NCBI GenBank assembly: GCA_965204445.1
Contig: OZ241992.1
Location: 2,369,773 to 2,433,772 of the forward strand
Length of the DNA stretch: 64,000 nt
From: Dehalococcoidia bacterium
Lineage (GTDB): Bacteria; Chloroflexota; Dehalococcoidia; Lucifugimonadales; JADFKI01
Reading direction: 5' to 3'
Part shown: piece by piece, positions 1 to 64,000 of the stretch
Position numbering within the stretch: the first letter of the stretch is position 1
Layout: each line of letters opens with the position of its first letter
Made by a program: the position numbers and the translations under genes
The notes under the pieces: generated by a model
Seen by the model: only the letters and a program-made list of their open reading frames with translations
What the model was told of the DNA's origin: nothing
The model's database searches: none

Positions 1-38
1 CTTGGGTATTGGATGAAGTGAGATATGGGAGGTGAGAT

Positions 39-623
39 ATGCCTCAGGCGATAAATCTGCAGATGGTAACGCGGGACGATGTGGCGCGCATTCGGCGCTG
101 GCTTGCGGACGAAGAGGTTTCGGAGTCGTGGTTCGGGCGCTACGCATACGGCGATCCGGCGCACCTCGGTTATCATCCCAACGAAGTGGACGACATATCG
201 GACGAAGAGTGGGCGCATGTGTTCGACAACCCGGAGCACCGAATCCTGTCAATATACTGCCCGGAAGCGGGACACATAGGCGAGATCCACATCGCGATTG
301 AGGAATCGCTGGGCGACGGGCAGCTCTCCGTGCTGATTGGGCGCAAGGACTTGTGGCATCACGGCTACGGCTCCGCCGCCGCCCGCCGCGCGCTGGAAAC
401 CGCCTTCGACGAATACGGATTGTACCGCGTATGGGTGGACATTCCCGAATACAATATGCCGGCGCGCAATATGTTCGCGCACCTCGGCTTTCAGCATGAA
501 GGCACGCTGCGCAAGAGCCGCCCGCATGAAGGCGCGCGCTTCGACTCGGTGGTGATGGGCATACTCGCCAACGAATACGTCCCGCTGGAAGACCACGCAA
601 TCAAGGCAATCCCGCGCGTATAG
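39..623 (+). CDS. GNAT-family N-acetyltransferase (RimJ/RimL-like)
   Basis: 194-aa ORF. GNAT-style acetyl-CoA region 'RKDLWHHGYGSAAARRALETAF' and 'ARNMFAHLGFQHEG'. GGGAGG lies just upstream of the ATG. Confidence 0.8.
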   Translation: MPQAINLQMVTRDDVARIRRWLADEEVSESWFGRYAYGDPAHLGYHPNEVDDISDEEWAHVFDNPEHRILSIYCPEAGHIGEIHIAIEESLGDGQLSVLIGRKDLWHHGYGSAAARRALETAFDEYGLYRVWVDIPEYNMPARNMFAHLGFQHEGTLRKSRPHEGARFDSVVMGILANEYVPLEDHAIKAIPRV

Positions 624-917
624 CCTAACCAACGCTATATGCGCCGTCCCGTCCCCGCGTGTTTCGCTTGCCCCATTGCTTTGCGCCAACGCCGTAGGGT
701 ATGCGGCAGGCGTCCCTATTATAGGATTATGGGATAGCGGTTAAAACCGCCCTATGTCCGAATTAAGGTAGCCGTTACAACCGCTCTGCATCGCATCCTA
801 TTAAAGAGATGTTCGGCTGAATTGGGGCAGGGCAAATTGGGATACTCTAGGGATACTGAGGGGCGGCTCAAGTAGCGCGCTGACTAACGGACGCGCCGAT
901 CTAACGGGGGGCAACGC

Positions 918-2243
918 TTGTTGTACGAAGCGCAAGCCGGCAATCTGACGCTTGTAGCCGGCGGCGATACGATGATAACCCGACGGCTGTCGGTCTTTCG
1001 CGAAGACGGCTTTGCGCAGCTCGCCACGCTCTTCCGCGACGCCGATGTGGGCTTCGCCAACCTCGAGATGCTGATGCACGACTATGAGCATTCGCCGGGG
1101 ATGGCGGGCGGCACATTCACGGCATCCGACCCCAAGAACTTGCGCGAGCTGGAGTGGCTGGGCGTCAATCTGGTGTCCTGCGCCAACAACCATAGCTACG
1201 ATTACGGCGAAGGCGGCGTACTCACCCACTTGGCGCATCTCCGCAAATCCGAGTTGGCGTATGCCGGCACGGGGCGCAACCTCAGCGAGGCGCGCGCGCC
1301 GGCGTACTTGGACACCGCCAACGGGCGCGTGGCGCTCATATCGGCGTCATCCACATTCGCAGAGGCGGGACGCGCGTTAGACCAGCGCCCCGACGTCAAT
1401 GGACGCCCCGGCCTCAACCCGCTACGCTTCAGCCTCACGCACACGATCGACCGTCCCGCATTCGACGCGTTGCGCCGCATCAGAAGCAAGCTCGGCTTGG
1501 AAGCGCAGCAGAACGCAGAGCGCAACTTTCGGCATCGCGGCGCTATCCCGGAAGACACCGATGAGCGCTTCCTGTTTATGGACAAGCGGTTCGCGCTGGG
1601 CGAAGAGTTCAAAATCACATCGAAGCTGAACGCGCGCGATCTTGAGGGCAATCTGCGCTGGCTGCGGGACGCCCGCCGAATGGCGGACTGGGCGCTTGTA
1701 TCCGTTCACTGCCACGAAAGCGGCGCAAACCGCGATCTGCCGCCCGATTTTCTGGTGGACTTCGCGCGCGCCTGCATCGACGAGGGCGCAGACGCCTTCA
1801 TCGGACACGGGCCGCACATCACGCGCGGCGTAGAGGTCTATAAGGGCAGACCGATAATGTACAGCCTCGGCAACTTCATCTTTCAGAACGACACCGTGCG
1901 CTGGCAGCCTTCGTACAACTACGATAGCGTGAAGCTAGGGGCGGACGCCACGCCCGCCGACTTCTACGACGCCCGCAGCGAACACGACCAACGCGGCTTT
2001 CCGGGCGATCCGATATATTGGGAAAGCGTGGTGGCGCGCTGCGAATTCAAGGGCGGCGACCTGCGCGCGCTGACGCTGCATCCGATAGATATGGGATACG
2101 GCAAGCGGCGCTCGCAGCGCGGCCGTCCGCTGCTGGCAGGCGCAGATGTGAGCCGCCGCGCGCTGGAACGCGTCAAGCGGCTGTCCAAGCCCTTCGATAC
2201 GGATGTGCGTATCGAAGGGGGTATGGGCGTGGTGCGGGTTTAG
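918..2243 (+). CDS. CapA-family (PGA_cap, metallophosphatase-like) protein
   Basis: 441-aa ORF with 'LVAGGDTM', 'FANLE', 'CANNHSYDYGEGG' and 'IGHGPH' motifs typical of CapA/PGA_cap proteins. The start is a TTG in the ORF track, so the exact start is uncertain. Confidence 0.75.
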   Translation: MLYEAQAGNLTLVAGGDTMITRRLSVFREDGFAQLATLFRDADVGFANLEMLMHDYEHSPGMAGGTFTASDPKNLRELEWLGVNLVSCANNHSYDYGEGGVLTHLAHLRKSELAYAGTGRNLSEARAPAYLDTANGRVALISASSTFAEAGRALDQRPDVNGRPGLNPLRFSLTHTIDRPAFDALRRIRSKLGLEAQQNAERNFRHRGAIPEDTDERFLFMDKRFALGEEFKITSKLNARDLEGNLRWLRDARRMADWALVSVHCHESGANRDLPPDFLVDFARACIDEGADAFIGHGPHITRGVEVYKGRPIMYSLGNFIFQNDTVRWQPSYNYDSVKLGADATPADFYDARSEHDQRGFPGDPIYWESVVARCEFKGGDLRALTLHPIDMGYGKRRSQRGRPLLAGADVSRRALERVKRLSKPFDTDVRIEGGMGVVRV

Positions 2244-2265
2244 GGGCATCTTAATCGGAGGCTAG

Positions 2266-2577
2266 ATGATGACGCAGCAACAGCGCGACAGCAAGCCCGA
2301 ACCGGCGCAAGAGCGCCAAGTTCAGCATTCGATCGGGCCGGAAGCGGCGTTGGCGGCGCTGCGTAGGGCGTCGGACATAGCGCGGCGCAGGGCGCTTGAG
2401 ACTACGGGAGCGGTAGCCATATTCAGGGACGGCGAGATAGTGTATGAGACCGACCCGAATGTACTTTTCAGCGAACCGCAGGAATGGCTCAACGCCTCGT
2501 GCTGCCACACACACCGGCCGAATGCGGCGCATCGCGACGGCGAATCGGATGGCGGCGGCAACGGCAATCCGTCATAA
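2266..2577 (+). CDS. small hypothetical protein
   Basis: 103-aa ORF with GGAGG 6-7 nt upstream of the ATG. No recognisable domain. The C-terminal part may be read-through of low-complexity sequence. Confidence 0.4.
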   Translation: MMTQQQRDSKPEPAQERQVQHSIGPEAALAALRRASDIARRRALETTGAVAIFRDGEIVYETDPNVLFSEPQEWLNASCCHTHRPNAAHRDGESDGGGNGNPS

Positions 2578-2644
2578 CAGCGGTGCCACTAACCCGCATC
2601 ACGCGCAGGATTGGCGTTCATATAACGCCCGGTGTTGCGCCCGC

Positions 2645-3598
2645 CTACGCCGGCAACGGCGTTCCGATGCCGCGCTCCAATGCGATTTTGTACACGCGGA
2701 TGCCGGTGGTGATGTCTTGTACCGCAAGCCCTTGCGATTCGAACAGCGTTATATCCGCGGGGGATGTCCTGCCCGCCGCGCTGCCGCCCACCACATCGGC
2801 TAGGCTGCGAACCTGCTCCCAGCGGATTGCGCCGAACTCGGCGGGATATATCAGATCGCCGCACTCCAGCTTCGCCTGCTCGATATCGTCTGCCACGATG
2901 ATATTAGCGCGGCTCACCGCATCGCCGTCTAGTTCGCGGCGCATCCAGTGGTTGGCGCCGGCGGCGTTGATGTGAGCGCCCTCGGCTAGCCATTCGCCTT
3001 GCAGTACGGGGCGGGATGCGCTGGTCATCGTGATTACCACGTCGGCGTTGCGCGCGCACTCTTCGGCGCTTTCCACCGGCGCAACCTCTATGCCAAGTTT
3101 CGCCGTCATCTCGTCGGCAAACGCCTGCATGTTCTCATGCCTGCGGCTGAACACCCGCGCCATCTTAATCGGGCGCACTTTGCAGACCGCCTCCAACTGA
3201 GTGCGCGCCTGATAGCCGGAGCCGATGACGCCCACGCTTGCGGCGTCCGCGCGCGCCATATACTTGGTGGCGACGCCGCTCGCCGCGCCCGTGCGTATCT
3301 GCCCAAGGTCGGACGCCTCGATCAGCGCCAGCAGTTCGCCCGTGTCAGAGCTGAATATCTGGACATAGAACTTGACGGGGCCGTTTGCCACGCCGTAAGC
3401 CTTCAAGCCCATCACGCCGGCGCCGGGCGCGGCGGCGGACATAAAGTTGAACACGCCGCGCGGCAACCTAATGCGCGAGCGCGGGCTGTTGGTGGCGCCG
3501 CCGTCCGCAAGCAGCCGAAACGCCTCTTCCACCGTATCCAGCGCAATGTCCATAGTCAGTATGCGGTTCACATCCGCTTCGGTGAGGTATAGCGCCAT
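2645..3598 (-). CDS. ornithine cyclodeaminase / mu-crystallin family protein
   Basis: Family-typical N-terminus 'MALYLTEADVNRILTMD' and Rossmann motif 'VGVIGSGYQAR'. The start is moved to the internal ATG at 3598; the longer ORF to 3670 adds a non-homologous extension. Confidence 0.85.
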   Translation of the reverse strand: MALYLTEADVNRILTMDIALDTVEEAFRLLADGGATNSPRSRIRLPRGVFNFMSAAAPGAGVMGLKAYGVANGPVKFYVQIFSSDTGELLALIEASDLGQIRTGAASGVATKYMARADAASVGVIGSGYQARTQLEAVCKVRPIKMARVFSRRHENMQAFADEMTAKLGIEVAPVESAEECARNADVVITMTSASRPVLQGEWLAEGAHINAAGANHWMRRELDGDAVSRANIIVADDIEQAKLECGDLIYPAEFGAIRWEQVRSLADVVGGSAAGRTSPADITLFESQGLAVQDITTGIRVYKIALERGIGTPLPA

Positions 3599-3642
3599 GT
3601 TTGGGACCTTCTTTCGGGGTGTGATTATTGATGTGCGGGGGA

Positions 3643-3675
3643 TTTTCAACGCAAAGGCGCAGGGGCGCAAAGGGA
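3643..3675 (-). repeat. dispersed intergenic TTGCGCC-triplet repeat, copy a
   Basis: The reverse complement reads CCTTTGCGCCCCTGCGCCTTTGCGTTGAAAA, with three TGCGC/TGCGT cores at 8-bp spacing. It is immediately preceded on the minus strand by TATAAT. Confidence 0.8.
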
Positions 3676-3928
3676 TTATACACGCCGGCGCAACAGCCGC
3701 GACAATTCAACCATAGCGGGATGGCGCGCGGATGCGGCGGACTGCATTCTTTCATACCGCTAGACTAAGCAAGCCCATAGAGCCTCCATCCGGAACAACC
3801 TGAATGATTCACCGCTGCCGCCTTGCCAAGACGCGGCGGCGCTATTCCTGGACAGGGGTTGTTTGCGTTAGGGTTGCCATTTAGCGGAGTTCACCTTTTA
3901 TTTAGTAGATTAGCGGATTTCTCAATGG

Positions 3929-3957
3929 ACTTTGCGCCCCCGCGTCTTTGCGTTAAT
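3929..3957 (+). repeat. dispersed intergenic TTGCGCC-triplet repeat, copy b
   Basis: ACTTTGCGCCCCCGCGTCTTTGCGTTAAT, located downstream of the rpoD stop. Confidence 0.75.
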
Positions 3958-3987
3958 CACTCTCGCTAGGAAGGCGCAACCCCGCCC

Positions 3988-5706
3988 CTACGCATCCAAA
4001 AAATCCCGCAGCTTCTTAGACCGCGTCGGCTGCCTCAGCTTTCGCAGCGCCTTCGCCTCGATCTGGCGGATGCGCTCGCGCGTTACCCCGAAGTCGCGCC
4101 CCACCTCTTCCAGCGTGCGGCTGCGGCCGTCTTCAAGCCCGAAGCGCAGCTGAAGCACCCGCGCCTCGCGCTCGTTCAGCGTGTTCAGCACATCCTCCAC
4201 CTGCTCTTTGAGAAGCTGATAGGACGCCGCCTCCGCAGGCGCAAGCGCGCTCCTATCCTCTATGAAGTCCCCCAAGTGGCTGTCCTCCTCCTCCCCTATC
4301 GGCGTCTCCAAAGACACCGGCTCCTGCGAAATCTTCAGGATTTCGCGCACCCGCTCCGGCGTAATCGTAACTTCGCCGGTACTCATCCCCGCGCCTATCT
4401 CTTCGCTGGTAGGCTCCCGCCCGTTTTCCTGCACAAGGCGGCGGCTCACCCGCAGAAGCTTGTTGATAGTCTCTACCATATGCACCGGAATGCGTATCGT
4501 GCGCGCCTGGTCGGCGATTGCGCGCGTGATTGCCTGCCGAATCCACCAGGTCGCATAGGTGCTGAACTTGTAGCCCTTGCGATAGTCGAACTTTTCCACC
4601 GCCCGTATCAACCCGATGTTGCCTTCCTGTATCAGGTCAAGCAGCGACATCCCCCGCCCGATGTACTTCTTGGCGACGCTCACCACCAGCCGCAGGTTGG
4701 CTTCCGCCAGATGCCGCTGAGCCCGCCTGCCCGCCGTCTTGACGCGCCCAAAGCGGCGGCCGTAGCTCAGCTCATACGACTCGATCGCTTTGATGAAGTC
4801 CGGCTTGTCTTTCAGCGTGTTGAGTTCGCTGAGAGCGGGCGGGACCTTGAAAAGCTCCATCGTCTCTTTGGGAAGCAGCCGCCGGTTGAGCGAAAGTTCC
4901 TGAATATCCGCCTTCACCAAGTCCGGCTCGGTGTTCAGCAGTTCGGCGACGAAGTTGAGCATCTCTTCGGGCAGTTCGCCGTCCAGCAGTTCGGCGAGCG
5001 CATCATCGGATAGGAAGTCGGCGAGGGTTTCGGGCTTGGGAACGGCGTGGTAGCGGCAGAAGGCGTCGATGAGGGGGGCGTGGGCGTGGATTCCAACGAG
5101 GAAGTGGTGAACGCATTCCCATGCGCGGACATTGACATCGCGCGGAATCGTCAAGTCTTTGAATTTGGCGTTCCAGTTGGCGTTCTTCTGAATCTCTTCC
5201 AGCAGATCGTCAACGGATTCGATTTTGGATTTGGCTTTTTCTTGCACCCGCGCGCGGACGTCTTTCAGATGGGGACGCTTGGCTAGGATTCGGTTGAACT
5301 CGATGGATTTCTCCACGCGCTCGATGTGCTTCCACTCTTCCATTTCGCGCGCCAGCTTGCGCTCATCCGCCGCCTTCAGCAGCCCGACCCTGCCGATTTC
5401 GCGCAGATACATACGCACAGGGTCGTCGATGATGTCCACATTCTCCAGCTTCTTGACCCATTCGCTGTCTATGTCCGGCTCTTCCGATTCCTGCTCTTCG
5501 TCGTCTTCCTCATCCTCATCGTAGTGGCCGTTCGCGCGGTAGTCCGAATCCCCGTTGCGTCCCGGCACCATCACCTCAGGCTCGCCGAGGCTGTAGCCGT
5601 CTTCCTTGGATTTGCGGGTAAGTATCAGATCGCCCACGGGCGCGCCGTGCGATATATCGGTTATCGCCAAATTGTCCGTGCCGTCCCCGTTCATATATGT
5701 GTCCAT
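3988..5706 (-). CDS. rpoD: RNA polymerase primary sigma factor (sigma-70)
   Basis: 572 aa with an acidic N-terminal region. Region 2 reads '[32 protein letters not shown]'. Region 4.2 reads '[28 protein letters not shown]'. It lies downstream of dnaG, as in the classical operon. Confidence 0.95.
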
Positions 5707-5764
5707 CCGCTTAACCCCCGTCCGACTTGTGTATAGATAAGCAATAAGCCCGTTTCGTATATTC

Positions 5765-5813
5765 GCGCGCGCTTGCCGTATGCGCGAATGCGTATGCGCG
5801 CTTGCCGTATGCG
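5765..5813. repeat. 18-bp direct repeat pair between dnaG and rpoD
   Basis: GCGCGCTTGCCGTATGCG occurs at 5767-5784 and 5796-5813, with additional CGTATGCG words between the two copies. Confidence 0.6.
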
Positions 5814-5834
5814 ATGCGTGCGCCGCCGCGCCTA

Positions 5835-7667
5835 CTACGCCGTTTCCGTCGTCTTTATGTCTGCGTTGAGATTGGCGATTTGCGCCGTCAGCTCGCGCGA
5901 TGGCGGCGTGGCGTTGTCCGCCGTCTCAAGCAGCTCTTCCTGCAGCTCCAGCAGATGGCGGCGCTTCAGCCGTTGGATGCACTGATCCAGCGCCCGCTCG
6001 CTCTCGACGCTATCCGTGGGCGCTATGTCCGCCTGCGTCAGCGACTGCATATGCGCCAGCAGCGGCTCGTCGAGCAGCGCCTCAAGTTCATCCGTCGCCG
6101 CGCAGCCCATCCAGCGCTTGAACACCTCCCTGTCCGCGCTCTTGCGAAAGTATTCGGGCGATAGTTCGTGAACGCGCTCGCGCAACTGCGGGCGGCTCAG
6201 CAGCAGCGATAGCGTAAAATCTTCCAACACATCCTCGCGGCTCGCCGTCAGCGCCGACGCGGCGACCTGTTCCCTGCTGTTCGGCTGCGGCTGCGATTGC
6301 CGTGGCGCGCGCCGCCGCGAAGTATATGCCGGGCGGCGCGGCAACCCCGCTTTGAGCGCATCCATCGTAATGCCCAGCGCGTCCGCCAGGTTCTGCAGAT
6401 AGCGCTGCTGATCGAAGATGTTGTGAGTCGCCGCTATCAGCGGAAATACGGCTTCGACCACCTGCGATTTGCCGTGTCCGCTGCTGATGTCGAAGCGCGA
6501 TGTGATTGCCGGTATAAGGTAACTCATAAGCGGCAGCGCGTTCTGCGTCAACCGCTCCCACTCTGCCGCATCGTGGCGTATAAGTTCGTCCGGATCTTTG
6601 CCGTCGGGCAGCGCCGCGATGTTCAAAGTTATCGGATCGCGCCGCTGCAGGACGCCCTGCGATACCCCGCGCGCCGCCGACTGCTCCCCGATTATCTTCC
6701 AAGACGCCTCTAGGCTGCGAAGCGTCGCCTCTTGTCCCGCCGCGTCCGGATCCAGCGCAAGCACGAACTTGTTCGCCAGCGATTTCAGCTGCGCCACCTG
6801 ATTTTCGGTGAGCGCCGTCCCCATAGACGCAACCACATTGCGATAGCCGCGCTGATGCGCCGCGATGACATCCATATAGCCCTCGACGACAATGCCCGTG
6901 TTGGCGCTGCGAATGTGGGAGTGGGCGAGGTGGAGTCCGTAGAGGGTGTTGCGCTTATCGAAAATGGGGGTGCTTGCGGTGTTGATGTACTTAGGGTTGT
7001 AGCCTTGCGATGCAGGCGCGGCGCTGCTCATATCGCGCCCGCCGAAGCCTATCGCATCGCCCTGCCTGTTGTGTATGGGAAACATCAGCCTGCCGCGGAA
7101 GAAGTCCCATGTTCTGCCGGCATCATTGCGATAGATTAGCCCGCTTGCCACCGCTTCATCTTCGTTCACGCCCATATTGGACAGATAAGTCTTCAGCCCG
7201 TCCCAGCCGTCGGGCGCTACGCCGAGTTGGAATGCGTCGATAGCCTCGCCGTTGACGCCGCGCCGCCCTAGATACTGCATCGCCGCCGCGCCCTGCGCCG
7301 ATTTCAGCCTATCCTGATAGAAGGTTGCGGCAAGGCGGTTGACGGCGTGCAACCGACTGCGCTTATCGCTGTCCTGCTTGGCCGTCGGCGATAGCGGAAC
7401 GCCCGCCTTCTGCGCCAGCAATCGCAGCGCATCCCCGAACTCCAAGTTCTGATGGCGCATAACGAAAGAGAAGGCGTCCCCCCCGGTGGAGCATGCGCCG
7501 AAGCAGCGCCAGCTCTGACGCTCCGGGTTCACGATGAACGAAGGCGTCTTTTCGGTATGAAAAGGACAAGGCGCCTTGAAGCTGCGCCCCGCTTTCTGCA
7601 GCGGAACATAGCCCGACACCACATCCACGATGTCAAGACGCGCTCTTATGTCGTCAGCAACGCTCAT
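5835..7667 (-). CDS. dnaG: DNA primase
   Basis: 610 aa. CHC2 zinc finger '[11 protein letters not shown]...CFGC' and TOPRIM motif '[10 protein letters not shown]'. Confidence 0.95.
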
Positions 7668-7694
7668 TGTTCTATCGGTTGTCCGTCCGAATGC

Positions 7695-8105
7695 TTATCG
7701 GCAGCAATCGTCGATCGCGGAATTTCGGGCGCGCATAGGCGGCGCGCCGTCTTGCGCTTGGGCGTAGGCGTACTCCGCAATCCTAGTCAGCGGCTCGCGC
7801 ACGCTCTCCAAGTGCCAAGCGATATGATCTATGGACGCGCGCATATCCACCAGCGAATCGCCTATGGCGTCCCAGTCTCCCGACGTCTTGAGCATATTGT
7901 TCAAACGATCCGTGAACTCTTTCTGAGCCCCCCACAAATCGCCCAAGTCCGTGCCTACGCTTGCCAGTTCGGCGTCAAGCGTAGCCGGCAGCCCCATCTC
8001 GCGCAACAGCACAACGACGCTGTGCGCCATAACCGCCGTGCGCCGCGCATGATTAAGATCGGCTTCCATCTCTACGACCGCTGTCTGTTCGCTGTTCGCT
8101 GTCAA
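7695..8105 (-). CDS. hypothetical protein inside the dgt-dnaG-rpoD cluster
   Basis: 136-aa ORF on the same strand, ending 27 nt before the dnaG start. No domain recognised. Confidence 0.5.
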   Translation of the reverse strand: MTANSEQTAVVEMEADLNHARRTAVMAHSVVVLLREMGLPATLDAELASVGTDLGDLWGAQKEFTDRLNNMLKTSGDWDAIGDSLVDMRASIDHIAWHLESVREPLTRIAEYAYAQAQDGAPPMRARNSAIDDCCR

Positions 8106-8214
8106 CGCCGATCCTTTCCGCCGCTCGCATACTCTACGGACTGATTGCTGAATTGCTCTGAACCGCTAGTAGAGAGAGGGAACATTCCCTATTTTGGAAA
8201 CGCCTTAGCGCCGC

Positions 8215-8481
8215 CTACTGCCTTCCCAGAACCGCATAATGCGACAAATACATCATCCACGGCTCGCGTATCATCTCAAGCGCGGACTGCTGCGGCTCGG
8301 GGCTCATATCGTTTATCTGCTCGAAGGTAGTCTTCCAAATATGGTCGACTTCGCTCTTCCACGGCTCATACTCAAGCCCGTGAGCGTCCCGCTGCATCGC
8401 CTCCAGATGCTCGCGCACCCGCTTAATCTGATGCGAAACGCTGCGCATCAGTATCCTATCGTTGGGCGTCATACCAGCCAT
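8215..8481 (-). CDS. hypothetical protein, translationally coupled to dgt
   Basis: 88-aa ORF. Its ATG overlaps the dgt stop codon as TAATG at 8479-8483, which suggests translational coupling. Confidence 0.55.
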   Translation of the reverse strand: MAGMTPNDRILMRSVSHQIKRVREHLEAMQRDAHGLEYEPWKSEVDHIWKTTFEQINDMSPEPQQSALEMIREPWMMYLSHYAVLGRQ

Positions 8482-9569
8482 TATAGCAGTCTTTCTATGA
8501 AAATCTTAGCGATCCCCGGCTGAATTCTCTCAGCCACGCGCATCGCATACCAATCCGTCATACCCGACACATAGTCCACCACCGCATCCGATTCGCTTCG
8601 GCTGCGACGGGCATAGTCCGACGGGATTTCGTCCCGATGTTCGTTGAAATGGCGATACAGCAGCCGCACAATGCGCCGCGCCGCCTCGCCCTCGGCGCGC
8701 GCGTCCTGCGGCAGATACACATTCCTGAACATATACTCCCGCAGCTCCATAAACGCCTGCCGCACCGCATCGCCCATCCCGATTGCGGGCAAAGCGTCGG
8801 GATGCGCCCCGTTCAACCCGCTCGCCGCATACGAATTCTCTATGATGTCGCACACGATAGTGTCAATGCGCTCGGCATGCCGCCCGCCCAGCGCATTCAG
8901 CGTCCCCGACGGCAGATCCGCGGGCGAAAGAACGCCGGCGCGAAACGCGTCGGCAAGGTCGTGGTTAATGTAGGCTACCGCGTCCGATACGCGCACCACT
9001 TGCGCTTCGAGCGAAAGGCCGTCGTTGTCGACCCCGGCTAGGAAATCGCCGCGCGGCTTGGAGTGCCGCAGTATCCCCTGCCGCACCTCCCAAGTGAGGT
9101 TAAGCCCCCTGCCGTCCTTCTCCACGCGCTCCACGATACGCAGGCTTTGGCGGCTGTGCCGAAACCCGTCCGGATGAAGCTTGTCCAGCTCATCCTCGCC
9201 GATATGCCCGAAAGGCGTATGCCCCAAATCGTGCGCCATAGCGATGGCTTCCGCGAGATCTTCGTTCAAGTTCAGCGCCCGCGCGATAGTGCGCGCTATC
9301 TGCGCCACCTCAAGCGTATGCGTAAGGCGCGTAACATAATGATCGCCAAGCGGCGCGATAAACACCTGCGTCTTATGCTTCAGCCGCCGAAACGCCTTGC
9401 TGTGGATAACGCGGTCGCGGTCGCGCTGATACTCCGTGCGCACATCGGACGGCCGCTCCGGAACTGCGCGCCCGACGCTGCGCCCCGACCTAGCGGCATA
9501 CGGCGAGAGACATTCCTCGCGCTCTTCAAGTCGCCGGCGTATAACCGCCCGCTGTGCCGTCGCATTCAA
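8481..9569 (-). CDS. dgt: dGTP triphosphohydrolase-like HD-domain protein
   Basis: 362 aa. HD motif 'HTLEVAQIAR...AHDLGHTPFGHIGE'. It sits in the conserved position upstream of dnaG. Confidence 0.9.
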   Translation of the reverse strand: MNATAQRAVIRRRLEEREECLSPYAARSGRSVGRAVPERPSDVRTEYQRDRDRVIHSKAFRRLKHKTQVFIAPLGDHYVTRLTHTLEVAQIARTIARALNLNEDLAEAIAMAHDLGHTPFGHIGEDELDKLHPDGFRHSRQSLRIVERVEKDGRGLNLTWEVRQGILRHSKPRGDFLAGVDNDGLSLEAQVVRVSDAVAYINHDLADAFRAGVLSPADLPSGTLNALGGRHAERIDTIVCDIIENSYAASGLNGAHPDALPAIGMGDAVRQAFMELREYMFRNVYLPQDARAEGEAARRIVRLLYRHFNEHRDEIPSDYARRSRSESDAVVDYVSGMTDWYAMRVAERIQPGIAKIFIERLL

Positions 9570-9781
9570 CGAAATAACGCCTGCCTCCGCTTGCCCTTGC
9601 CTGCCATCGCCATATCAGTGCCCGCCAGCGCCCGCCGCGCGCCGCAACATCTAACCGCCGCATCCAGTATAACACACAAATTCGCTCTATCGGCAGGGCA
9701 AACCCGCAATTCGAGGCGCAATAAGTTCACACCCGCCCCGCAATCTATGATAACATCCAAGCCAAGGAGCGCTTGATTATT

Positions 9782-10531
9782 ATGGCTTGGGAAATAGGCA
9801 GCCTGTTTCTGATAATAGCCGCCGTAGCGGCAATGATCTACGGCGGCATGACGCTGACGCTAAATCAGATGAACAAGCGCTTCGACGAACTGAAAAGCGA
9901 AAACGAAGCGTTGGAAACCCGTCTCAGATCTGAAATCCAGGCATCGGAAACCCGTCTCAGATCTGAAATCCAGGCATCGGAAACCCGTCTCAGAAATGAG
10001 ATGAAGGCATCGGAAACCCGTCTCAGAAATGAGATGAAGGCGCAAAAAACCGAACTCAAAGCCGACATCCAAGCCGTCGACGCCAAAGTCACGGAATTGC
10101 GAAGCGATGTTCAAGCGCTCAACGCCAAAATTGAATCGGTGCGAATCGAACTCAAGGGCGACATTGACGCTCTCGACGCCAAAATTGAATCGGTACGCGT
10201 TGAACTCAAAGGCGATATAGACACCCTAAACGCCAAAATTGAATCGGTGCGAATCGAACTCAAGGGCGACATTGACGCCGCTAACCTCAAAATCGAATCA
10301 GTGCGAATCGAACTCAGCGACGCCATAAAATCATCCGAAGTCCGCATCAGAGGCGAAATCAACGGAGTGCGAACTGAGATAAAGGGCGACATCAAGACCG
10401 TTGAAACCCAACTCAAAGACGTAAGCGAATACGTCCTAGACGTCCACCTCAAAGTGTCCTACCTAGAAGGCTTCGCGCAAGTCCCGCGCATTGAGCGCAT
10501 CAGAGAGCCTCGCCAAGATCAGCCCGAATAA
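9782..10531 (+). CDS. membrane-anchored coiled-coil repeat protein
   Basis: N-terminal TM segment 'WEIGSLFLIIAAVAAMIYGG' followed by heptad-like repeats ('ETRLRSEIQAS' x2, 'ETRLRNEMKAS/Q' x2, 'NAKIESVRIELKGDID' x4). The ORF track starts at TTG 9773. I prefer ATG 9782, with AAGGAG at 9764-9769. Confidence 0.75.
   Translation: MAWEIGSLFLIIAAVAAMIYGGMTLTLNQMNKRFDELKSENEALETRLRSEIQASETRLRSEIQASETRLRNEMKASETRLRNEMKAQKTELKADIQAVDAKVTELRSDVQALNAKIESVRIELKGDIDALDAKIESVRVELKGDIDTLNAKIESVRIELKGDIDAANLKIESVRIELSDAIKSSEVRIRGEINGVRTEIKGDIKTVETQLKDVSEYVLDVHLKVSYLEGFAQVPRIERIREPRQDQPE
9914..10045 (+). repeat. 4 x 33-bp in-frame tandem repeat
   Basis: Units 1 and 2 (9914-9946 and 9947-9979) are identical: GAAACCCGTCTCAGATCTGAAATCCAGGCATCG. 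Units 3 and 4 share the variant ...AGAAATGAGATGAAGGC.... Confidence 0.9.
10115..10330 (+). repeat. 4 x 54-bp in-frame tandem repeat
   Basis: Units 1 and 3 are near-identical (GC.CT.AACGCCAAAATTGAATCGGTGCGAATCGAACTCAAGGGCGACATTGAC). Units 2 and 4 have diverged. Confidence 0.9.
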
Positions 10532-10559
10532 CCCACACCCGCGCCGCTAACACAAAACA

Positions 10560-10598
10560 AGCCCTCCGCCGATGCCGTCAGCCGGAGGGCTTTCGCTT
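10560..10598. terminator. bidirectional intrinsic-terminator-like hairpin
   Basis: Perfect 9-bp stem AGCCCTCCG / CGGAGGGCT with a 14-nt loop. It is followed by TTTCGCTT on the plus strand and by TTGTTTTGTGTT on the minus strand. It lies between two convergent genes. Confidence 0.65.
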
Positions 10599-10640
10599 GC
10601 CGCTATGCAATATGACTGCGCGAGCTACGCCGCCCGTCGC

Positions 10641-10895
10641 CTACACCCGCTCCCCAACCCCGGCCGTCTCCCCCACCATGCTCCGCAGCATCATCTCCAT
10701 CGCCATCGTATGGCTGCATGTGCCATACTTCGCAAAGTAATGACAGTTGCAACTCCACTTGCCCCCCTCATAGGAAATCTCGTGATCGGAATTATCCCCC
10801 CGAAAAGTAGCCTGACACTGCATCAGGACAACCCGCCCCTCTTGCACCGAGTAGTCCTTCGCCTTCTCTATCTTCCTAAAGAAGCTTGAGTCCAT
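10641..10895 (-). CDS. stand-alone SWIM zinc-finger protein
   Basis: 84 aa with the CxCx(n)CxH signature 'WSCNCHYFAKYGTCSHTMA'. Confidence 0.7.
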   Translation of the reverse strand: MDSSFFRKIEKAKDYSVQEGRVVLMQCQATFRGDNSDHEISYEGGKWSCNCHYFAKYGTCSHTMAMEMMLRSMVGETAGVGERV

Positions 10896-11148
10896 TCACT
10901 CCCCTCCTTGAAACGGCGTCCGATTAGCGGATATTCAATGATATGTGGCAACGCTGCTTTCGGCGAACCGCCCCGTATGCCTAGCCCGCCGCAGCCTTCA
11001 TATGCGCCCCACAATTTTACCCTTATCGCCCTGCCAGGTCAATCAAAAGACGCGCTAATCATCCCCACCACGCAGCGCCCATCAATCCGAAACCATCACG
11101 AACCCCTTGCGCCGACGGTCACTTAACGGGTTGTGCGCCCAATACAAC

Positions 11149-11375
11149 TACTCAGCGTGTCATGCGCCCAATTTTGAGACCGCCCCACGCCGCGCATCCT
11201 AACCTTGCGCCCAACACGGATACTCAGCGGATTATGCGCCCAATTTTGAGAATGCGCCGTGTTGCTATCAGAATGCCCCGGAGAAAGCCCCGCGCTACTA
11301 TCAGAATGCCCCGCGCTGCGTCAAAAATACCGCGGAGAATACCCCAAGCTGCCATCAGGACACCCCGCGCCACCT
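11149..11375. repeat. degenerate repeat block overlapping the 3' end of the MFS gene
   Basis: A 32-bp repeat TACTCAGCG..ATGCGCCCAATTTTGAGA occurs at 11149-11180 and 11221-11252. CTATCAGAATGCCCCG occurs at 11265-11280 and 11298-11313. Further units at 33-bp phasing follow. Confidence 0.75.
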
Positions 11376-12654
11376 CGCGAATCCCCACGCCGTCCCTACC
11401 CTCCCCCGCCTGCGTCAGCGTCAGCGCAGCCGTGTAAAACAGCGCCGCCACCGCCACGAAAGCGATGCGGTAGCTCCCCGTCAAGTCAAACGACAACCCC
11501 GCCAGCAACGGCCCGCCAAAAAACGAAACCGCCGTCGCCATATTCACCACCCCCATTATGCTGCCGTACCGCCGTATCCCGAAAGCATCCTGCACCATCA
11601 GCGGAAACAGCGCCCCGAATGCCCCCAAAAAGAAGCCGAACAGCGGCACGAACAACCACAAAAAGAACGCCGACGACCCCGCGAAATGCGTCAGCAGCAA
11701 CAAAAACGTCGCCTGCCCCGCCAAGTCGATCATCAACGCATAACGCGCCGTTATCCGCTCCGCCAGCAGCCCCATCACGAACTTGCCGCTCATCCCGCAT
11801 ATCGCCACCGAACTCAGCGCATACCCCGCCGTGGCGACCGACACCCCCTCCGCGTCCAAATGGTTGAATATCTGCGGCAGCACCGCGCTGTATGTGAATG
11901 TCCCCATCACCACCGCCGCCGTAGTCGCGTAAAACGCCTTAGCCCGCAGCGCCTCCCCCAGCGACCACCCCGTCAGCGCCGGCCCCCGCGCGTCCGCCGA
12001 TCCGCCCCCGCCCTGAGCCGTCGGAAACTCGCGCACCACCGCCAGCGTGTACACCGTCAGCGCAAGCCCTATCGCCCCGAATATCAGATAGCCGCCCGCC
12101 CACGGCGCAAGACTAGCGCCGCCCCAATTCCATGCTGCCCCAAGCGCCGCCGTTGTCAGTATCGGAAAAGCGAACCCGCCGGCGTTGTTCCCCATCAGCG
12201 TTATCCCCATCACCCGCCCGCGCTTTTCCTGAAACCATATCCCCACCAGCCGACCCGCCGGCAATATCGACGCCCCCGCATAACCGGCATACTGAAGCAA
12301 ACTCAGCGCATACCAATGCCAAAGCTCGCTCATAAGCGGACGCAGCAGATAACTCACCGCAATCAGCAGCATCGACGCCGTCATTATCCCGCGCACGCCC
12401 CGCCTATCCATTATCCACCCAAGCAGCGGCGCGATCATGCTCCCCACCGCCGTGAACGACAGCGACAAATTTATCTGCGTCCTACTCCAACCGAATGAAT
12501 CCTCCAACGGCGCTACAAACTGCCCAAAAGCGTACTGCCCCGCCCCCACCGTCAGCATCGCCGCCAAAAACGGCGCAGAAATAACCCACCAGCCCGCATA
12601 TATGCGCGGACGCGGAAAACGGCGCGGTGGGCGTAAAGACTTGACCATCGCCAT
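11224..12654 (-). CDS. MFS transporter with a repeat-encoded C-terminal tail
   Basis: 476 aa with about 12 hydrophobic segments and MFS loop motif 'MDRRGVRG'. The last roughly 60 aa ('RGVLMAAWGILRGIFDAARGILIVARGFLRGILIATRRILKIGRIIR') are encoded by the repeat block. Confidence 0.8.
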   Translation of the reverse strand: MAMVKSLRPPRRFPRPRIYAGWWVISAPFLAAMLTVGAGQYAFGQFVAPLEDSFGWSRTQINLSLSFTAVGSMIAPLLGWIMDRRGVRGIMTASMLLIAVSYLLRPLMSELWHWYALSLLQYAGYAGASILPAGRLVGIWFQEKRGRVMGITLMGNNAGGFAFPILTTAALGAAWNWGGASLAPWAGGYLIFGAIGLALTVYTLAVVREFPTAQGGGGSADARGPALTGWSLGEALRAKAFYATTAAVVMGTFTYSAVLPQIFNHLDAEGVSVATAGYALSSVAICGMSGKFVMGLLAERITARYALMIDLAGQATFLLLLTHFAGSSAFFLWLFVPLFGFFLGAFGALFPLMVQDAFGIRRYGSIMGVVNMATAVSFFGGPLLAGLSFDLTGSYRIAFVAVAALFYTAALTLTQAGEGRDGVGIREVARGVLMAAWGILRGIFDAARGILIVARGFLRGILIATRRILKIGRIIR

Positions 12655-12670
12655 TGAGTATAACCCATTA

Positions 12671-12700
12671 TTCGCCCCCTCTGCGCCCCTGCGCCAAAAA
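12671..12700 (+). repeat. dispersed intergenic TTGCGCC-type repeat, copy c
   Basis: TTCGCCCCCTCTGCGCCCCTGCGCCAAAAA, preceded by TATAAC. Confidence 0.65.
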
Positions 12701-12727
12701 TTGCCCCCAAATTCCCCAATTCACCCC

Positions 12728-12755
12728 TTGATACATTCGTTCTATTTATTATAAT
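12728..12755 (+). promoter_or_regulatory. sigma-70-like promoter candidate
   Basis: TTGATA (12728-12733), a 16-nt spacer, then TATAAT (12750-12755). It lies about 80 nt upstream of the 12835 ORF. Confidence 0.55.
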
Positions 12756-12834
12756 AGACCGCATAATCACAACACACACAATCCCTTCCCACTCAGGAAA
12801 AGGCTAGGATACGGATAACCCCCGCGCAACCGCT

Positions 12835-13143
12835 ATGAGCATCGACGCCACCATACAACGACTCACCCTCGAAGATATAGCTGAACTCCAAGCCTACAAA
12901 GCCGAACTAGAATCCAGGCGCGTCGACGACATCGAACCCCCACGCCGCAAAGCCCAAAAGCGCAAAGCCGCTGCCAACGAAAAGAACGGAAAGGCGCAAG
13001 ACAACCACGCCAACGGCAAGCCGCCCGACGGCGCCGCCGCCATAATCCTCTATAACGAACCCCTATCCATCGAAGAGTGGAAGCGCTCGCGAAAAACCCT
13101 AGCCCACCCCGAAAACATCCCCGCAAACGCCCGCAGCCCCTAA
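12835..13143 (+). CDS. hypothetical lysine-rich small protein
   Basis: 102-aa ORF downstream of a near-consensus promoter. No clear RBS and no domain. Confidence 0.4.
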   Translation: MSIDATIQRLTLEDIAELQAYKAELESRRVDDIEPPRRKAQKRKAAANEKNGKAQDNHANGKPPDGAAAIILYNEPLSIEEWKRSRKTLAHPENIPANARSP

Positions 13144-13144
13144 C

Positions 13145-13257
13145 CCCCTCTGCGCCCTTACACCCTTGCGCCAAAAAATCCTACCCAACCCCTTTGCGCC
13201 CCTGCGCCTCTGCGTTAAAAACCTTAGGCCAGACCCTTTGCGCCCCCTGCGCTAAAA
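13145..13257 (+). repeat. three tandemly arranged copies (d1-d3) of the TTGCGCC-type repeat
   Basis: d1 (13145-13177) reads CCCTCTGCGCCCTTACACCCTTGCGCCAAAAAA. d2 (13189-13221) reads CCCCTTTGCGCCCCTGCGCCTCTGCGTTAAAAA. d3 (13233-13257) reads ACCCTTTGCGCCCCCTGCGCTAAAA. They lie between convergent genes. Confidence 0.8.
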
Positions 13258-13276
13258 CCCGCGCGTAGAATGCGCC

Positions 13277-14467
13277 TTAAGACGCCGCGTCCGGCAGCCA
13301 TCCCCACGGACGCGGCCCCCAATCCGGCGAGTACACTTCGCCGCCCTTGACCGTCGCAATCGGCACAAGCGCCTTGTCCCCCCGCAGCGTATCGCCCTCC
13401 GTGTCGCGGAACAGCCAATCGCCCGTCTCTTCTTTAAGCACGCTAATGTCCGCCGCTCTGCCCACCGCAAGCGAACCCAGCGCATCCCGCATCCCCAGCG
13501 CGCTTGCGGGGTTCGCCGTCGCCATCCGTATCACATCCTCCAGCGAAAACCCCAGCGCCATAAACCGCGCCAGCATCTCCGTCAAGCTATGCACCGTGTT
13601 CCGCCGCCCCGGCGGCGTCATATCCGTGCTTATGCTCAGCGGACGCACTCCCTGATCCAGCGCCTGCCTTGCCACGCGAAAGCTGAAGTTCTGCCTGCCG
13701 TGCGCCGTATCCAAGAACACGCCGCGCTCCTGCGCCTCCAAAACCTCAGGGATGACCCTGCCGCCGCCGTCAATAATGCGCCCCGGATTGCCGCTGAACA
13801 GATGCGTTACGATGTCCCCGCGCTCCAGCAGCGGCAGCAGTTGGCGCGTCAGCGTCGGCCCGTCTTCGTCCACCCCCGCGATGGATCGATCGCCGATATG
13901 AACCATCAGCCGCACGCCGCCCTCGACTGCGGCGCGCTTCGCCAGCTTCACCATCTCTATGCCCATTCGCCGTACGCCCGGCCCAACCGCCCGAATCTTG
14001 ACGCCCTGAATCAGCGGCTTGTTGGCGTTGATGACGCTGATAGTTTCGTCAAGGTCGATATCCTCGCGCCGCGCTGTATCCGGCTGGTAGCTCAGCCCAA
14101 CGCGCGATATGTGCAGCATGCAGAAGATACGCGTCGCCGCCTGCGGCACAACATAGCGCGGGAAGCCGCCGAATGTGTACGCCCCCGCGCTGCCGGCATC
14201 GACTAGCGTTGTTACGCCGGAGCGCACGCCCGCAATATCGGGGTTGATGCCGTTCTGATTCACCCCCTCATACACATGCGTATGCAGGTCAATCATGCCC
14301 GGCGCCACGATGCAGCCGCTAACATCGATAACCCGCCGCGCCGTATCCGCCCCGATGTTGGGCGCAACCGCCGATATGACGCCGCCCGTTGCCGCGACAT
14401 CCAGCTTCGCCCTGACATTCTGCGCCGGGTCTATAACCTCGCCGCCCTTGAGCAACAGATCCGCCAT
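13277..14467 (-). CDS. amidohydrolase-superfamily metallohydrolase (dihydroorotase/deacetylase-like)
   Basis: 396 aa. 'LLLKGGEVIDP' N-terminus and metal-binding motif 'APGMIDLHTHVYEG'. GGAGG lies upstream. Confidence 0.85.
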   Translation of the reverse strand: MADLLLKGGEVIDPAQNVRAKLDVAATGGVISAVAPNIGADTARRVIDVSGCIVAPGMIDLHTHVYEGVNQNGINPDIAGVRSGVTTLVDAGSAGAYTFGGFPRYVVPQAATRIFCMLHISRVGLSYQPDTARREDIDLDETISVINANKPLIQGVKIRAVGPGVRRMGIEMVKLAKRAAVEGGVRLMVHIGDRSIAGVDEDGPTLTRQLLPLLERGDIVTHLFSGNPGRIIDGGGRVIPEVLEAQERGVFLDTAHGRQNFSFRVARQALDQGVRPLSISTDMTPPGRRNTVHSLTEMLARFMALGFSLEDVIRMATANPASALGMRDALGSLAVGRAADISVLKEETGDWLFRDTEGDTLRGDKALVPIATVKGGEVYSPDWGPRPWGWLPDAAS

Positions 14468-14524
14468 AGCGAAACCTCCAAGTTGTGAATGCTGTGTATC
14501 GTATGGGAACGCCCGCCATTAGCG

Positions 14525-14977
14525 TTATCCCAGGATTTCGCTAACATCCAACGCCGCATCCGGCAGCAGCGCCGGCGCTATGCGATCGCCGCGCGCATAC
14601 CGCCGCACAGCGCCATAGCCCGCCCCGACGGGATCGGACAGCCCGTCTATGTAATCCTCATCCAAGTTCACCAACCATAGTTCGGGAATGCCCGCCTCGG
14701 CGTACATCGGAGTCTTCACATCCCTATCGTACTCGACCGTGCTGTGCGAAACCTCTACTATCAGCAGCGCAATATCCGGCTCCGGCTCGGAGCGCTCGCT
14801 CAGACGGACGGGGTTCTGTACTCGGACGATTACGCGCCGCCCAAGCGTCTCCCTGAACAGCCTGTTTAGGGTATTCACACAACCCGCATGGTAGCTTCCG
14901 ATAGGCGCCATCTGAACAATCTCCCCGTCTATGAGCTCCACGCGGTCACGCGGGCTCAGAATGCCCGCCTCCGCCAT
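14525..14977 (-). CDS. Uma2-family (DUF820) putative endonuclease
   Basis: 'ELIDGEIVQMAP', 'EPDIALL' and 'VEVSHSTVEYDRDVKTPMYAEAGIPELWLVNL' match the Uma2 pattern. It is somewhat short at the N-terminus. Confidence 0.75.
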   Translation of the reverse strand: MAEAGILSPRDRVELIDGEIVQMAPIGSYHAGCVNTLNRLFRETLGRRVIVRVQNPVRLSERSEPEPDIALLIVEVSHSTVEYDRDVKTPMYAEAGIPELWLVNLDEDYIDGLSDPVGAGYGAVRRYARGDRIAPALLPDAALDVSEILG

Positions 14978-15125
14978 AAGATATTATTCCTTGACGCTGA
15001 ACCGCCGCTTTGTGATTGCCGGCGCCGGCATCGTTGTCAGTGTTGCCATATCATCCCCCTTTTGTTCTTGTTCCAACCCTGCGTTGGCTATGTCTCGAAA
15101 CGGTTCTGTTACATTTGATGGGTAG

Positions 15126-16676
15126 TTAGACGCCCAATGCGAGTTCGGGCTGCGGCGGCGTTAGGGTGCGCTCGATCGCAACCTTTCGTTCCCTCTCTAT
15201 TGGCAACCCGCGAACTAGCCCAATCAGCGCTTCGCTTTCTTTCGCGCTGGCAGTCTCACCGACTAGCAGCGCTTGGGTGCGCGTGATACGCCGCCGCGGC
15301 TCATCATCGAGCCATCCGTCCCGCCGATTGGCGCACGAGTCCGCTGATGGTGAGCGTAGCGCCCTTAGCGCCGTTGCAAGGCGAGCAGAGTATAACGCGG
15401 TTATCAATCGTGTTGGCTCCGCCGTCAGCGCGCGGCTGCATATGGTCTAGTTGCATAAATCGGATGTGAAGCTCACGCCCGCATCCCGCGCATACGCCGC
15501 CCTGCGCGGCATAGAGTATATCGCGCATATCGGCGTGGGATAGGCGCATACAGGGTTCGGATTTGCGCTGCCGCCAGTTGATGCTCGGCAGGCTAGCGCC
15601 CACATCGGCTTCGTCGTCGGTTCGCTAGGGGGGTACGGCGTGCGTGTACTGGGAACCAGAGTCGCCGCTGCAGTGTGGTGGCAGCGCCTTCCCACAAGTC
15701 GATGCCTATCCATTGGCGTTTTAGCGCTTCGGCGGCAACCAGGGTCGTGGCGCAGCCGCAGAATGGGTCAAGCACAATATCGCCTTCGTTGCTGCTTGCC
15801 TTGATGATGCGCTTGTACAAGGCAATCGGCTTTTGGGTCGGATAGCCGACTTTCTCATTTTCATTTGTCAGCGCCGATATATCGCTGAAGACATTCGTCA
15901 GCGCCACGCCTTTCGCATCGGATAGGTAGTTCTTGCGGCGGGGGATGCCATTATCATTGAAGTCAAGTAGCCCTTCCCGCTCATACCGCTCCATCGTTTC
16001 GCGCAGGAAGCGCCATTGGCGCGTGATGCCGTGAAACTCATAGACCATATTCGGGCAGTCGGCGTTGTTTTGGCGCGATGTCAGCATATAGCGCCCGCGC
16101 TCGTCTTCGTGGCGATATTGCGCGAGTTGAGCGTCCGTGATGGGCGCGTGAAGCCGATTGAAAGTCCAGTCTTTGCCTTTGGAGTACTGCAGGATGTTTT
16201 CGTAAGCCCGCCGCCACTTTCGGCGGGACAGGTTCTCAGCGGCGCGATGCCAGATGATTTCATTCTGGAAATTCGCCGCCCCGAACACGCTATCAAGCAG
16301 CGCCTTGATGTAGTGGGATGCCGTAGGGTCGCAATGCAGATACAGCGAACCCGTCGGTTTCAAAACCCGCCGCATCTCTATCACCCGCACGCCCAACCAG
16401 CACAGAAAAGCCGCCAAGTCGTCGCGCTTCTGCGTCCGCACCAGGTCGATCAACTCATAGAGCGCGGGCTGGTCGTCCTTAATGCTGTCAACCCAATCGG
16501 GATGGACGTCCTTTTCCCAACTCCAGCGGCGCCCCTGCCGCAAGGTTATCGGGCGTGGCGTGAAAGTCCCGCCCCTTGTTGAACGGCGGGTCGGTGGCGA
16601 TGAGGTCAACGCTTTCGGAGTTCATCCCGCGCAGTACGTCTAGGTTATCGTGTATGTACAGGGTTCGGTTATCCAT
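15126..16676 (-). pseudogene. decayed DNA methyltransferase (N4/N6 beta-class)-HNH endonuclease fusion
   Basis: The gene is split over at least three frames. ORF 16488-16676 has 'DLIATDPPF'. ORF 15593-16609 has 'LKPTGSLYLHCD' and 'IVLDPFCGCATT'. ORF 15304-15603 has the HNH motif 'LDHMQPRADGG...ILCSPCNGAKG'. ORF 15126-15407 carries the tail. Single-nt frameshifts lie near 16525 and 15330. It is collinear with the intact paralogue at 21776-23590. Confidence 0.85.
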
Positions 16677-16701
16677 TATTGCGCCCTTCCCATTTGTCGG
16701 A

Positions 16702-17561
16702 TTACAGCGCTGCTACATCTTCCCAACTTGTGAATGGCCGCTCTACGCCCGCGGCTTCAGCCGGCCGCTTACCCTTCAGGCTTTCGTGGGGTCGGAAATA
16801 GTTGTAGTGCGTAACTAACCGGGCAACATAGGCTTGCCCGGTCTCCCGCGATTTTAAGCCTCTCAGCGTTTTATCCCTGTCCCGTATCGTTCCCTGAAGC
16901 CGCTCGCTCAGGTTGTTGTTGATTTCTGCCCGAATGCCTTTGCTGACGACGTGTTCAACCTTGTGAGTTGGAAACGCCTGCGGCATTGCGCGGCGGTAGG
17001 AAGGCAACCTGTCGGTTTTGATTTGTTCGGGCAGGCTTTGCGCCCGTTCACGCGCAAGCGCCAACGCCGTCGCCGCGGCGCGCGTTGTGCGCTCAGGGGA
17101 CAGGTATGCCGCCAGTAGGAAACGGCTATCGGAGTCCATCACATTGAAAAGCCAATAGTTCGTTCCTCCGACATTAACCACTACTTCATCGGCAACCCAA
17201 CGTCGCCTGTGGCAACCTTCATCGGCTTGAGCGCCGAGTCCGCCTTTGCGGTCAACTCGCGAACCCATTGGTAAATGCTGACTTGCGTAGTTTCCCGCCC
17301 AAAATACTGCTTCATATTTTGCGCCGCCTTGCGATAGGACACGCCGTCAAAGTACATATCCACCGCGGCGCCCTTTTCGTGGGGAGTGGCATGTCGGCGT
17401 TGTCCGTCCGTCGGCTTTATGGGCTTGCCGCGGTCGTCAAGTTGGACAAACCGAACCGTGCCAGATGAACGGCAGGTTTGGCAAGATTGCCCAGTTTTGC
17501 GCTTGCAGTTCGCCCCGCATAGATGCCCCATTGCGGTATTATATGCTAAACTACCCAGCAA
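16702..17561 (-). pseudogene. IS6-like DDE transposase interrupted by one frameshift
   Basis: The N-terminal zinc-finger/HTH part (ORF 17181-17561) ends '...KVATGD'. The DDE core (ORF 16702-17268) continues 'RWVADEVVVNVGG...KTDRLPSY...NNNLSERLQG' in the -1 frame. No slippery heptamer is present, so inactivation is more likely than recoding. Confidence 0.75.
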
Positions 17562-17582
17562 ATGTAACAGAGCCCTCGAAAC

Positions 17583-18418
17583 GGTATTCTTAGTGGTGAG
17601 TGGTATTGAGTTTGAGCTTGGCGCAGAAGACTAGCGCAAGCAGACTCACCAGCATCTCCACGCTCTTTGCGCAGCCTTTGTCCGACGAACTAACCGATTC
17701 AACTTCCCGCGCAGCATCGAATGCAATCCTTCATTCCAGTTCACCGTCCCGTACCTCCCAACCACATGCTTGTTGACCGGCAGCGCCCCGTACATTCCGT
17801 ATGCGTCGGTCTCGTAGCGCTCCGCATCCGGCAGACGCTCCAGCAACCGCAAGAAAGTGGCTTCGTCCCTGCCCCCCACCTCAAAGTCTATCCACCTGCT
17901 CACGTCGCGCTCTTCCACCACCGCTGTCCACACCCACAGATCGTTGCGCTTTTCTTCTCTTCTAGCGCCCAAGTATGTCCACATTTCGTCAAGCGCTATC
18001 GTCAACGCAGCGATTGTCGCAGCCCGCCCGCTTGCGCGCCACGCGCTTATTGCGCGCATCCGTTCAAGCGCTATCGCCCCCCTTTTTTGACCCAGCCACT
18101 CACCGATGCAGCGCTTGCGCCCACTACGCGCGCCGCCGCCGATATGCTCGCGCCCTCTATGCGCATCTGAACCGCCTGCCGCCTGGTCTGCTCCGGGAAG
18201 CGCGGCCGCGCTGCGTCCGCCGTGTACTTCCGCTTGCAATCCCCGCACTTGTACACTTGCCTGCCGCGTGTGTGTCCGTCTTTGGGCATCCAATTGGAGC
18301 CGCAGTGGCGGCATCTAACATCGTGTCGATATGACCGCTCGCGCGCCATTAGATCGCATCCTAGATAGTAGTGGTCTGAGTGCCATTATATCTAATGCCA
18401 CTCGATTTTGTGAATACC
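17583..18418. mobile_element. IS1-family insertion sequence
   Basis: Imperfect terminal inverted repeats: GGTATTCTTAGTGGTGAGTGGTATT (17583-17607) against the reverse complement of 18394-18418, GGTATTCACAAAATCGAGTGGCATT (17/25). The internal gene organisation is InsA/InsB-like. Confidence 0.75.
17646..18349 (-). CDS. IS1-family transposase InsAB' (InsA 18071-18349; fusion by -1 frameshift)
   Basis: InsA-like zinc finger 'CRHCGSNWMPKDG...YKCGDCKRKY' plus an HTH. The slippery motif TCAAAAAAGGG (T-run at 18083-18088 on the plus strand) lies exactly where the -1 frame 'KRGAIALERMR...DEMWTY...' opens. Confidence 0.8.
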
Positions 18419-18564
18419 GTATTATCAGCACGTACAGGTGTGATAGATAGGGCAGTACGATAATTCGGACGCATCCAAGCGCGGCGGGAACGGCGCATAA
18501 AAAGGGGCAAAACGCATAGGCAGCTTCACAACCAAAGTGCGTATAAGCGTGGAGTTGAGAAATC

Positions 18565-18729
18565 CGTTGCTATTCACGCTGACAGACGGCGCGAAGCATG
18601 ACGACTCACAGGCGTGAGTAGATGGAGAGTCTCATAAGCAAGATGAAGCGTCGTTACGCGATACGATGAATTGGCGCAACGCTATCCGGCTTTATCCAGA
18701 TTGTGAGCTCACTTATATGGCTACGATGA
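18565..18729 (+). pseudogene. IS5-family transposase C-terminal remnant
   Basis: Frame-broken translation '...LTDGAKHDDSQA', 'ESLISKMKRRYAIR', 'TRYDELAQRYPA' and 'IVSSLIWLR*' resembles the conserved IS5-family C-terminus (..LADKGYDS.., ..RIATRYDKLA.., ..IRLWLR). It is internally deleted and frameshifted. Confidence 0.55.
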
Positions 18730-18881
18730 TTTGCCAACACAACTCGGAATTCCTCTGTTCTTATGATTTGAGCGCTCTTCTCTGGATTTTCGCTCAACAG
18801 CTTCGTTTGCTGCAAAAATCAATTTGGCCCCCCCCCCGTAAAGAGAAGCGCAAGCGCAACGTTGGTTGACGCGCCGCAGAG
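18721..18881 (-). other. start-less partial duplicate of the upstream membrane-protein gene, containing a G10 run
   Basis: This stretch lies directly after, and in frame with, the stop of ORF 18882-19325. It reads 'LCGASTNVALALLFTGGGAKLIFAANEAVERKSREER...', compared with 'TTVLYGGAKLIFAAKEAVEKKAEQ' in the parent gene. The homopolymer is at 18828-18837. Confidence 0.6.
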
Positions 18882-19325
18882 CTACGCATCGCCTCTATCG
18901 TCTTCGTCGCTCAGTATGCGCGCAAGCTCAGGGGTAAGGTTGCCGCTCTGCTCGAGTTGCGCGCGTATGCGCATGCGCTCTTCAGCGCGCCCTTTGGCTT
19001 GACCCTCTTCGATGCCCTGTGCGCGTCCCTTTTGCTCTGCCTTCTTTTCAACGGCTTCTTTTGCTGCGAAAATCAATTTTGCGCCTCCGTAAAGCACGGT
19101 TGTTGTGGGGAATAGCAGCAACGTCGCCAGTATAATGACGCCGGCTTCCTGTTCTGTCAAACTCTTGAGCAGACGAATGCACCACAGATCAGCACAGACG
19201 TTGCCGCATCCGTTTATCAGCACTGCTACCAGCATACTGGCGCTGATTGCCGATGAGCCGTCAAAGAAGCGCCACAAGGTTCGGTTGTCTCCCATAGCAA
19301 CGCCACCGTAGGTTTCGCTTGCCAT
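18882..19325 (-). CDS. hypothetical small membrane protein
   Basis: 147 aa with two hydrophobic segments and a charged Lys/Glu/Arg-rich C-terminus. It lies downstream of the NHL gene on the same strand. Confidence 0.55.
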   Translation of the reverse strand: MASETYGGVAMGDNRTLWRFFDGSSAISASMLVAVLINGCGNVCADLWCIRLLKSLTEQEAGVIILATLLLFPTTTVLYGGAKLIFAAKEAVEKKAEQKGRAQGIEEGQAKGRAEERMRIRAQLEQSGNLTPELARILSDEDDRGDA

Positions 19326-19395
19326 GGGAAACTGCGGAAACTGCGGAACATGCTGTCAGTCCGCCCCGGAAGCGAGCGCGCCGATTGCCGCAGGC

Positions 19396-20430
19396 TTACA
19401 GGTTGAACTGGGGCTCCATGTAGTCGTTCACCTTGTTGTATATCTGCAAGCGCCCGCGCTGCGTGTCTGCGACCAATAGGCGAGACTTGGCGGCGTCGAA
19501 GGTTACGGCTGTGGGCATTGCGAAGCGCCATTCGGGTTCGAGCGTGTACACGCGGCGGCGCGCCTTAATTACATCCACGTTGGCGTCCACCTGCTCTTGG
19601 TGCCACTTGGCGAGCTGCTGCGCGTCCCCGACGAGGCTGGCGAGGAATCTGCCGTCTGCAGCGAATACCTGCACGCGGTCGTTGCCCCAATCGCATACAT
19701 ACACATCGCCGTCCGGGTCGACCGCGACGTCGCTGGGGCGGTTGAGTTGTCCCCTGCCTTTGCCGTATTTGCCGAATGCCGCGACGAAATCGCCGTCTGC
19801 GTCAAATTTCTGGACGCGGTGATTCTTGTGGTCGGCGACATATACGCAGTCGTCGGCGTCGCAGGCGATGCCCCACGGGGCGTTGAATTCGCCTTCGTCC
19901 GATCCGAATCCTCCGAACTGCGATATGTACTCGCCGTCCCTGTTGAACTTCTGGACGCGGTGGTTCAGGCTGTCCACAACATAGACGTCGTCGTTGGAGT
20001 CGAGCGCGATGCCAGAAGGGCGGTTCAGCTCGCCATCGCCGTCGCCGGCTGTGCCCCATACGCCAAGCAGTTCGCCGTCCTTGTCGAATACGCTGACGCG
20101 GTTCATCCACTCGTCGGTGATGTACAGGTTTTCGTCGGAGTCGAGCGCAAGCCCGGCGGGCCATATGAGCTCGCCCTCTGCGTCGCCGTACTTGCTTATG
20201 CGGCCGAGGAACTCTTCGTCGTACGGCGCGGTTGGCACGGTGAACTTGTTGAGCTGGGCTGCGGTGGCGGTCTTGTTCCAGGGGACATCCAGTATCTGTT
20301 CGTACTGGCGGCTCAGCACATAGACCATATCGCCTTCGCCCACGGCGACATTTATCGGCTGGGGCATGTACAGCCCCCCGACGGCGTGGCTGAAATCAAA
20401 GGTGCGGCCTGCCGCTACGGTGGTCAGCAT
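19396..20430 (-). CDS. NHL-repeat beta-propeller protein (copy 1)
   Basis: About six repeats of 'G.F..P.GIA.D....VYV.D..N.RVQ.F'. The start is set at the internal ATG 20430 ('MLTTVAAGR'), preceded by GAGAGAGG. The longer ORF would run into the upstream gene. Confidence 0.85.
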   Translation of the reverse strand: MLTTVAAGRTFDFSHAVGGLYMPQPINVAVGEGDMVYVLSRQYEQILDVPWNKTATAAQLNKFTVPTAPYDEEFLGRISKYGDAEGELIWPAGLALDSDENLYITDEWMNRVSVFDKDGELLGVWGTAGDGDGELNRPSGIALDSNDDVYVVDSLNHRVQKFNRDGEYISQFGGFGSDEGEFNAPWGIACDADDCVYVADHKNHRVQKFDADGDFVAAFGKYGKGRGQLNRPSDVAVDPDGDVYVCDWGNDRVQVFAADGRFLASLVGDAQQLAKWHQEQVDANVDVIKARRRVYTLEPEWRFAMPTAVTFDAAKSRLLVADTQRGRLQIYNKVNDYMEPQFNL

Positions 20431-20551
20431 AGTTTTGCCTCTCTCTGTGCATGATTGGGTATGTATAGGCGGCGGGTTCGGCAATTCTGTCGAACGCCAG
20501 CGCTGCCCCCGCCGAGATTGTCGGAAGCGGCGGGGACAGAAAGGCTTTCGG

Positions 20552-21685
20552 TTAGTTTGCGATGAAGCCAACCTTCTCGAAGTCGCCGCCCACGATGGGC
20601 TTTGCGTCCATCTTCATCCAGTCTTCCACGATGGTGGAATAGACGCTGCGAAAGTCTAGGGAAGGCACAACATCGCCCTGCTCTAGGTCTTCAGCGCGCA
20701 GGGACGGGTAGTCGTTGTACTGCCCGCCGTTGACCTGGTCGCCTATGACAAGCACAGCCCCCGCCGCGCCGTGGTCGGTGCCGGAGCCGTTGTCGTGCGT
20801 GCGCCTGCCGAACTCGGAGAACAGCAGCATTATGACGTTGTCGGAGGCGTCGTGCGCGCGCAGGTCGTCGAAGAAGTCGTTGACGGCGGTGGAGAGGTCG
20901 TCCCACAGCGCCGAAAGCATATTGGGCTGGCCGGCGTGCGAGTCGAAGCTTCCGTGGTCGCAGTAGAACACGCGCGTTCCCAAATCCGCCATATGCACCT
21001 GCGCTATGCCCTTGAGCTTCTTGGCGAGCGTGGTGTCGGCGTACTCCACATCGGAGGAGTAGCGTTCCGGCGCAACCTTCAGGATGTCCGCGCCCTGCAG
21101 GGCGTCCAAACCCGTCTGTCCGAGAAATTCCATCACCGGGCCTCTGCCGATTGCCTGTCCGTATAGGCGCGAGAAGCGGTTCAGTATCTTTTGGCGCTGC
21201 TCTTCGGCGCTGATGCCGGGCATCAAGCCGTAGTTGTTCAGGTCTTCCACGCACGCCACCGGCACGCCCGGCACCGCCATAGCGCGGAACATGCTGGGGC
21301 CGAAGCTTACGCCGGTTACCACATTCTCTTTGCGCGGGTCGATCTCTTGGATGACCTTGCCGAGCCAGCCCTCTGTGCCTACGTCGTCCGGCTCGCAGGT
21401 GTGCCAGATGTCCATAGAGCGAAAGTGAGAGCGCGGCGAGTTTTCGTAGCCCACGCCGTTGATGATGGCGACGTTGCCCTGATTGTACATATCGCGGATT
21501 GCGCCCATCTGCGGATGCAGCCCTATCTTGTCGTCAAGGTGAAGCACCTGCTCTTGGGGAATGCCGACCGTGGGGCGGTTGTCGTAGTAGAGTTCGTCGT
21601 TGTACGGGATGACGGTGTTGAGATAGTCGTTGCCGCCCGAAAGCTGAACAACAACCACAACCGGATCTTTCTGCGCGGTGGTCAT
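20552..21685 (-). CDS. DUF1501-family (sulfatase/phosphatase-fold) protein (copy 1)
   Basis: 'VVVQLSGGNDYLN', 'RSHFRSMDIWHT' and 'FSEFGRRTHDNGSGTDHG' are DUF1501 hallmarks. No Tat or signal peptide is visible. GGAAGGAG RBS. Confidence 0.8.
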   Translation of the reverse strand: MTTAQKDPVVVVVQLSGGNDYLNTVIPYNDELYYDNRPTVGIPQEQVLHLDDKIGLHPQMGAIRDMYNQGNVAIINGVGYENSPRSHFRSMDIWHTCEPDDVGTEGWLGKVIQEIDPRKENVVTGVSFGPSMFRAMAVPGVPVACVEDLNNYGLMPGISAEEQRQKILNRFSRLYGQAIGRGPVMEFLGQTGLDALQGADILKVAPERYSSDVEYADTTLAKKLKGIAQVHMADLGTRVFYCDHGSFDSHAGQPNMLSALWDDLSTAVNDFFDDLRAHDASDNVIMLLFSEFGRRTHDNGSGTDHGAAGAVLVIGDQVNGGQYNDYPSLRAEDLEQGDVVPSLDFRSVYSTIVEDWMKMDAKPIVGGDFEKVGFIAN

Positions 21686-21775
21686 TTTGCTGCTCCTTCC
21701 CAGTTTTAATTTTTGGTGTATCTATCGGATGTAGAAATCGGATTGGCGTTTGATTGATTGCGTTGAAAGCGCGGC

Positions 21776-23590
21776 TTAATCGTCCATGGATGGCTGATAG
21801 CCGCGTCGAAACAGGTAGTCCATATGAAAGCGATGCGCTCGGTCTTCCATCTCCGCCAAATCAACAAGCGCGCCCATCGTGTCGACCAGCATTTCGCCGG
21901 CGTCCGCTATCTGAACGCGGTAGTCGGCGAGGTGGATGCGCTGATTGCCTTTGCGGATGTTGTGCGTGGGGCAGAGCGGCGCGCGGTTCCATATCTGATT
22001 GGAGCCGCGCTTGGACTTAGGATCCACATGGTCAAGATGGAAGTTGTTGGTAGTTTCCACAATGCTGCCGTCCGGGCGGCGGTTGGCGAAGCCGCAGCAC
22101 CACGCCATATAGCCCGACCACTCCAACAGCGTTTCAAGCATTGCCGCATTTGGAATATCGCTTGCCGGCACTTTGAACTCGCGCTCCGGCAATGCGAACT
22201 CTTTCGGGGCGGCGTCGACGATGGGCGTTGCGCGGACGGGCAATTCGTCGGGGCCGTGAACGGTTACCGTCTTGTCTTTGGTGAGCGCCGCCTGTCCGGT
22301 AACTTCGTCTTCGCAGTCGAGAACGATGAGCCGGGGCTTGTTGAACTGGCGCTTGAACACCGTCCACGCGCGCGGGTTGAAGTCGCACGCCACCCAGCGG
22401 CGGTTGAGGCGCTCGGCGGCGACGCCAGCGTATGCGCAGCCCGCAAAGCAGTCTAGCACTACATCGCCTTCATTCGTGCTTGCCTGGATGATGCGTTCCG
22501 CAAGCGCAACAGGCTTTTGCGTGGGGTAGCCGGTGCGCTCTATCGCGCGCGAACCAACCGGCTTTATATCGTCCCACAGGTTGCCCGGAACCTGCCCAAG
22601 GTTTGCGTCCAAGTAGCGCTTTAAGCCGGGCACGCCCCCCTCTTCCGGATGATGAATCAATCCCGCCGCATCCAGTGCGTCAAGTCTCGCTATTACCCCT
22701 TGGATGCTCTTGTATCCCGGGATTACATTAGCCTCTATCCAATCGGCGTAGTTCCCGGTTAGAGGGATTGCCCAGTGGCGTCCACTTCGCGCCGGAATAT
22801 GACCTTTCCACGGCTGCCCGCTTTCACCTCGCGACGTCTCTGCGCCGGTTAAATCGCCTACTCGATACCTGCCGCGCTCATCTTGGTAGCGATAGAACCT
22901 TCTGACATATTCCTCGCTCAGCGGCACCCTAACTGCGTCCGTGTTTATATTATCCTTGCCGCTGTAGAATTGTATGAAGTCTATGACGTTGCCAAATCGC
23001 CGCGCGTCGTTGTGGGCGGATGTGCGCCGCCACACGATTTTGTCGCGAGATTTGTCCTCGCCAAAGATAGCGTCCAGCAGCAAATGCAGATATGAGTCCG
23101 CGGTATGATCGCAGTGCAGATACAGGCTGCCGGTCGGCTTCAGAACCCTGTGAATTTCAATCAGCCGAATAGCCATGTAGCACAAGTACGCCGCCATGCC
23201 GTCGCTGTGGACAATCCGAGTTGCGTCTATCAGGCTGTATATGGCGGGATAGTCCGTTTCTAGGCTTTCGACCCAGTCTTCGTGAATGTCCGCTTCCCAG
23301 GACCATATATCGGTGTAGCCGCCGCGCGTTATGCCTTCCGGCCAAGTTAGCCCCTTGGCGTCGGCTTCTTGGGCGGTGTTTATGCCCCAGCTTGAGAGCA
23401 GACGCCGCTCTATCGCCAGCTCCGAATCGGTGAGCGGGGGCCTTATCCTATCACCAGTGAAAGTTTCGTTCTTGGCAAACGGCGGGTCGATGCACACAAG
23501 GTCGATGCACTCGTCGTTGAGCGCGCGCAGAAACGCTAGGTTGTCTGCGATATAGACGCCTCTGTTGACTGCATTGAAAGCGTTGGGCAT
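21776..23590 (-). CDS. DNA methyltransferase (N4/N6, beta-class)-HNH endonuclease fusion, intact
   Basis: 604 aa. Motif IV 'DLVCIDPPF', 'LKPTGSLYLHCD', motif I 'VVLDCFAGCAYAGVAA' and C-terminal HNH 'HLDHVDPKSKRGSNQIWNRAPLCPTHNIRKGN'. Confidence 0.85.
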   Translation of the reverse strand: MPNAFNAVNRGVYIADNLAFLRALNDECIDLVCIDPPFAKNETFTGDRIRPPLTDSELAIERRLLSSWGINTAQEADAKGLTWPEGITRGGYTDIWSWEADIHEDWVESLETDYPAIYSLIDATRIVHSDGMAAYLCYMAIRLIEIHRVLKPTGSLYLHCDHTADSYLHLLLDAIFGEDKSRDKIVWRRTSAHNDARRFGNVIDFIQFYSGKDNINTDAVRVPLSEEYVRRFYRYQDERGRYRVGDLTGAETSRGESGQPWKGHIPARSGRHWAIPLTGNYADWIEANVIPGYKSIQGVIARLDALDAAGLIHHPEEGGVPGLKRYLDANLGQVPGNLWDDIKPVGSRAIERTGYPTQKPVALAERIIQASTNEGDVVLDCFAGCAYAGVAAERLNRRWVACDFNPRAWTVFKRQFNKPRLIVLDCEDEVTGQAALTKDKTVTVHGPDELPVRATPIVDAAPKEFALPEREFKVPASDIPNAAMLETLLEWSGYMAWCCGFANRRPDGSIVETTNNFHLDHVDPKSKRGSNQIWNRAPLCPTHNIRKGNQRIHLADYRVQIADAGEMLVDTMGALVDLAEMEDRAHRFHMDYLFRRGYQPSMDD

Positions 23591-23699
23591 TGCCGTTGTC
23601 TCTGTAAGATAAGTTGGCTTGCAGGGAAGTTCTTGCGCTATCCAATCATAGGAATAGCCGAGAACTCCCCCGCAAGTGTCCGTCTAGTGCGCCGCGGCG

Positions 23700-25097
23700 C
23701 TATGCGTACTGATAGTCCCGGAGCGATACGATGAGCTGCAGCATTTCGCTGATCCGCATCGCGGCGAAGTCGGCATCGCCCCAAGTCAGGCTGCAGTCTA
23801 TGGCGGCGTGGTCTATAAGTTCCTGGCGCGTCTTGGGGTCGAGGTCGAGGGGACCCATCAGGTCGAGGCAGGTGTCCACGAACTCGTCGGGCGCAAGCTC
23901 GCCGGCGTCCTGGACTTTGCCCACGATTGTCTGCACGCCCGGCAGCGAGGTGTCGCCCACCAGGTCGGCCACGAAGTTGATGCGGCGCATAAGCGAGCCG
24001 CTGTTGATCCACTCGCGCCCGGTGTGCCAGCCCTCTACACTGGGCGGGTTCAGCACTTCCTGCCCCATGTATCCCATCTGCCTGCCGAGGTTGCCGATGC
24101 CGGGCGCGGGGAATTCGTGTCCGCCCACGAAGCGCAGCGTGTTGACCACAACCTCGACCGGGCTCTTGATGCGGGTGAAGCGCGCCTCTTTGAAGAAGTC
24201 GGAGTTGAACAGCACGCGCAGCACGGAGCGCATATCGTATTCGGACTCCACGAAGGCGTCCGCGAGCGTCTGAATGGCGTCGGGATCGCCGGGCGCGACG
24301 CGCTGCCATGCGGGCACCTGCGCTTCGTCCGCTACGAAGAAGTTGTACAGGTGGCGCGCCACGAAGCGCGATGTGGCGGGCTGACTGCAGATGATGTCTA
24401 TGATGTCTTCGCCGTTGAAGTTGCCCGTGTAGCCGAGGAACGACTTTTCGCCTTCGTCGTGGTCGTCGTCGCGGTACTCGAACGACCAGTCGAAGCGTCC
24501 CATCGGAAAGCGCGGGAGCTTAGGCGTAATCGTCCAGCCGGTAAAGGCGCGCGAACACTCGAACACATCGGTTTCGGTGTAGTTGCCCACGCCCATGCTG
24601 AACAGCTCCAGCAGTTCGCGGCCCCAGTTTTCGTTGGGCGCGTCGGCGTGATTTTCGTTGTTGTCGAGCCAGTAGATCATCGCGGGGTTTTGGGCGACTT
24701 CCATCAGTATTCGCTTGTAGCTGCCCATGCCCTTTTCGCGCAGCATGTCCACCATATCCAGGATTTCGTCCCAGTGGTCGACCTTGGATACGCCGGTGGC
24801 GAATATGCCGTGCCAGAAGATAGCCATCTTTTCTTGGAGCGGCGCTTTGGTGTTGACCATATGGTAAAGCCAAGTGGCGTGGCCGGTGCCTTGTATGGTG
24901 CCGGGCTTCCACGACCACGGGTGATAGCGCAGAAGCTCATACCTGTCGACCGGGGGCTGCGCTTCGGGGTTCAGCAGTTCCTCTACGGTGGCTTCGTAGC
25001 CATTGGCGACGTACGCCTCCAGTTCGTCGTGCGTCGCTCCGAATCCGGCGCGGCGCATCAGGTGCGCCATCAGCGCAATGTCATCTCGGTGGGACAT
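23700..25097 (-). CDS. DUF1800-family protein (copy 1)
   Basis: 'LMRRAGFGAT' and 'MAIFWHGIFATG' are DUF1800 hallmarks. The ATG at 25097 lies 7 nt after AGGAGG. Confidence 0.8.
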   Translation of the reverse strand: MSHRDDIALMAHLMRRAGFGATHDELEAYVANGYEATVEELLNPEAQPPVDRYELLRYHPWSWKPGTIQGTGHATWLYHMVNTKAPLQEKMAIFWHGIFATGVSKVDHWDEILDMVDMLREKGMGSYKRILMEVAQNPAMIYWLDNNENHADAPNENWGRELLELFSMGVGNYTETDVFECSRAFTGWTITPKLPRFPMGRFDWSFEYRDDDHDEGEKSFLGYTGNFNGEDIIDIICSQPATSRFVARHLYNFFVADEAQVPAWQRVAPGDPDAIQTLADAFVESEYDMRSVLRVLFNSDFFKEARFTRIKSPVEVVVNTLRFVGGHEFPAPGIGNLGRQMGYMGQEVLNPPSVEGWHTGREWINSGSLMRRINFVADLVGDTSLPGVQTIVGKVQDAGELAPDEFVDTCLDLMGPLDLDPKTRQELIDHAAIDCSLTWGDADFAAMRISEMLQLIVSLRDYQYA

Positions 25098-25395
25098 CAA
25101 TCTGCCTCCTATCTCTATCGTTCACGCCCAATCCAGGGCAGCCTCAGTAGCATATACCACCTAGCGATATGCCCGATATAATCAGCAAATCGCCGGCACA
25201 GAATTAGCCGAATCGTATTTTGTCAAGTATATGAACCAGCGGCGTCTATGTCAAACGCCTCAGCGGGCGCAAAGCGGGGCGGTTTTCGGCGAACCAAACG
25301 GCGGGCCGCTGTCTCAATTATGGCAGATTAGCGGCGCAGATCGACGCAGTTAGTAAGCGCGCGGAAGCGGCGTCCGTTAGAGGGGATGAACGCAA

Positions 25396-25423
25396 ACGGC
25401 GTTTCCTTATTGGGAAACGCCGT
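25396..25423 (-). terminator. intrinsic-terminator-like hairpin downstream of the RCC1-repeat gene
   Basis: Perfect 11-bp stem ACGGCGTTTCC / GGAAACGCCGT with a 6-nt loop, followed on the minus strand by TTTGCGTT. A second imperfect hairpin lies at about 25446-25488. Confidence 0.6.
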
Positions 25424-25492
25424 CAAGCGCAGTAATAGGTGTAGGCGCTGCCCTTCCTCCGCAAAGAACTGCAGGGGGAAGAGCAGCGTTCA

Positions 25493-27853
25493 TTAGTTAG
25501 AGACGCTTGTCGTAGAGATGTCTAGCGTCAGCATGAAATTGCCGACGGTTTCGATGTGGTAGGTGGTAGCCTCTATGGTGTAGCTGCCCGCCTGCAGTTG
25601 CTCGGTTATTCGAGAGTCGCCCCGGTTGACGATGGAGCCGGAGTTGCCTACGCCCTCTAGCAGGTAGAGGTAGGTGTCCGCCACATCGTCGGACGAGATG
25701 CTGACGGTTACGCTTGACGCGGCCTCAAGCGTGAATGTGTAGAAGCGCGCATAGCGGGTTCCCGCTTTTGCGGTTGCGGGCGTCTTATCCGATAGGCAAT
25801 CGGCGTTCCATGTGCCGGTTAGCCAACCCAATCCGGTCTTGCGAATGCAGCCGGGCGCCAATGTCGACGCTGATGCGCGCGTGGGAGTTGCCGTAGGAAT
25901 GGTCGTAGACGTCGCCGTGGGCGTGGTTTCCAGCACGGTTACCGGCGTATTCGTCGGCGTGGGCGTATGGGTTGGCGTTGCCGTCGGGATGGTTCCTCCA
26001 AGTTCCGCCACTCTATCGGTCAGTGCATCGACGAGCCCGCGCAACGATTCGATAAGCCTATTCAGCGTTCCCATATCTTGGAACGTTCCCGCCCGGTCGC
26101 GCAACGCCCCGACTTGCTCTTCAAACTCGTCTAGCCCACCGCCTATGGGCGTGGACACGCCGGTTGCGGTTGGCGTGAGCGTAGGGGCGAGTTCGTCCGT
26201 GATGACCGTGCTCGTAGGCGTTGGGATAGATTCGCTTGTGGACGAAACGCTTGTGGACGTGGGCGTATGAGTTGCCGTTGCTGTGGGCGCAGGTTCGTCT
26301 GTTGCCGAAACACTCGTGGAAGTCGGCGTAAGCGTGGGTTCGCCTGTGGCTGAAACGCTCGTTGCCGTGGGCGTGTGAGTCGGTGTTGAAGTTGTTGTGG
26401 GAGCAGGCGTTGACGATCCGCTCACACCGAATAGGTGTACCGTTACATAGATTACGTCCGTACCCAATTGGTCATCTGCATCGTTGGTTACTCGGACTTC
26501 CACCCTATGGAAGGGTCTCGACCATGTATTCAGCCTGGCATCTACGGACAGAACGCCCGAAGAAGAAATGGCGAACACGCGCGGCTCGCCTATAGCGGCG
26601 CGGAGCCTAAACTTAATGGCGTCTCCGTCCGGATCGCAGGCATCGAAATCCTCCAACACCGTGCGCGTTAGCGAATCTCCGTCTATCCAATAAACCGGAT
26701 CTCTTCCTCTAGAGAAGGTAGTGCGTGGTCGGGCTGTGGCGCAGTCTGTGTCATCATAGACGAAGTAAGGCGGACTGTTGACAAGCGTGGGCGTATGAGT
26801 AGGCTCAGGCGTAGGCGTAAGAGTTGGGATTGGCGTTTCTATGGGCGCAGATGTGGCCGGCGGCGTTGACTCGCCAAATTGGTTTTTGCCCCAGCATACT
26901 ACAGCGCCATCCGCGCGAAGACCGCACTTATGGCTCCCGCCACCGCTTATGGATGCGAAGGTTTCACCCGCAGGCGGCGTTGTTTGACCATAATCGTTAA
27001 GCCCCCAGCATACTGCGACTCCGTCATTTCGCAATCCGCAAGTATGCCGAGCGCCGGCGCTTATAGACGCGAAGGTTTCACCCGCAGGCGGCGTTGACTG
27101 ACCGAATCCGTCATAACCCCAACATACCGCAGCGCCATCCGCGCGAAGACCGCAGGCATGACGATGTCCGGCGCTTATGGATGCGAAGGTTTCATCCGCA
27201 GGAGGCGTTGACTGACCGAACCTGTTATCGCCCCAGCATACTGCGGCGCCGTCATTTCGCAGTCCGCAGGTATAAGACGTATTAGCGCTTATAGACGCGA
27301 ATGCGCCCGCAGGAGGCGTTGCCTCGCCATGTATGTTACGCCCTCCCCAGCATACTGCCGCGCCATCCGCGCGAAGACCGCAAGTATGAGAGTAACCGAC
27401 ACTTGCAACGCTTGCAACGCTTATAGACGCGAATGCGCCCGTAGGGGACGTTGGAGGCGCTGACCTATTGTACTTGGCATCACCCCAGCACACTGCCGCA
27501 CCATCCGCGCGAATACCGCAGGCGTGGCGGAATCCAGTGCTAATAGATGTGAAGACACCTGACGGCGGAGAAATCTGATCATGCGCGTTAAGTCCCCAGC
27601 ATACTGCAGCGCCATCCGTGCGAATACCGCAGGTGAGACCGTCTCCGGCGCTTACGGCGCTGAATGTCATTGCGCGCGGTGTGCTTGTGGATGTGGGCGT
27701 GTTGTCGACGCCCTGCTGCGCGCTTGCGTCGTCCGCATTTGCGAGCAGGGTGAACAGCAGCAACGCCACCACTGTGAGGGCGGTGAGGAAGTAGAGCGCG
27801 GATTTAGAACCTATGAACGGGGGGGGGGGGGGGGTAAATCGTATGTTCGGCAT
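25493..27853 (-). CDS. secreted RCC1-repeat protein with beta-sandwich (cadherin-like) domain, Thr/Pro linkers and C-terminal PPC-like domain
   Basis: 786 aa. Signal/TM segment 'ALYFLTALTVVALLLFTLLANA'. About seven repeats of 'H.CGLRADGAAVCWG.N.FGQSTPP'. T/P/S-rich linkers. The C-terminus 'YARFYTFTLEAASSVTVSISSDD..TYLYLL' is pre-peptidase-C-terminal-like. Confidence 0.8.
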   Translation of the reverse strand: MPNIRFTPPPPPFIGSKSALYFLTALTVVALLLFTLLANADDASAQQGVDNTPTSTSTPRAMTFSAVSAGDGLTCGIRTDGAAVCWGLNAHDQISPPSGVFTSISTGFRHACGIRADGAAVCWGDAKYNRSAPPTSPTGAFASISVASVASVGYSHTCGLRADGAAVCWGGRNIHGEATPPAGAFASISANTSYTCGLRNDGAAVCWGDNRFGQSTPPADETFASISAGHRHACGLRADGAAVCWGYDGFGQSTPPAGETFASISAGARHTCGLRNDGVAVCWGLNDYGQTTPPAGETFASISGGGSHKCGLRADGAVVCWGKNQFGESTPPATSAPIETPIPTLTPTPEPTHTPTLVNSPPYFVYDDTDCATARPRTTFSRGRDPVYWIDGDSLTRTVLEDFDACDPDGDAIKFRLRAAIGEPRVFAISSSGVLSVDARLNTWSRPFHRVEVRVTNDADDQLGTDVIYVTVHLFGVSGSSTPAPTTTSTPTHTPTATSVSATGEPTLTPTSTSVSATDEPAPTATATHTPTSTSVSSTSESIPTPTSTVITDELAPTLTPTATGVSTPIGGGLDEFEEQVGALRDRAGTFQDMGTLNRLIESLRGLVDALTDRVAELGGTIPTATPTHTPTPTNTPVTVLETTPTATSTTIPTATPTRASASTLAPGCIRKTGLGWLTGTWNADCLSDKTPATAKAGTRYARFYTFTLEAASSVTVSISSDDVADTYLYLLEGVGNSGSIVNRGDSRITEQLQAGSYTIEATTYHIETVGNFMLTLDISTTSVSN
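26850..27670 (-). repeat. about 114-120-bp tandem coding repeats (RCC1 blades)
   Basis: The recurrent DNA words GCGCCATCCGCGCGAAGACCGCA and CCCCAGCATACTGC are seen six to seven times. Confidence 0.8.
27819..27834 (-). repeat. 16-nt homopolymer (poly-C on the coding strand) in codons 7-12 of the RCC1-repeat gene
   Basis: The plus strand carries G16. It encodes 'TPPPPPF' between the ATG and the signal peptide. Confidence 0.95.
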
Positions 27854-28017
27854 GCTACTACTCCATTCACTAAGGTTGAGGGCTTATGAATAATGATACG
27901 CCGCTAATTTACGGAAGTCAAATGGGGATTGGCAGAAATTGACGGGGATGGCAAATCTTAGCTGATATTTCAAATCTATAAGCGTTGCAATTTGAGAATA
28001 CCTACTGGGAATGCCAA

Positions 28018-28047
28018 TTGACGCCTAGATTAGGGCGGACATATAAT
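28018..28047 (+). promoter_or_regulatory. sigma-70-like promoter candidate for the SDR gene
   Basis: TTGACG (28018-28023), an 18-nt spacer, then TATAAT (28042-28047). Confidence 0.5.
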
Positions 28048-28155
28048 CCGACGGGCAGTTACCCGACGGGGCGCTGTCAACGTTCGCCTTGCGCCCGTTC
28101 TGCGCGACGAAGCGAACAACCTAGCTAGATGGAATGCAATGGGAAGGATGACAAT

Positions 28156-28905
28156 ATGACGGAAACGGCATCCCGTCTAGCGGGCAAAGTGGCCGTAGTA
28201 ACCGGCGCGGGCAGGGGCATCGGCAGGGCGATCGCGGTGGGGTTTGCGGCCGAAGGCGCATCGGTGTGTTGCGCCGCGCGCACTAAATCCGAAATCGATG
28301 AGGTGGCGCGGCTGATAGAGATCGACGGCGGCAGCGCGCTTGCCGTGCAAGCGGATGTAACGCAACTGGCGGATGTGGATGCGATGCACAGGGCGGCGGC
28401 GGAGCGGTTCGGCGGCATAGACATCGTGGTTGTGAATGCCGGCGGCAACCTAGAACGCGGCCGCATAGAAGACGGCGACTCCGAGGCATGGACGGCTACC
28501 ATCGACCTGAATCTCAAGGGCGCATACTACACCGCAAAGAGCGCGCTGCCCTATCTGAAGCGGCGCGGCGGCAAAATCATCACCATAGGATCCGGCATTG
28601 GACACAACGGGCAGATCGGATCGTCCGCCTACGCCTGCGCCAAGGCGGGCTTGTGGATGCTCACGCGCGTTTTGGCGCAAGAGGTATGGCAGCATAACAT
28701 CAGCGTCAACGAACTTGTTCCAGGCCCCGTAGCAACGCCGGGCGCAACCGCGGCGTGGGCGCAGGAAGAGCGCAGCGTGAACGCCATCGACAGCGAATGG
28801 GTGAAGGAAGCCGATGATGTGCTGCCGCTCGCCATATTCCTCGCCACGCAACCAGTGAAGGGGCCGACGGCGCAGAGCTTCAGCCTGATGCGGCGGGATA
28901 CTTAG
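28156..28905 (+). CDS. short-chain dehydrogenase/reductase (SDR)
   Basis: 'KVAVVTGAGRGIGRA' (TGxxxGxG) and 'YACAKAG' (YxxxK). The ATG at 28156 follows GGAAGGA. The ORF track opens at 28129. Confidence 0.9.
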   Translation: MTETASRLAGKVAVVTGAGRGIGRAIAVGFAAEGASVCCAARTKSEIDEVARLIEIDGGSALAVQADVTQLADVDAMHRAAAERFGGIDIVVVNAGGNLERGRIEDGDSEAWTATIDLNLKGAYYTAKSALPYLKRRGGKIITIGSGIGHNGQIGSSAYACAKAGLWMLTRVLAQEVWQHNISVNELVPGPVATPGATAAWAQEERSVNAIDSEWVKEADDVLPLAIFLATQPVKGPTAQSFSLMRRDT

Positions 28906-28968
28906 ACGGGATGCGAGGGCATCGCCTAGAAATTGCATTATCTACATGACGCAGAATTGGCGGCGCAA

Positions 28969-29664
28969 TTAGACGATATGCGGCGCGCCGACGGCATCAA
29001 GCAACGCGTCTGCGCCTACGCATTCCGTTAGCACGCCGAACTCGCTGCCAAACGCCTGCGTTACCGCGCGCATCGCGTCCGATACGCCGACGTCGCGCCC
29101 AAGTTCGCGCGCCACTGAGGTAACGCGTCCGTCCGGGATGCCGCACGGCACGATGTAATCGAACAAGCGCAAGTCCGGGCATACATTCAGCGCGAAGCCG
29201 TGCAGCGTAACGCCGCGGCTCACGCGCACGCCTATCGCCGCTATCTTGGCGTCGCCCACCCATACGCCGATGGGCTTGCCCGCGCACTCGCCGCGTATGC
29301 CGAAATCCGCAAGCGCGCGTATAAGCGTCTGCTGCAATTGGCGCACATACCCGCGCACGCCGCCGCTCCGCCCGCGCAACCCGATTATGGGATAGCCAAC
29401 TAGTTGCCCGGGTCCGTGATAGGTGGTTTCGCCGCCCCTGTCCGTGAATTCCACTTGGACGCCAAGCGCGTCGAGCGTGGATTGTGGCGCAAGAATATCG
29501 GACTGCCGCCCGCGACGCCCCAGCGTATAGACATTGGGATGCTCCAACAGCAGCAACAGATTGGGCAGCGCGCCGGCGATAACTTGGCTATGCAATCGTC
29601 GTTGCAAGCGGTATGCGGCGCTGTACTCCATAAGTCCAAGCGAGGCTACCCAACAAGTGTTCAT
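28969..29664 (-). CDS. lipB: octanoyltransferase (lipoyl(octanoyl) transferase)
   Basis: 231 aa with 'TDRGGETTYHGPGQLVGYP' and 'KIAAIGVRVSRGVTLHGFALN'. Confidence 0.9.
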   Translation of the reverse strand: MNTCWVASLGLMEYSAAYRLQRRLHSQVIAGALPNLLLLLEHPNVYTLGRRGRQSDILAPQSTLDALGVQVEFTDRGGETTYHGPGQLVGYPIIGLRGRSGGVRGYVRQLQQTLIRALADFGIRGECAGKPIGVWVGDAKIAAIGVRVSRGVTLHGFALNVCPDLRLFDYIVPCGIPDGRVTSVARELGRDVGVSDAMRAVTQAFGSEFGVLTECVGADALLDAVGAPHIV

Positions 29665-29720
29665 AGACAGGCGCTCATAGATATGCCGATATGCCGCGAT
29701 GTGCCTTTGCGCGAAATCGG

Positions 29721-30131
29721 CTAACGGGGCAGTACGGGGAAGGATTGCTTGGCGAAGCCGCTATCGAAGGTGAATATATGAGCATCCAAATTTCTGGATA
29801 CCAACGCCACCGTCCAGTCCACGAAACTCAGCCCGGCGCCCTGATTTTCCATCAAGAGATTCCACGCGCGGTTATGAAATGCGCTTTCAATCCAGAAGGC
29901 GCTTACTACCCCGTCTATCCCGCTTATGAAGTCTGAAACGGCACTGAACCCCAAGCGGTTCTGAATCAAGGCTATCGTTTCCACAAGGACGTATGAGGTA
30001 GTCCATAGCTCCCGTTCATGGTCTATCAGGTGTCCGTATGTATCTCGCGCACTCTCGTGAAAAGCATCCTTACCGGAGACAAGCGCATAGAAAGCGGAGG
30101 TGTCTATAACCACTCTTTCGTTAAGCGCCAT
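29721..30131 (-). CDS. PIN-domain toxin (VapC-like)
   Basis: 136 aa. Acidic residues are in PIN positions ('VVIDTSAF', 'LVETIAL', 'FVDWTVAL', 'FTFDSGF'). The ORF overlaps the upstream ORF by 11 nt. Confidence 0.8.
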   Translation of the reverse strand: MALNERVVIDTSAFYALVSGKDAFHESARDTYGHLIDHERELWTTSYVLVETIALIQNRLGFSAVSDFISGIDGVVSAFWIESAFHNRAWNLLMENQGAGLSFVDWTVALVSRNLDAHIFTFDSGFAKQSFPVLPR

Positions 30132-30783
30132 GAGGATCTATCTCCGCCAGATATTCGTCGTGGCGCAGGGCGACGTCCGTCTTTGTATCCTGACCTATGC
30201 CGACAAAGGCGAGCATCTTACGGCGCTGCTTGACTTTGTGAGGCGAAACGCTAATGGATATGAGGCGCATATCTCTATCTAACCCAAGCAAGACGCCTTT
30301 TACCAATGAAACTTCGCTTATGACTTCGCGCGGCGGATGCTCATCGGAAATCACGATTTTCTCCGATTTCTTGAAAGAAGCGGGGCGTTTGCCTACGACT
30401 GCCTTGAGCAGATTGGACAAGGTTTCGTAGTTCGCTTCCGACGGCAGGCTATCATCCCTAATGAGAAACGCGCAACGCTCCAGGCCTTTTACGGCTTCAT
30501 CCACCGTCGCATCCCCGGATGCTGCCTTTGCCAGCGTTTCGGTTAGCGCGTCTTGGTGACGCTTCACTTCCCGCTCGGTCAAGCCAAAGGTTGACTTATG
30601 CAGGCGTCGCGGCGAGTTCATAGCGTCAAGCATCTGAGCGACGTCAGGCATATCGGAGCGAAACTTTTGGGGATTGGCGGCGTACTTGGAGTACAGCAGC
30701 TTCGCCAATGCGTGGGCATCGGGCTCGGGCGTTTGTGTCGTATTCATAATAGCGTCTTTTCCCTGCGCTAGGGCGGTATCCAT
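30121..30783 (-). CDS. putative cognate antitoxin, unusually long
   Basis: About 220 aa (alternative start at 30747). The C-terminal '...KMLAFVGIGQDTKTDVALRHDEYLAE' resembles the tail of AbrB/SpoVT-type VapB antitoxins. The N-terminal roughly 130 aa are unrecognised. Confidence 0.55.
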   Translation of the reverse strand: MDTALAQGKDAIMNTTQTPEPDAHALAKLLYSKYAANPQKFRSDMPDVAQMLDAMNSPRRLHKSTFGLTEREVKRHQDALTETLAKAASGDATVDEAVKGLERCAFLIRDDSLPSEANYETLSNLLKAVVGKRPASFKKSEKIVISDEHPPREVISEVSLVKGVLLGLDRDMRLISISVSPHKVKQRRKMLAFVGIGQDTKTDVALRHDEYLAEIDPHGA

Positions 30784-30797
30784 TTTAGCGCGCGCCG

Positions 30798-32165
30798 TTA
30801 GTATATCCCCGTATCGTCCGCAATCGCCTCTATGCGGTGCTTGACGGCGTTGGTGAAGGCGGACGCTTCCGCGCCGTCCATGATGCGATGGTCGAATGTT
30901 AGGCATATGTTCATCATAGATCGGATGGCGATTGCGTCGCCCACCACCATGGGGCGTTTGACTATCGACTCTGTGGTCAGGATTGCCGCCTGCGGATGGT
31001 TTATGATGGGTTGCGACGCCACGGATCCCAGCGCGCCGGTGTTGTTCAGCGTGAATGTGCCGAATTGAACATCATCTACGCTAAGCCTGCCTTGCCGCGC
31101 TCGCTGCGTCAAGTCCGCCACGCGCTTTGCTATGCCCGCAACGCTCAGCGTATCGGCGTCCCGAATGACCGGCACAACCAGCCCATCGGGGGCGGCGACC
31201 GCTATGCCGATGTTGACGCGCTTTTTGAGCAGTATGGCGTCGCCGTCCCACGATGAGTTGAGCAGCGGGTTCTCTTTCAGCGATTGCGCGACGGCTTTCA
31301 CCACAAAGGCAAGGTAGGTTATGTTGACGCCCTCGCGCTGCCGAAAGGCGTCCTTGACGGCTTCGCGCTGCCGCACAAGCCCGCTCACATCAACTTCGGT
31401 TATGCTCCACGCCGCCGGTATTTCGGATGCGCTCCGCGCCATATTGGCGGCAATCATACGGCGCACGGCGGACAGCGGCACGTGCTCTTCGTCCGCGCTG
31501 CCGGCGGGCGTTGCTTGTGTTTGCGCGGCGGCGGGCGATACCGCGGTTGAATCGGCAACGGCGGGCGGCGCTGTGGGCGTATCGGCGGCGGGCGCTACTT
31601 GCGCTTGCGCGGCGGTCTCTATGAACGCAAGCACATCTTTGCGCGTGATGCGCCCGTTTATGCCACTGCCGCTTACCTGCGTTAGGTCGACGCCATTCTG
31701 TTCGGCAAGGCGCGTTACGGCGGGCGAATAGCGGCGGCGTTTGCCGGCGGGCGGCGGTGGTTCGACGGCTTGCGATGCGGCGGCGCTTTCGATTGCGCCC
31801 GAACCGGTGGGTCCGACAGGCGCGACGTCTTTCAGCAATACGCCGGTGCGGTCGATGTTCTCAGACGGCGGCGGTTGGTCGGACGCAACGGTGGGTTGCC
31901 GCTCGACGGGATGCGAATCGGTTTCGGATTCGCTCTCAGTTCGTATCGCGGCTATGGGAGCGCCCATCGGGACGGTCTGTCCCTCATCGACGAGAATTTC
32001 GGTCAGCACGCCCGCCGTGGGCGCGGGCAGTTCCATGCTGACCTTATCGGTGAGGATTTCGGCTATCACGTCGTACTTCTCTACGCGGTCGCCCACCTGC
32101 TTCAGCCACTGAGTTATTGTGCCCTCAGTTACGGACTCGCCAACCTGTGGAAGCTCAATTATCAT
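30798..32165 (-). CDS. 2-oxoacid dehydrogenase E2 (dihydrolipoamide acyltransferase)
   Basis: Lipoyl domain 'ILTDKVSMELPAP', an Ala/Pro linker, an E3-binding region and the catalytic motif 'LTFDHRIMDGAEA'. Confidence 0.9.
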   Translation of the reverse strand: MIIELPQVGESVTEGTITQWLKQVGDRVEKYDVIAEILTDKVSMELPAPTAGVLTEILVDEGQTVPMGAPIAAIRTESESETDSHPVERQPTVASDQPPPSENIDRTGVLLKDVAPVGPTGSGAIESAAASQAVEPPPPAGKRRRYSPAVTRLAEQNGVDLTQVSGSGINGRITRKDVLAFIETAAQAQVAPAADTPTAPPAVADSTAVSPAAAQTQATPAGSADEEHVPLSAVRRMIAANMARSASEIPAAWSITEVDVSGLVRQREAVKDAFRQREGVNITYLAFVVKAVAQSLKENPLLNSSWDGDAILLKKRVNIGIAVAAPDGLVVPVIRDADTLSVAGIAKRVADLTQRARQGRLSVDDVQFGTFTLNNTGALGSVASQPIINHPQAAILTTESIVKRPMVVGDAIAIRSMMNICLTFDHRIMDGAEASAFTNAVKHRIEAIADDTGIY

Positions 32166-32264
32166 CGCCTCACCCTGCGAACCGAATATGTGAATAGCCG
32201 ATTGTCAGTAATCGGTTCGCGCTTAAAATTCGCCTATCGCCAACCGACGATTGAACGCCCAAAC

Positions 32265-33248
32265 CTAGTACGCCGCAAGATTGCGAACAGCGTCGGCGAT
32301 TTTCTGTGAATCCAGCATATAGAGCGCTTCGAGCGGCGGGCTGTACGGCATTGCCGGCACTTCGGGGCCGGCGAGCCGCCGCACGGGAGCGTCCAGATAC
32401 TCAAACGCCTCTTCCGCAATAATCGCCGCCACTTCGCCGCCGATGCCGCCAATCTTGTTGTCTTCGTGAACCACCAGCGCCTTGCCCGTCTTCCTGACGG
32501 ATGCCAGCACGGCGTCCGCGTCCAATGGGCGCAGCGTCCGCAAGTCCACCACCTCTACGCTAATGCCCTCATCCGCAAGCGTCTGCGCCGCCTCAAGGCA
32601 GTGATGCGCCATCAGTCCGTAGGTTATGACCGATACATCATCGCCCGCGCGCTTCACATCCGCCTTGCCGATTGGCAGGGTATATTCGGCATCGGGGACT
32701 TCGCCGCGCACAAGCCGATATGTGCGCTTGTGTTCCAAGAATATGACGGGGTCGTCGTCCCGTATCGCGCTCTTGAGCAGCCCCTTGGCGTCATAGGGCG
32801 TTGCGGGCGCGATTACCTTCAAGCCGGGCGTGTGGCAGAAGTACGCTTCCGCGCTCTGCGAGTGGTAGAGAGCGCCGCGCACGCCGCCGCCCTCAGGCGT
32901 GCGCACCACCAGCGGAACGCCGAGTTTGCCATTTGTGCCGTAGCGCACGCGCGCCGCTTCGCCTACAATCTGATTGAACACGGGCCAGATGAAGTCCGCG
33001 AACTGAATCTCGGCAATCGGACGCATGCCGCTGATAGCCGCGCCTAGCGCTATGCCCGCAATAGACGATTCCGCGAGCGGCGTGTCTATGACGCGCGCAT
33101 CGCCGAATTCGTCCGCAAAGCCGTCGGTGGCAAGGAACACGCCTCCGCGCGCGCCCACATCTTCGCCCAGCACAAAGACGCGCTCATCGCGCCGCATCTC
33201 TTCGCGCATAGCGTCGCGCACAGCCTCAAGCACATTCTTCACAGCCAT
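32265..33248 (-). CDS. 2-oxoacid dehydrogenase E1 beta subunit
   Basis: 327 aa with 'VFVLGEDVG..GGVF' and 'DTPLAESSIAG', typical of the E1 beta subunit. Confidence 0.9.
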   Translation of the reverse strand: MAVKNVLEAVRDAMREEMRRDERVFVLGEDVGARGGVFLATDGFADEFGDARVIDTPLAESSIAGIALGAAISGMRPIAEIQFADFIWPVFNQIVGEAARVRYGTNGKLGVPLVVRTPEGGGVRGALYHSQSAEAYFCHTPGLKVIAPATPYDAKGLLKSAIRDDDPVIFLEHKRTYRLVRGEVPDAEYTLPIGKADVKRAGDDVSVITYGLMAHHCLEAAQTLADEGISVEVVDLRTLRPLDADAVLASVRKTGKALVVHEDNKIGGIGGEVAAIIAEEAFEYLDAPVRRLAGPEVPAMPYSPPLEALYMLDSQKIADAVRNLAAY

Positions 33249-33303
33249 CGCATCCGCTCCAATCCGGTTGCATTCACCGCTATTCTATCCAACCCGCCGC
33301 CAG

Positions 33304-34293
33304 TTATTCGGCGTACACATACCGCATAAAGTCGTGGGTTTGGGGATACGCCGCGGTTTCCACAAAATCGGTTGCGGCGTTCACTTCGGCGAGCGCATCC
33401 CCGCGCATGCGGGCGGCCGCGGCATCGTCCAATATGCCCAGCTCAGACAGGCGCGCGCCGAACAGCGCAAGCGGATCGCGTTTGCGCGCCTCTTCTATCT
33501 CAGCGCGCGGGCGATAGCGCGTGTCGTCGTCGTCGCTGGTGTGCGGCAGGTAGCGTTCCACCTGCGCCTCTATCAGCGTGGGTCCGTCGCCGCTGCGCGC
33601 GCGGTTCGCCGCCTCTATCGTGGTCTCATATACCGCAACTACATCGCAGCCGTCCACGGACACGCCCGGCATTCCGTAGCCTTCAGCGCGGCTTGCCAGG
33701 CTTTCGACCGCCATCTGCCGATGCAGCGGCACGCTGGTGGCGTACTTGTTGTTTTCGCAGAAGAATATGACCGGCAGTTTATGGATCGCGGCGAAGTTCA
33801 TCGCTTCGTGCGTATCGCCGACGCTGGATGCGCCGTCGCCGAAGTACACGATTGCCAGCGCATCCTCGCGGCGCATACGCAGCGCCAGCGCGGCGCCCAC
33901 GGCTTGCGGAAGCTGCGTCGCCACCACATTGGACAGGTTCACAAGCCCAAGTTCGGGATACGCCCCGTGCGTGGGAAACTGGCGCGCGCCGCTCAGCGGT
34001 TCGCCGTCCTTGGCGGTAAAGCCCAGCATAATTTCGCGCGGCGTCATACCAAGCGTCAGCATTACCGCAAGATCGCGATAGTAGATGTAGAACAGATCCG
34101 TCCCGCGGCGGAGGGCGTATGCGCTGCCAATCTGCGCCGCTTCGTGTCCCTGAGACGATGCTACGATTGCCGCCTTGCCCTGACGGTTCAGCATCCAGAT
34201 GCGCTCGTCCAAAGCGCGGGACAGCGTCATCTTGGCGTACATTTCCAGCAGCGTATCGTTGCTCAGGCCGCTGCCGTTTGCCCCATCAGCCAT
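33304..34293 (-). CDS. 2-oxoacid dehydrogenase E1 alpha subunit (TPP-dependent)
   Basis: 329 aa. TPP-binding motif 'YFGDGASSVGDTHEAMNFAAIHKLPVIFFCENN'. Confidence 0.9.
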   Translation of the reverse strand: MADGANGSGLSNDTLLEMYAKMTLSRALDERIWMLNRQGKAAIVASSQGHEAAQIGSAYALRRGTDLFYIYYRDLAVMLTLGMTPREIMLGFTAKDGEPLSGARQFPTHGAYPELGLVNLSNVVATQLPQAVGAALALRMRREDALAIVYFGDGASSVGDTHEAMNFAAIHKLPVIFFCENNKYATSVPLHRQMAVESLASRAEGYGMPGVSVDGCDVVAVYETTIEAANRARSGDGPTLIEAQVERYLPHTSDDDDTRYRPRAEIEEARKRDPLALFGARLSELGILDDAAAARMRGDALAEVNAATDFVETAAYPQTHDFMRYVYAE

Positions 34294-34540
34294 AGTATCG
34301 CACCCAAAGCGTTCCTTGCGCTTGCCTTCCCTATCTCTATTGCTTCCACATTCGTCTTTATTATATCCAACCGCGCCGTTTCGTCAAAAGCGGCGTTGTC
34401 CTTGCGCCGTCCATTCGCGATACTGCGCGCTGCCGCCGTTTCCACTATCGCTTGCATAGCACGCAACACTACGATAGCGGCGACGGTTGCCGTACGTCGG
34501 CCGCCGTTCACGCATTAGACCCGCAAGCGGCGCGGGCGTG

Positions 34541-34981
34541 TCAGGACTTTCGCAGGCGCAGGGCGACGGCGGTCACGATTGTGGATGTTATCAGGCTCAG
34601 CAGTCCGCCGATGATGATGTCTATGGGGACAAGCGCCCCCGGCCAGTCGCGTATAATCAGGAAGACCGGCACGATGTAAGTGGCGTACGCCGCGCATCCC
34701 AACACGGCGCTGTTGACCATCGCGAGGCGGATGCTGCGCTCTCTGATGGCGGGCTCGATTGCGAAGCGACTGTTCGCGTAGGCAATCAGCGCGAAGAATA
34801 TGATCCCCGCGAAGATAAACCCTATGCCGTTCAAATTATCGCGCTGAATATCCGACAGGGGGCTGCCGCTGGCTTCGTGAAACCGCGCGTACATGCCCAC
34901 CGCGATGGGCGAAAAGTTCCACGCTATATCAATCACGGCGTATATTATGAACGCCGCTATGAACCTGACGAATTGAATCAT
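34541..34981 (-). CDS. small integral membrane protein (DUF2177-like)
   Basis: 146 aa with four hydrophobic segments. The resemblance to DUF2177 is from memory only. Confidence 0.5.
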   Translation of the reverse strand: MIQFVRFIAAFIIYAVIDIAWNFSPIAVGMYARFHEASGSPLSDIQRDNLNGIGFIFAGIIFFALIAYANSRFAIEPAIRERSIRLAMVNSAVLGCAAYATYIVPVFLIIRDWPGALVPIDIIIGGLLSLITSTIVTAVALRLRKS

Positions 34982-35228
34982 CTTATCCTCACTTGAAATA
35001 AGCCTTGCGTTTGAGCGGTTCGGCTAACAGGTTATAATATCCGTTGCGCGATGTAAATCAACTTCCCGCCGAAAAACCGCCGCAGCGAAAGTCGATGTTT
35101 GCCCCACGCCGGCGTCGAAGATGGCGCAATCGTCCCCACGCCGCCAACGCCGTTGGTTTATAATAAGGCGCATCGCAACCCAAAAGCCTGCGTTGTTAGT
35201 TGTTAACAAAGAACGAAAGAGCGCCGCT

Positions 35229-36272
35229 ATGAAATTCGCCCTGATTACCCATTTGCCCTGGCCGGAAGGCGTCGACGTCCGCAGCATCGCCGAACAGACC
35301 ATAGCTGAAGTAGCGCACGGCGAGGCGCTGGGCTTTCACAGCGCTTGGTTCGCGGAGCATCACTTTTCGCGCTACGGCATCGGTTCGTCGGCGCTGGTGT
35401 TCGCAAGCGCAATCGCGGCGCGCACCCACAAGATACGGCTGGGCACCGCCGTGCTTGTGCCGCCGCTGCACAACCCCATACGCCTAGCAGAGGACACCGC
35501 CACGCTTGACCTGATGAGCAACGGCAGGCTGGATGTGGGCTTTGGACGCGGCGCGGCAAGGTATGAGTTCACGCCCTACGGCGTCGATCATTCTGATACG
35601 CAGGCGCGCTTTCAAGAATCCGTCAATATGATACAAGGGATGTGGACAACGCCCGATTATACACATAAGGGGCGATACTACAGCGCGCATCAGGCGAACC
35701 TTGTGCCGCCGGTGATGCAGCGGCCGCACCCGCCCATCTACATCGCCGCCACGCGCACGCAAGCCACGCTGGAATACGCCGTGGAGCGCGGCTTTCCCAC
35801 GATGATAGGGCTGACGGTCGACACCGAACCGGCGCTTGAGCTCTGCCGCCGCTACGAAGCGATGTCCGCCAAGACGCCGCATCGGGTTGCAGTGGCGGAT
35901 ATACCCTTCTTTCGATACTGCTATGTTGCGGAGAGCGAGCGGCAAGCGCTGGACGACGTGCGCCAATCGCTGAGCTGGGTCATAGATATGCTGCAGTGGC
36001 GCGGCGCGTTCAGCGAGGGCAGCGAGCTGACGCACAGCCTAGACGAATGGCGCAAAACGCGCGGCGAGCCGACGCTCAAGTTCGAGGATGTCTTCGAGAA
36101 GCGCTCCGTCATTGGGACGCCGCAACAGTGCGTCGCCAAAATCAAGGCGCTGCAGGCGCAGGGCATAGAGTACTTCGGCTGCAACTTCGCCTTCGGCGGC
36201 ATGCCCCACCGCAAAGTGATGGACGCAATGACGCTATTCGCCGAAGAGGTGATGCCGCATTTTGCAGAGTGA
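35229..36272 (+). CDS. LLM-class (luciferase-like) flavin/F420-dependent oxidoreductase
   Basis: 'FHSAWFAEHHF', 'LGTAVLVPPLHNPIRLAED' and 'RLDVGFGRG'. The start is at the internal ATG 35229 ('MKFALI'). Confidence 0.85.
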   Translation: MKFALITHLPWPEGVDVRSIAEQTIAEVAHGEALGFHSAWFAEHHFSRYGIGSSALVFASAIAARTHKIRLGTAVLVPPLHNPIRLAEDTATLDLMSNGRLDVGFGRGAARYEFTPYGVDHSDTQARFQESVNMIQGMWTTPDYTHKGRYYSAHQANLVPPVMQRPHPPIYIAATRTQATLEYAVERGFPTMIGLTVDTEPALELCRRYEAMSAKTPHRVAVADIPFFRYCYVAESERQALDDVRQSLSWVIDMLQWRGAFSEGSELTHSLDEWRKTRGEPTLKFEDVFEKRSVIGTPQQCVAKIKALQAQGIEYFGCNFAFGGMPHRKVMDAMTLFAEEVMPHFAE

Positions 36273-36274
36273 GC

Positions 36275-37030
36275 CTATTCGGGGGCGACATGGAACACCC
36301 AATTAGCGAGTGCCTGACCATCCGGGTCATCGTCCGGGAATATGCTCCACTTTGCGAATACTAACAGGTAGGGATTATCCAATATATCAGTCGGTATTCG
36401 GTGAATCTCCACAAAGCCGTCCGCGCTTTCTCGCATACAAGGGTCTATCTGACCCAACGCGCACTCATACTCTACATAATGTCCGCTGCGGTCAATATCC
36501 GCGCCGATGGGAATGCCGCTGCCGTCGGGGTTCAACCCGGGGTATCCTTCAACAAATACCAGTCCAGGCTTCACATCGGTTAGGAAACGCACGACAGAGT
36601 TTGAGCTATCTATAACGGTTGCCTCCGGCCAGATAAAAGGGGGGTCGCGTCCTTCCACCAGTGTTGGGGTAGCTGATATGAAATCCCACTCTGCGCTCAA
36701 GAGATCGCCGTCAACTATGGCGCTAACGGAACCGCCGCTGACTATCTGCGCTTTAGGGAGATCGCGCGGCGGCGGATAGTATCTCACCAGCAACACTTCC
36801 TCTTCTTCTTCGTATGCTTCTTGCGCCGCTTCGCCTATCGTCTCTTGCGCATATTCCGATTGTGATTCCGTCGCAGTATACGTGACTGGCTGCTCACCCG
36901 CATCGGGCGGCGATTGCGCGCACCCCAAGCCGGCAAGCAGCCAAATCGTCAAGAGCGCCGTCAGGGTTGTCCGCCAACTCACCCACAGGGCGGGCGAGAA
37001 GCGTTTCCCTTGTAGTATCAGATATGACAT
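36275..37030 (-). CDS. hypothetical secreted protein or lipoprotein
   Basis: 251 aa. The N-terminal hydrophobic segment ends 'LLAGLGCAQS'. No domain recognised. Confidence 0.6.
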   Translation of the reverse strand: MSYLILQGKRFSPALWVSWRTTLTALLTIWLLAGLGCAQSPPDAGEQPVTYTATESQSEYAQETIGEAAQEAYEEEEEVLLVRYYPPPRDLPKAQIVSGGSVSAIVDGDLLSAEWDFISATPTLVEGRDPPFIWPEATVIDSSNSVVRFLTDVKPGLVFVEGYPGLNPDGSGIPIGADIDRSGHYVEYECALGQIDPCMRESADGFVEIHRIPTDILDNPYLLVFAKWSIFPDDDPDGQALANWVFHVAPE

Positions 37031-37036
37031 CCCTAA

Positions 37037-37075
37037 CCCTTTGCGTCATTTGCGCCATTGCGCCCTTGCGTTAAG
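37037..37075 (+). repeat. dispersed intergenic TTGCGCC-type repeat, copy e (four units)
   Basis: CCCTTTGCGTCATTTGCGCCATTGCGCCCTTGCGTTAAG, with cores spaced 9, 8 and 8 bp. Confidence 0.8.
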
Positions 37076-37206
37076 AGCATCCTCCAATCGCGCAACTCAT
37101 ACTCATAGAGGGACAAGGGAATTGTAATGCAGTCATAAGCGTTGTCAACATAGTTCCAAATATCACATAGCTTAGGCATAAATGCGCCAAACCCTCCGCA
37201 CTCAGG

Positions 37207-37235
37207 TTGCCCCCTACCCGCTTGGCGTCTATAAT
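37207..37235 (+). promoter_or_regulatory. sigma-70-like promoter candidate for the second LLM gene
   Basis: TTGCCC (37207-37212), a 17-nt spacer, then TATAAT (37230-37235). Confidence 0.45.
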
Positions 37236-37327
37236 GCGCCCTATGCTACCGTTGCTACCCGCCCGCCTAATGCCACCGCCGCCTACACCGCTTGCGAACT
37301 TGCGAATATGAACGAAAGGACAATGAT

Positions 37328-38500
37328 ATGGCGCTGCCCGATAGGATGAAGTTCGGCATCTTTCTAGGCCCATTCCACCGCGTCGGCGAGAACCCTACCC
37401 TTGCCATCGACCGCGATATGGAACTAATCCAATGGCTCGACTACCTAGGCTACGACGAGGCGTGGATTGGCGAACACCATAGCTCAGGCTGGGAAATCAT
37501 ATCCTCGCCTGAGATCTTTATAGCGGTTGCCGCCGACCGCACGCGCCATATCAAGCTCGGCACGGGCGTGGTCAGCCTGCCCTACCACCATCCGTTTATG
37601 GTAGCCAACCGAATGGCGCAGATTGACCATATGAGCCACGGGCGCGTGATGTTCGGCGTTGGGCCCGGCGCATTGCCCGGCGACGCCTATATGATGGGCA
37701 TCGAGCCGACCACGCAGCGCGAAAAGATGGACGAAGCATTCGGCATCGTGCTGCGCCTGTTCACCGAAACCGAACCCATCACCTACAAGAGCGACTGGTT
37801 CCAACTCAACGAAGCGATGCTGCAGATACGCCCGTATCAGCGCCCGCATATGCCCATAGCGGTGGCGTCCATTCAATCGCCTTCGGGCGTGGCGCTCGCC
37901 GGCAAGTACGGCGCGGCGGTGCTTACCATCACCGTGCCGCGCGATCCGTCCTCAAACGCGCAGTCCAACCTCGGCGAACTCTGGGCAATCGCCGAAGAGT
38001 CGGCGGCCGAACACAACCAAACCGTCGACCGCAACGATTGGCGGCTTGTGCTGCCCGTCCATCTCGCAGAAACCCGCAAGCAGGCGCGCGACGAAGCGCG
38101 GATGGGCGCCGGCTATTTTCTGCGCGAATACACCGAAGAGACCAACGGGCGCAAGTCCGGATTCGACGGACCTATAGAGAAGATCATAGACCATATGGCG
38201 GACAGCGGCGCATGGGTGGTCGGCACGCCCGACGACTGCATAGAGGCGATCCACCGCCTAGACGAACAGAGCGGCGGCTTTGGCGGCTTTATGGTGCAAA
38301 CGGTCGACTGGGCGCCCCGCGAGGCTATGCTGCGAAGCTACGAACTGCTGGCGCGCTATGTGATGCCGCACTTCCAAGGCAGCGCCGCAGCCACCAAAGC
38401 GTCCCAAGACTGGGCAAGGGCGCGGCAGGATACGCTTGTGAGCGGCAGAATGCGCGCCATCGATCGCGCCAAGCAGGCATACGCGCAGCGCGGCGCCTGA
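37328..38500 (+). CDS. LLM-class (luciferase-like) flavin/F420-dependent oxidoreductase
   Basis: 'YDEAWIGEHHS', 'LGTGVVSLPYHHPFMVANR' and 'MFGVGPG'. The ATG at 37328 follows GAAAGGA. Confidence 0.85.
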   Translation: MALPDRMKFGIFLGPFHRVGENPTLAIDRDMELIQWLDYLGYDEAWIGEHHSSGWEIISSPEIFIAVAADRTRHIKLGTGVVSLPYHHPFMVANRMAQIDHMSHGRVMFGVGPGALPGDAYMMGIEPTTQREKMDEAFGIVLRLFTETEPITYKSDWFQLNEAMLQIRPYQRPHMPIAVASIQSPSGVALAGKYGAAVLTITVPRDPSSNAQSNLGELWAIAEESAAEHNQTVDRNDWRLVLPVHLAETRKQARDEARMGAGYFLREYTEETNGRKSGFDGPIEKIIDHMADSGAWVVGTPDDCIEAIHRLDEQSGGFGGFMVQTVDWAPREAMLRSYELLARYVMPHFQGSAAATKASQDWARARQDTLVSGRMRAIDRAKQAYAQRGA

Positions 38501-38616
38501 CTCCGCCGCATCGCAAATCGCGATAGCCGCCGTCTATCAGCATCGGCGCGCGGACGAATTGCGGTATAGACGGATGCGGCGCACAGCATACGGGACAGCA
38601 TACGGACAAGGCGATA

Positions 38617-38991
38617 TTGGCAGACCTAATCAGCTTCGACATAGACGGCACGCTTGAGGTGGGCGAGCCGCGCGGCAGCATTACCATCGAGTTCGTGCGA
38701 ACCGCGCGGCGCAACGGCAGCATCATCGGGAGCTGCTCGGACAGACCGCTAAGCCACCAGCGGCGCATATGGGAGCGCCTCAATGTGGATGTGGACTTCA
38801 CGGCGCTGAAAGACCGCCTAGACGAAGTTAAGGCGCGCTTTGACGCCGATTCCTATACCCACGTGGGCGATACCGATGTTGATGAACACTTCGCCAACAA
38901 AGCGGGCTTCGAGTTCGTCCGCGTGGATACCGCCGCCTACCGCGCTTGGCACGCGCGCATCCTAAATCAAGGCGCAGGGACGGAGGGCTAG
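38617..38991 (+). CDS. small HAD-superfamily-like hydrolase
   Basis: 124 aa. Motif I 'SFDIDGTLE' and a late 'VGDTDVDE'. TTG start, so the boundary is uncertain. Confidence 0.55.
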   Translation: MADLISFDIDGTLEVGEPRGSITIEFVRTARRNGSIIGSCSDRPLSHQRRIWERLNVDVDFTALKDRLDEVKARFDADSYTHVGDTDVDEHFANKAGFEFVRVDTAAYRAWHARILNQGAGTEG

Positions 38992-38992
38992 T

Positions 38993-39379
38993 ATGGGAAC
39001 TTTTCATATCGCGATGGAAGTGGGGGACGCGCAGGGCTTGCGCTACGAACCCGTGCAAGCGCTGGCGGATTCGGGCGCAACCTACAACATTCTGCCTGCG
39101 CCGCTGCTGAGGGATTTGGGCGTCGCCCCGAAAATAAACAGGGGTTTCACGCTTGCGGACGGCAGACGGATAGAACTCCCAATGGGCGAAACTTGGATAC
39201 GGCTTGAGGGGGAAGAGCATATGGCGCCCGTGGTGTTCGGCGGCGGCGATACGCTGCCAATCGTGGGGGCGGTTACGCTAGAGATATTCGGGCTTGGCAT
39301 AGATCCGGTGAAAGAACGGCTAGTATCCGTTGACGGCTATATGCTGCCAATCGATCCCAACGGACAGACTGAGGGCTAG
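38993..39379 (+). CDS. retropepsin-like (clan AA) aspartic protease, copy 1
   Basis: 128 aa. Catalytic motif '[12 protein letters not shown]' and '[14 protein letters not shown]'. Confidence 0.75.
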   Translation: MGTFHIAMEVGDAQGLRYEPVQALADSGATYNILPAPLLRDLGVAPKINRGFTLADGRRIELPMGETWIRLEGEEHMAPVVFGGGDTLPIVGAVTLEIFGLGIDPVKERLVSVDGYMLPIDPNGQTEG

Positions 39380-39380
39380 T

Positions 39381-39764
39381 ATGGGAAATTTTCATATCGC
39401 GATGGAAGTGGGCGATACGCAGGGCTTGCGCTACGAACCGGTGCAAGCCCTGGTGGATTTGGGCGCAACCTACAACATCCTGCCTGCGTCATTGCTGAGT
39501 CGACTGGGCGTGCGCCCAACCGAAAGCGGCAGTTTCATACTTGCCGACGGCAGACGGATACAGCGCGATATGGGGCAGACTTGGGTTCGGCTTGAGGGAA
39601 GAGAATACATTGCGCCCGTGGTATTCGGCGGCGCTGACACTCAGCCCATATTGGGCGCGGTTACATTAGAGATATTCGGGCTTGGAATAGACCCGGTGGC
39701 AGAACGGCTCATACCGGTTGACGGGTATATGCTGCCGATAGATCCGGACGGGCAGGTTGATTAG
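39381..39764 (+). CDS. retropepsin-like (clan AA) aspartic protease, copy 2 (DLGA variant)
   Basis: Tandem paralogue with a 388-bp period. The motif reads '[12 protein letters not shown]'. The start is at the internal ATG 39381. Confidence 0.75.
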
Positions 39765-39766
39765 CG

Positions 39767-40492
39767 ATGTCCCTTGTAATACGCCGCGCCGACGGCAGAG
39801 CTGCCGATGAACTGCGCCCCACGCGCATAACGCTGGGCGCGCAGGCTTTCGCCGAGGGTTCGGCGCTCATAGAGGCTGGCATGACGCGCGTTCTGTGCGC
39901 CGTCAGCGTGGAGGACAAAGTCCCCCGCTTTCTGCGCGGCACAGGGCGCGGCTGGGTTACCGCCGAATACGCGATGCTGCCGCGCTCAACGCACACCCGA
40001 GTGCCGCGAGAGCGCACTCCGCGCGGACGCTCCCAAGAGATACAGCGGCTTATCGGCAGATCGCTGCGCGCCGCGGTGGATATGGACAAGCTGGGTGAGC
40101 GCACCTTCACCGTGGACTGCGACGTGCTTCAGGCGGACGGCGGCACGCGAACCGCCGCCATCACCGGCGCATATGTGGCGCTGCGTCAGGCATTCGCGGC
40201 GCTGGCGGCCGACGGCAATCTCGCCGAAATGCCGTTGCGAACAGCCGTCGCCGCAACAAGCGTGGGCATCGTGGATGGCGCGGTTATACTGGATCTCTGC
40301 TACGACGAGGATTCGCGCGCCGACGCCGATTTCAATGTGGTTATGACCGCCGCGGGCGAGTTCGTGGAGCTGCAGGGCAGCGCAGAGCGCGCTCCGTTTT
40401 CTAGGAATGCGCTCGACCAGGCGCTTGCGACGGCGGAGCGCGGCATTCGGCGGCTCATCCGCATTCAGCGGGACGCCATAGACGCTATATGA
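39767..40492 (+). CDS. rph: ribonuclease PH
   Basis: 241 aa with '[12 protein letters not shown]' and '[23 protein letters not shown]'. Confidence 0.95.
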
Positions 40493-40500
40493 GCGGACGC

Positions 40501-40574
40501 GCGAAACGCCGCCGAAATATCCTGTTGGCTTGGTCGTGCCGTTGCCGCAAAACACAAGATCGGCGGCGTTTCGC
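40501..40574. other. perfect 15-bp inverted repeat with a 44-nt spacer between convergent genes
   Basis: GCGAAACGCCGCCGA (40501-40515) pairs with TCGGCGGCGTTTCGC (40560-40574). Confidence 0.7.
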
Positions 40575-40588
40575 CAAGCGCGCTACTC

Positions 40589-41440
40589 TTAGAAATCGTC
40601 GGCCGTCATATCGTCGCCGGTGGCGCTGATGATGCGGTGAATTACGGGCGCAAAAGCGCTGTCGTCGCCGGGCTCGGTGTCGTCGTCCGACCAGTCTTTG
40701 AAGAGATGGCCGGGCAGCGATACGGCGCGCGGTTCGTCTTCATCGTAGTTAAGCGCCGCTACCGGCATATAGGCGCGGTAATCGGATGTCCCGCGCGATG
40801 GAAAGGACACAGCGCCCGCCTGCGAGGGATGCTTGAAGGTTTCGCGGATGATAATCGTCAGTTCCTGGAAGCCTGAGCCTGTGACGGTGGCTTCGTAGCG
40901 ATTGCCGCCGCGCATCATTCGCGCAAGCCGCGCCGCCAACTTCGGCTCCACGCTGCCGATGTAGTTGCCCTCAGGGTCCACAACCTTGACGCGGCCGTTT
41001 TCCATCGCAAGGCTGACCACATGCCCCGGCGCAAGCTTCAGCAGCGTCTGCGGCACGGCAAGGTTTATCAGCGAGGTGGTGGTGGACTTGCCGCTGTCCT
41101 CTATGAACACTCTCGCGGCCGCCTTCACGGTGCCGACCGGGCGCGGCGCATCGTGGTCGCTGAGGCTCATAAGCCGGTCGAGGTTCTTGCGCGCGATGCC
41201 GTTGTGCGGCTCGATCTCAAGCGCCCGTTGGAACGCCAGCTTCGCTTCGCGGACGTGTCCGAGTTCGCTGAGCGCTTTGCCCAGCCTGTTCTGCGCCTCC
41301 ATATCGTCGGGGAAGTCGCGCAGGATGGCGCGGTTGGTCATCGCGGCTTCCTGCCATCGGCTTCTCATCGCAAGCGCAACCGCCTTTCGCGCGCGCTCCC
41401 GCCTGACATCTTCGGTCTGTCTGTCAATGAGTTTTTGCAT
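40589..41440 (-). CDS. TPR-repeat protein with uncharacterised C-terminal domain
   Basis: 283 aa. The N-terminal segment 'AQNRLGKALSELGHVREAKLAFQRALEIEPHN' is TPR-like. Confidence 0.65.
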   Translation of the reverse strand: MQKLIDRQTEDVRRERARKAVALAMRSRWQEAAMTNRAILRDFPDDMEAQNRLGKALSELGHVREAKLAFQRALEIEPHNGIARKNLDRLMSLSDHDAPRPVGTVKAAARVFIEDSGKSTTTSLINLAVPQTLLKLAPGHVVSLAMENGRVKVVDPEGNYIGSVEPKLAARLARMMRGGNRYEATVTGSGFQELTIIIRETFKHPSQAGAVSFPSRGTSDYRAYMPVAALNYDEDEPRAVSLPGHLFKDWSDDDTEPGDDSAFAPVIHRIISATGDDMTADDF

Positions 41441-41570
41441 ATCGTCTGTCCTGTCTTGCTCCAGTGTAATTAGGCGCTCAGTGTATTCAGAATGTGAAAA
41501 GTATCACATACGGCGGTTGCCGCAAAGGGTTTTCTCTTGTAAAAGTATTAGATTGGGTATATCCGAATAG

Positions 41571-43067
41571 TTAAAGGCTTCTGTGCGCCTTTTTCCTGAA
41601 AGGCAGCGTCATAAGCCACCAAAGCACTTCCACGATTATGCCCAGCGAAAGCTTGGATTCGCCGCGCGCGCGGTCGTAAAAGGTAATCGGATATTCCACG
41701 ACGCGATAGCCGCGGCGCTGGCATGCGTAGGCGACTTCCACCTGGAAGCCGTAGCCTTTGCAGCGAAACTGCTCCAAGTCGAGCGCGCGCAGCGCATCGG
41801 AGCGAAACGCCTTGAAGCCGGTTGTGCAGTCCTTCACCTTTACGCCGGCGACGATGCGTATGACGATGTTGGCGAATGCGCTGAGCAGCTGCCGACTGCG
41901 CCGCCAATCCTTCGCCACTGCGCCGCCCTGCGTATAGCGCGAGCCTATCACGACGTCGGCATCCCGCAGCGCGTCCAAGAATGCGGGGATGTACTCCGGG
42001 GCGTGCGACAGATCGGCGTCCATCTGCAGCACATAGTCCGCGCCCTGCGCTATCGCATACGCAAAGCCGTCCAGATACGCCGTTCCCAAGCCGTTCTTGG
42101 CTTCGCGCTCTATCAGATGCAAGCGGTTGCCGAACTGACCGCTGATGCCGCGCGCCACTTCGCCCGTGCCGTCCGGCGAATTATCGTCCACGATGATAAG
42201 TCTGATGTCGGGAATGTCAAGCGCGAATATGCGCTGCGCCAGCGCGGGCAGATTATCCGCTTCGTTGTAGGTCGGCGTTACAATCGCAACTGCGACATGC
42301 CTATCGATTGCCGCGTCCGTCCGACGGGCGGAGGCGCTTGGGCGGCGGGCGACGGCGTATTCGCCGCGCATATCGCGCCAGCGCAGCGCCAGCACATCGC
42401 GCATCATCGTCAGCGGCGCCGTGGGGTTCACTTTGCCGTCGTCGGCGCGGTACCAGTCAATCGGCATTTCCAAGATACGCATCCCGCGCTTGGACGCCAG
42501 ATACAAGACTTCTACATCGAAGCCCCAGCCGCTTGTGCGCTGAAGCGCGAATAGTTGGGCGGCGTGGGCGCTGAAGCACTTGAAGCCGCACTGCGTATCT
42601 TGGAAGCCGCGCAGCGCCAAAGACTGAACCCATAGGTTGAACACGCGCGCGCGCAGATGTCCGATTGCGGATTCGTCGTAGCGGTTAGCGCCGGCCGCGC
42701 GCCGCGATCCGATAACGATGTCATAGCCCTGCGCCATATGCGCCAGAAAGTCGGCTATATGCTCCACGGGCATAGCGAGATCTGCATCGCACATAAGGCG
42801 GTTTTCGCCGGCGGCGGCCAGCATGCCGCGCCGCACCGCCGCGCCCTTGCCGCCGTGCGGGATGCGCTCCAGCCGAAAGCCGTCGCGCCGCGCCATCCAG
42901 TCGGCCACAACCGACGCCGTGGCGTCGACGCTGCCGTCATCTACTACGATTACCTCCCAGGCGTAGGATTGCGCGGCTAGATAGCGCGACACCGCCTCTA
43001 ATGTGGGGATAATGCGCGACGCCTCGTTGTACGCCGGAATGATTACTGAAAGATGGGGTACTGCCAT
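41571..43067 (-). CDS. fusion of two family-2 glycosyltransferase domains (polyprenyl-phosphate glycosyltransferase-like)
   Basis: Domain 1 has 'SVIIPAYNE' and 'VVDDGS'. Domain 2 has 'IVTPTYNE', 'IVDDNSPDGT' and 'QMDADLSH' (DPM1/Ppm-like). Confidence 0.8.
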   Translation of the reverse strand: MAVPHLSVIIPAYNEASRIIPTLEAVSRYLAAQSYAWEVIVVDDGSVDATASVVADWMARRDGFRLERIPHGGKGAAVRRGMLAAAGENRLMCDADLAMPVEHIADFLAHMAQGYDIVIGSRRAAGANRYDESAIGHLRARVFNLWVQSLALRGFQDTQCGFKCFSAHAAQLFALQRTSGWGFDVEVLYLASKRGMRILEMPIDWYRADDGKVNPTAPLTMMRDVLALRWRDMRGEYAVARRPSASARRTDAAIDRHVAVAIVTPTYNEADNLPALAQRIFALDIPDIRLIIVDDNSPDGTGEVARGISGQFGNRLHLIEREAKNGLGTAYLDGFAYAIAQGADYVLQMDADLSHAPEYIPAFLDALRDADVVIGSRYTQGGAVAKDWRRSRQLLSAFANIVIRIVAGVKVKDCTTGFKAFRSDALRALDLEQFRCKGYGFQVEVAYACQRRGYRVVEYPITFYDRARGESKLSLGIIVEVLWWLMTLPFRKKAHRSL

Positions 43068-43141
43068 AGCGCAAGTCAGCGCCTCATTCGTCCGGTCTTG
43101 AAAGCCGACGCAACGGCGGCGATAATCGGATAAATCGGCGG

Positions 43142-44374
43142 TTACTCTTGGGGTATGTCTAGGCGAAAGGCGTCGTGAAGCGCGCTTGCCGCCTCGCCCG
43201 CCTGCGATTCTTTCACGATGCAGGTGATGCGTATTTCCGATGTGGTAATCATATCGATGTTGATGCGCTTGTCCGCCAGCGCGCGAAACATTCGCGAGGC
43301 GTAGCCGGGCGCGTCCTGCATGCCGGAGCCCACGATGCTGAGTTTGGCGAGCGTATCGTCGCTTATCGTGCCACGGCTACCAAGTTCGCGCGCGACCGAG
43401 TCCACCACTTCGAGCGAGCGCGCCAAGTCGGTGCGCGCCACGGTGAAGGTGAGATCGGTTGTGCCGTCCACGCCGGCGTTCTGCACTATAACATCGACGC
43501 TTATGTCGGCGGCGGCGAGCGGCTCAAAGAGGCTTGCGGCGATGCCGGGGCGGTCTTTCACGCCAAGCACGGTTATCTTTGCCACATTAGCGTCGGTGGC
43601 AATGCCTCTGACGCGGTTGCGAAGCTCGCCCACATTGGTATTCATATCCGTATCTCCGTGAATAAGCGTGCCCGGGGTGTCGGCGAAGCTGGACGCTACC
43701 AGTATAGGCACATTGTAGTGCATCCCCATCTCAATGGAGCGCGGGTTCATTTTAGCGCCGTAACTGGCGAGCTCCAGCATCTCTTCAAAGCCGATTTCGT
43801 CCAGTTTGCGCGCTTTAGGCACAAGACGGGGATCTGCGGTATAGATGCCGTCGACGTCGGTATAGACTTCGCAGCGATCGGCGCTCACGCCCGCGGCTAT
43901 CGCAACCGCTGTGGTGTCGGAGCCGCCGCGCCCAAGCGTGGTGATGTCCATATCCTCCGTGATGCCCTGAAAGCCCGCCACGATGACGATGTTGCCGGCG
44001 TCAAGCTCAGCGATGATGCGCGAGGGGTTCACGCCCGAAATGCGCGCTCTGCCGTATGAGGTATCGGTGCGAATGCCCGCCTGCGCGCCGCTGAGGCTTA
44101 TGGACGGGTAGCCCATCGTGCGGAGCGCCATAGCCATCAGCGTGCAAGAGACCAGCTCGCCGGTGGAGAGCAGCACATCCATTTCGCGGGCGTCCGGGCG
44201 ATCCGCGATGCGGTTGGCGAGGTCGATGAGCTCATCCGTAGTATCGCCCATAGCGGACAGCACCGCCACCACGCGATTGCCACCGTCGTGAGCGCGCGCG
44301 ATGCGATGCGCCACATTGCGTATCTTGTCCGCATCGGCAAGGGAGCTGCCGCCGTATTTCTGTACAATTAGCAT
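43142..44374 (-). CDS. lysC: aspartate kinase
   Basis: 410 aa with '[10 protein letters not shown]', '[12 protein letters not shown]' and C-terminal ACT repeats. Confidence 0.95.
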
Positions 44375-44454
44375 AGCAAAGCGCCGGTTGCAAGTTGTAA
44401 GGGTTGGTTATCCATGTGTTAGTGAAGCGATTGCGCCGTCGCGGGAAAGTTCGG

Positions 44455-45006
44455 CTATTCGCCAAAAACATAACCCAGGTCAATCGTCAGTCCCGCAAGC
44501 GTGGGCGAAATCAGCGTTTGTCCGTCTTTGTACACGCCCGCAATCGCATATTCGCCGTCGGTTAGCGCCATAACCCATACAAGCTTTGCATCGGGCGCCA
44601 CAAGCCACAACTCGCGCACGCCGTACTTGGCGTACAGATCGCGCTTCTGCGTCCAATCGCGCTGAGCTGTAGAAGGCGATAGGACTTCCACCACCAAATT
44701 GGGCGCGCCCTGCACATTGGCGGGCGTGATGATGTCGGCGCGCTCTTTGGATATGAACATCAGGTCCGGCTGTACAACATCCGTATCTGACAGTATCACG
44801 TCGAAGGGAGCGTCATAGACCCACCCTAATCCGCTTTCCTCTACATCCCGAAACAGCCACAGCAATCTCTTGCTGACTCTTTGGTGCATTTCGTTAGGTG
44901 AAGAGACCAAAATCAACTCCCCGTCAATAAGTTCGTATCGCTCATCGCCCGGAATGTTCGCATAGTCTTCGTATGTGAGCTTGACTACGGCTTCCGTATA
45001 GACCAT
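44455..45006 (-). CDS. Uma2-family (DUF820) putative endonuclease
   Basis: 183 aa with 'YELIDGELI', 'QPDLMFI', 'VVEVLSPST...D...K...YAKYGVRELWLV'. Confidence 0.8.
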   Translation of the reverse strand: MVYTEAVVKLTYEDYANIPGDERYELIDGELILVSSPNEMHQRVSKRLLWLFRDVEESGLGWVYDAPFDVILSDTDVVQPDLMFISKERADIITPANVQGAPNLVVEVLSPSTAQRDWTQKRDLYAKYGVRELWLVAPDAKLVWVMALTDGEYAIAGVYKDGQTLISPTLAGLTIDLGYVFGE

Positions 45007-45241
45007 ATTCGCCCTCCCGTTGCGCGTGGGATGGTCAACTTGCGCCTTCCCTTTCGTAGGGGGAAAGCTTGGACGGGGGCAACGCTTCCCAAACGGCGGT
45101 TCGATAGCCGATTAGCGCGCTGCCAAAGATTCGAAATCTCTATGCCATTCCGTCAAACATAGGCAACGCCATTATTGCATATAGCGGCGGCGCTAATATA
45201 CGCCCGCAACCAAGACGCGATTGCGCTGACCGAACCGCGGC

Positions 45242-46141
45242 CTACCCCGCCACATGCGCGCCCAACGGCGTGGGCTGCGTAACCTTTATTGCGCCGTCCA
45301 CGCCCGATTTCATAGCGGCGTCCGCCATCTCATAGCCTATAGTGTATTCGCGGTCGCGCGCCAGCGCCAGTACGGCGGATCCTGCGCCCGACAGGAACAC
45401 GCCCAGCGCGCCGGCCGCCATCGCAGCGCGAAAGATGTTCTTCATCGGATAAAAGATAGCCTCGCGCGCCGGCTGATGCAGTCTATCCTGCGTGGCGGTC
45501 GACAGGTGCGTTAGGTCGCCGCTCGCGAATGCGTTCACCAAAAGCGCCGCTCTTCCTATGTTAAACACGGCGTCTCGTCTGTCAACCATTTGCGGCAGTA
45601 TTCCCCTAGCCTGCTCCGTGGGCATCGGGACTTCCGGCACGAACAGCACCACTTTTAGATCGGCGGGAATGGGCACGGCCGCCGTGATGAGCGCATCGCC
45701 GTCGCTGACCACGACGCGACAACCGCCCATTATAGCGGCGGCGGCGTTGTCTGGATGTCCCTCGATGTCCGCCGCAAGCGCCAGCAGTCGATTTGCGGGA
45801 ATGTTCGCGCCGCTGAGTTCGCTTGCCGCAAGCAGACCGCTCGCCACGGCGGCGGCGCTGCTGCCAAGTCCGCGCCCCAGCGGAATTTCGTTGCGGCAGC
45901 GAATCCGCACCGACGGAACGGGCTTGCCGATGCCCTCATACACCCGCACGAAACTTCCGTACAGTAGGTTGGTAGCGTCTTTGGGCAGGTTGTCTTTGCC
46001 TTCGCCGCTAATCTCGAAACTCGAAGCACCCGTCTCTACGCTGACGGTGTTCCATATATCCAGCGCCATGCCGAGGCAGTCGAAGCCGGGGCCCATATTC
46101 GCGGTGGTTGCGGGCGCTTTCACCACAACGGAGTGTTTCAT
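45242..46141 (-). CDS. thrB: homoserine kinase
   Basis: GHMP motifs 'PATTANMGPGFD' and 'PLGRGLGSSAAA'. ATG at 46141; the ORF track opens at a TTG two codons upstream. Confidence 0.9.
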   Translation of the reverse strand: MKHSVVVKAPATTANMGPGFDCLGMALDIWNTVSVETGASSFEISGEGKDNLPKDATNLLYGSFVRVYEGIGKPVPSVRIRCRNEIPLGRGLGSSAAAVASGLLAASELSGANIPANRLLALAADIEGHPDNAAAAIMGGCRVVVSDGDALITAAVPIPADLKVVLFVPEVPMPTEQARGILPQMVDRRDAVFNIGRAALLVNAFASGDLTHLSTATQDRLHQPAREAIFYPMKNIFRAAMAAGALGVFLSGAGSAVLALARDREYTIGYEMADAAMKSGVDGAIKVTQPTPLGAHVAG

Positions 46142-46439
46142 ACGCAAGCCTGTTTTCCCTGATGCACACCATACGCCGCCGACGGATGACGCCGCGCGAT
46201 AAGCCTAGCAGATGCGCGGGCGGCGATAAAGGGGATTGCGCCCGATAAACCCGTTCCGACGCTATGCGTAGCGGGGACGGGCGCAGGCGCGCATATGCCT
46301 TGCGATGTATAAGCGTCGGCATACGTCCCGCGCTGCGTCAGGAAAATGGGTTGGAATCGAACTGAGAATCGGCAAGTGTGGGGATATGCCGTATGCGCTG
46401 CCGCGGGCATACGGCGAACTATGTGTGGGAATGATGCGG

Positions 46440-46631
46440 CTAAGCGGCTGCCTTCGTCTTCCGCCTGCGTCCGGGCTTGCCTCGCGTCTTCGCCCAGTCG
46501 AAGTCCTTCTTAGGCTCGGGCAGGATGTCCTTGGTGTAGCCGCACTGGAGGCACTCGGCGTAATTGCCGTACATGTCCCGCGTCAGCTTCAGATCGCCGG
46601 TGCATCGGGGACATGCCTTGAACTGTACCAT
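46440..46631 (-). CDS. small zinc-ribbon protein with basic tail
   Basis: 63 aa with 'CPRC...(16)...CLQC' and the C-terminus 'KTRGKPGRRRKTKAAA'. Confidence 0.6.
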   Translation of the reverse strand: MVQFKACPRCTGDLKLTRDMYGNYAECLQCGYTKDILPEPKKDFDWAKTRGKPGRRRKTKAAA

Positions 46632-46699
46632 TTTGCTTGTTCCATCCTTTCTTTAAGTCGAATCGCCGACTTTCGGCGAGCGCATCGCCCGCCCGCTGT

Positions 46700-46800
46700 T
46701 TAGATTTTCACATAACCTTGGATAAGATAATACAAAAAAATTCCGTTATCTATATTATAAATGCAATAGATAGTATCAATTTTCACAATATAGCGTCGAA
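46700..46800. promoter_or_regulatory. AT-rich island with palindrome and direct repeats
   Basis: About 100 bp that is strongly AT-rich in a GC-rich context. TTATCTAT (46745-46752) pairs with ATAGATAG (46765-46772). ATTTTCACA occurs at 46703-46711 and 46778-46786. A possible minus-strand promoter reads TTGATA-N16-TAATAT. Confidence 0.5.
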
Positions 46801-46879
46801 TGCGAATGCCGTATAGACGGGATGCGGGAATATCTCAATCATATGCCGCGAAAGCAAGCCCATCGGCGGCGGCGGGAAA

Positions 46880-49459
46880 CTATCCGCCGCGAGCGCGTTC
46901 CTGGAGTTCGTAAAGCTTATTGATCGCCTCTAGGGGCGTCATAGCGGCTACTTCGAGGTTCAGAATATCGTCCACCACGGGCGGGGTGAAGTCTATTAGG
47001 GGCATCTGCTGCGCCGGCTTGGCGGATCGTCTGCCGCGCCGCGCCGCGCCGTTTGCGCGATTGCGGCTGCCCTCGAGTTCGCCTAGAAACTCCCATGCGC
47101 GGTTGACCACGCCGCTCGGCATTCCCGCAAGCCGCGCTACATGCACGCCGTAGCTCTTGTCCGCGCCGCCCGGCACGATGCGCCGCAGGAAGGCGACCCT
47201 GCCCTTGTTCTCCGAAACCGCAACATTGTAGTTGCAGGCGCGCGGCAGCGTGTCCGAAAGCTGCGTGAGTTCGTGGTAGTGCGTGGCGAACAACGTCTTG
47301 CAGCCCAAGCGCGGATGATTATGCACATACTCCGCCACGGCGCGCGCAATCGCAAGCCCGTCGTAGGTGCTTGTGCCGCGCCCAATCTCATCAAGCACAA
47401 TCAGCGAGCGCGGCGTGGCGTGGTTCAGGATGGACGCCGTTTCCACCATCTCAACCATAAAAGTGGACTGCCCCATAGCCAGGTCATCCTGCAAGCCCAC
47501 GCGCGTGAAGATGCGATCGCATAGCCCAATCGTCGCCGAATCGGCCGGCACGAAGCTTCCAATCTGCGCCATCAGCGTTATCACCGCAACTTGACGGATA
47601 TAGGTTGACTTGCCCGCCATATTGGGGCCGGTCAGCACCACAAGCTGCTCATCGCTGCAAGAGAGCGTAGTATCGTTGGCGACGAAATCGCCCTCCGGCA
47701 GCATCCGCTCCACAACCGGATGCCGCCCCTGCCGAATGTCTATTGCGCCGCCTTCGTTCAGCGCGGGGCGGGCATAGCCGTAGCGCGAGGCTACCTCCGC
47801 CAGCGCCGCGAACACATCCACGCCGGCGATGGCGCTTGCGGTCTGCATTATGGGATCCGCGGCGGCGGCAACCTGCTGGCACACCTGCCGAAACAGCGCA
47901 TTCTCAAGCTCGCTTACGCGGTCTTGCGCGTTCAGAATCAGCGATTCGTACTCTTTCATCTCAGGCGTGATGAAGCGCTCGCCGCCGACGAGCGTCTGCC
48001 GCCGCACATAGTCTTTGGGCGCCTGCGATAGGTTGGGGTTGCTAATCTCTATGTAATAGCCGAATACCTTGTTGTAGCCGACCTTGAGCGATTTGATGCC
48101 GGTGCGCCGGCGCTCGCGCTGCTCTAGGCTTGCGATATAGTCTTGCGCGCTGCGGGTTGCGTTGCGAACTTCGTCCAAGTCCGGCGAAAAGCCTTCGCGG
48201 ATAACCCTGCCTTCGCCCACAATCAGCGGCGGATCGTCGCTTATGGCGCGCTTGATGAGCGCCGAAGTTTCGTCGTTGTCCCCGATGCGCGCCGCAATTC
48301 GGCTCACCTGCGGGGCGTCATCGTCTTCGCGCAGGATGTCGCGGATTTTGGGCGCGGCGTCGATGCTGTTGGCGAGGCTAACAAGGTCGCGCGGCGTGGC
48401 GCTGAAACCGCGCACTTTGTTCACCAATCGTTCCATATCGGCGACGGCGTCCAGCAGCATAATCACACGCTCGCGCCTCAGCGCGCTGCGGTGAAACCAC
48501 TCCACGGCGTCTTGACGCAGAACCAGTCTATCTACATCGAGCAGCGGCTGCCCCAGCCAGCGCCGCAGCCGCCGCCCGCCCATGGATGTCTTGGTCAGAT
48601 CCAGCACCGAAAACAGCGATGTGTTGACTGCGCCCCAGCGCCCGCCCTCATAGAGTTCAAGATTGCGGCGCGTCTGTTGATCAAGCACCATATATTCGGA
48701 TGTGGAGTAGGTGTGCAGCGCGGCTATCTGTCCGACTGCGCTGCGCTGCGTTTGGGTGAGGTAGTCTATGACTGCGCCCGCGGCGCGCGCCGCAAGCGGC
48801 AGGTTTTCGCAGCCAAAGCCTTCCAGCGATGCCACGCCGAAATGATTCAGCAGCGTTTCGCGCGCCCAGTCCGGGTGAAAGGCGTCGTCCGCAGCCTGCG
48901 TCAGCATAACGCCTTCCTCAAGCGCCATATCGGCGTGCGATTCGGGGACGAGCAGTTCGGAGGGCATAAGGCGCGCAAGCTCAACGGGGAGCTGCGATAG
49001 CGCGAATTGGCTGGTGGCGAACTCGCTGGTGGTGATGTCCACATACGCAAGGCCCGCAGCATCGCCTTCCGAAATCAGCGCCGCCAAGTAGTTGTTCGCC
49101 TTCTGCTCCAGCAGCGAATCTTCGACGATAGTGCCGGGCGTAACCACGCGCACCACTTCGCGATCAACGATGCCCCTAGACTTGGCGGGATCGCTGGTCT
49201 GTTCGCAGATGGCTACCTTGTAGCCTTTCTTGATGAGGCGCGCCAAGTACGATTCCAGCGCATGGTAGGGTATGCCTGCAAGCGGGACGCGCTGACCTCT
49301 GCCGAATTCGCGCGATGTGAGCGCAATCTCGAGTTCGCGCGAAATGGTACGGGCGTCGTCGTCAAACGTCTCATAGAAATCACCCATTCGGAATAGCAGA
49401 ATTGCGTTTGGGTGTTGGCGCTTGACGCCCAGATATTGCCGTCGTACGGGAGTAGTCAT
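46880..49459 (-). CDS. mutS: DNA mismatch repair protein MutS
   Basis: 'TPVRRQYLGVK' mismatch-binding N-terminus, Walker A 'GPNMAGKSTY' and 'DEIGRGTSTYDG'. The start is at ATG 49459. Confidence 0.95.
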   Translation of the reverse strand: MTTPVRRQYLGVKRQHPNAILLFRMGDFYETFDDDARTISRELEIALTSREFGRGQRVPLAGIPYHALESYLARLIKKGYKVAICEQTSDPAKSRGIVDREVVRVVTPGTIVEDSLLEQKANNYLAALISEGDAAGLAYVDITTSEFATSQFALSQLPVELARLMPSELLVPESHADMALEEGVMLTQAADDAFHPDWARETLLNHFGVASLEGFGCENLPLAARAAGAVIDYLTQTQRSAVGQIAALHTYSTSEYMVLDQQTRRNLELYEGGRWGAVNTSLFSVLDLTKTSMGGRRLRRWLGQPLLDVDRLVLRQDAVEWFHRSALRRERVIMLLDAVADMERLVNKVRGFSATPRDLVSLANSIDAAPKIRDILREDDDAPQVSRIAARIGDNDETSALIKRAISDDPPLIVGEGRVIREGFSPDLDEVRNATRSAQDYIASLEQRERRRTGIKSLKVGYNKVFGYYIEISNPNLSQAPKDYVRRQTLVGGERFITPEMKEYESLILNAQDRVSELENALFRQVCQQVAAAADPIMQTASAIAGVDVFAALAEVASRYGYARPALNEGGAIDIRQGRHPVVERMLPEGDFVANDTTLSCSDEQLVVLTGPNMAGKSTYIRQVAVITLMAQIGSFVPADSATIGLCDRIFTRVGLQDDLAMGQSTFMVEMVETASILNHATPRSLIVLDEIGRGTSTYDGLAIARAVAEYVHNHPRLGCKTLFATHYHELTQLSDTLPRACNYNVAVSENKGRVAFLRRIVPGGADKSYGVHVARLAGMPSGVVNRAWEFLGELEGSRNRANGAARRGRRSAKPAQQMPLIDFTPPVVDDILNLEVAAMTPLEAINKLYELQERARGG

Positions 49460-49906
49460 CGCACTTTGCCTGCGCCGCCGAATCCGCATAACGGCAGCGC
49501 CGATGCAACCCGACGCTCAGCGCTATCGCTGACTGCGCCGCCGCATCACATAACCGCACTCACTCTATATTTTAGCGTATTGTATCGCCTCTATGCGGAT
49601 ATGTTAAAGCGGCGGCGGGGTTATGTTTTGGGGCGGGGGAATGCAGAAAGCGCGCCTGTATGTGATGGCAATGGGATGAGGAGGCATAAGCGCTACATAG
49701 CATTGCGGCGCAGCGGCAGGGGAAAACTATCAGCGCCGTAGCATGCAGTCAAAACGGATGCGGCAGGTTCGGGCGCGACGCATCGCAACCCGTCTGCCGC
49801 AATCGCGTTTCTTAGCACTCGTCGGTTATGCCTATTGATCGCGTTTTCACAGACTGCGACGCATCCGTTAGGCAAGCGTATAGCGGCGCAGGACGCTTGC
49901 GATGGA

Positions 49907-50935
49907 TCAGGTTACTTCAAGCGTAACGTTTCGCAGCGGCTCTGCGTACTGCGTGCGGTCGAGCGGGATGGCTTCTTTTTGGTATATCTGCACGCGGTAG
50001 GACTCGTAGTCGGGGATGAACAGGCGGAATTCGCTGTCTATCCTGACGGAGCGCGGGCGGCGCAGGCGCTTTTCCTGCTCCAAATCGCCCATCTCGCGCA
50101 GGCGGTTGGGGACGGCGTTGGTGAGCATGTATGTGCGCGCCACGCGGGACAGGGTGGCGTCGCCGCTGAAGCTCCAGATGTACTGCCCTTCGGCGTTGAA
50201 CATCTGCACGCGGTTGTTGCCCCAATCGGCTACATAGATGTCCCCGTGCGCGTCCACCGCAACCCCGGTCGGGCGGTCGAACTGGCCGGGGCCGCTGCCC
50301 GGTTCGCCTATGACGCGCTTCACTTCGCCGTCGGGCGAGAATATCTGCACGCGGTTGTTGCCCCAATCGGCTACATAGACATCGCCCAGCTCATCTACAT
50401 GGACGCCCCAGGGCAGGTTGAACTGCCCCGCGGCATTGCCGTGCGCGCCGAATCCGCCTAGGTATTCGCCGTCGGCGGTGTAGCGCTGGACCCTGTGATT
50501 GCGCGAGTCCACCACCATTAGGTTGCCGTCAGCATCGAACGCAATGCCGTTGGGGGCGTCGAACTCGCCGTCGCCGTCGCCGTGTGTCCCCCATTTGGAT
50601 ACGAATTCGCCGTCGGGACTGAAGCGCGTTATTCTGTGCGTGGCTTCGTCGCTGACGAAAATGCTGCCTTCGGCGTCGGTGATTATCTGCACGGGCCAGA
50701 CGAACTGTCCGTCGCCGGCGCCGTTGCCGCCGATGCTCTTGAGGTCGTCGGTCAGCGCGTCGGCGTCGTTCACGGGCCAGACGCGTATGCCGGAGGCGCC
50801 TTCGGCGCGCATAAGTATGAGCGCATCGCCGTTGTTGGAGAAGGCGATGTCCGCCGGGAAGTTGGAAACGCGCCGCATTCCCAGCGTCCGCAGGTAGGGA
50901 TAGCCCGCCCTCAGCAGTCCGTATGGCCTACTCAT
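49907..50935 (-). CDS. NHL-repeat beta-propeller protein (copy 2)
   Basis: 342 aa with repeats such as 'GEFDAPNGIAFDADGNLMVVDSRNHRVQRY'. AGGAGAAAG RBS. Confidence 0.85.
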   Translation of the reverse strand: MSRPYGLLRAGYPYLRTLGMRRVSNFPADIAFSNNGDALILMRAEGASGIRVWPVNDADALTDDLKSIGGNGAGDGQFVWPVQIITDAEGSIFVSDEATHRITRFSPDGEFVSKWGTHGDGDGEFDAPNGIAFDADGNLMVVDSRNHRVQRYTADGEYLGGFGAHGNAAGQFNLPWGVHVDELGDVYVADWGNNRVQIFSPDGEVKRVIGEPGSGPGQFDRPTGVAVDAHGDIYVADWGNNRVQMFNAEGQYIWSFSGDATLSRVARTYMLTNAVPNRLREMGDLEQEKRLRRPRSVRIDSEFRLFIPDYESYRVQIYQKEAIPLDRTQYAEPLRNVTLEVT

Positions 50936-50983
50936 AGTCTTTCTCCTGTGGTCTGATTTTGTCCCGTCCGCCCGTCTATTCGG

Positions 50984-52120
50984 CTAGTTGACGAAGGGCT
51001 GAATTTGCTCATACTCGCCCTTGACGATGGGCTTGGCGTCCACATCCAGAACCTGCTCCAGCAGCGTGCCGTATATGCACCTGAAGTCTATGGTGTGCTT
51101 CAGGTCTTCGCCGTGTTCCCAATCGGCGGGATTGAGCGATGGGTATTCGCTGTACAGGCCGCCGTTGATGTTCTTGCCGAATATGTACGCCCCGCCGCCG
51201 GAACCGTGGTCAGTGCCGCTGCCGTTGTCGCGCATGCGCCGCCCGAACTCGGTGAACACGAACACGGTTACATCTTCGGCGGCGTCATGCTCTTCCATAT
51301 CGTCTAGGAAGTCGGATATTGCGCCGGAGAGTTCGTTCATCAGTTTGGGGTGCGAGGGCATTTCGTTGGCGTGCGTATCGTAGCCGCCGTGGCTTGTGTA
51401 AAAGATGCGCGTGCCGAGGTCGGCGAGGTGAATGCGCGCCACATCGCGCATATTCTTGGCTATCTGATTGTCGGCGTACTCTACCTGCGATTGGTAGTTG
51501 TCGGCGACGTCGGCGAGCATATCAGCGCCTTTCAGCACATCCAAGCCCGTCTGACCGATGTATTCGGCGACGGGGCCTGCGCCAATCGCTTGAGCGTACA
51601 GTCCCTTGAACGCCGCAAGCGATCTGTCGCGCAGATTTTCCTGCTCCATGCGCGTCATTACACCGTAGCCTTCCAGGTCGCCAACGGAGGTTACCGGCAC
51701 GCCGGCGACCGCCATTGCGCGAGGCAGTCCCATGCCGATGTTGACGCCGGTAAGCACATTCTCGGAGTTGGGGTCAAGTTCGCGAACCGCCTGTCCCAGC
51801 CAGCCTTCGTTGCCCACGCGGTCGGGTTCGGCGGTGTGCCAGATGTCCATTCCGCGGAAGTGGGAGCGGTTGGAGTTGGGATAGCCGATGCCCTGCACAA
51901 TCGCCATCCTGCCTTCGTCGTAGAGGCGCTTGAAGGGCGCTGCGTTGCCGTTAATCGCCAGGTCGTCGTTGATGGGCAGCACATCCTCTTGGCGCAGCAC
52001 GACCTTCTTGCGCGCGTCGTAGTAGTGCGGGTTGTTGTACGGCACGATGGTGTTCATAAAGTCGTTGCCGCCGGTGAGCTGCACGACTACCAGAGTCTTC
52101 CGCTTGCTTTTGGCACTCAT
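50984..52120 (-). CDS. DUF1501-family protein (copy 2)
   Basis: 'VVVQLTGGNDFMN', 'RSHFRGMDIWHT' and 'FTEFGRRMRDNGSGTDHG'. The start at 52120 gives an N-terminus collinear with copy 1. Upstream ATGs at 52132 and 52177 are also possible. Confidence 0.8.
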   Translation of the reverse strand: MSAKSKRKTLVVVQLTGGNDFMNTIVPYNNPHYYDARKKVVLRQEDVLPINDDLAINGNAAPFKRLYDEGRMAIVQGIGYPNSNRSHFRGMDIWHTAEPDRVGNEGWLGQAVRELDPNSENVLTGVNIGMGLPRAMAVAGVPVTSVGDLEGYGVMTRMEQENLRDRSLAAFKGLYAQAIGAGPVAEYIGQTGLDVLKGADMLADVADNYQSQVEYADNQIAKNMRDVARIHLADLGTRIFYTSHGGYDTHANEMPSHPKLMNELSGAISDFLDDMEEHDAAEDVTVFVFTEFGRRMRDNGSGTDHGSGGGAYIFGKNINGGLYSEYPSLNPADWEHGEDLKHTIDFRCIYGTLLEQVLDVDAKPIVKGEYEQIQPFVN

Positions 52121-52157
52121 AGTATCCCCCATCTTGTCTTTCGGGTTTCGGAGTAGG

Positions 52158-53558
52158 TTAGGCGAACTGATAGTCAACGGTGGATGCGGTCATTTGCAGC
52201 AAGTTATGGACGCCCACCGATGCGCCTTCGTCTTTGATGGCTCTGAGTTCACGGGCATAGTCCACCAGGGAGGCGTAGGTCTGTTCGCTGACCTTGATGC
52301 CGCCCAGAATGTCGAGGCAGCGATCCACCAGCGCCGCCGGTTCGGCGTCCAGATCGCCGGCGCGCTGCACCATATCGCGCACGCCGGGCTTGGTGACGTC
52401 CTCGAACTGACTCTCTACGAAGCCGATGCGCTCGCTGAGGGTGCCGGAGTCTATCCATTCGTGGCCGGTGTGCCAGCCTTCCACGGTGGGCGGGTTCATT
52501 AGGCGCTGCCCCATTATCGCGAGCGGGCCTTCGGTCAGGGAGCCGTTGAGCGTGGTTACGGCGAACTGCGCTATGCCCGGCGTGGGCTTGCTGAACTCGC
52601 CCGTCTGCCTCAGCACGCCCGCTACTAGCTCAGTGGGGCTTTTCACCTTCTTGAACTCCGTCGCCTGCTTGAAGAAGTCGGAGTTGAAGAGTTCGCTGAG
52701 CACGGCGCGCATATCGCCTTCAGTGTCCATAAACGCCCTGCTGAGCTGCTGAATGGCGGCTTCGTTCTTGGGCGGTTCGGTAGCCCAAGAGGGCACCTGC
52801 ACCTCATCCTCGACGAAGAAGTTGTACAGGTGGCGCGAGATGAAGCGCGCGGTTGCGGGCTGCTTGACGATGATGTCTATGATGTCTTCGCCGTCGAATG
52901 CGCCGGTTTCGCCTAGGAAGGTTTTCTCAGCGTAGTCGTGGTCGTCGGCGACGAAAGTGAACTTGGCGGGATAGTGTCCGTTGGGATACAGCGAAAGCGG
53001 CTGCCTGAAAGTCCAACCGGTGAAGGCGCGCGACGCCGCTTTGATGTCGTCTTCGGTGTAGTTGCCTACGCCCATTGAGAACAGCTCTAGCAGTTCACGG
53101 CCGTAGTTTTCGTTGATTTCGTCTTTGTGATTTTCGTTGTTGTCGAGCCAAAACAGCATCGCGGGATCGCGCGAAAGCTCAAGTAGGATGGTCTTCATAT
53201 CCTGCAGCCCCACGCGGCGGAACATCGCTATTTCGGTGTAGAGCGAGGGGCCGTGTTCGCTCTTGCCCCACGCCACGGGGAATATGTGATGCAGGAACAG
53301 CGCCATCTTTTCTTCGAGCGGGCGCGGCGTGTTTATCATCCGGTAGAGCCATTTGCCCACATGCACCGCCACGAGCTCGCCGCCGTAGTAGCGCTCGATG
53401 AACGAGTCGTCCATCTGCGGGAAGCGGTCAGGGTTGACCAGGTCATCCACAATCTCTTCGTAAGTCTTGTCAGCGGTCAGCGCGTCGAGTTCAGCGGGCG
53501 TAGCCCCGAAGCCGGCGCGCCGCATCAGATGCGCCACAAGCGCCCTGTCCGATTTCAT
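52158..53558 (-). CDS. DUF1800-family protein (copy 2)
   Basis: 'LMRRAGFGAT' and 'MALFLHHIFPVAWG'. GGGAGGA RBS. Confidence 0.8.
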   Translation of the reverse strand: MKSDRALVAHLMRRAGFGATPAELDALTADKTYEEIVDDLVNPDRFPQMDDSFIERYYGGELVAVHVGKWLYRMINTPRPLEEKMALFLHHIFPVAWGKSEHGPSLYTEIAMFRRVGLQDMKTILLELSRDPAMLFWLDNNENHKDEINENYGRELLELFSMGVGNYTEDDIKAASRAFTGWTFRQPLSLYPNGHYPAKFTFVADDHDYAEKTFLGETGAFDGEDIIDIIVKQPATARFISRHLYNFFVEDEVQVPSWATEPPKNEAAIQQLSRAFMDTEGDMRAVLSELFNSDFFKQATEFKKVKSPTELVAGVLRQTGEFSKPTPGIAQFAVTTLNGSLTEGPLAIMGQRLMNPPTVEGWHTGHEWIDSGTLSERIGFVESQFEDVTKPGVRDMVQRAGDLDAEPAALVDRCLDILGGIKVSEQTYASLVDYARELRAIKDEGASVGVHNLLQMTASTVDYQFA

Positions 53559-53815
53559 ATCGCATTCCTCCCTAATGTAACGCCGTGTAACGGATTAACG
53601 GATTTGGCCATATGCGCGGGGATTATGTTACCCAAGCATCCCCATTATAACCACAAAGTCAAGCCAAGCGTGAACGCCTATTTGCGCGAAATCATTTGCC
53701 GCCGCCGATAACGCTGTCCCTACTGTCCCTAAGCATAGGAAGCGCAAGCAAATGTGATGTACGGACGAAAGAATGGAGTAGCGCATCGCGCGCGATTGCC
53801 CGGCCGGCGGCGCTG

Positions 53816-54991
53816 CTAATCTATGACGATTTCGCCGACCCTGTACTTCTCGATTCCCGCCCAATCGTACTCCACGCCCAAGCCGGGACCTTGCGGTACG
53901 GATACGCAGCCGTCGGCGTCAATCGCATCGAGTCCGTCGGCGTAGCCGTCCTTGTACACCGGCATGCGCGCGTTGCCCGCCAAGCGCGGATGCACCAAGC
54001 CCATCTCATAGAAGTTGGAGTTTCGCATCGCCGCCATGCAGTGGCGCTGCGCGGGGCCGGCTATGTGAAGCTCGACATCCATCCCGAAGCCTTCGGCGGC
54101 GTGCGCTATCTTCATTACGCCGGTTACGCCGCCGTCGTATTCCGGATCGGCGCGCCAAAAGTCGGTGGCTTCGGCCGCCGCCATATCGGTATGCGCCTCT
54201 ACCATATGAACATGCTCGCCCTGCAACAACGGCGTCTTGATGGACTGGCGCAGGCGCTTGTATGCCTGCAGCGATACGCCGCCGTCGTTCAGTGGATCCT
54301 CATACCAGAAGAAATTCTGTTCGTCGCACGCCAAGCCCACGCGCAACGCATCGCCGTAGGTGTCATAGACGCAGCACGGATCCGTCATAAGCGCCATCTT
54401 GTCGCCCACGCGCTTGCCGACGGCGTGAATCGTCTCTATTTCGCGCTCTATGGGCGCGGCCGCCCAGCCGTGTATCTTGAAGCCCTTGTATCCGAGCTCA
54501 AGGCACTGCTCCGCGAAATCGGCGTAGGCTTCGGGGGAACTGAGCCCGTCAGGGGCGCGGTCGGCGTGGTAGGTGCTGGCGTAGCATGGGAATTTCTGCC
54601 GATAGCCGCCCAGCAGTTGGTATATCGGCGCGTCGAAGAGTTTGCCCGCCAAGTCCCACAGCGTGATGTCGATGGGGCCGATGCCCATTCGGTCGTGCTT
54701 GCGCAGAATCATCTTCGCCTGCCGATAGAAGAGCTCGCGGTCAAGCGCGTTTCTGCCGATGAGGAAGGGCGAGAACATCTGCATCTGCTCAAGCGTGGCG
54801 GGCGTGCCGCTGATGTATTCGCCGCTGACGCCGGCGTCGGTGTCTATGCGTATAGCGGTACAAGCGCGCTGCGACTTGCTGCCGGGCGAATAGAACGGGC
54901 CGGCGGCGAATGCGAGATCGGCGGTTACATCCTGCAGCGGAAAGCGGTATTGTGTGAGCGTTATCTTGCGAATGATAGGCGGGTTGGGCAT
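53816..54991 (-). CDS. enolase-superfamily enzyme (mandelate racemase / muconate lactonizing family)
   Basis: About 391 aa. A capping domain plus TIM-barrel layout with 'GFKIHGW', 'LMTDPCCVY' and 'FWYEDPL'. The ATG lies 2 nt after the stop of the upstream gene. Confidence 0.75.
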   Translation of the reverse strand: MPNPPIIRKITLTQYRFPLQDVTADLAFAAGPFYSPGSKSQRACTAIRIDTDAGVSGEYISGTPATLEQMQMFSPFLIGRNALDRELFYRQAKMILRKHDRMGIGPIDITLWDLAGKLFDAPIYQLLGGYRQKFPCYASTYHADRAPDGLSSPEAYADFAEQCLELGYKGFKIHGWAAAPIEREIETIHAVGKRVGDKMALMTDPCCVYDTYGDALRVGLACDEQNFFWYEDPLNDGGVSLQAYKRLRQSIKTPLLQGEHVHMVEAHTDMAAAEATDFWRADPEYDGGVTGVMKIAHAAEGFGMDVELHIAGPAQRHCMAAMRNSNFYEMGLVHPRLAGNARMPVYKDGYADGLDAIDADGCVSVPQGPGLGVEYDWAGIEKYRVGEIVID

Positions 54992-54993
54992 TG

Positions 54994-55860
54994 CTAGTCC
55001 TCTTTCCAAAAGCGCTCTTCGTCAACCGAATAGCCGCGCGGGATCATGCGCGCCTTCACATCCTCGATCATTCCCGGATGGCCGCAGGCGTATATCAGCG
55101 TGTCTTCCCGCTTCAAGCCAAGCCGTTCGACTTGCGCCTCAACGATGGTGTTGACGCGCCCGGCTTCGCCCTGCCATGCGGCGTTGCGCGCATCCTGCGG
55201 GCGGCTGACGGTGGGAATGAATGTCAGCAGATCGGGGCGTTGCGCCGCCAAGCGAATGAACTCGTCGTCGTAGCCGAATTCGTCCATGTAGCTTGCGCCC
55301 TCAAGCACATAGAAGCGATGCCCGTTTTCGCCGCGATGCAGGTAGTCGCGCAGGTAGCTCACATACGGCACAACGCCGGTAACCGTGGCTACCAGCACAT
55401 GGTTCTTGAAATTGGGATTGAATGTGAATATGCCCTTAGCCCTGGGGCGTATCGTTACCCTATCGCCATGCTGCAACGCATACAGCAGCGGGGTGAGATG
55501 CCCGCCCTCTTCGTATGGCACAAGCTCAATGAAAAGCTCCAAGTCTTCTTCGTGCGGAGCGGATGCGATGGAGTAGGCGCGCTCAATGCCGTCGACGCCG
55601 ATGGTGCAATACTGGCCCGGCTTGAAGGCGAAGCCTTCGGGCTTTTGCAGCCACATAAGCCAAAGATCCGATGTAAGTTCCTCGCGCCTCAAAATCGTGG
55701 TTTCGGCTAGTTTCGGAGCGAGCCGCCGCCCCCTCATCGTGGTCAATTGCGTAACACTCTCCATTCGTTCATTTTCATTTCCATCGGCGTTTATATCCGC
55801 TATTAAGGCGCGCTTTCGAAGTAAGCGGTCGGCCATTTCGGTTATGCTCGGGCAATGCAA
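54994..55860 (-). CDS. ferredoxin-NADP(+) reductase-like FAD/NAD(P)-binding oxidoreductase
   Basis: 'PGQYCTIGVDGIERAYSIAS' (RxYS FAD motif) and 'LVATVTGVVPYVS'. The true start is uncertain, as there are several in-frame ATGs. Confidence 0.75.
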   Translation of the reverse strand: MHCPSITEMADRLLRKRALIADINADGNENERMESVTQLTTMRGRRLAPKLAETTILRREELTSDLWLMWLQKPEGFAFKPGQYCTIGVDGIERAYSIASAPHEEDLELFIELVPYEEGGHLTPLLYALQHGDRVTIRPRAKGIFTFNPNFKNHVLVATVTGVVPYVSYLRDYLHRGENGHRFYVLEGASYMDEFGYDDEFIRLAAQRPDLLTFIPTVSRPQDARNAAWQGEAGRVNTIVEAQVERLGLKREDTLIYACGHPGMIEDVKARMIPRGYSVDEERFWKED

Positions 55861-55870
55861 TGCGCGGCGT

Positions 55871-58669
55871 CTAGTCGGCGGCCGCCATTGCCGCCTCGGC
55901 TTTGACGATGCTTGCGGGCAGCAGCGGCAGCGCGGGGACTTTCAGCATCGGATCCGGCGCGCGCGACCGCTCTATGCCGGTTATCATCTGCCCGAACAGC
56001 GTGGTAACCGAAAGCAGTCCCGGCTGCGCGCCGATCAAGGCGGCCGTACCGCGCGCGACGCCGTCTGCGGTGTGAACCTCAACGCTATCGCCCTCTGCGA
56101 TGCCAAGCGCCGCGGCGTCTTGCGGATGAACCTCTATCACATCATCGCGGCTGATGTAGTTGCGCCCCTTATCCTGATGTATCGCAATCGGGCGCTCCGG
56201 CTGATTGAGCACGCGTCCCCTCGCCAGCAGAAACGGACGCTCTTCGTCGGCGTGCGACGGCGGCTCCGCGAACTTAAGCGGCGTCAGCGCCACGCTGCGA
56301 TTGCGAAAGCCCTCTGCGTACAGACGCGGCGTGTCGACCATATCGATCGCCGGGCAGGGCCACAGCAGGCTTTCGGAGCGCAGGCGCTCATAGGTAATCC
56401 CGCCGTAGGGCTGCCATAGGTTGTTGAATTCGTCGAATACGTCCTCAGCGTCGGCGAACTCAAACCCGTCGGCGCCCATTCGGCGGGCGATCTGACAAAG
56501 TATGCGCCAATCGGCGTCGGCATCGTTGCGCGCGCCTATCGCCGGTTTCAGCAGCTGCACGCGGCGTTCTATGTTGGTGTAGCTTCCCGCCTTCTCAGCG
56601 AAGGTCATTGAAGGCAGAACAACATCCGCGATTTCGGTCAGTTCGTTGGGGAAGGTATCTTGTACCAGCAGAAAGTCCAACTTCTTGGCGGCGGCTACAA
56701 AAGCACCCAGTTCGCCGTTGGTGAAGTTCGGGCTGTCCCCGATGATGTGCAGCGCCTTGATTGCGCCGTTGTTGATTGCGTCCGCGTACTCGCGTATGCC
56801 AACGCCCGGCCGCGAGGGTAGTTCGGTGTCCCACGCCTGCTCGAAGCGGCGGCGCGCCGCATCGTCCGCAACATCGCGATAGCCCGGCAGATGGTCGGGC
56901 GCACATCCCACATCCTTGGAACCCTGTTCGTTTGCGCCTAAGAATAGCGGATACAGCCCGGATGAAGGCTTGCCCAAGCTTCCGCTCACCAGCGCGAGGT
57001 TCACCAATGCGCGCACGCAGTCTTCGCGCAGAGCGGGCGCAAGCGTCTCAAGCGCGTATAGGATAGCGCCCGGCTTTGCGGCGGCGAACTCCCTGGCGGC
57101 GGCGCGAATGTCCGCCTGCGGCAAGCCGGTGAGCCGTTCCACTCTCAGCAGGTCAAACGCCCAAAGGCTGTTCTTGAATTCGTCCAAATTGTCGCATTCG
57201 TTGGCGATGAATTCGTGGTCGTCGAGCGATTCTTCCATTATGACGCGCAACATGCCGCCGATGAGCAGCGTTTCGCTGCCGGGGCGCGGGCGCAGCCATA
57301 TCTTGGCGACGCGCGCAAGCTCAGTTTCGCGCTGATCTATCACGATAAGCGCCGCCCCCGCGCTGACCGCTTTCTTGATTGGCACCGCCATCACATTCTG
57401 CTCTTCGGTCATATTGGAGGACACCACCAGAATCGCGCTCGCGCGCTCAAGCTCCCAAATAGTGTTCGTGGCGGCGGGACGTCCCAGCAGTTCGCCCAGC
57501 GGCTTGGTCAGTTCGGGGCGCAGGTTGGACGATATGTCAATCGTATTGCTGCCCATCACGGCGCGCGCGAACTTCTGCGCGATGTAGTTGTCTTCATTCG
57601 TGCCGCGCGGCGAAACCACAAGCGCATAGCCGTCGCCTCTGAAATCATCGAGCCGTTGTGCTACTGTGTCGAGCGCATCCGGCCAAGACGCTTCGATCAG
57701 CGCGCCGTTGCGCCTCACAAGCGGCTTGCCGATGCGCTGCCGCGCGTTGTTCACAAAGTCTAGCCCAAACTTGCCCTTAAAGCACATCTGCCCCTGATTG
57801 GCGGGGGCGTGAATATCGGTTGTGGGACGGATAAGCCGATTGCGCTTGTCCACTTCCATATTCATTTGGCAGCCCACCGGGCAGTGAGGGCAGACGCTCT
57901 TGACGGTGTCGACCGCCTTGTCCCACTTGTACTTGCGCTCCACCAGCGCGCCCGTGGGACACACGTCGATGCAAGCGCCGCAGAACTCGCACCCCGACTC
58001 CAGCAGCGACGTCCCCTGCGATGTGCCAATCAGCACGCGGTCGGAGCGCTGCAGCAGCGTCAGCGCGCTGTCCCCGCGAACTTCGTCGCACACCCGCACG
58101 CAGCGCGCGCAAACGATGCAAAGGTTCATATCCATATCCCAGTACGGATCGCTGACCGCAAGCGGCATATTGCGGTTGTTGTAACTCAGCGGCGATTCCA
58201 TATCCATTTCTAGGAACCGCACGGTGTCTTTGAGTTCGCAGCGCTCGTTCTTGGGGCAGGTTACGCACCTATCGTTGACCGATACATGACGCAGGCAGAT
58301 GTCTGAGGGTCCGCAAAGTTCGATGCGGTGGCAGGTGAGGCAGCCGTGCGGATGCTCCGATATGAGAAGATCCATAATCCCGCGACGAAGCTCTACGATG
58401 TCGTCGGAGTTGGTGGTAACGCGCATGCCTTCCATAACGGGCGTGGTGCAGGAAGCCGGACTGCCCGGCAGCGGGCGATATTCGCCGTCGCGTCCGGGCG
58501 CTTCCGCCTTCACCACGCACATGCGGCAGGCGCCGAAAGGCTTCATCCCCGGATAGTAGCACAGATACGGAATGTACATCCCGGCGTCCATCGCCGCCTG
58601 GATTACCATCTTGCCCGGATCCGTCTTTACCTCAACGCCGTCTATCATCAGGCTGATCTGGTCTGCCAT
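55871..58669 (-). CDS. molybdopterin formate dehydrogenase alpha subunit with NuoG-like Fe-S N-terminus
   Basis: 2Fe-2S 'CYYPGMKPFGACRMC'. 4Fe-4S 'CIVCARCVRVC' and 'CEFCGACIDVCPTGA'. 'CPHCPVGC' and MopB and MopB_CT regions. No in-frame TGA. The ATG at 58669 lies 6 nt after GGAG. Confidence 0.85.
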   Translation of the reverse strand: MADQISLMIDGVEVKTDPGKMVIQAAMDAGMYIPYLCYYPGMKPFGACRMCVVKAEAPGRDGEYRPLPGSPASCTTPVMEGMRVTTNSDDIVELRRGIMDLLISEHPHGCLTCHRIELCGPSDICLRHVSVNDRCVTCPKNERCELKDTVRFLEMDMESPLSYNNRNMPLAVSDPYWDMDMNLCIVCARCVRVCDEVRGDSALTLLQRSDRVLIGTSQGTSLLESGCEFCGACIDVCPTGALVERKYKWDKAVDTVKSVCPHCPVGCQMNMEVDKRNRLIRPTTDIHAPANQGQMCFKGKFGLDFVNNARQRIGKPLVRRNGALIEASWPDALDTVAQRLDDFRGDGYALVVSPRGTNEDNYIAQKFARAVMGSNTIDISSNLRPELTKPLGELLGRPAATNTIWELERASAILVVSSNMTEEQNVMAVPIKKAVSAGAALIVIDQRETELARVAKIWLRPRPGSETLLIGGMLRVIMEESLDDHEFIANECDNLDEFKNSLWAFDLLRVERLTGLPQADIRAAAREFAAAKPGAILYALETLAPALREDCVRALVNLALVSGSLGKPSSGLYPLFLGANEQGSKDVGCAPDHLPGYRDVADDAARRRFEQAWDTELPSRPGVGIREYADAINNGAIKALHIIGDSPNFTNGELGAFVAAAKKLDFLLVQDTFPNELTEIADVVLPSMTFAEKAGSYTNIERRVQLLKPAIGARNDADADWRILCQIARRMGADGFEFADAEDVFDEFNNLWQPYGGITYERLRSESLLWPCPAIDMVDTPRLYAEGFRNRSVALTPLKFAEPPSHADEERPFLLARGRVLNQPERPIAIHQDKGRNYISRDDVIEVHPQDAAALGIAEGDSVEVHTADGVARGTAALIGAQPGLLSVTTLFGQMITGIERSRAPDPMLKVPALPLLPASIVKAEAAMAAAD

Positions 58670-58730
58670 ACTCATCTCCGTTTAGCGGGGATGCCCGTCG
58701 GCGCATATGCGCATCACAGGCTTTGGCGGC

Positions 58731-60491
58731 TTATGCGCTTTCTACAATCGGCTGCGGCATCGGGGCGCTGACAGCGTCCATAGCGTAGGGGCGGGTGTTC
58801 TTGGGATAGACCGCGGGGCGAAGGCAGCTCCCCGTGGGGCAGCGCTTCTGCTGAATATGCGCCATAAAGTCCGCCTCAAAATGCTGCAATGCTGAGCGTA
58901 TAGGCCCAAAGCCTAGCTGCCCATGCCCGCACAGCGAGCTCGACTCCATCGTCCTGCCTATGTTTCGCATAAGGTCAAGATCCGACGGGCGGCTCTCGAA
59001 GCGCGCCACGCGGTTGACCACCTCTAGAAGCTGCTCCATGCCCAGGCGGCAGGGGAAGCACTTGCCGCACGATTCGTACTGCGTGAACGCCACAAGATTG
59101 CGCGTAATGTCCACGGCGCAGGTGTCTTCGTCTATGACGATGACGCCGCCGGAGCCAAATATGGCGCCCGCCTCGCGCATCTCATCGAAGTCGATGTGAA
59201 CGCCTAGGCTGTCAGCGCCCAGCACGCCGCCGAGCGGCCCGCCCGTCTGCAACATCTTCAGGCGCTTGCCGTCCGGAACGCCGCCGCCGATGTCGTTGAT
59301 GACCTGCCCAAGCGTCAGCCCCATCGGCACTTCGTACAAGCCCGGATACTTCACTTTGCCGTTGAGGCACACTATCGCGGTGCCGGCGCTTCGGCTGACG
59401 CCTATGGACGAAAACCATTCGGCGCCCTTGGCTATGATTTCGGGCGCATACGATAGGCTTTTCACATTGTTGATTGTGCTGGGCATTCCCCATACGCCAA
59501 ACGCCGCTGGGAACGGCGGCCGATAGCGCGGCTGCGAGCGATGCCCTTCGATCGCCTCCATCAGCGCCGTCTCTTCGCCCGCCACATACGATTCGCCCGT
59601 CAGCGCCACCTCTATATCGAAGTTGAATGTGGAGTTCAGGATGTTCTGCCCAAGCAGTCCGTACTCATACGCCTGCTCTATGGCGCGCTCCGTGCGGCTT
59701 ATCGGCCCCTCATGCCCGTGCCTAATGAACACGAAGCCGTTTGTGGCGCCGGTGGCATAGCCCGCGATGCACATACCCTCAAGCAGCGTGTACGGATCGC
59801 TTTCCAGAATGCCCTTATCGTTGTAAGCGCCCGGATCGCCCTCTTCGCAGTTGCACAGGATATACTTGGGCGGATCGGAGCGCACCATAAAGCTCCACTT
59901 CACGCCGGTGGGAAACGCCGCGCCGCCCCTGCCGCGCAGCCCTGAGTCGGTAACCTCTTTGATTACCTCTTCCGGCTGCATCTCAAACAGCGCCCTATGC
60001 AGCCCAGCATAGCCGCCGTTGGCGATGTACTGCATAATGTCCGAGGGCGCGGCAACGCCGGCGTTTCGCAATGCAATCCGCTGCTGCATCTTGATGCCCG
60101 GCAGTTCCGCGAGGTTCGGCGCGCCGTCTATCGGCGTATCGCCCAGATACCCCAGCAACTTGGCGCTCGGCAGCCTATCGTCCACCAACACATCCCGGAC
60201 AATGCCAGGCACGTCGTCCGGCGCGACATTGCCGAAGAACAGGCGCGAACCGCCCGGCTTCTGTATATCCACCAGCGGTTCGGCGTAGCAGAGGCCCAGA
60301 CAGCCCACTTCGTCGATGTTGGCGTCGACGCCCTGCCTATCCAGCTCTGCAATAAGCGCGTCGCGGACTTCGAATGCGCCCGCGGCGTGGCCGCACATCG
60401 CCGTGCCGATACGCGCCCACGGCTTGTTGCCCGCCGTCAGCTCCCGCCAGCGGCTGTCCGCCTGCGCCTTCAATTCCTCATATTGAGGCAT
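58731..60491 (-). CDS. NuoF/FdsB-like NAD(H)- and FMN-binding Fe-S subunit
   Basis: 'GLRGRGGAAFPTG', 'GEETALMEAIEG' and 'ESCGKCFPCR'. It has an N-terminal thioredoxin-like extension. Confidence 0.9.
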   Translation of the reverse strand: MPQYEELKAQADSRWRELTAGNKPWARIGTAMCGHAAGAFEVRDALIAELDRQGVDANIDEVGCLGLCYAEPLVDIQKPGGSRLFFGNVAPDDVPGIVRDVLVDDRLPSAKLLGYLGDTPIDGAPNLAELPGIKMQQRIALRNAGVAAPSDIMQYIANGGYAGLHRALFEMQPEEVIKEVTDSGLRGRGGAAFPTGVKWSFMVRSDPPKYILCNCEEGDPGAYNDKGILESDPYTLLEGMCIAGYATGATNGFVFIRHGHEGPISRTERAIEQAYEYGLLGQNILNSTFNFDIEVALTGESYVAGEETALMEAIEGHRSQPRYRPPFPAAFGVWGMPSTINNVKSLSYAPEIIAKGAEWFSSIGVSRSAGTAIVCLNGKVKYPGLYEVPMGLTLGQVINDIGGGVPDGKRLKMLQTGGPLGGVLGADSLGVHIDFDEMREAGAIFGSGGVIVIDEDTCAVDITRNLVAFTQYESCGKCFPCRLGMEQLLEVVNRVARFESRPSDLDLMRNIGRTMESSSLCGHGQLGFGPIRSALQHFEADFMAHIQQKRCPTGSCLRPAVYPKNTRPYAMDAVSAPMPQPIVESA

Positions 60492-60573
60492 AGCCTATCC
60501 TATGTATTCGTTACGCCTATACCCGCCGAAACACCGCCCTGTTCAATCAGAGCGCGGCAGGCGCAGGGAAAAC

Positions 60574-61071
60574 CTAATGACCGCCGCCGTTTCGCGCAAC
60601 ATCTCGAATCTCAGTAACGCGACGCAATGCTGATTCGACGTTGATGCGCCCGGCGAGCCGATGATTCACCATCATCACCGGCGCCTGAGAGCACGCCCCC
60701 AAGCAGGTGTTGTACTTAAGGCTAACGCCGTTGTCCGCCGTTTCGCCTTCATCCGCAAGCCCAAGCTCCGCCATCACCGCGCTCAAGATTTCGGGCGCGC
60801 CAAGCAGGTGGCAGGTAGGCCCCCAGCATATCTCGACCACATTATCGCCCGGCGGCGTGAACCTAAAGTTGGTGTAGAACGACGCCACGCCCCAAACTTC
60901 GTTTATCGTGGTCTGCGTGTAATCGGCTACCTCTTCTATCGCCATATCCGGAATGTAGCCCAAATCGTCAAGCACCGCATGCAGCGAAGACAGCACATTG
61001 ACGTTCGTCTTCGTCTGCGATGCTATCGCAAGTTTCACGCGCTCCCTAAGGGCATCGTTCTGCGCACTCAA
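60574..61071 (-). CDS. NuoE/FdsG-like 2Fe-2S subunit
   Basis: 165 aa with 'CWGPTCHLLGA' and 'CLGACSQAP'. Confidence 0.9.
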   Translation of the reverse strand: MSAQNDALRERVKLAIASQTKTNVNVLSSLHAVLDDLGYIPDMAIEEVADYTQTTINEVWGVASFYTNFRFTPPGDNVVEICWGPTCHLLGAPEILSAVMAELGLADEGETADNGVSLKYNTCLGACSQAPVMMVNHRLAGRINVESALRRVTEIRDVARNGGGH

Positions 61072-61391
61072 CGGGCAAGCTCCTTACGCCTGGCTTGACT
61101 ATCCCACGCCCGATATTCACCGCCTAATAGGATACTTGCCAAGCCCCGCAAACGCAACCTTCTAGCGGCTCGGCATTCTCGCTTTTCAGTGGCGCAGGGT
61201 ACAATGGCGTCCAAATCGCTGTTACGACGGAAAAATCGCTTATGAATATGAAAACGAAAACCGATAGTCCCAAGTATATCCCCCAAACAATATGCTAAAC
61301 TCTCTCAGGTATGCTATCTTTTATGTTAGCCGGCGCCGCGCTGCGGCAACAACTACAAAAACCGCTTTTGTTTTGCACATGGAGGTAACCA

Positions 61392-61652
61392 GTGGCAAGC
61401 CTTATGGAACGCGTTCAAGAGATTGTCGCCGACAAACTCAGCGTGGATGAATCCGAAGTGGTCGCGGATGCGTCCTTTATGGAAGACCTCAACGCCGATT
61501 CGCTCGACCTCGTCGAGCTCATAATGGCGTTTGAGGAAGAGTTCAGCTCCGACGACAACACCATCGAAATCTCCGACGAAGACGCCGAGGGCATCACCAC
61601 CGTCCAGCAGGCGATAGACTACCTCAAAGAAAAGGGCGTCGCCGACGACTAG
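61392..61652 (+). CDS. acpP: acyl carrier protein
   Basis: '[20 protein letters not shown]' phosphopantetheine site. GTG start 6 nt after GGAGG; the alternative is ATG 61404. Confidence 0.9.
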
Positions 61653-61689
61653 CCGCCCGCCCGTTCCCCAAACTGCCCCGCCCGCGATA

Positions 61690-61716
61690 GGGGCGAGCCC
61701 GCGATAGGCTCGCCCC
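61690..61716 (+). terminator. hairpin downstream of acpP
   Basis: Perfect 10-bp stem GGGGCGAGCC / GGCTCGCCCC with a 7-nt loop. The U-tail is weak (CAATTTGCGTT). Confidence 0.5.
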
Positions 61717-61760
61717 CAATTTGCGTTGTCCCCTCAAACCGCGATACTACGCTAACAATC

Positions 61761-61856
61761 ACCTTTGCGCTATTGCGCCTTTACGTTAAACATCCCCATA
61801 AGCAATCGATACTAGCGCCAAAACCACTTTGCGCTTTCTGCGCCTTTGCATTAAAA
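61761..61856 (+). repeat. two copies (f1, f2) of the TTGCGCC-triplet repeat
   Basis: f1 (61761-61790) reads ACCTTTGCGCTATTGCGCCTTTACGTTAAA. f2 (61825-61856) reads CACTTTGCGCTTTCTGCGCCTTTGCATTAAAA. Confidence 0.8.
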
Positions 61857-61934
61857 TATCCCCTAACCTAAAAAAAGCCTATAGAGGACGGACGCCGCAT
61901 ATGAAGCCCACGCGAACAGCCGGCATATTTTCTA

Positions 61935-61951
61935 CCCCCCCCCCCCCCCCC
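61935..61951 (+). repeat. 17-nt poly-C tract upstream of the GLUG-repeat gene
   Basis: C17 lies about 205 nt upstream of ATG 62156, inside a short ORF 'MKPTRTAGIFSTPPPPPAIP...' that starts at 61901. Confidence 0.95.
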
Positions 61952-62155
61952 GCAATACCACTGCATTGCAAAGACGCGCGCGCCAAAACTGCTGTCGAGT
62001 TTCATCTTGGAATCGCGCGCAACGAATACGCGCGCGCGCCCAAACCGATATTCTTATTATGCGCTTGATCGCGTAACCCGCGAACTATACCCTGATACAG
62101 GGTTTTCGTAGCAAGATCCGAACTCATAGTAGCCGTAAGGTGAGAGTAACCGAAT

Positions 62156-63712
62156 ATGAAAACTGCCACATCCGCCAGCCGCCGCATCCCCGCGCTAATC
62201 GCCCTAGGCATCCTGCTGTCCCTGGCGGCAGCGCTGTCCCTCATCGGCGCAGTGCCAGCCGCAGCGCCCGCAGCCGTATCCGCCGCCGTTCCGGCGCAAG
62301 CCACGGTGGACTACGATTCGGATAACGACAACCTAATCGAGATCTCGGGCCACGCCCAACTCCACGCCGTCAACTACGACCTTGACGGCAACGGCTCCCC
62401 CGTCGCCGGCGCCGGCGCAACCGCGTACAACACCGCCTTCCCCAACGCCGCATCCAATATGGGTTGCGCCTCAACCTGCATTGGCTACGAACTCACCGCC
62501 GACATCGACCTGGACACCGACGGCGACGGCAACATCGGCTCCGACACCGACGACGCCTACAACAACGCCGGCGCAGGCTGGGATCCCATCGGCGACTTCA
62601 ACAACAGATATACGGGCGTTTTCCACGGCAACGGCTTCACCATCACCAACCTGTACATCAATCGCGCCACCGTCTCCTACCAGGGGCTGTTCTCATTGAT
62701 AGGCATAGGCGCGCGCGTAGAAGCGCTGAACATAACCGCCGCCAACATCACCGGCAACAACTATGTCGGCGTTCTGGCAAGCTACAACATAGGCGAAGTC
62801 ATCGCCGTCTATACCGCAGGCAGCGTAACCGCCAGCTCGGGATCATACGCCGGCGGAATAGTCGCCAACCAAACCGCCTCCGGATCTATCCATTCAAGCC
62901 ACTCCAGCGCATCCGTTACCGGACAGGCGAACGTGGGCGGACTGGTAGGCTACGCATCCGCCGGAACAAGCGCTGACATAATAAACTCCTACTCCACCGG
63001 CGTGGTTAGCCGCTCCAGCGGCACGGCTACCACCATCGGCGGGCTAATCGGAGCGGTGGCGACCGGCTTCGCCGCATCCGCAAGCTACTACGACTCCACA
63101 ACCAGCGGCTGCGTATCCGGCGGAACCGCTGGCTGCACAACCAGCGCCGGCGGCATGGGCGTCAGCGCCCGAACCACCAGCGCGCTCCAAACTCCCGTCG
63201 GCTACACCGGCATATACGCCGCCTGGAACGCCAACCTTGACGGCGTAACCGGCGCCGACGACCCGTGGTACTTCGGCACAACATCGCAGTATCCCGTCCT
63301 GAAATACGGCAAGACCGACTACGACATCGACAACGACCGCTATATCGAAGTATCCAACCTCGCCCAACTCGACGCCATCCGCCACGACCGAACCGGCGAC
63401 GGCAATCCCGCAAGCGGCGGCGCGGCCGCCTACAACGCCGCCTTCCCCCTGCGCTTCGCCGGCGCGGGCGGACGCATGGGCTGCCCCAACAGCGGCTGCG
63501 CAGGCTACGAACTCACCCAAAGCCTCGACTTCGACGAAAACGGCGACGGGCAAATCACCGCAACCGGCGACCCAACCTATTGGAACAGCAACGCAGGCTG
63601 GCTGCCCCTCGGCGCATACACAAGCAACTTCAAGGGCAACGGCCATACCATCAACCTGCTGACTATCGCGCGCACCGGCACGAACGACGTTCGGGCTGTT
63701 CAGCTCTTTTAG
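62156..63712 (+). CDS. secreted GLUG-motif repeat surface protein, 5' part (frame broken near 63692)
   Basis: Signal peptide 'RRIPALIALGILLSLAAALSLIGAVPAAA'. A module of about 330 aa occurs once and restarts: 'DYD.DND..IE.S..AQL.A...D..G.G', 'F.GNG.TI.NL', 'GLFS' and GLUG-like 'NVGGLVGYAS'. Confidence 0.7.
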   Translation: MKTATSASRRIPALIALGILLSLAAALSLIGAVPAAAPAAVSAAVPAQATVDYDSDNDNLIEISGHAQLHAVNYDLDGNGSPVAGAGATAYNTAFPNAASNMGCASTCIGYELTADIDLDTDGDGNIGSDTDDAYNNAGAGWDPIGDFNNRYTGVFHGNGFTITNLYINRATVSYQGLFSLIGIGARVEALNITAANITGNNYVGVLASYNIGEVIAVYTAGSVTASSGSYAGGIVANQTASGSIHSSHSSASVTGQANVGGLVGYASAGTSADIINSYSTGVVSRSSGTATTIGGLIGAVATGFAASASYYDSTTSGCVSGGTAGCTTSAGGMGVSARTTSALQTPVGYTGIYAAWNANLDGVTGADDPWYFGTTSQYPVLKYGKTDYDIDNDRYIEVSNLAQLDAIRHDRTGDGNPASGGAAAYNAAFPLRFAGAGGRMGCPNSGCAGYELTQSLDFDENGDGQITATGDPTYWNSNAGWLPLGAYTSNFKGNGHTINLLTIARTGTNDVRAVQLF

Positions 63713-64000
63713 CAGCAACTCCCGCATAGAAACCGTGGGCATAACCAACGCCACCGTCACCGGATCCATCTACACCGGCATCCTAGCCGGCACCAACGGC
63801 GGCTCCGTCATCGCCTCATACACCACCGGATCGGTTAGCGGCACAACCAGGGTCGGCGGCATAATCGGCTACCAAGGCCTGAACGCAGCGTCCATCCATT
63901 CCAGCTACAGTACCGCATCCGTCAGCGGCACTCAGTATGTCGGCGGCGTGCTGGGGCAAAAGTTCGGCAGTGTAACCAACTCATACGCCACCGGCCTGGT
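63693..64000 (+). CDS. continuation of the GLUG-repeat protein in the +1 frame (partial, runs off the window)
   Basis: 'GLFSSFSSNSRIETVGITNATVTGSIYTGILAGTNGGSVIASYTTGSVSGTTRVGGIIGYQ...' aligns with 'GLFSLIGIGARVEALNITAANITGNNYVGVLASYNIGEVIAVYTAGSV' of module 1. Confidence 0.65.

Follow-up and report, generated by a model that had tools for sequence, protein, structure and literature searches.

REPs and similar small intergenic repeats usually form hairpins, are specific to a species, and have a known transposase; KOPS and Chi are short words that occur throughout genes; and attC sites are imperfect palindromes read by IntI. REP/BIME elements and REPINs have RAYT (Y1) transposases as their partners and are targets for insertions and rearrangement joints (PMC3333891, PMC2817692, PMC1525189). 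[quoted passage not shown]

Here, we describe a family of short repeats seen in a 64,000-nucleotide stretch of DNA (the window, C1:2369773-2433772) from a Dehalococcoidia genome (G000; 3,184,375 bp plus a 34,662-bp contig, 60% G+C), which we compared mainly with G007 (OZ241999.1) and G018 (CBDBDI010000003.1), both labelled "MAG: Dehalococcoidia bacterium" and of the same genus. The repeat, here called an arm, resembles REP/BIME elements in that it is about 30 bp long, high-copy, intergenic, close to gene ends, clustered with conserved linkers, and lineage-specific within the genus. It differs from them in not being palindromic (a stem of 4 bp only), whereas the REP unit is an imperfect-palindrome stem-loop; in the direct arrangement of neighboring arms (24 of 25), whereas BIME and REP doublets alternate; and in that no RAYT is present in any of 10 genus genomes and the sequence crosses phyla, whereas REPs are species-specific. 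Like the Geobacter sites, which have three to five tandem units of 7 to 9 nt, the arm is intergenic and multicopy, with three TGCG cores 8 bp apart, but the unit sequences are different, arms in G000 are mostly single or in direct tandem rather than in opposite-strand pairs, and function is only predicted in both cases. MITEs share with the arms a non-coding, multicopy, and patchy nature and burst-like copy numbers, but the arm is a single-arm form that lacks a terminal inverted repeat (TIR) and a target-site duplication (TSD), and no parent IS with the same ends was seen. The strand-biased orientation is reminiscent of KOPS and Chi, but arms are only intergenic and are absent from 19 of 22 genus genomes, and the position at cassette borders and strand-specific use recall integron attC sites, but arms have no attC architecture. 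Finally, the identical 27-mer is paired and inverted in Sorangium, Verrucomicrobia, and Chlamydiales, among others, a foldback design of which the partner is usually missing in this clade. A literature search for the arm sequence returned no paper containing it.

Results

A sequence-only reading of the window had noticed a dispersed, strictly intergenic repeat built from TTGCGCC-like units at 8-bp phasing, and our analysis establishes this motif as a genuine non-coding intergenic repeat family. The arm is an ordered array of about 30 bases in which two to four octamers of the form YYTGCGYY are closed by a GTTAAAA cap, with the consensus CCCTTTGCGCC-CCTGCGCC-TTTGCGTTAAAA. Three TGCG cores exactly 8 bp apart are found at 145 places in the whole assembly, the number of units being variable and the phasing strict, and the position matrix of these places has the consensus CCCTTTGCGCC-(C/T)CTGCGCC-TTTGCGTTAAA(A) and sharp borders at -5 and +25. 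The genome-wide matrix scan that the sequence-only reading had called for was performed with a profile HMM built from the 145 places (nhmmer) and gave 234 matches at E<=0.01 (115 on the plus and 119 on the minus strand), and in an independent count 155 genome sites were within two mismatches of the 27-mer compared to 0 for the backwards pattern. The density is about one arm per 14 kb, and in the window the 21-nt core pattern matched 7 times against 1.6 expected from dinucleotide shuffles. Another sequence, GTTTCCCCCGCCCACGCGGGGATAGACC, has about 135 copies genome-wide and looks like a CRISPR repeat.

As single-stranded DNA, the sole stem that the arm could form is a 4-bp GCGC/GCGC pairing (-4.6 kcal/mol), so the earlier statement that the copies have no self-complementarity was essentially right. 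Rfam 15 gave no match in the window at the gathering score and none at E<=1 in the stretch from 12600 to 13300. No TIR or TSD is visible in the arm position matrix or in the junction sequences described below, and among the multicopy protein families there was neither a parent IS with ends like the arm nor a transposase adjoining arms. A fragment of an IS or MITE end was rejected on these three grounds (no TIR, no TSD, and no parent IS seen).

All nine copies that had been reported in the window are present and were recovered by the genome-built profile. The arm at 3641..3676 (39.1 bits), on the minus strand, has three octamers and a GTTGAAAA cap and lies about 45 nt upstream of a minus-strand gene that starts near 3598. 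The remaining eight are on the plus strand, a count that reflects the locally C-rich plus strand and does not extend to a bias over the genome. The arm at 3930..3959, a profile match that reads TTTGCGCC-CCCGCGTC-TTTGCGTTAA, is conserved at the orthologous site of G018. At 12671..12700 (profile match, 12678-12695), a two-unit arm, TCTGCGCC-CCTGCGCC-AAAAA, forms the first element of a multicopy cassette, and homology with G018 stops at 12668, 3 bp before it. Directly after the stop codon of the remnant gene of this cassette lies a degenerate arm with a weak score of 6.3 bits (13145..13177; profile match, 13147-13175), the position of which is kept in all full cassettes. It is followed by a near-consensus arm (13188..13223, 38.8 bits) and then by the linker AACCTTAGGCCAGAC, which gives rise to a 44-bp tandem period across 13145-13257, and by a two-unit arm that is common to G018 (13233..13259; profile match, 13234-13259) and whose 5' edge, at 13239, is a synteny joint with that genome. 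Four units make up the arm at 37037..37076 (profile match, 37048-37076), which lies at a distance of 6 bp from the start codon of the gene 36275-37030 on the minus strand and has a G018 synteny break about 60 bp to its right. The last two arms are diverged: one at 61760..61793 (21 bits), downstream of an acyl carrier protein gene and its hairpin terminator, and a direct repeat of it 30 bp further on, at 61823..61856 (14 bits). Long poly-C tracts are also present in G000 (148 windows of C12, including 61935-61951).

Two weaker resemblances noted before did not hold up. The look-alike at 28083-28106 was not recovered by the profile (E>1), and the block with a ATGCGCCCAA core at 11149-11252 is an unrelated local duplication, its 18-mer occurring twice in the genome; ATGCGCCCAA itself occurs 63 times. 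Boxes resembling a -10 element are often followed by the word (A)ATGCGCC, as in TATAATGCGCC; examples in the window are at 37178-37187, 37233-37243, and 13267-13276.

For the placement of arms relative to genes, we used a home-made and crude ORF caller based on codon usage (2,528 genes, 84% of the DNA), and these ORF calls look sound because the excess of G at first codon positions is equal in all skew classes. The 16% of the DNA without an ORF call holds 210 of the 234 copies (about 90%), an enrichment of about 45-fold that bears out the proposed dispersed and strongly intergenic nature of the family, and the 24 copies inside ORF calls mostly overlap over-extended 5' ends. Stop codons lie at a median distance of about 30 bp from an arm and start codons at about 100 bp, on either side and in either orientation. 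Relative to the flanking genes, orientation is nearly random (68 same-same, 55 opposite-opposite, 45 convergent, and 42 divergent), and the gene on the 5' side of the arm has the same orientation in 113 cases and the opposite one in 97. Arms are therefore not promoters, intrinsic terminators, or REP-type hairpins, as the sequence-only reading had argued, since orientation is random, there is no usable structure, and Rfam is empty; the promoter and terminator readings were dropped on the orientation statistics and the absence of structure. Neighboring arms within 200 bp of each other form direct pairs in 24 of 25 cases, often with the linker AACCTTAGGCCAGAC in common, and inverted pairs are rare in G000 (1 of 25, or 4 of 16 with a looser detector).

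Arm orientation follows the local GC skew, with agreement in 82 to 91% of cases. When flanks were read in the direction of the arm, the skew was -0.25 at 5 to 50 bp (93% negative), -0.11 to -0.12 at 150 to 2000 bp (89% negative), -0.06 at 2 to 10 kb (80% negative), and about 0 at 10 to 50 kb (52% negative); in the 150- to 2000-bp flanks the C-rich strand of the arm lies on the C-rich strand of the genome in 89% of cases. The skew is alike on both sides of the arm, and changes of skew sign are not enriched at arms (18 to 24% versus 26 to 30% at control gaps). With the cassette copies removed, the GC3 skew of the flanking genes was -0.22 (82% negative) for either gene direction. The running sum of arm orientation mirrors the cumulative GC skew along the G000 chromosome, and 19 of 20 arms in 8-kb loci of G007 and G018 have the same polarity, while solo arms from other phyla showed no skew polarity. 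Orientation is predicted correctly in 91% of cases from composition at 5 to 65 bp and in 87% from regional skew, each adding significantly to the other, and since local and regional composition both contribute, a plain preference for C-rich targets rivals a replication-linked cause. Along the G007 chromosome, the two arm strands are interspersed. Leading and lagging strands are not assignable from the skew because dnaA (C1:1,704,382) lies near the maximum of the cumulative skew in G000 and not near the minimum.

The GC skew of G000 is itself a mosaic of domains of about 10 kb that reach locally up to +/-0.3, for example at 9000-15000 and 59000-64000 of the window. The GC3 skew of genes has a standard deviation of 0.23 to 0.25 and is correlated between neighbors of the same (r=0.64) and the opposite (r=0.51) direction, and the regional strand bias is independent of the direction of transcription.

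Blocks were compared across the three sister genomes for the window and two other 20-kb regions, the sister genomes being read in pieces. These genomes are extremely reshuffled, with shared blocks that are a few kb long and scattered. We find that arms are over-represented and polar at rearrangement joints. In the window, the arms at 12671 and 13233 have joints at their 5' edges (12668 and 13239). Elsewhere, a 1.9-kb segment with a GmrSD nuclease gene is bounded by a stop codon on one side and by the 5' edge of an arm on the other (junction A); next to dnaA, at G000 position 1,703,837, the left flank of one G007/G018 locus, an arm, and the right flank of another locus are combined, a combination that therefore places the crossover inside the arm (junction B); three genomes have three different left flanks next to an identical arm and right flank (junction C); and a 215-bp indel adjoins the 5' edge of an arm (junction D). 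At 7 of 16 exact-arm sites of G007 and G018, the two flanks are at different G000 loci, and in several of these each flank ends at an arm there; reciprocal arm-to-arm exchanges were also seen (sites 8 and 10 of the 16). In the region G000 C1:1703837-1704858, dnaA lies directly behind a recombination-joint arm and has a different chromosomal context in each of the three sister genomes.

The two sides of an arm site were non-adjacent in G000 at 16 of 28 sites (57%) compared to 30 of 109 arm-free intergenic sites (27.5%; Fisher p=0.006, or 0.018 with clustered arms collapsed); the samples were small and came from loci selected around arms. Because breaks are frequent at arm-free intergenic sites as well, the enrichment amounts to only about 2-fold, and this control (27.5% broken) rules out that nearly all joints are at arms. 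The 3' flank still abuts an arm in G000 at 25 of 34 sites and the 5' flank at 15 of 34, and among the discordant cases in these 34 sites, 10 had kept the 3' flank and replaced the 5' flank compared to 0 with the reverse (p=0.002).

The arm was kept in both genomes at 11 of 12 collinear orthologous sites, and none of the 12 was a clean empty site; the number of units and the sequence beside the 5' edge vary. Arm identity at 10 collinear sites was 0.878 and that of the flanks was 0.865 and 0.869, so that arm copies now drift like neutral DNA; purifying selection on the arms was not seen in the same figures, the arms being no better conserved than their flanks.

The variable DNA beside arms includes the GmrSD nuclease, a restriction-modification methylase, and the orphan cassette described below. 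Of two strain-variable segments that abut arms (G000 C1:1695671-1697294 and C1:629363-632386), one has a GmrSD-family nuclease and the other an N6 methylase with a specificity domain. Sister-genome homology also breaks at two genes that contain in-frame tandem repeats (33/54 bp and 114/228 bp), at 9913-10316 and 26889-27389. At 17583-18418, the window has an IS1-like element of about 835 bp with a 222-amino-acid ORF that matches DDE_Tnp_IS1; the element is not associated with arms and is present roughly ten times or more in G018 and several times in G007.

The region from 12670 to 13265 of the window matches about ten 2.2-kb units in the genome. In the full unit, an arm comes first, then a near-consensus TTGACA-17-TATAAT promoter and the gene for a 459- to 681-amino-acid orphan protein, and last three or four arms on the same strand; every full copy (at G000 C1:377110-379155 and nine further places) has arms on the gene strand at both ends. 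In the window, an internally deleted copy at 12701..13143 on the plus strand has retained a predicted TTGATA-17-TATAAT promoter, a leader, and a 102-amino-acid remnant at 12835-13143, and the arm cluster at 12671-13257 is what remains of such a multicopy gene cassette. The cassettes hold about 20 strong arm copies as well as weaker ones, and only 19 of the 234 strong copies are within 4 kb of orphan-protein genes. In the orphan protein, three helical repeats occupy the N-terminal part (T.DG.TI..FL...M.G...HR..AA.ELL.RGFG), and the tail is long, charged, of low complexity, and variable in length. The protein had no sequence match in Pfam, PHROG, or the PDB, and its AlphaFold model (pLDDT 38) was too poor for a structure search. 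Its 308 close relatives are all from this clade, and a profile search found 246 distant relatives, one of which carries the module ahead of an Mrr-type nuclease domain (Mrr_cat), a fusion that hints at DNA binding. The one distant-homologue locus that was examined had no arms.

The search for the motif in related genomes, also called for earlier, placed it in 3 of 22 genus genomes and in at least six phyla. Sites within two mismatches of the 27-mer number 155, 142, and 132 in G000, G007, and G018, respectively, and 0 in the other 19 of the 22 genus genomes, and among 40 relatives scanned the motif was confined to G000 and two genomes of the same genus. G007 and G018 have 92 to 97% identity with G000 in shared blocks compared to 69 to 77% for other genus genomes. 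Of 301 evenly sampled Chloroflexota, 13 had a match, with low copy numbers outside this clade. When one genome per species was searched, exact TTTGCGCCYYTGCGCCTTTGCGTTAAA was present at at least 115 loci, and at least six phyla contain the exact 27-mer (Myxococcota, Verrucomicrobiota, Acidobacteriota, Chlamydiota, Planctomycetota, and Chloroflexota), the matches listed including Sorangium, Byssovorax, many Verrucomicrobiota, Pyrinomonadaceae, Blastocatellaceae, Chlamydiales, Planctomycetota, Anaerolineae, and Caldilineaceae. The loci listed from other phyla have the consensus (TTTGCGCC)n-TTTGCGTTAAA and often form an inverted pair, TTTTAACGCAAAGGCGCAAAG-loop-CTTTGCGCCTTTGCGTTAAAA; by a strict test, an inverted partner lies within 150 bp in 40 of the 121 exact matches listed. 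An exact scan of viral contigs gave only 2 matches, and a BLAST search against plasmids and phages gave none, with a low-complexity filter that may hide matches.

Searches for known partner enzymes were negative: PF01797 (RAYT, Y1 transposase) had 0 matches in G000, G007, G018, and 7 other genus genomes, while the control genomes matched, and no PF13366 (GxxExxY) or PF05635 (IVP) genes were present in G000, G007, and G018. As its distribution shows, the family was not made within this lineage. That only three sister genomes of the genus carry the motif, with about 130 to 155 copies each, suggests that the element was acquired and then went through a burst in copy number in this clade.

Discussion

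The molecular features of this family are best accommodated, in our view, by a REP-like selfish repeat in a single-arm variant that acts as a recombination hotspot, an explanation that we hold to be somewhat better than even. The arm would be one half of a non-coding, non-autonomous repeat of which, in other phyla, two arms usually face each other as a foldback. A recent ancestor of G000 and its two sister species would have acquired the element horizontally, and a burst before the split of the three genomes would have brought it to about 150 to 230 copies, mostly single or tandem direct arms; the approximately 12% divergence of orthologous copies fits the 0 to 2 mismatches per 27-mer seen today. 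Copies would have landed in tolerated spots just behind genes, spread by a trans-acting mechanism that is sensitive to strand or composition and is probably not RAYT, and at present they would act chiefly as hotspots of recombination and as zones where accessory genes land. Among the three readings put forward from the sequence alone, the decayed miniature mobile element is the one that fits best, with its cross-phylum presence, its restriction to 3 of 22 genomes, and a drift like that of the flanks. There are points against it: no TIR or TSD is visible, no candidate enzyme was found (PF01797, PF13366, and PF05635 being absent), and the enrichment at breakpoints is only about 2-fold. Mobility is inferred from distribution because there was no empty site among the 12 collinear sites. 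An identical 27-mer in distant phyla is also hard to reconcile with purely neutral selfish DNA, and a conserved reader may be involved.

The polarity of the joints raises the question of whether arms are polar sites for site-specific recombination or landing, with a trans-acting enzyme that would read one strand, cut or join at the edge between CCC and TTTGCG, and so drive cassette exchange and shuffling. The octamer arm would then belong to an undescribed, horizontally spreading, strand-specific recombination system and serve as a polar dock for swaps of accessory genes and shuffling of segments, and if true, this would explain the cross-phylum identity, the composition polarity, and the one-sided replacement of flanks. 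We find this unlikely. Joints do fall exactly at the 5' edge of the arm (junctions A, C, and D and window positions 12668 and 13239), an arm more often remains with its 3' flank (25 of 34 sites) than with its 5' flank (15 of 34; discordant cases, 10 versus 0), accessory defense genes and the multicopy cassette abut arms, and 24 of 25 neighboring arms are direct. However, no recombinase or transposase is tied to the arms, the Y1 transposase being absent, only one side of the 1.9-kb GmrSD segment is bordered by an arm, many breaks are at arm-free sites, and arm conservation is not above background, the samples being small throughout. The strict 8-bp phasing and variable unit number would also suit arrays of binding sites at which an oligomeric or multi-repeat protein, for example a nucleoid protein or a global regulator, binds DNA with one octamer per domain. 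The arm-bracketed orphan protein has three helical N-terminal repeats and a relative whose Mrr-type fusion suggests DNA binding, and the analogous Geobacter repeats are annotated as "global regulator binding sites" (PMC2700814). Such a multi-domain or oligomeric reader had been proposed before and found no direct support here; it stays a rival that we regard as quite improbable. Placement is unrelated to promoters, arms of both orientations lying nearer to stops (about 30 bp) than to starts (about 100 bp), arms show no extra conservation, the orphan protein family is confined to the clade while the arm is cross-phylum, the one distant-homologue locus is without arms, and the structure model reached a pLDDT of only 38.

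The tie between orientation and skew could alternatively mean that arms, like KOPS, Chi, or Ter, are polar sequences linked to replication, the orientation of which relative to the fork is kept by selection. The running sum of orientation mirroring the cumulative skew, the density of about one per 14 kb, and the presence of GCGCAGGG-like words on the G-rich strand agree with this. It is nevertheless very doubtful, as arms are restricted to intergenic DNA, are missing from 19 of 22 genus genomes, lack polarity in other phyla, where inverted pairs cancel direction, and are interspersed on both strands along G007, with dnaA near the cumulative-skew maximum; composition at 5 to 65 bp, moreover, predicts orientation better than regional skew does, which also fits a preference for C-rich targets. 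Hardly probable, and the least likely of the explanations that we weighed, is that arms act in RNA as 3'-UTR stabilizers, C-rich Rho-loading tracts, or processing sites. The median position about 30 nt after stop codons and the C-rich, G-poor composition of the arm strand and its flanks are in line with this, but both orientations are found behind genes at similar rates (113 same versus 97 opposite), the stem has 4 bp at most, Rfam is empty at E<=1, and arms are not conserved beyond their surroundings; the RNA-level motif suggested from the sequence alone thus found no support in Rfam, structure, or orientation.

Relative to that first reading, we add the spread across phyla, the dependence of orientation on strand composition, the association with rearrangement joints, and the assignment of 12671-13257 to the remains of a cassette. 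New here are the orientation that follows the skew, the approximately doubled breakpoint frequency with some crossovers inside arms, the polarity of the breaks, and a conservation of arms that is no better than that of their flanks. The arm has no hairpin and no known enzyme, and yet the same 27 bases are found from Sorangium to Chlamydiales and in about 150 to 230 copies in one Dehalococcoidia clade. If the polarity and the one-sided joints do not hold genome-wide, the arms still are a new and well-documented family of selfish DNA between genes, which annotators should mask. If they do hold, the family would offer a handle on how repeats spread between phyla, a marker of rearrangement history, and possibly a route to a new recombination activity.

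Follow-up and report, generated by a model that had tools for sequence, protein, structure and literature searches.

A decayed IS6-type element with a DNA methylase-HNH nuclease gene behind its transposase in a Dehalococcoidia bacterium

Elements of the IS6/IS26 family are mainly known as movers of resistance genes that lie between two copies of the insertion sequence (IS). According to the 2021 family review, ISDsp3 of Dehalococcoides sp. BAV1 is the sole IS6-family member with a passenger gene (PMC7986276), and with this one exception the review agrees with an earlier note on the DNA studied here, which had stated that IS6 elements normally encode a transposase and nothing else. Harmer and Hall argued that IS6/IS26 proper may not include long transposases such as the one described below (PMC6807381). 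Methyltransferase passengers form a named category of transporter IS (tIS) in the passage of PMC11891212 that cites Siguier et al. Among single-chain restriction-modification enzymes, the characterised Type IIC proteins combine an N-terminal PD-(D/E)XK nuclease with a gamma-class methylase, the exception being BtgZI, which has an alpha-class methylase and a C-terminal PD-D/QXK domain (PMC4081073).

Here we describe a decayed small IS6-type element in which a DNA-methylase/HNH-nuclease gene is carried behind the transposase. It was found in the window, that is, the whole stretch of 64,000 nucleotides that was analysed. We consider it very probable that the unit is a decayed transporter IS from a lineage within the IS6/IS26 superfamily that is specific to Dehalococcoidia. 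Such elements form a large and apparently undescribed group in Dehalococcoidia, and a literature search of sources outside subscription journals found no description of the lineage.

Boundaries and genes of the unit

The unit spans 2,473 bp (15102-17574) and contains two genes (Table 1). As the earlier note had claimed, its ends, read from the sequence as GGTTCTGTTACATTTGATGGGTAG (15102-15125) and GGCTCTGTTACATTTGCTGGGTAG (the reverse complement of 17551-17574), agree at 22 of 24 positions. A repeat search extended both arms to 26 nt (15102-15127 and 17549-17574, 24 of 26 paired) and ranked them as the longest inverted repeat within 14500-18500; the degenerate 24-mer has two sites only in the 64-kb window and was matched in none of 100 shuffles. 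The identical octamers claimed for the flanks were also found: CTCGAAAC stands immediately outside both repeats, at 15094-15101 and 17575-17582, and corresponds to the 8-bp target-site duplication of the IS6/IS26 family. Terminal inverted repeats of this family start with GG and have G at position 7 (consensus GGTTCTGTTGCAAA, PMC6807381). The ends here, GGTTCTGTTACATT and GGCTCTGTTACATT, do the same, as does the clade consensus GGTTCTGTTGCATT, and the first 14 nt of the cargo-end repeat match the family consensus at 11 positions, with GG and G7 kept. In size and content the unit departs from the single-ORF plan of IS6/IS26 elements (about 0.7-0.9 kb, with long clades reaching 1.7 kb). As in a tIS, the cargo follows the transposase stop and precedes the far repeat, and the duplication flanks the two repeats on the outside. 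The empty site of this locus, ...GGCTATGT CTCGAAAC GGTATTC... without the insert, was sought and not recovered; no record turned up when the flanking amidohydrolase was looked up as an exact protein.

The halves of the broken transposase gene match PF13610 (DDE_Tnp_IS240) with 58.1 bits against a cut-off of 27. The NCBIfam model transpos_IS6 (NF033587) was missed marginally, with 121.9 bits against a cut-off of 125, and the next best model, IS481, reached 55 bits. Once reconstructed, the 276-aa transposase could be aligned end to end with 32 intact relatives at 60-92% identity, and D115, D174, E210 and R217 (E+7) are invariant across these 33 sequences. The nearest annotated transposases are those of the ISCpe7 group, which are about 31% identical to it across 77% of the protein. 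The lesion is a 1-nt deletion between 17200 and 17199 (GAC GT^TGG). Programmed frameshifting was rejected because a slippery heptamer is absent and all 32 relatives have a single open frame. The TATAAT hexamer ahead of the gene is a putative promoter, which might give a leaderless or near-leaderless mRNA. A scan for consensus promoters and terminators found nothing above shuffles, and a full -35/-10 site is not reported; an Rfam scan of 13000-25000 gave no match.

The cargo matches PF01555 (N6_N4_Mtase) with 144.6 bits and PF01844 (HNH) with 48 bits, and is collinear with intact fusion proteins of 470-550 aa. More than 8,000 methylase-HNH homologues exist, with several per genome. The order of the methylase motifs, IV (DPPF) and then I (DPFCGCATT), is that of the beta class, and a model of the homologue P0122 best matched EcoP15I Mod and other beta-class methylases. 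The N-terminus, the C-terminal methylase motifs and the HNH domain are about 90% conserved, and residues of about 143-262 are hypervariable. Within individual alignment segments, identity to the window cargo was 87-92% across the N-terminus and HNH, and about 50-56% across the methylase body including this variable middle. The stop codon had been said to lie right at the left repeat, and indeed TAA occupies 15128-15126 on the minus strand, overlapping the inner edge of the repeat.

Both genes are dead, and a sister strain shares their lesions by descent. The earlier note had attributed this to single-nucleotide frameshifts, two in the cargo and one in the transposase. The positions were correct, and so was the single-nucleotide change in the transposase. 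The cargo, however, has four lesions instead of two; those already located are deletions of 11 nt and 2 nt, and the poly-C frame break and the TAG in the linker had been missed.

Table 1. Features of the unit and its flanks, numbered along the window
Feature	Position	Strand	Evidence
Target-site duplication, left, CTCGAAAC	15094..15101	.	Identical octamer at 17575-17582
Terminal inverted repeat, cargo end (IRR in transposase orientation), GGTTCTGTTACATTTGATGGGTAGTT	15102..15127	-	24/26 complementary to 17549-17574
Passenger pseudogene: beta-class (Type III Mod-like) N6/N4 DNA methyltransferase with C-terminal HNH nuclease and helical tail	15126..16676	-	PF01555, PF01844
Cargo lesion 4, 2-nt deletion	15330..15331	-	Homologues GLVR-A-NKRDGW; also in L088
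Cargo lesions 2 and 3, methylase-HNH linker: frame break in poly-C run (15633-15628) and in-frame TAG (15627-15625)	15625..15633	-	Homologues PP[V/A]RTDDE
Cargo lesion 1, 11-nt deletion	16526..16529	-	Homologues AAGA-RFQDR-WSWE, only CCGC left; tblastn against P0121, P0122, P0124; also in L088
Transposase-cargo spacer, 25 nt, purine-rich GGGAAGGG (Shine-Dalgarno-like)	16677..16701	-	Sequence reading
Transposase pseudogene, IS6-type DDE, with N-terminal Cys4 zinc motif and HTH	16702..17531	-	PF13610, NCBIfam, relatives
TATAAT, -10-like hexamer 6 nt upstream of transposase ATG	17538..17543	-	Read from sequence; TATAAT-N6-ATG also in L002
Terminal inverted repeat, transposase end (IRL), GGCTCTGTTACATTTGCTGGGTAGTT	17549..17574	-	Repeat search and shuffles
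Target-site duplication, right, CTCGAAAC	17575..17582	.	Adjoins end of IS1-like element

Relatives, mobility and cargo exchange

Our genome collection yielded 158 relatives of the transposase, from which 79 loci were listed and 46 elements delimited, compared with at least 858 transposase homologues matched overall. One genome, OZ242043.1, supplies 15 of the 46 delimited elements and 22 of the 79 loci. All loci listed come from Dehalococcoidia/Chloroflexota MAGs. The delimited elements measure 1,159-3,884 bp, apart from one of 6,030 bp, and have near-canonical IS6 ends, GGTTCTGTTGCA... (n=46). Perfect 8-bp duplications flank 26 of the 46, which shows that this transposase family does make them, a point on which the earlier note had staked its assignment. 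A more distant sub-group (L059-L066) has transposases of 315-421 aa and includes an element of 1,445 bp (L062). In a scan of JGI metagenomes the transposase profile gave three distant matches and the methylase-HNH profile no relatives; the transposase profile found nothing in IMG/VR, and no evidence of a viral vehicle was found.

We further found that three elements of 1,734 bp with a D12 methylase (L030, L031, L032) are 100% identical, each copy having its own duplication, and the same is true of the pairs L022/L024 and L034/L035. The lineage is mobile together with its cargo, as identical copies occupy different sites with different duplications, and because some elements are multi-copy at 100% identity it was recently active. 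Derivatives resembling MITEs have the same ends. Since these and the cargo-less relatives of 1,159 bp are also mobile, the cargo is dispensable in cis. The lack of a perfect duplication in the other 20 of the 46 relatives is compatible with a copy-in mechanism and not diagnostic of it; exchanged flanks, the signature of intramolecular copy-in or of recombination between copies, were sought among these relatives, and no pairs were found in the sampled copies.

The cargo slot of the lineage overwhelmingly holds DNA methyltransferases of several unrelated families. The earlier note had allowed that the inverted repeats might recur only as solo elements unrelated to the methylase; instead, 33 of the 46 elements have a DNA methyltransferase inside the repeats as second cistron. 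At least three families are represented, namely N6_N4 (alone or with an HNH, Mrr or ParB-like domain), D12 and MT-A70, and in the 45 delimited relatives other than the window unit, any further genes sit inside the repeats. Relatives start their cargo 0-25 nt past the transposase stop or overlap it as ATGA. Two types of junction are shared: 'TAA aggggcggg[at]a ATG', and the ATGA overlap, which was found with D12, N6_N4, MT-A70 and methylase-HNH cargo. Where sister elements have different cargo, homology stops at the cargo start codon, and on the transposase tree the cargo types are interspersed, with sister transposases bearing different cargo. Many homologues of the orphan cargo methylases occur in phages, with identities of 31-43%. 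No GATC was seen by eye in the repeats of D12-carrying elements, and GATC may not be the target of these methylases. Among the non-methylase cargo, PADLOC gave only a weak ZacB match, to a PLD-nuclease/NTPase protein.

Other copies of the window unit had been proposed as a check, and a second transposase plus methylase-HNH unit is present in another Dehalococcoidia genome (L060). It has the same gene order inside perfect 24-bp repeats, with nucleotide identities to the window unit of 81% over the transposase and 85% over the cargo. The methylase-nuclease cargos found (window, L060, L047, L039 and L063) are frameshifted or truncated in five cases out of five, and an intact transposase plus methylase-HNH unit was not found among the recovered relatives. 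The earlier note had regarded the locus as a dead copy of a mobile unit that spread such a module. It is dead, and it belongs to a mobile family; spread of the methylase-nuclease cargo is only weakly shown, because all five of these cargos are broken, and it relies on two independent insertions, both dead, the window copy and its orthologue in the sister strain counting as one and L060 as the other.

Origin of the unit

The relatives stem from long-contig MAG assemblies, and one lesion lies within a poly-C run that differs between assemblies (C6 in the window copy, C9 in L088), as might be expected if the junctions were chimeric or the frameshifts were long-read homopolymer errors in truly intact genes. 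L088, however, is an independent assembly, with a 98.6%-identical region in which the insertion and its junctions are identical to those of the window and in which the deletions of 1 nt, 11 nt and 2 nt recur together with the TAG. Because L088 shares both insertion and lesions, an assembly artefact, which the earlier note had named as one result that would help to overturn its reading, was excluded. Sequencing error was rejected because the lesions are common to the two assemblies and mostly fall outside homopolymers; neither the deletions of 11 nt and 2 nt nor the TAG are homopolymer errors. Furthermore, the adjacent housekeeping genes (DnaG, RpoD and others) have intact reading frames. We thus regard an artefact as very improbable. 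The abundance of methylase-HNH genes in these genomes might suggest that a 0.9-kb IS6-like element came to lie beside a resident gene, with the far repeat and the duplication being coincidental. Against this stand the identical 8-bp flanks and the absence of a repeat copy between transposase and cargo, and chance juxtaposition was refuted by the uniqueness of the 24/26 repeat in 64 kb and in shuffles, by the genes inside the repeats of the delimited relatives, and by the same architecture elsewhere in L060; we give it next to no probability. An IS26-style pseudo-compound transposon, whose cargo is bracketed by a pair of IS copies in direct repeat and not contained in a single one, would follow the usual passenger route of IS6-family elements (PMC7986276). 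The window holds one transposase gene and one pair of repeats with the cargo between the transposase and the far repeat and no internal copy, which refuted this explanation and leaves it hardly any likelihood at all.

A further possibility is that methylase-HNH genes are selfish, homing-like genes, one of which settled in the slot that a pre-existing IS offers after its transposase stop and before the far repeat, the IS being a landing site and not a dedicated vehicle. Free-standing relatives do occupy sites of the kind typical for invasive genes: one lies between nuoI and nuoJ in an NADH-dehydrogenase operon (L086), the window itself has an intact paralogue of 604 aa flanked by DUF1501 and DUF1800 genes (21776-23590), and two copies are interleaved with Uma2 genes (L087). 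In addition, methylase-HNH cargo is found in both orientations relative to the transposase, on the same strand in the window and L060 and on the opposite strand in L047. However, the same slot, with the same ribosome-binding-site or ATGA junction, holds methylases of three families that are nuclease-free and therefore cannot home by cleavage, and in L060 the methylase-HNH start overlaps the transposase stop as ATGA, as for an integrated second cistron. Flanking repeats or target motifs that would mark a homing event were not found around the free-standing copies, and the repeat search gave no IS6-like ends around them. We consider homing into the slot an unlikely origin of the cargo.

For the favoured reading, a decayed transporter IS, the following course may be proposed. 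The transposase would have bound both repeats and used the copy-in route of IS6 to insert the unit, all 2.47 kb of it, at a point 8 bp away from where an IS1-like element ends. By analogy with IS6 elements, this route would produce a cointegrate to be resolved by host recombination. Transposase and cargo would form one operon with its promoter in the transposase-side repeat, and the cargo would be translationally coupled to the transposase. The methylase-HNH protein may have been a one-chain restriction-modification-like enzyme, with methylation and cleavage both directed to a DNA target that its variable middle domain would determine. Such a cargo could make the element hard to lose and shield the DNA bearing it. 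The orphan methylases in sister elements are more likely to be anti-restriction or self-protection cargo, as in phages.

We speculate, with considerable doubt, that the methyltransferase is not a casual passenger, and is instead an exchangeable cassette, coupled to the transposase, that forms a working part of the transposon life cycle in an undescribed, Dehalococcoidia-wide IS6-type lineage. If so, the methyltransferase might gate transposition by methylation, or guard the cointegrate or a newly invaded replicon from restriction, and methylation itself would be what is selected when N6_N4, D12 and MT-A70 repeatedly replace one another in place at this junction.

The window copy alone has small practical consequence, being a dead marker of past mobile-element traffic beside the IS1-like element. 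Its importance lies in the lineage, which as a whole bears cargo inside the IS, nearly always a DNA methyltransferase and sometimes one fused to a nuclease. These elements point to a very small vehicle (1.4-2.7 kb) by which epigenetic marks and restriction-modification specificities can travel within and among genomes of a bacterial class that is abundant and mostly uncultured. They also point to a natural example of non-orthologous genes replacing one another where the operon junction stays fixed, which makes it testable why mobile elements carry orphan methylases. The enzyme architecture is widespread; with its Mod-like beta methylase, variable recognition domain and C-terminal HNH nuclease, it could open up a new source of restriction-modification enzymes made of one chain.

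Comparison with known systems

The cargo resembles Type IIC/IIG enzymes in having methylase and nuclease in one chain (PF01555 and PF01844 in one frame, with intact homologues of 470-550 aa). The hypervariable central region between the conserved catalytic parts is a further likeness, and is the putative specificity setter for both activities. In contrast to the PD-(D/E)XK nuclease and gamma-class methylase of that type, the methylase here is of the beta class and the nuclease is a C-terminal HNH. Structural modelling places the methylase fold closest to the Type III protein EcoP15I Mod, and Mod likewise has a central target-recognition domain, whereas the Res-type helicase of Type III systems is absent here.

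Among the insertion sequences, IS26 and IS257 share with the unit the DDE_Tnp_IS240 catalytic domain, the 8-bp duplications and similar ends, GGTTCTGTTGCA... agreeing with GGTTCTGTTGCAAA at 12 of 14 positions in the clade consensus and 11 of 14 in the window copy. They differ in being 0.79-0.88 kb long, with one ORF for a transposase of about 234 aa without the zinc motif, and their cargo moves only as pseudo-compound transposons, never inside one IS. No IS26 match was obtained by tblastn at E <= 1e-5 among 72,556 plasmids. The ISCpe7/ISCbo1 group (the Clostridial 'long' IS6 clade VII/h) has the N-terminal zinc-finger extension as well as 8-bp duplications. These elements, however, are 1.2-1.3 kb long with 340-aa transposases and without a passenger, and their ends rarely begin with GG (PMC6807381), whereas the ends here are canonical.

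ISDsp3 is similar in its Chloroflexota host, its greater than normal length (1,456 bp), its 8-bp duplication, its long repeats (matching at 28 of 36 positions) and its passenger inside the element (PMC7986276; PMC6807381), and similar sizes occur in the sub-group L059-L066. Compared by description only, ISDsp3 is reported to be single-copy, with one hypothetical passenger and a zinc finger that is not intact, whereas the lineage here is multi-copy, conserves the Cys4 motif and carries methyltransferases in most cases. Finally, tIS with methyltransferase passengers, such as IS220 of the IS1380 family, also have a non-transposition gene inside the repeats of an IS-sized element. They belong to another transposase family and are isolated examples; in contrast, the elements described here represent a whole lineage with interchangeable methyltransferase cassettes at a fixed and, to judge from the junction sequences, translationally coupled position behind the transposase.

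Structure and decay of the element

The terminal pair bounding the 2,473-bp unit is the longest inverted repeat within the surrounding 4 kb, and in the 64-kb window a degenerate 24-mer built from the terminus matches only the two element ends, and it had no match in 100 shuffles. The target duplication CTCGAAAC adjoins the element at both ends, and the coordinates and sequences assigned to it in the earlier note were exact when read off the window sequence. All coding capacity lies on the minus strand. PF13610 (DDE_Tnp_IS240) matches the half on the transposase side, and PF01555 (N6_N4 methylase) and then PF01844 (HNH) match the other half. Since its G+C content (57.9%) is close to that of the window (59.9%), the element does not look like a recent import from a distant host. 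A Uma2 gene is its immediate neighbour; the insertion lies some 117 bp upstream of that gene's start codon. The right-hand 8-bp duplicate directly adjoins the end of an IS1-like element, whose imperfect repeats begin GGTATTC and for which no target duplication was seen; the IS6-type element was thus inserted exactly beside an IS1 terminus.

When the two frames of the transposase gene (tnp) were joined between GDV and WVADE, the resulting 276-aa protein could be aligned over its full length with 32 intact relatives, at 60-92% identity. In this alignment an N-terminal Cys4 motif (C5, C9, C17, C20) is invariant or near-invariant, and D115, D174, E210 and R217 are invariant. The frame of tnp is broken by the loss of one nucleotide between 17200 and 17199, where no slippery sequence was present. 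Apart from four lesions, the cargo runs collinear with intact methylase-HNH proteins of 470-550 aa. The single-nucleotide frameshifts proposed for both genes therefore hold for tnp and not for the cargo, which carries longer deletions, a poly-C break and an in-frame stop.

The orthologous region L088, from a different assembly, is 98.6% identical to the window and has the insertion, junctions and lesions in common with it. Hence, insertion and decay are real and older than the split of the two strains, and the junctions are not an assembly chimera. With both genes broken in both strains, the copy is indeed dead, as had been proposed, and is a fossil. The sole differences between the two are the length of the poly-C run in the linker (C6 in the window, C9 in L088) and a 7-bp inversion in tnp (16827-16833; GCCTATG versus CATAGGC). 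This length polymorphism recalls the phase-variable tracts of mod genes; the gene here is already dead.

Features of the element, its surroundings and its relatives (window coordinates unless a locus, L, in another assembly is named; lesions by comparison with intact homologues)
Feature	Location	Strand	Remark
Terminal inverted repeats	15102-15127 / 17549-17574		24/26 paired over 26 nt
Cargo 11-nt deletion	16529-16526	minus	
Cargo frame break	15633-15628	minus	poly-C run
Cargo in-frame TAG	15627-15625	minus	in linker
Cargo 2-nt deletion	~15330	minus	
Cargo stop codon	15128-15126	minus	overlaps inner edge of repeat
Uma2 gene	14525-14977		
IS1-like element	17583-18419		
InsA-like zinc-finger/HTH ORF	18071-18349	minus	IS1-like element
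DDE_Tnp_IS1 ORF	17646-18314	minus	overlaps InsA-like ORF
604-aa methylase-HNH paralogue	21776-23590	minus	intact
DUF1501 gene	20552-21685		flanks paralogue
DUF1800 gene	23700-25100		flanks paralogue
18-nt direct repeat	21754-21771 / 23565-23582		16/18
Cargo N6_N4 alone			
Cargo N6_N4 + HNH	window, L060, L047		
Cargo N6_N4 + Mrr_cat	L039, L063		
Cargo N6_N4, putative ParB-like N-terminal extension	L020		Pfam: methylase domains only
Cargo D12 (Dam-like) class	L008, L015, L022, L024, L030-L032 and others		
Cargo MT-A70	L033		
Cargo HTH_36 protein	L006, L009		non-methylase
Cargo His-Me-finger protein	L007		non-methylase
Elements with cargo 678-aa PLD-nuclease/P-loop protein, two small ORFs	L003 387-4270; L001 4964 to contig end		non-methylase
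MITE-like derivatives	L006 4261-4841; L011 4655-4769; L022 13179-13615 and 13622-13790; L049 4518-4628		non-coding, ~110-580 bp, IS6-type inverted repeats
Element with internal right-end repeats	L007 7959-10493		
Internal repeat, perfect	L007 9813-9836		
Internal repeat, degenerate	L007 9481-9504		directly after His-Me-finger gene
Element with nested transposase gene	L053 7950-11173		
P0122 gene	L086 5001-6617		538 aa
Methylase-HNH genes	L087 5001-9566		

Transposase relatives and the cargo slot

A protein search returned at least 858 relatives of the transposase and a genome scan 158; all 79 loci listed from the scan come from Dehalococcoidia/Chloroflexota MAGs, often many per genome. The ends of 46 elements, each delimited by its own inverted repeats, converge on GGTTCTGTT(G/N)CATTTGCTGGGTAG, and perfect 8-bp duplications flank 26 of these elements, so the family does make duplications of this length. 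One genome has three 1,734-bp copies (L030, L031, L032) of 100% identity, no two of which share a duplication, and the pairs L022/L024 and L034/L035 are likewise identical with differing duplications; the family has been active in the recent past and transposes as a complete unit. The family's ends are also those of short MITE-like derivatives. One IS6-type element is interrupted by a nested IS256/Mutator-family transposase gene.

Elements measure 1,159-3,884 bp, except for a single one of 6,030 bp, and about 0.9 kb suffices for tnp. In every case the additional DNA is located after the stop codon of tnp and before the far repeat; 33 of the 46 elements encode a DNA methyltransferase there, which is thus cargo inside the repeats and not unrelated to them. 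The search for other copies of the unit yielded a second tnp and methylase-HNH element, L060, the only other element laid out like the window's. Its cargo (85% nucleotide identity) has a start codon overlapping the tnp stop and is frameshifted too. Methylase-nuclease cargos are broken in five of five cases and many orphan methylase cargos are intact; in these small numbers, this fits selection against the nuclease once it had been inserted, or just an older age of these cargos.

Cargo types are interspersed in the transposase tree, where sister transposases differ in cargo (N6_N4 versus D12). The transposases of L003 and L001 are the closest relatives of the window's (89-91%); both carry a PLD-nuclease gene, L003 being the nearest (91%); the 678-aa product has NgoFVII-like PLD nuclease and P-loop/helicase-like domains, and this cargo may be a small defence module in the same slot. 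Between sisters with different cargo, nucleotide identity is about 90% up to the cargo start codon and at background level from precisely that point on. Regardless of cargo family, the junction is an ATGA stop/start overlap or 'TAA aggggcggg[at]a ATG'. The drop and the shared junction lead us to infer that tnp and cargo probably form an operon with translational coupling, and that one methylase was probably replaced in place by another. The L007 element contains two additional copies of the right-end repeat, as if segments had been appended step by step outside an older end, a possible clue to cargo capture. As cargo-less copies and MITEs also move, the methylase is not required in cis for transposition, which leaves its functional coupling to the transposon life cycle as a less probable reading.

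The methylase-HNH protein

The methylase-HNH family gave more than 8,000 matches in a protein search. Among close relatives, conservation is about 90% in the catalytic region at the N-terminus, in the AdoMet motifs at the C-terminal side of the methylase and in the HNH, and residues ~143-262 are hypervariable. A confident structure model (pLDDT 82.5) of P0122, an intact homologue of the cargo, best matched Type III Mod subunits and small beta-class methylases, and no solved structure among its matches covered the whole architecture. Characterised combined restriction-modification enzymes have a different architecture (PMC4081073). We therefore infer that the protein may act as a restriction-modification-like enzyme in a single chain, with a middle domain that would set the target.

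A homing-type origin of the cargo stays a minor rival because of the odd places in which free-standing members occur: a nuo operon, a DUF1501/DUF1800 gene pair, and among Uma2 genes. The P0122 gene (67-70% identical to the cargo) sits in an NADH-dehydrogenase (nuo) operon, flanked by a ferredoxin-type nuoI-like gene on one side and nuoJ/nuoK on the other; it is accompanied by neither a transposase nor IS6-type repeats and looks like an invasive free-standing gene. The paralogue in the window is 31% identical to the cargo, has no IS6-like repeat nearby, and is for the most part bracketed by a direct repeat. At L087, methylase-HNH genes alternate with genes of the Uma2 family ('putative restriction endonuclease').

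Comparison with IS6/IS26 and transporter elements

The first 14 nt of the clade's ends match the IS6/IS26 consensus GGTTCTGTTGCAAA at 12 positions (consensus from PMC6807381). The nearest annotated transposases, of the Clostridial ISCpe7 group, share about 31% identity, and the transposase, 3 bits short of the NCBIfam IS6 threshold, is divergent. Ends, duplication and catalytic domain agree with strict IS6/IS26 membership; size, single-ORF structure and the NCBIfam score do not. We file the element as one that works like an IS6-type transporter IS. The finding of the earlier note is real and its interpretation supported by L088, L060 and the 46 delimited relatives, and the wider lineage pattern is more interesting than the window copy itself.

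No description of an IS6-type lineage with methyltransferase cassettes was found in the literature searched, of which coverage was partial. In other IS families, transporter IS with passengers, methyltransferases included, are a recognised category (PMC11891212). That IS6 elements normally encode only a transposase agrees with a 2021 review, which gives one passenger case, ISDsp3 of Dehalococcoides (PMC7986276); a 2019 analysis had this element as a 1,456-bp 'solo' branch (PMC6807381). ISDsp3 is a single case with a hypothetical passenger, whereas methyltransferases recur in the lineage described here, in 33/46 elements.

Follow-up and report, generated by a model that had tools for sequence, protein, structure and literature searches.

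The 64,000-nucleotide window analysed here, from a sponge-associated Dehalococcoidia (Chloroflexota) genome, carries two copies of a three-gene module encoding a DUF1800 protein, a DUF1501 protein and an NHL beta-propeller; the ten module copies in this genome are old paralogues of a self-contained leaderless operon. We hold with moderate confidence that the module encodes a cytoplasmic three-subunit metalloenzyme, in which DUF1501 would act as the catalyst and DUF1800 and NHL as a specificity pair, with a sister module under Fur/Irr-like control. The analysis shows that the operon is conserved across phyla, that its genes are co-duplicated in matching numbers, which folds they encode, that export signals are absent, and that the regulator and operator of the sister module are conserved. 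Complex formation, the catalytic subunit, the specificity role, the chemistry and, for the two copies in the window, any metal link are matters that we infer.

Both gene sets lie on the minus strand with intact open reading frames. Copy 1 comprises genes for DUF1800 (23700..25097; 465 aa from an ATG, pI 4.7), leaderless DUF1501 (20552..21685; 377 aa) and NHL (19396..20430; 344 aa, pI 4.5), the last with a start at 20430 that is consistent with its homologues. Copy 2 comprises DUF1800 (52158..53558; 466 aa), DUF1501 (50984..52120; 378 aa) and an NHL protein of the 'MSRPYGLLR' subfamily (49907..50935; 342 aa). The sequence-only reading from which this analysis started had located these six genes, aligned the paralogues along their full length, quoted shared motifs and seen no Tat or Sec signal on either DUF1501 copy. 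All of this was borne out: every quoted motif is present, identity between the copies is 48% for DUF1800 (E 5e-151), 50% for DUF1501 (E 2e-143) and 42% for NHL (E 3e-70), and the NHL and DUF1800 proteins likewise have no visible N-terminal signal. Its count of two modules in 35 kb holds for the window but understates the genome, which has about ten. All 27 paralogues of the three families in this genome are acidic (pI 4.4-5.1, net charge -10 to -31), and none contains a CxxCH motif. A promoter-like site on the minus strand, TTGACA-17-TATACT (25226..25254), precedes DUF1800 copy 1 by about 125 nt and matches 11 of 12 consensus positions; in two relatives (L007 and L008) the orthologous upstream regions keep GTTTGACA-N17-TTCATATACT between diverged flanks.

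Both DUF1501 proteins match PF07394 above its gathering score of 27 bits (copy 1, E 6e-23, 82 bits; copy 2, E 8e-26, 92 bits), and because these scores are modest they are assigned to a diverged subfamily. They begin 8-10 residues ahead of the first conserved strand (MTTAQKDPVVVVVQLSGGND); no twin-arginine or Sec signal was found in any of the seven paralogues of this genome or in proteins from other phyla, all of which start 8-12 residues before that strand and have no RR motif. Sequence searches found no PDB relative of DUF1501. The AF2 model of copy 1 (pLDDT 81, pTM 0.85) gave 124 PDB matches at E <= 1e-3 in Foldseek, and the top ones among the matches listed all belong to the alkaline-phosphatase superfamily (probability 1.0, TM 0.35-0.47), the matches including LtaS, sulfatases, YejM, EptC and alkaline phosphatases. 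As modelled, DUF1501 is thus an alkaline-phosphatase-superfamily fold. Thirty sequences show no variation at D20, R85-S86-H87, D248, H250, D304 and H305, all of which copy 2 keeps, and the order of these residues, from which the active site is predicted, is that expected for the superfamily; the loop bearing S86 is modelled with low confidence (pLDDT < 50). The formylglycine motif of type I sulfatases, (C/S)-x-P-x-R, is absent from every DUF1501 paralogue, the local sequence being N-S-P-R-S-H-F-R. In a catalytic subunit of this kind, S86 would be the serine nucleophile and D20, D248, H250, D304 and H305 the metal ligands; together with the fold, this residue set suggests that a phosphoryl, sulfuryl or similar group is hydrolysed or transferred.

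The NHL proteins match PF01436 (E 7e-40 for copy 1, 5e-36 for copy 2). Three to four repeats pass individually and the alignment shows five D-x-x-N-x-R-[VI]-Q blades; copy 1 has five clear blades plus a degenerate N-terminal one. The repeats, together with best PDB relatives that are six-bladed, support the six-bladed propeller predicted earlier. Profile matches in the PDB comprise the Pizza, TRIM71, Thin, Brat, PknD and PAL propellers, with PAL at E 5e-20 versus 1e-100 for the binding propellers. Pfam matches to SGL, lactonase and Vgb-lyase propellers are weak (Vgb_lyase 35-37 bits, cut-off 50), and the invariant residues of the alignment are structural repeat positions, with no evident catalytic set. 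By these comparisons the protein most closely resembles ligand- or partner-binding propellers. Between blades 5 and 6 lies a non-repeat insert, probably helical (19525..19647, minus strand; about residues 262-302 of copy 1), whose GDA..L(A/S)KW...N...AR block is kept in 12 of 12 aligned members and whose length differs by subfamily; judged from the alignment, it is a hallmark of the module's NHL subfamily.

The DUF1800 family, which we take to be COG5267, is very large: at E <= 1e-3 it comprises about 19,300 clusters (50% identity), and it has no solved structure or known function. The two copies match nearly the whole PF08811 profile (copy 1, E 6e-102, 342 bits; copy 2, E 3e-96, 323 bits; gathering score 26.1 bits), with 'RRAGF' marking the conserved start of the domain and no hydrophobic stretch following it. 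The AF2 model of copy 1 (pLDDT 87, pTM 0.89) is mostly helical and has no fold match among solved PDB structures, similarity to the PSD1 profile is faint and non-significant (E 0.27, 11 bits, cut-off 28.5), and the best 150 DUF1800 representatives include no fusion protein. Given its many invariant polar residues (H12, E89, K90, D145, N155-E156-N157, R160, E161, H213, D214 and E355), DUF1800 could itself be catalytic. In line with the earlier expectation, neither profile nor structure searches assigned any of the three proteins to a characterised enzyme family.

The three families travel together. This genome has 10 DUF1800, 10 module-type NHL and 7 DUF1501 genes; among 41 relatives, all three families occur in the same 35 genomes and are missing from the same 6, with totals of 361 DUF1800, 367 NHL and 246 DUF1501 genes. 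Copy numbers are correlated across the relatives (DUF1800 versus NHL, r = 0.99; DUF1501 versus each, r = 0.96-0.97), DUF1800 and NHL forming a tight 1:1 pair whereas DUF1501 is found in only about two thirds of modules. A neighbourhood census extended the NHL adjacency beyond this genome: DUF1800 and/or DUF1501 adjoins NHL in 75 of the 75 related NHL loci with upstream DNA (out of 80 loci), and the related loci represent at least four phyla and include Chloroflexota, Entotheonella, Nitrospinota and Alphaproteobacteria. Order and strand are conserved, DUF1800-DUF1501-NHL accounting for 55/80 loci and DUF1800-NHL for 13/80; median intergenic gaps are 72, 98 and 73 nt, and at one locus the spacing shrinks to a 10-nt gap and a 1-nt overlap. 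Among the paralogues of this genome, the identity matrices of DUF1800 and NHL are congruent (Mantel r 0.78, p = 2e-4), and both agree with that of DUF1501 (r 0.71 and 0.64; p about 0.015), with NHL the most diverged (32-62% identity, compared with 43-68% for DUF1800 and 49-67% for DUF1501). The modules are inherited vertically, each species of the genus having stable orthologues. DUF1800 and NHL may form an obligate 1:1 pair that determines specificity by recognising a substrate or partner; where such a pair has no DUF1501 of its own, it would borrow one encoded elsewhere, and the module paralogues would represent different specificities.

Conservation does not extend to the genes flanking the module, even between congeners. 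Common neighbours include FMN monooxygenases, GMC oxidoreductases, SDRs, CoA-transferases and parts of peptide-type ABC systems, none of them consistently adjacent, and no transporter or pathway gene accompanies the module loci with any consistency. In Entotheonella, two modules are separated by HigB/HTH and RHH/PIN pairs.

A candidate regulator accompanies the sister module closest to copy 1. There, the trio in this genome is immediately preceded by a Fur-family gene; among the relatives, 25 loci carry the orthologue of this gene, and at 23 of them it has the same position. The promoter contains a 15-bp box, TTAGAATCATTCTAA (TTAGAAT-N-ATTCTAA), a candidate operator that occurs once in the genome and is kept in 16/16 orthologous promoters just 3' of the -10 element; it matches the ICE core TTTAGAA-N3-TTCTAAA (PMC1698941). 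With a single such box in the genome, the Chloroflexota regulator appears to control its own operon alone. This protein falls below all NCBIfam cut-offs (best PerR, 99 bits, cut-off 180; Irr, 43-46 bits). A true irr gene (NCBIfam IrrA, 208 bits, cut-off 150) adjoins the trio in five alphaproteobacterial loci, and no ICE-like site was found upstream of the alphaproteobacterial trios. Neither copy in the window has a Fur gene or an operator box. In the proposed reading, at least this sister module would be controlled by a dedicated Fur/Irr-like repressor acting at an ICE-like operator, and such control may link the family to the status of a metal (iron or haem) or to oxidative state. A more far-reaching version is unlikely: that the trio constitutes an unrecognised class of three-subunit cytoplasmic metalloenzyme, in which interchangeable DUF1800-NHL pairs dock on an alkaline-phosphatase-type DUF1501 catalyst, DUF1800 provides a new fold, and the class, controlled in a Fur/Irr-like manner, handles iron, haem or metallophores or acts in some other process that depends on metal.

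The three proteins may instead be separate enzymes of a short cytoplasmic catabolic pathway (for example, a lactonase- or lyase-like NHL protein, ester hydrolysis by DUF1501 and a further step by DUF1800), whose expansion in SAR202-type bacteria would serve the breakdown of many related compounds from dissolved organic matter or from sponges. The 10-17 copies per genome recall other SAR202 catabolic paralogue families (PMC6946804), and both the frequent oxidoreductase-type, CoA-transferase and peptide-type ABC neighbours and the weak matches of NHL to SGL, lactonase and Vgb-lyase propellers fit such a pathway. However, these neighbours are common in these genomes generally, none being consistently adjacent; the strict 1:1 ratio of DUF1800 to NHL and the congruent paralogue trees better suit physical partners; the NHL protein has binding propellers as its best PDB relatives and no evident catalytic set; and a dedicated Fur/Irr-like regulator would be unusual for a carbon-catabolic operon. 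We consider this pathway unlikely.

Less probable still is a role without catalysis, in which very acidic, abundant cytoplasmic proteins would form a scaffold for storing or mineralising metal cations, by binding, buffering or depositing them, and would be switched by a metal-sensing regulator. The uniform acidity of the 27 paralogues and the link to a Fur/Irr-type regulator fit such a role, as does the abundance of DUF1800 in an arsenic/barium-mineralising vesicle fraction of Entotheonella, where two DUF1800 proteins rank within the top 15 (PMC12981691). Acidic proteomes are common in marine bacteria, however, so charge is weak evidence, and the vesicle list also holds generally abundant proteins such as DnaK, ATP synthase and solute-binding proteins (PMC12981691). 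Moreover, the predicted nucleophile-plus-ligand set of DUF1501 is complete, invariant and typical of active alkaline-phosphatase-superfamily enzymes.

Copy 1 has the order and orientation first described for it, but not the contiguity. The entire stretch between its DUF1800 and DUF1501 genes (21686-23700) is occupied by a 604-aa gene, not part of the module, for an N6/N4 DNA methyltransferase fused to an HNH nuclease (21776-23590, minus strand; PF01555 E 1e-33 and weak HNH matches in Pfam; a type II MTase by PADLOC). The relative L007 carries an insert that is 66% identical, and in L008 and L043 the site is empty, homology ending at 23701 and resuming at 21685. Because the site is empty in these relatives, the selfish-looking gene is a later insertion that split copy 1. 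A methyltransferase-HNH gene also adjoins two other module remnants in this genome, and IS fragments lie downstream of copy 1. A defence or mobile-element system, with NHL as sensor and DUF1501 as a nuclease- or phosphodiesterase-like effector, might be read from these associations and from the HigB/HTH and RHH/PIN pairs of Entotheonella, but is highly improbable, since the methyltransferase-HNH gene arrived later, PADLOC gave no match for DUF1800 or DUF1501 and one weak repeat-level match for NHL (E 4e-5), vertical inheritance with stable orthologues and 1:1 ratios contrasts with patchy defence islands, and three strongly acidic proteins are ill-suited to binding nucleic acids.

We return to the reading of the three proteins as one cytoplasmic metalloenzyme complex, for which the abundance of DUF1800 in the Entotheonella fraction (PMC12981691) also counts. 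Few gene sets of SAR202-type Chloroflexota are as expanded as the leaderless trio, with 10-17 copies at genome sizes of 2.4-4.6 Mb; these bacteria abound in the deep ocean and in sponges. Beyond them, the trio has reached Entotheonella, Nitrospinota and soil Alphaproteobacteria. If the more far-reaching version given above is true, one of the large paralogue expansions of SAR202 and sponge symbionts would reflect metal economy rather than carbon catabolism. Because the system is compact (three soluble proteins and no export step) and one orthologue group has its own regulator (a putative dedicated repressor with a 15-bp operator), two long-standing domains of unknown function are now directly testable.

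Several known systems resemble parts of the module. The box of the sister module, which compares with Irr/ICE sites and Fur/PerR 7-1-7 boxes, includes the ICE core TTAGAA-N3-TTCTAA; it sits just past the -10 element, a position typical of repressor sites, and irr adjoins the alphaproteobacterial trios, whereas the Chloroflexota regulator scores under the Irr cut-offs and its box occurs only once in the genome. With the alkaline-phosphatase superfamily (LtaS, type I sulfatases, EptC/YejM, alkaline phosphatases and NPP), DUF1501 shares the predicted core fold (Foldseek probability 1.0) and the residue order of an Asp after strand 1, a Ser after strand 2, D-x-H and D-H; it differs in its low identity (about 9-10%, TM 0.35-0.47) and in having no formylglycine motif, cap or membrane domains. 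DUF1501 modules of the PVC superphylum combine it with PSCyt1, PSCyt2 and PSD1 proteins, the largest form having a PSCyt1-WD40 propeller (Kamneva et al. 2012, PMC3542564). Like the present module, they join DUF1501 to an obligate, non-enzymatic-looking partner, sometimes a beta-propeller, and are expanded many-fold per genome; unlike it, they are exported, carry cytochrome-c motifs and use a WD40 propeller, whereas here CxxCH is absent, the propeller is of NHL type and similarity to PSD1 is non-significant.

The canonical DUF1800-DUF1501 pair (PF08811/PF07394; COG5267/COG4102), found in one operon in Proteobacteria and other phyla (PMC5122149), has the same two families in the same order. Its DUF1501 bears a twin-arginine export signal (PMC5122149, PMC3542564), whereas the module's proteins are leaderless, also in Alphaproteobacteria, Nitrospinota and Entotheonella, and always have an NHL gene attached. 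The sequence-only reading could assign the association of the three genes to no described pathway. It was not wholly unreported, since one sentence in Saw et al. 2020 (mBio) noted the co-expansion of COG3391, COG4102 and COG5267 in SAR202 pangenomes, calling them 'uncharacterized conserved proteins' within the 50 most abundant COGs of SAR202 (PMC6946804). COG4102 is DUF1501 (PMC6329079), and JGI names of the NHL homologues agree with COG3391. That account gives copy-number correlation only, without operon, order, cross-phylum spread, folds, localisation or regulator (PMC6946804); it concerns the same three families in the same type of organism, and their correlated multi-copy presence is confirmed in the 41 relatives analysed here.

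Open reading frames and Pfam matches place both gene sets as the sequence-only reading had them, in the same order and on the minus strand. Copy 1 comprises genes for DUF1800 (25097–23700; PF08811), DUF1501 (21685–20552; PF07394), and an NHL propeller (20430–19396; PF01436), preceded by a promoter-like site, TTGACA-17-TATACT, at 25254–25226 on the minus strand. Copy 2 comprises the same families (53558–52158, 52120–50984, and 50935–49907, respectively), with intergenic gaps of 37 and 48 nt; all six matches have strong Pfam scores. The likeness of the paralogues along their full length, originally seen by eye, corresponds to identities of 48% for DUF1800, 50% for DUF1501, and 42% for NHL, and the duplication is therefore old. 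A signal peptide was found in none of the six proteins. The first conserved strand of DUF1501 begins 8–10 residues after the protein start, which bears out the proposed lack of a Tat or Sec signal, and the 'RRAGF' motif of DUF1800 marks where the domain begins and is not followed by a hydrophobic segment. The description of copy 1 as a three-gene unit holds for its genes but not for their contiguity: a gene encoding a 604-aa DNA methyltransferase–HNH fusion (23590–21776, minus strand) had been overlooked.

Several other features surround copy 1. Its upstream neighbor (25493–27853, minus strand) encodes 786 aa, including seven RCC1 repeats and a weak PPC domain. On the other side, the NHL gene is immediately followed by a 147-aa open reading frame without a family match (18882–19325, minus strand), inside which is a promoter-like sequence, TTGACA-17-CATTAT (19160–19132). 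Farther downstream are a second N6/N4 DNA methyltransferase (15593–16609) and transposase fragments of DDE/rve (16702–17268) and IS1-like (17646–18314) type, which suggests that the region 15593–18314 has been disturbed.

The methyltransferase–HNH gene is, from comparison with homologous loci, evidently a later insertion that interrupts copy 1 rather than a component of the module. DNA homology of copy 1 to loci L008 and L043 of other genomes breaks off precisely at the DUF1800 stop codon (23701), restarting at the DUF1501 start (21685); these loci have a spacer of approximately 100 nt, an empty site, where the copy 1 spacer (21686–23700) is filled by the gene at 21776–23590. A third locus, L007, from the same genus, carries a methyltransferase–HNH gene at the same place with 66% protein identity to that of copy 1, flanked by DUF1800 and DUF1501 that are 90 and 94% identical to their copy 1 counterparts. 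Public sponge-metagenome contigs matched to copy 1 place the organism in several sponge data sets; over copy 1 they are fragmented by paralogy, and are silent on expression and on the empty site. The genome contains 27 methyltransferase-related loci, including at least 14 full methyltransferase–HNH fusions with approximately 31–58% identity, and two more of these genes adjoin module remnants on contig 1, namely DUF1800 at 15 kb and DUF1501 at 917 kb. Three methyltransferase–HNH loci in or beside DUF1800/DUF1501 modules are more than one would expect by chance, and the junction beside DUF1501 seems to tolerate or attract insertions. Elsewhere on contig 1, pairs of unrelated proteins separate DUF1501 from a DUF1800–NHL pair: proteins of 380 and 139 aa at 1346829–1348419, and of 117 and 352 aa at 1531592–1533117.

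Across the genome (3.22 Mb, two contigs) there are ten DUF1800, ten module-type NHL, and seven DUF1501 genes. The order DUF1800–DUF1501–NHL occurs at 1048, 1097, and 2420 kb, and with the methyltransferase insertion at 2390 kb (copy 1); DUF1800–NHL stands alone at 47, 2703, and 3013 kb, and is separated from a DUF1501 by one or two unrelated genes at 1346 and 1529 kb. Orphans are DUF1800 at 15 kb, DUF1501 at 917 kb, and NHL at 1908 kb. From these arrangements, the tight pair is therefore DUF1800–NHL. The three families have concordant identity matrices, grouping the modules at 1048 and 2390 kb, those at 1097 and 2420 kb, and those at 47, 2703, and 3013 kb, with a Mantel r of 0.78 for DUF1800 versus NHL (p = 2e-4) and of 0.71 and 0.64 for the comparisons with DUF1501 (p ~0.015). 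By all indications of these matrices, the three genes were duplicated as modules and then diverged together, with NHL the most diverged partner among the paralogues.

The adjacency of the NHL gene is conserved well beyond this genome. Using an alignment of the NHL paralogues as the query against species-representative genomes, we retained 80 loci: 55 have DUF1800–DUF1501–NHL in the same order and on the same strand, 13 have DUF1800–NHL, seven are variants or cut by contig ends with a partner gene still present, and five lack any upstream DNA. Thus, DUF1800 and/or DUF1501 adjoins the NHL gene in all 75 informative loci, which span several phyla. Median intergenic gaps are 72, 98, and 73 nt, and a single locus shows a 10-nt gap together with a 1-nt overlap. 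The hosts are mostly Dehalococcoidia/Chloroflexota metagenome-assembled genomes (MAGs), many from sponges. Candidatus Entotheonella is also represented, as are several Alphaproteobacteria, including Rhizobium sp., Rhodopila sp., and Hyphomicrobiaceae, and a Nitrospinota MAG in which two trios stand in tandem; the module proteins are leaderless in all four groups. One Candidatus Entotheonella locus (L001, on an 8-Mb contig) carries two modules side by side at 500–9100, one being NHL–DUF1501 behind a DUF1800 fragment and the other in standard order, with HigB/HTH and RHH/PIN toxin–antitoxin pairs between them.

Among 41 relatives there are 361 DUF1800, 367 NHL, and 246 DUF1501 copies; all three families are present in the same 35 genomes and absent from the same six, with copy-number correlations of 0.99, 0.97, and 0.96. 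DUF1800 and NHL occur 1:1, with approximately 0.65 DUF1501 per pair. An even sample of 250 genomes across the phylum yielded full-length module-type NHL genes in only eight other genomes, and DUF1501 lies directly upstream in all eight loci (one per genome), which is not the case for generic NHL proteins. Flanking genes differ even between single-copy species of one genus, and the trio behaves as a self-contained cassette. No conserved fourth gene or transporter general to the module was found among approximately 100 loci; recurring neighbors are lineage-local, namely GMC oxidoreductase, FMN monooxygenase, SDR, isochorismatase, CoA-transferase, ABC peptide transporter parts, and class-III aminotransferase. 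At 12 loci (L010, L011, L012, L014, L028, L032, L036, L038, L039, L048, L067, and L070), the gene immediately following NHL encodes a conserved protein of 106–129 aa. It has the motifs N-P-x-(I/M/L)-L-C, R-A-C, and (D-x-)K-x-F-F-S, matches no Pfam or NCBIfam model, and is absent from the genome studied here; in some lineages it is a candidate fourth component of the module.

Turning to the proteins themselves, sequence searches of the PDB returned no relative of DUF1501 or DUF1800, NCBIfam has no model for either, and NHL shows NCBIfam likeness only to ScyF, far below the cut-off; together with the fold searches, this upholds the view that none belongs to a characterized enzyme family. The AlphaFold2 model of DUF1501 (pLDDT 81, pTM 0.85) finds its structural matches in the alkaline-phosphatase superfamily, among them LtaS, type I sulfatases, YejM/PbgA, EptC, and alkaline phosphatases, with probability 1.0 but TM scores of only 0.35–0.47 and approximately 9–10% identity. 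Residues invariant across 30 diverse sequences are D20 (in GGND after strand 1), R85-S86-H87-F88-R89, D92, H95, D248-x-H250, E291, R294, R295, and D304-H305 (in GTDHG). In this superfamily, a first metal-binding Asp is followed by a Ser/Thr nucleophile and then by D..H and D-H pairs. As the DUF1501 residues fit this order, DUF1501 is inferred to be an active metallo-hydrolase or transferase whose nucleophile is serine. None of the DUF1501 paralogues has the formylglycine motif of sulfatases.

The model of DUF1800 is confident (pLDDT 87, pTM 0.89), with approximately 25 helices and a small sheet, and no solved structure matched it (best E 1.8, TM ≤0.15), which gives a predicted new helical fold. 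Many of its polar residues are invariant, so DUF1800 may itself be catalytic or bind a ligand. The family is large (19,318 clusters at 50% identity, E ≤ 1e-3); the DUF1800 protein of the module has a faint, non-significant match to PSD1 (E 0.27). A reported resemblance to the phycobiliprotein ApcE (PMC12981691) was unsupported, a phycobilisome chain appearing only at E 6.8 in the fold search. The nearest relatives of the NHL profile are designed Pizza proteins, TRIM71, Thin, Brat, TRIM2/3, and the PknD sensor (E 1e-101 to 1e-37), which mark it as a binding-type propeller. The one catalytic NHL enzyme, peptidylglycine amidating lyase, is much more distant (E 5e-20). Its conserved positions in the module are structural repeat residues, and blades 5 and 6 are separated by a non-repeat insert specific to the family.

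A regulator is associated with some of these operons. In five alphaproteobacterial loci a Fur-family gene, scoring as Irr/IrrA above NCBIfam curated cut-offs, adjoins the trio, following NHL in four loci and preceding DUF1800 in the fifth. This regulator has one weak match in the genome studied here, directly upstream of the trio at 1048 kb, the paralogue closest to copy 1. The matching gene (contig 1, 1047537–1048025, outside the window) encodes a 163-aa Fur-family protein (Pfam FUR, E 2e-21; best NCBIfam likeness PerR, below cut-off), sits on the same strand as DUF1800 and 92 nt before it, and heads a Fur–DUF1800–DUF1501–NHL operon. Orthologues occur in 25 of the 41 relatives, upstream of DUF1800–DUF1501 in all 23 checkable loci, among them loci from two further genera and from a second family of the order. 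A perfect 7-1-7 inverted repeat, TTAGAATCATTCTAA (contig 1, 1047402–1047416, likewise outside the window), lies 135 nt upstream of the Fur-family start and approximately 10 nt after a conserved promoter, TTGACA-17-TA..T.ACA. The genome has no second exact copy of this box. While the surrounding DNA has diverged, 16 of 16 orthologous upstream regions retain the box with no more than two changes, and gene and box alike persist throughout the genus and in two further lineages. The box contains the core of the Irr-bound iron control element, 5'-TTTAGAA-N3-TTCTAAA-3' (PMC1698941). Given the regulator's position, the conserved box, and this core, the 1048-kb orthologue group is in all likelihood under repression by a dedicated Fur/Irr-like sensor. 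A search for Fur, PerR, and Zur boxes upstream of all ten DUF1800 genes found only the one at the Fur gene; the two window copies have neither gene nor box, copy 1 having only a conserved sigma-70-type promoter, and no ICE-like sites were found upstream of DUF1800 in the alphaproteobacterial loci. A tie to metal or oxidative status is thus well supported in one paralogue group; extending it to the others is an extrapolation.

Together, these data confirm the observation and support its interpretation: the trio is real, conserved, and unexplained. We propose that DUF1501 would be the catalytic subunit, that the DUF1800–NHL pair would set specificity and could use a DUF1501 encoded elsewhere, that the paralogues would represent different specificities, and that the process would be tied to metal (iron or heme) or redox state. 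To this mechanism as a whole we give an even chance. The analyses establish its basis, a leaderless, co-inherited, and co-duplicated operon including a predicted alkaline-phosphatase-type enzyme with an intact set of conserved residues. That the three proteins are instead separate pathway enzymes is improbable, yet the best of the alternatives. A non-enzymatic metal-binding or scaffold role, set beside the metal-sensor link on one side and the DUF1501 residue set on the other, is less probable still. A role in defense or mobile elements is very improbable: DUF1800 and DUF1501 match no PADLOC model, NHL has one weak repeat-level match, so no defense-system assignment was obtained, and the very acidic pI of all 27 paralogues (4.4–5.1) argues against nucleic-acid binding. 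The remaining probability belongs to explanations outside those considered. The trio now has a concrete experimental handle.

Parts of this picture are already known. In SAR202, COG3391, COG4102, and COG5267 were reported as correlated, uncharacterized, and highly abundant (Saw et al. 2020, PMC6946804), and the most abundant proteins of an Entotheonella vesicle fraction include two from the DUF1800 family (PMC12981691), which is therefore expressed. No paper was found on the three-gene operon, its leaderlessness, its cross-phylum spread, the folds, or the regulator. In the PVC superphylum, DUF1501 occurs with PSCyt/PSD1 partners and sometimes with a WD40 propeller protein (PMC3542564). The canonical DUF1800–DUF1501 pair is an uncharacterized and usually Tat-exported operon (PMC5122149), whereas the trio described here is leaderless and includes an NHL gene.
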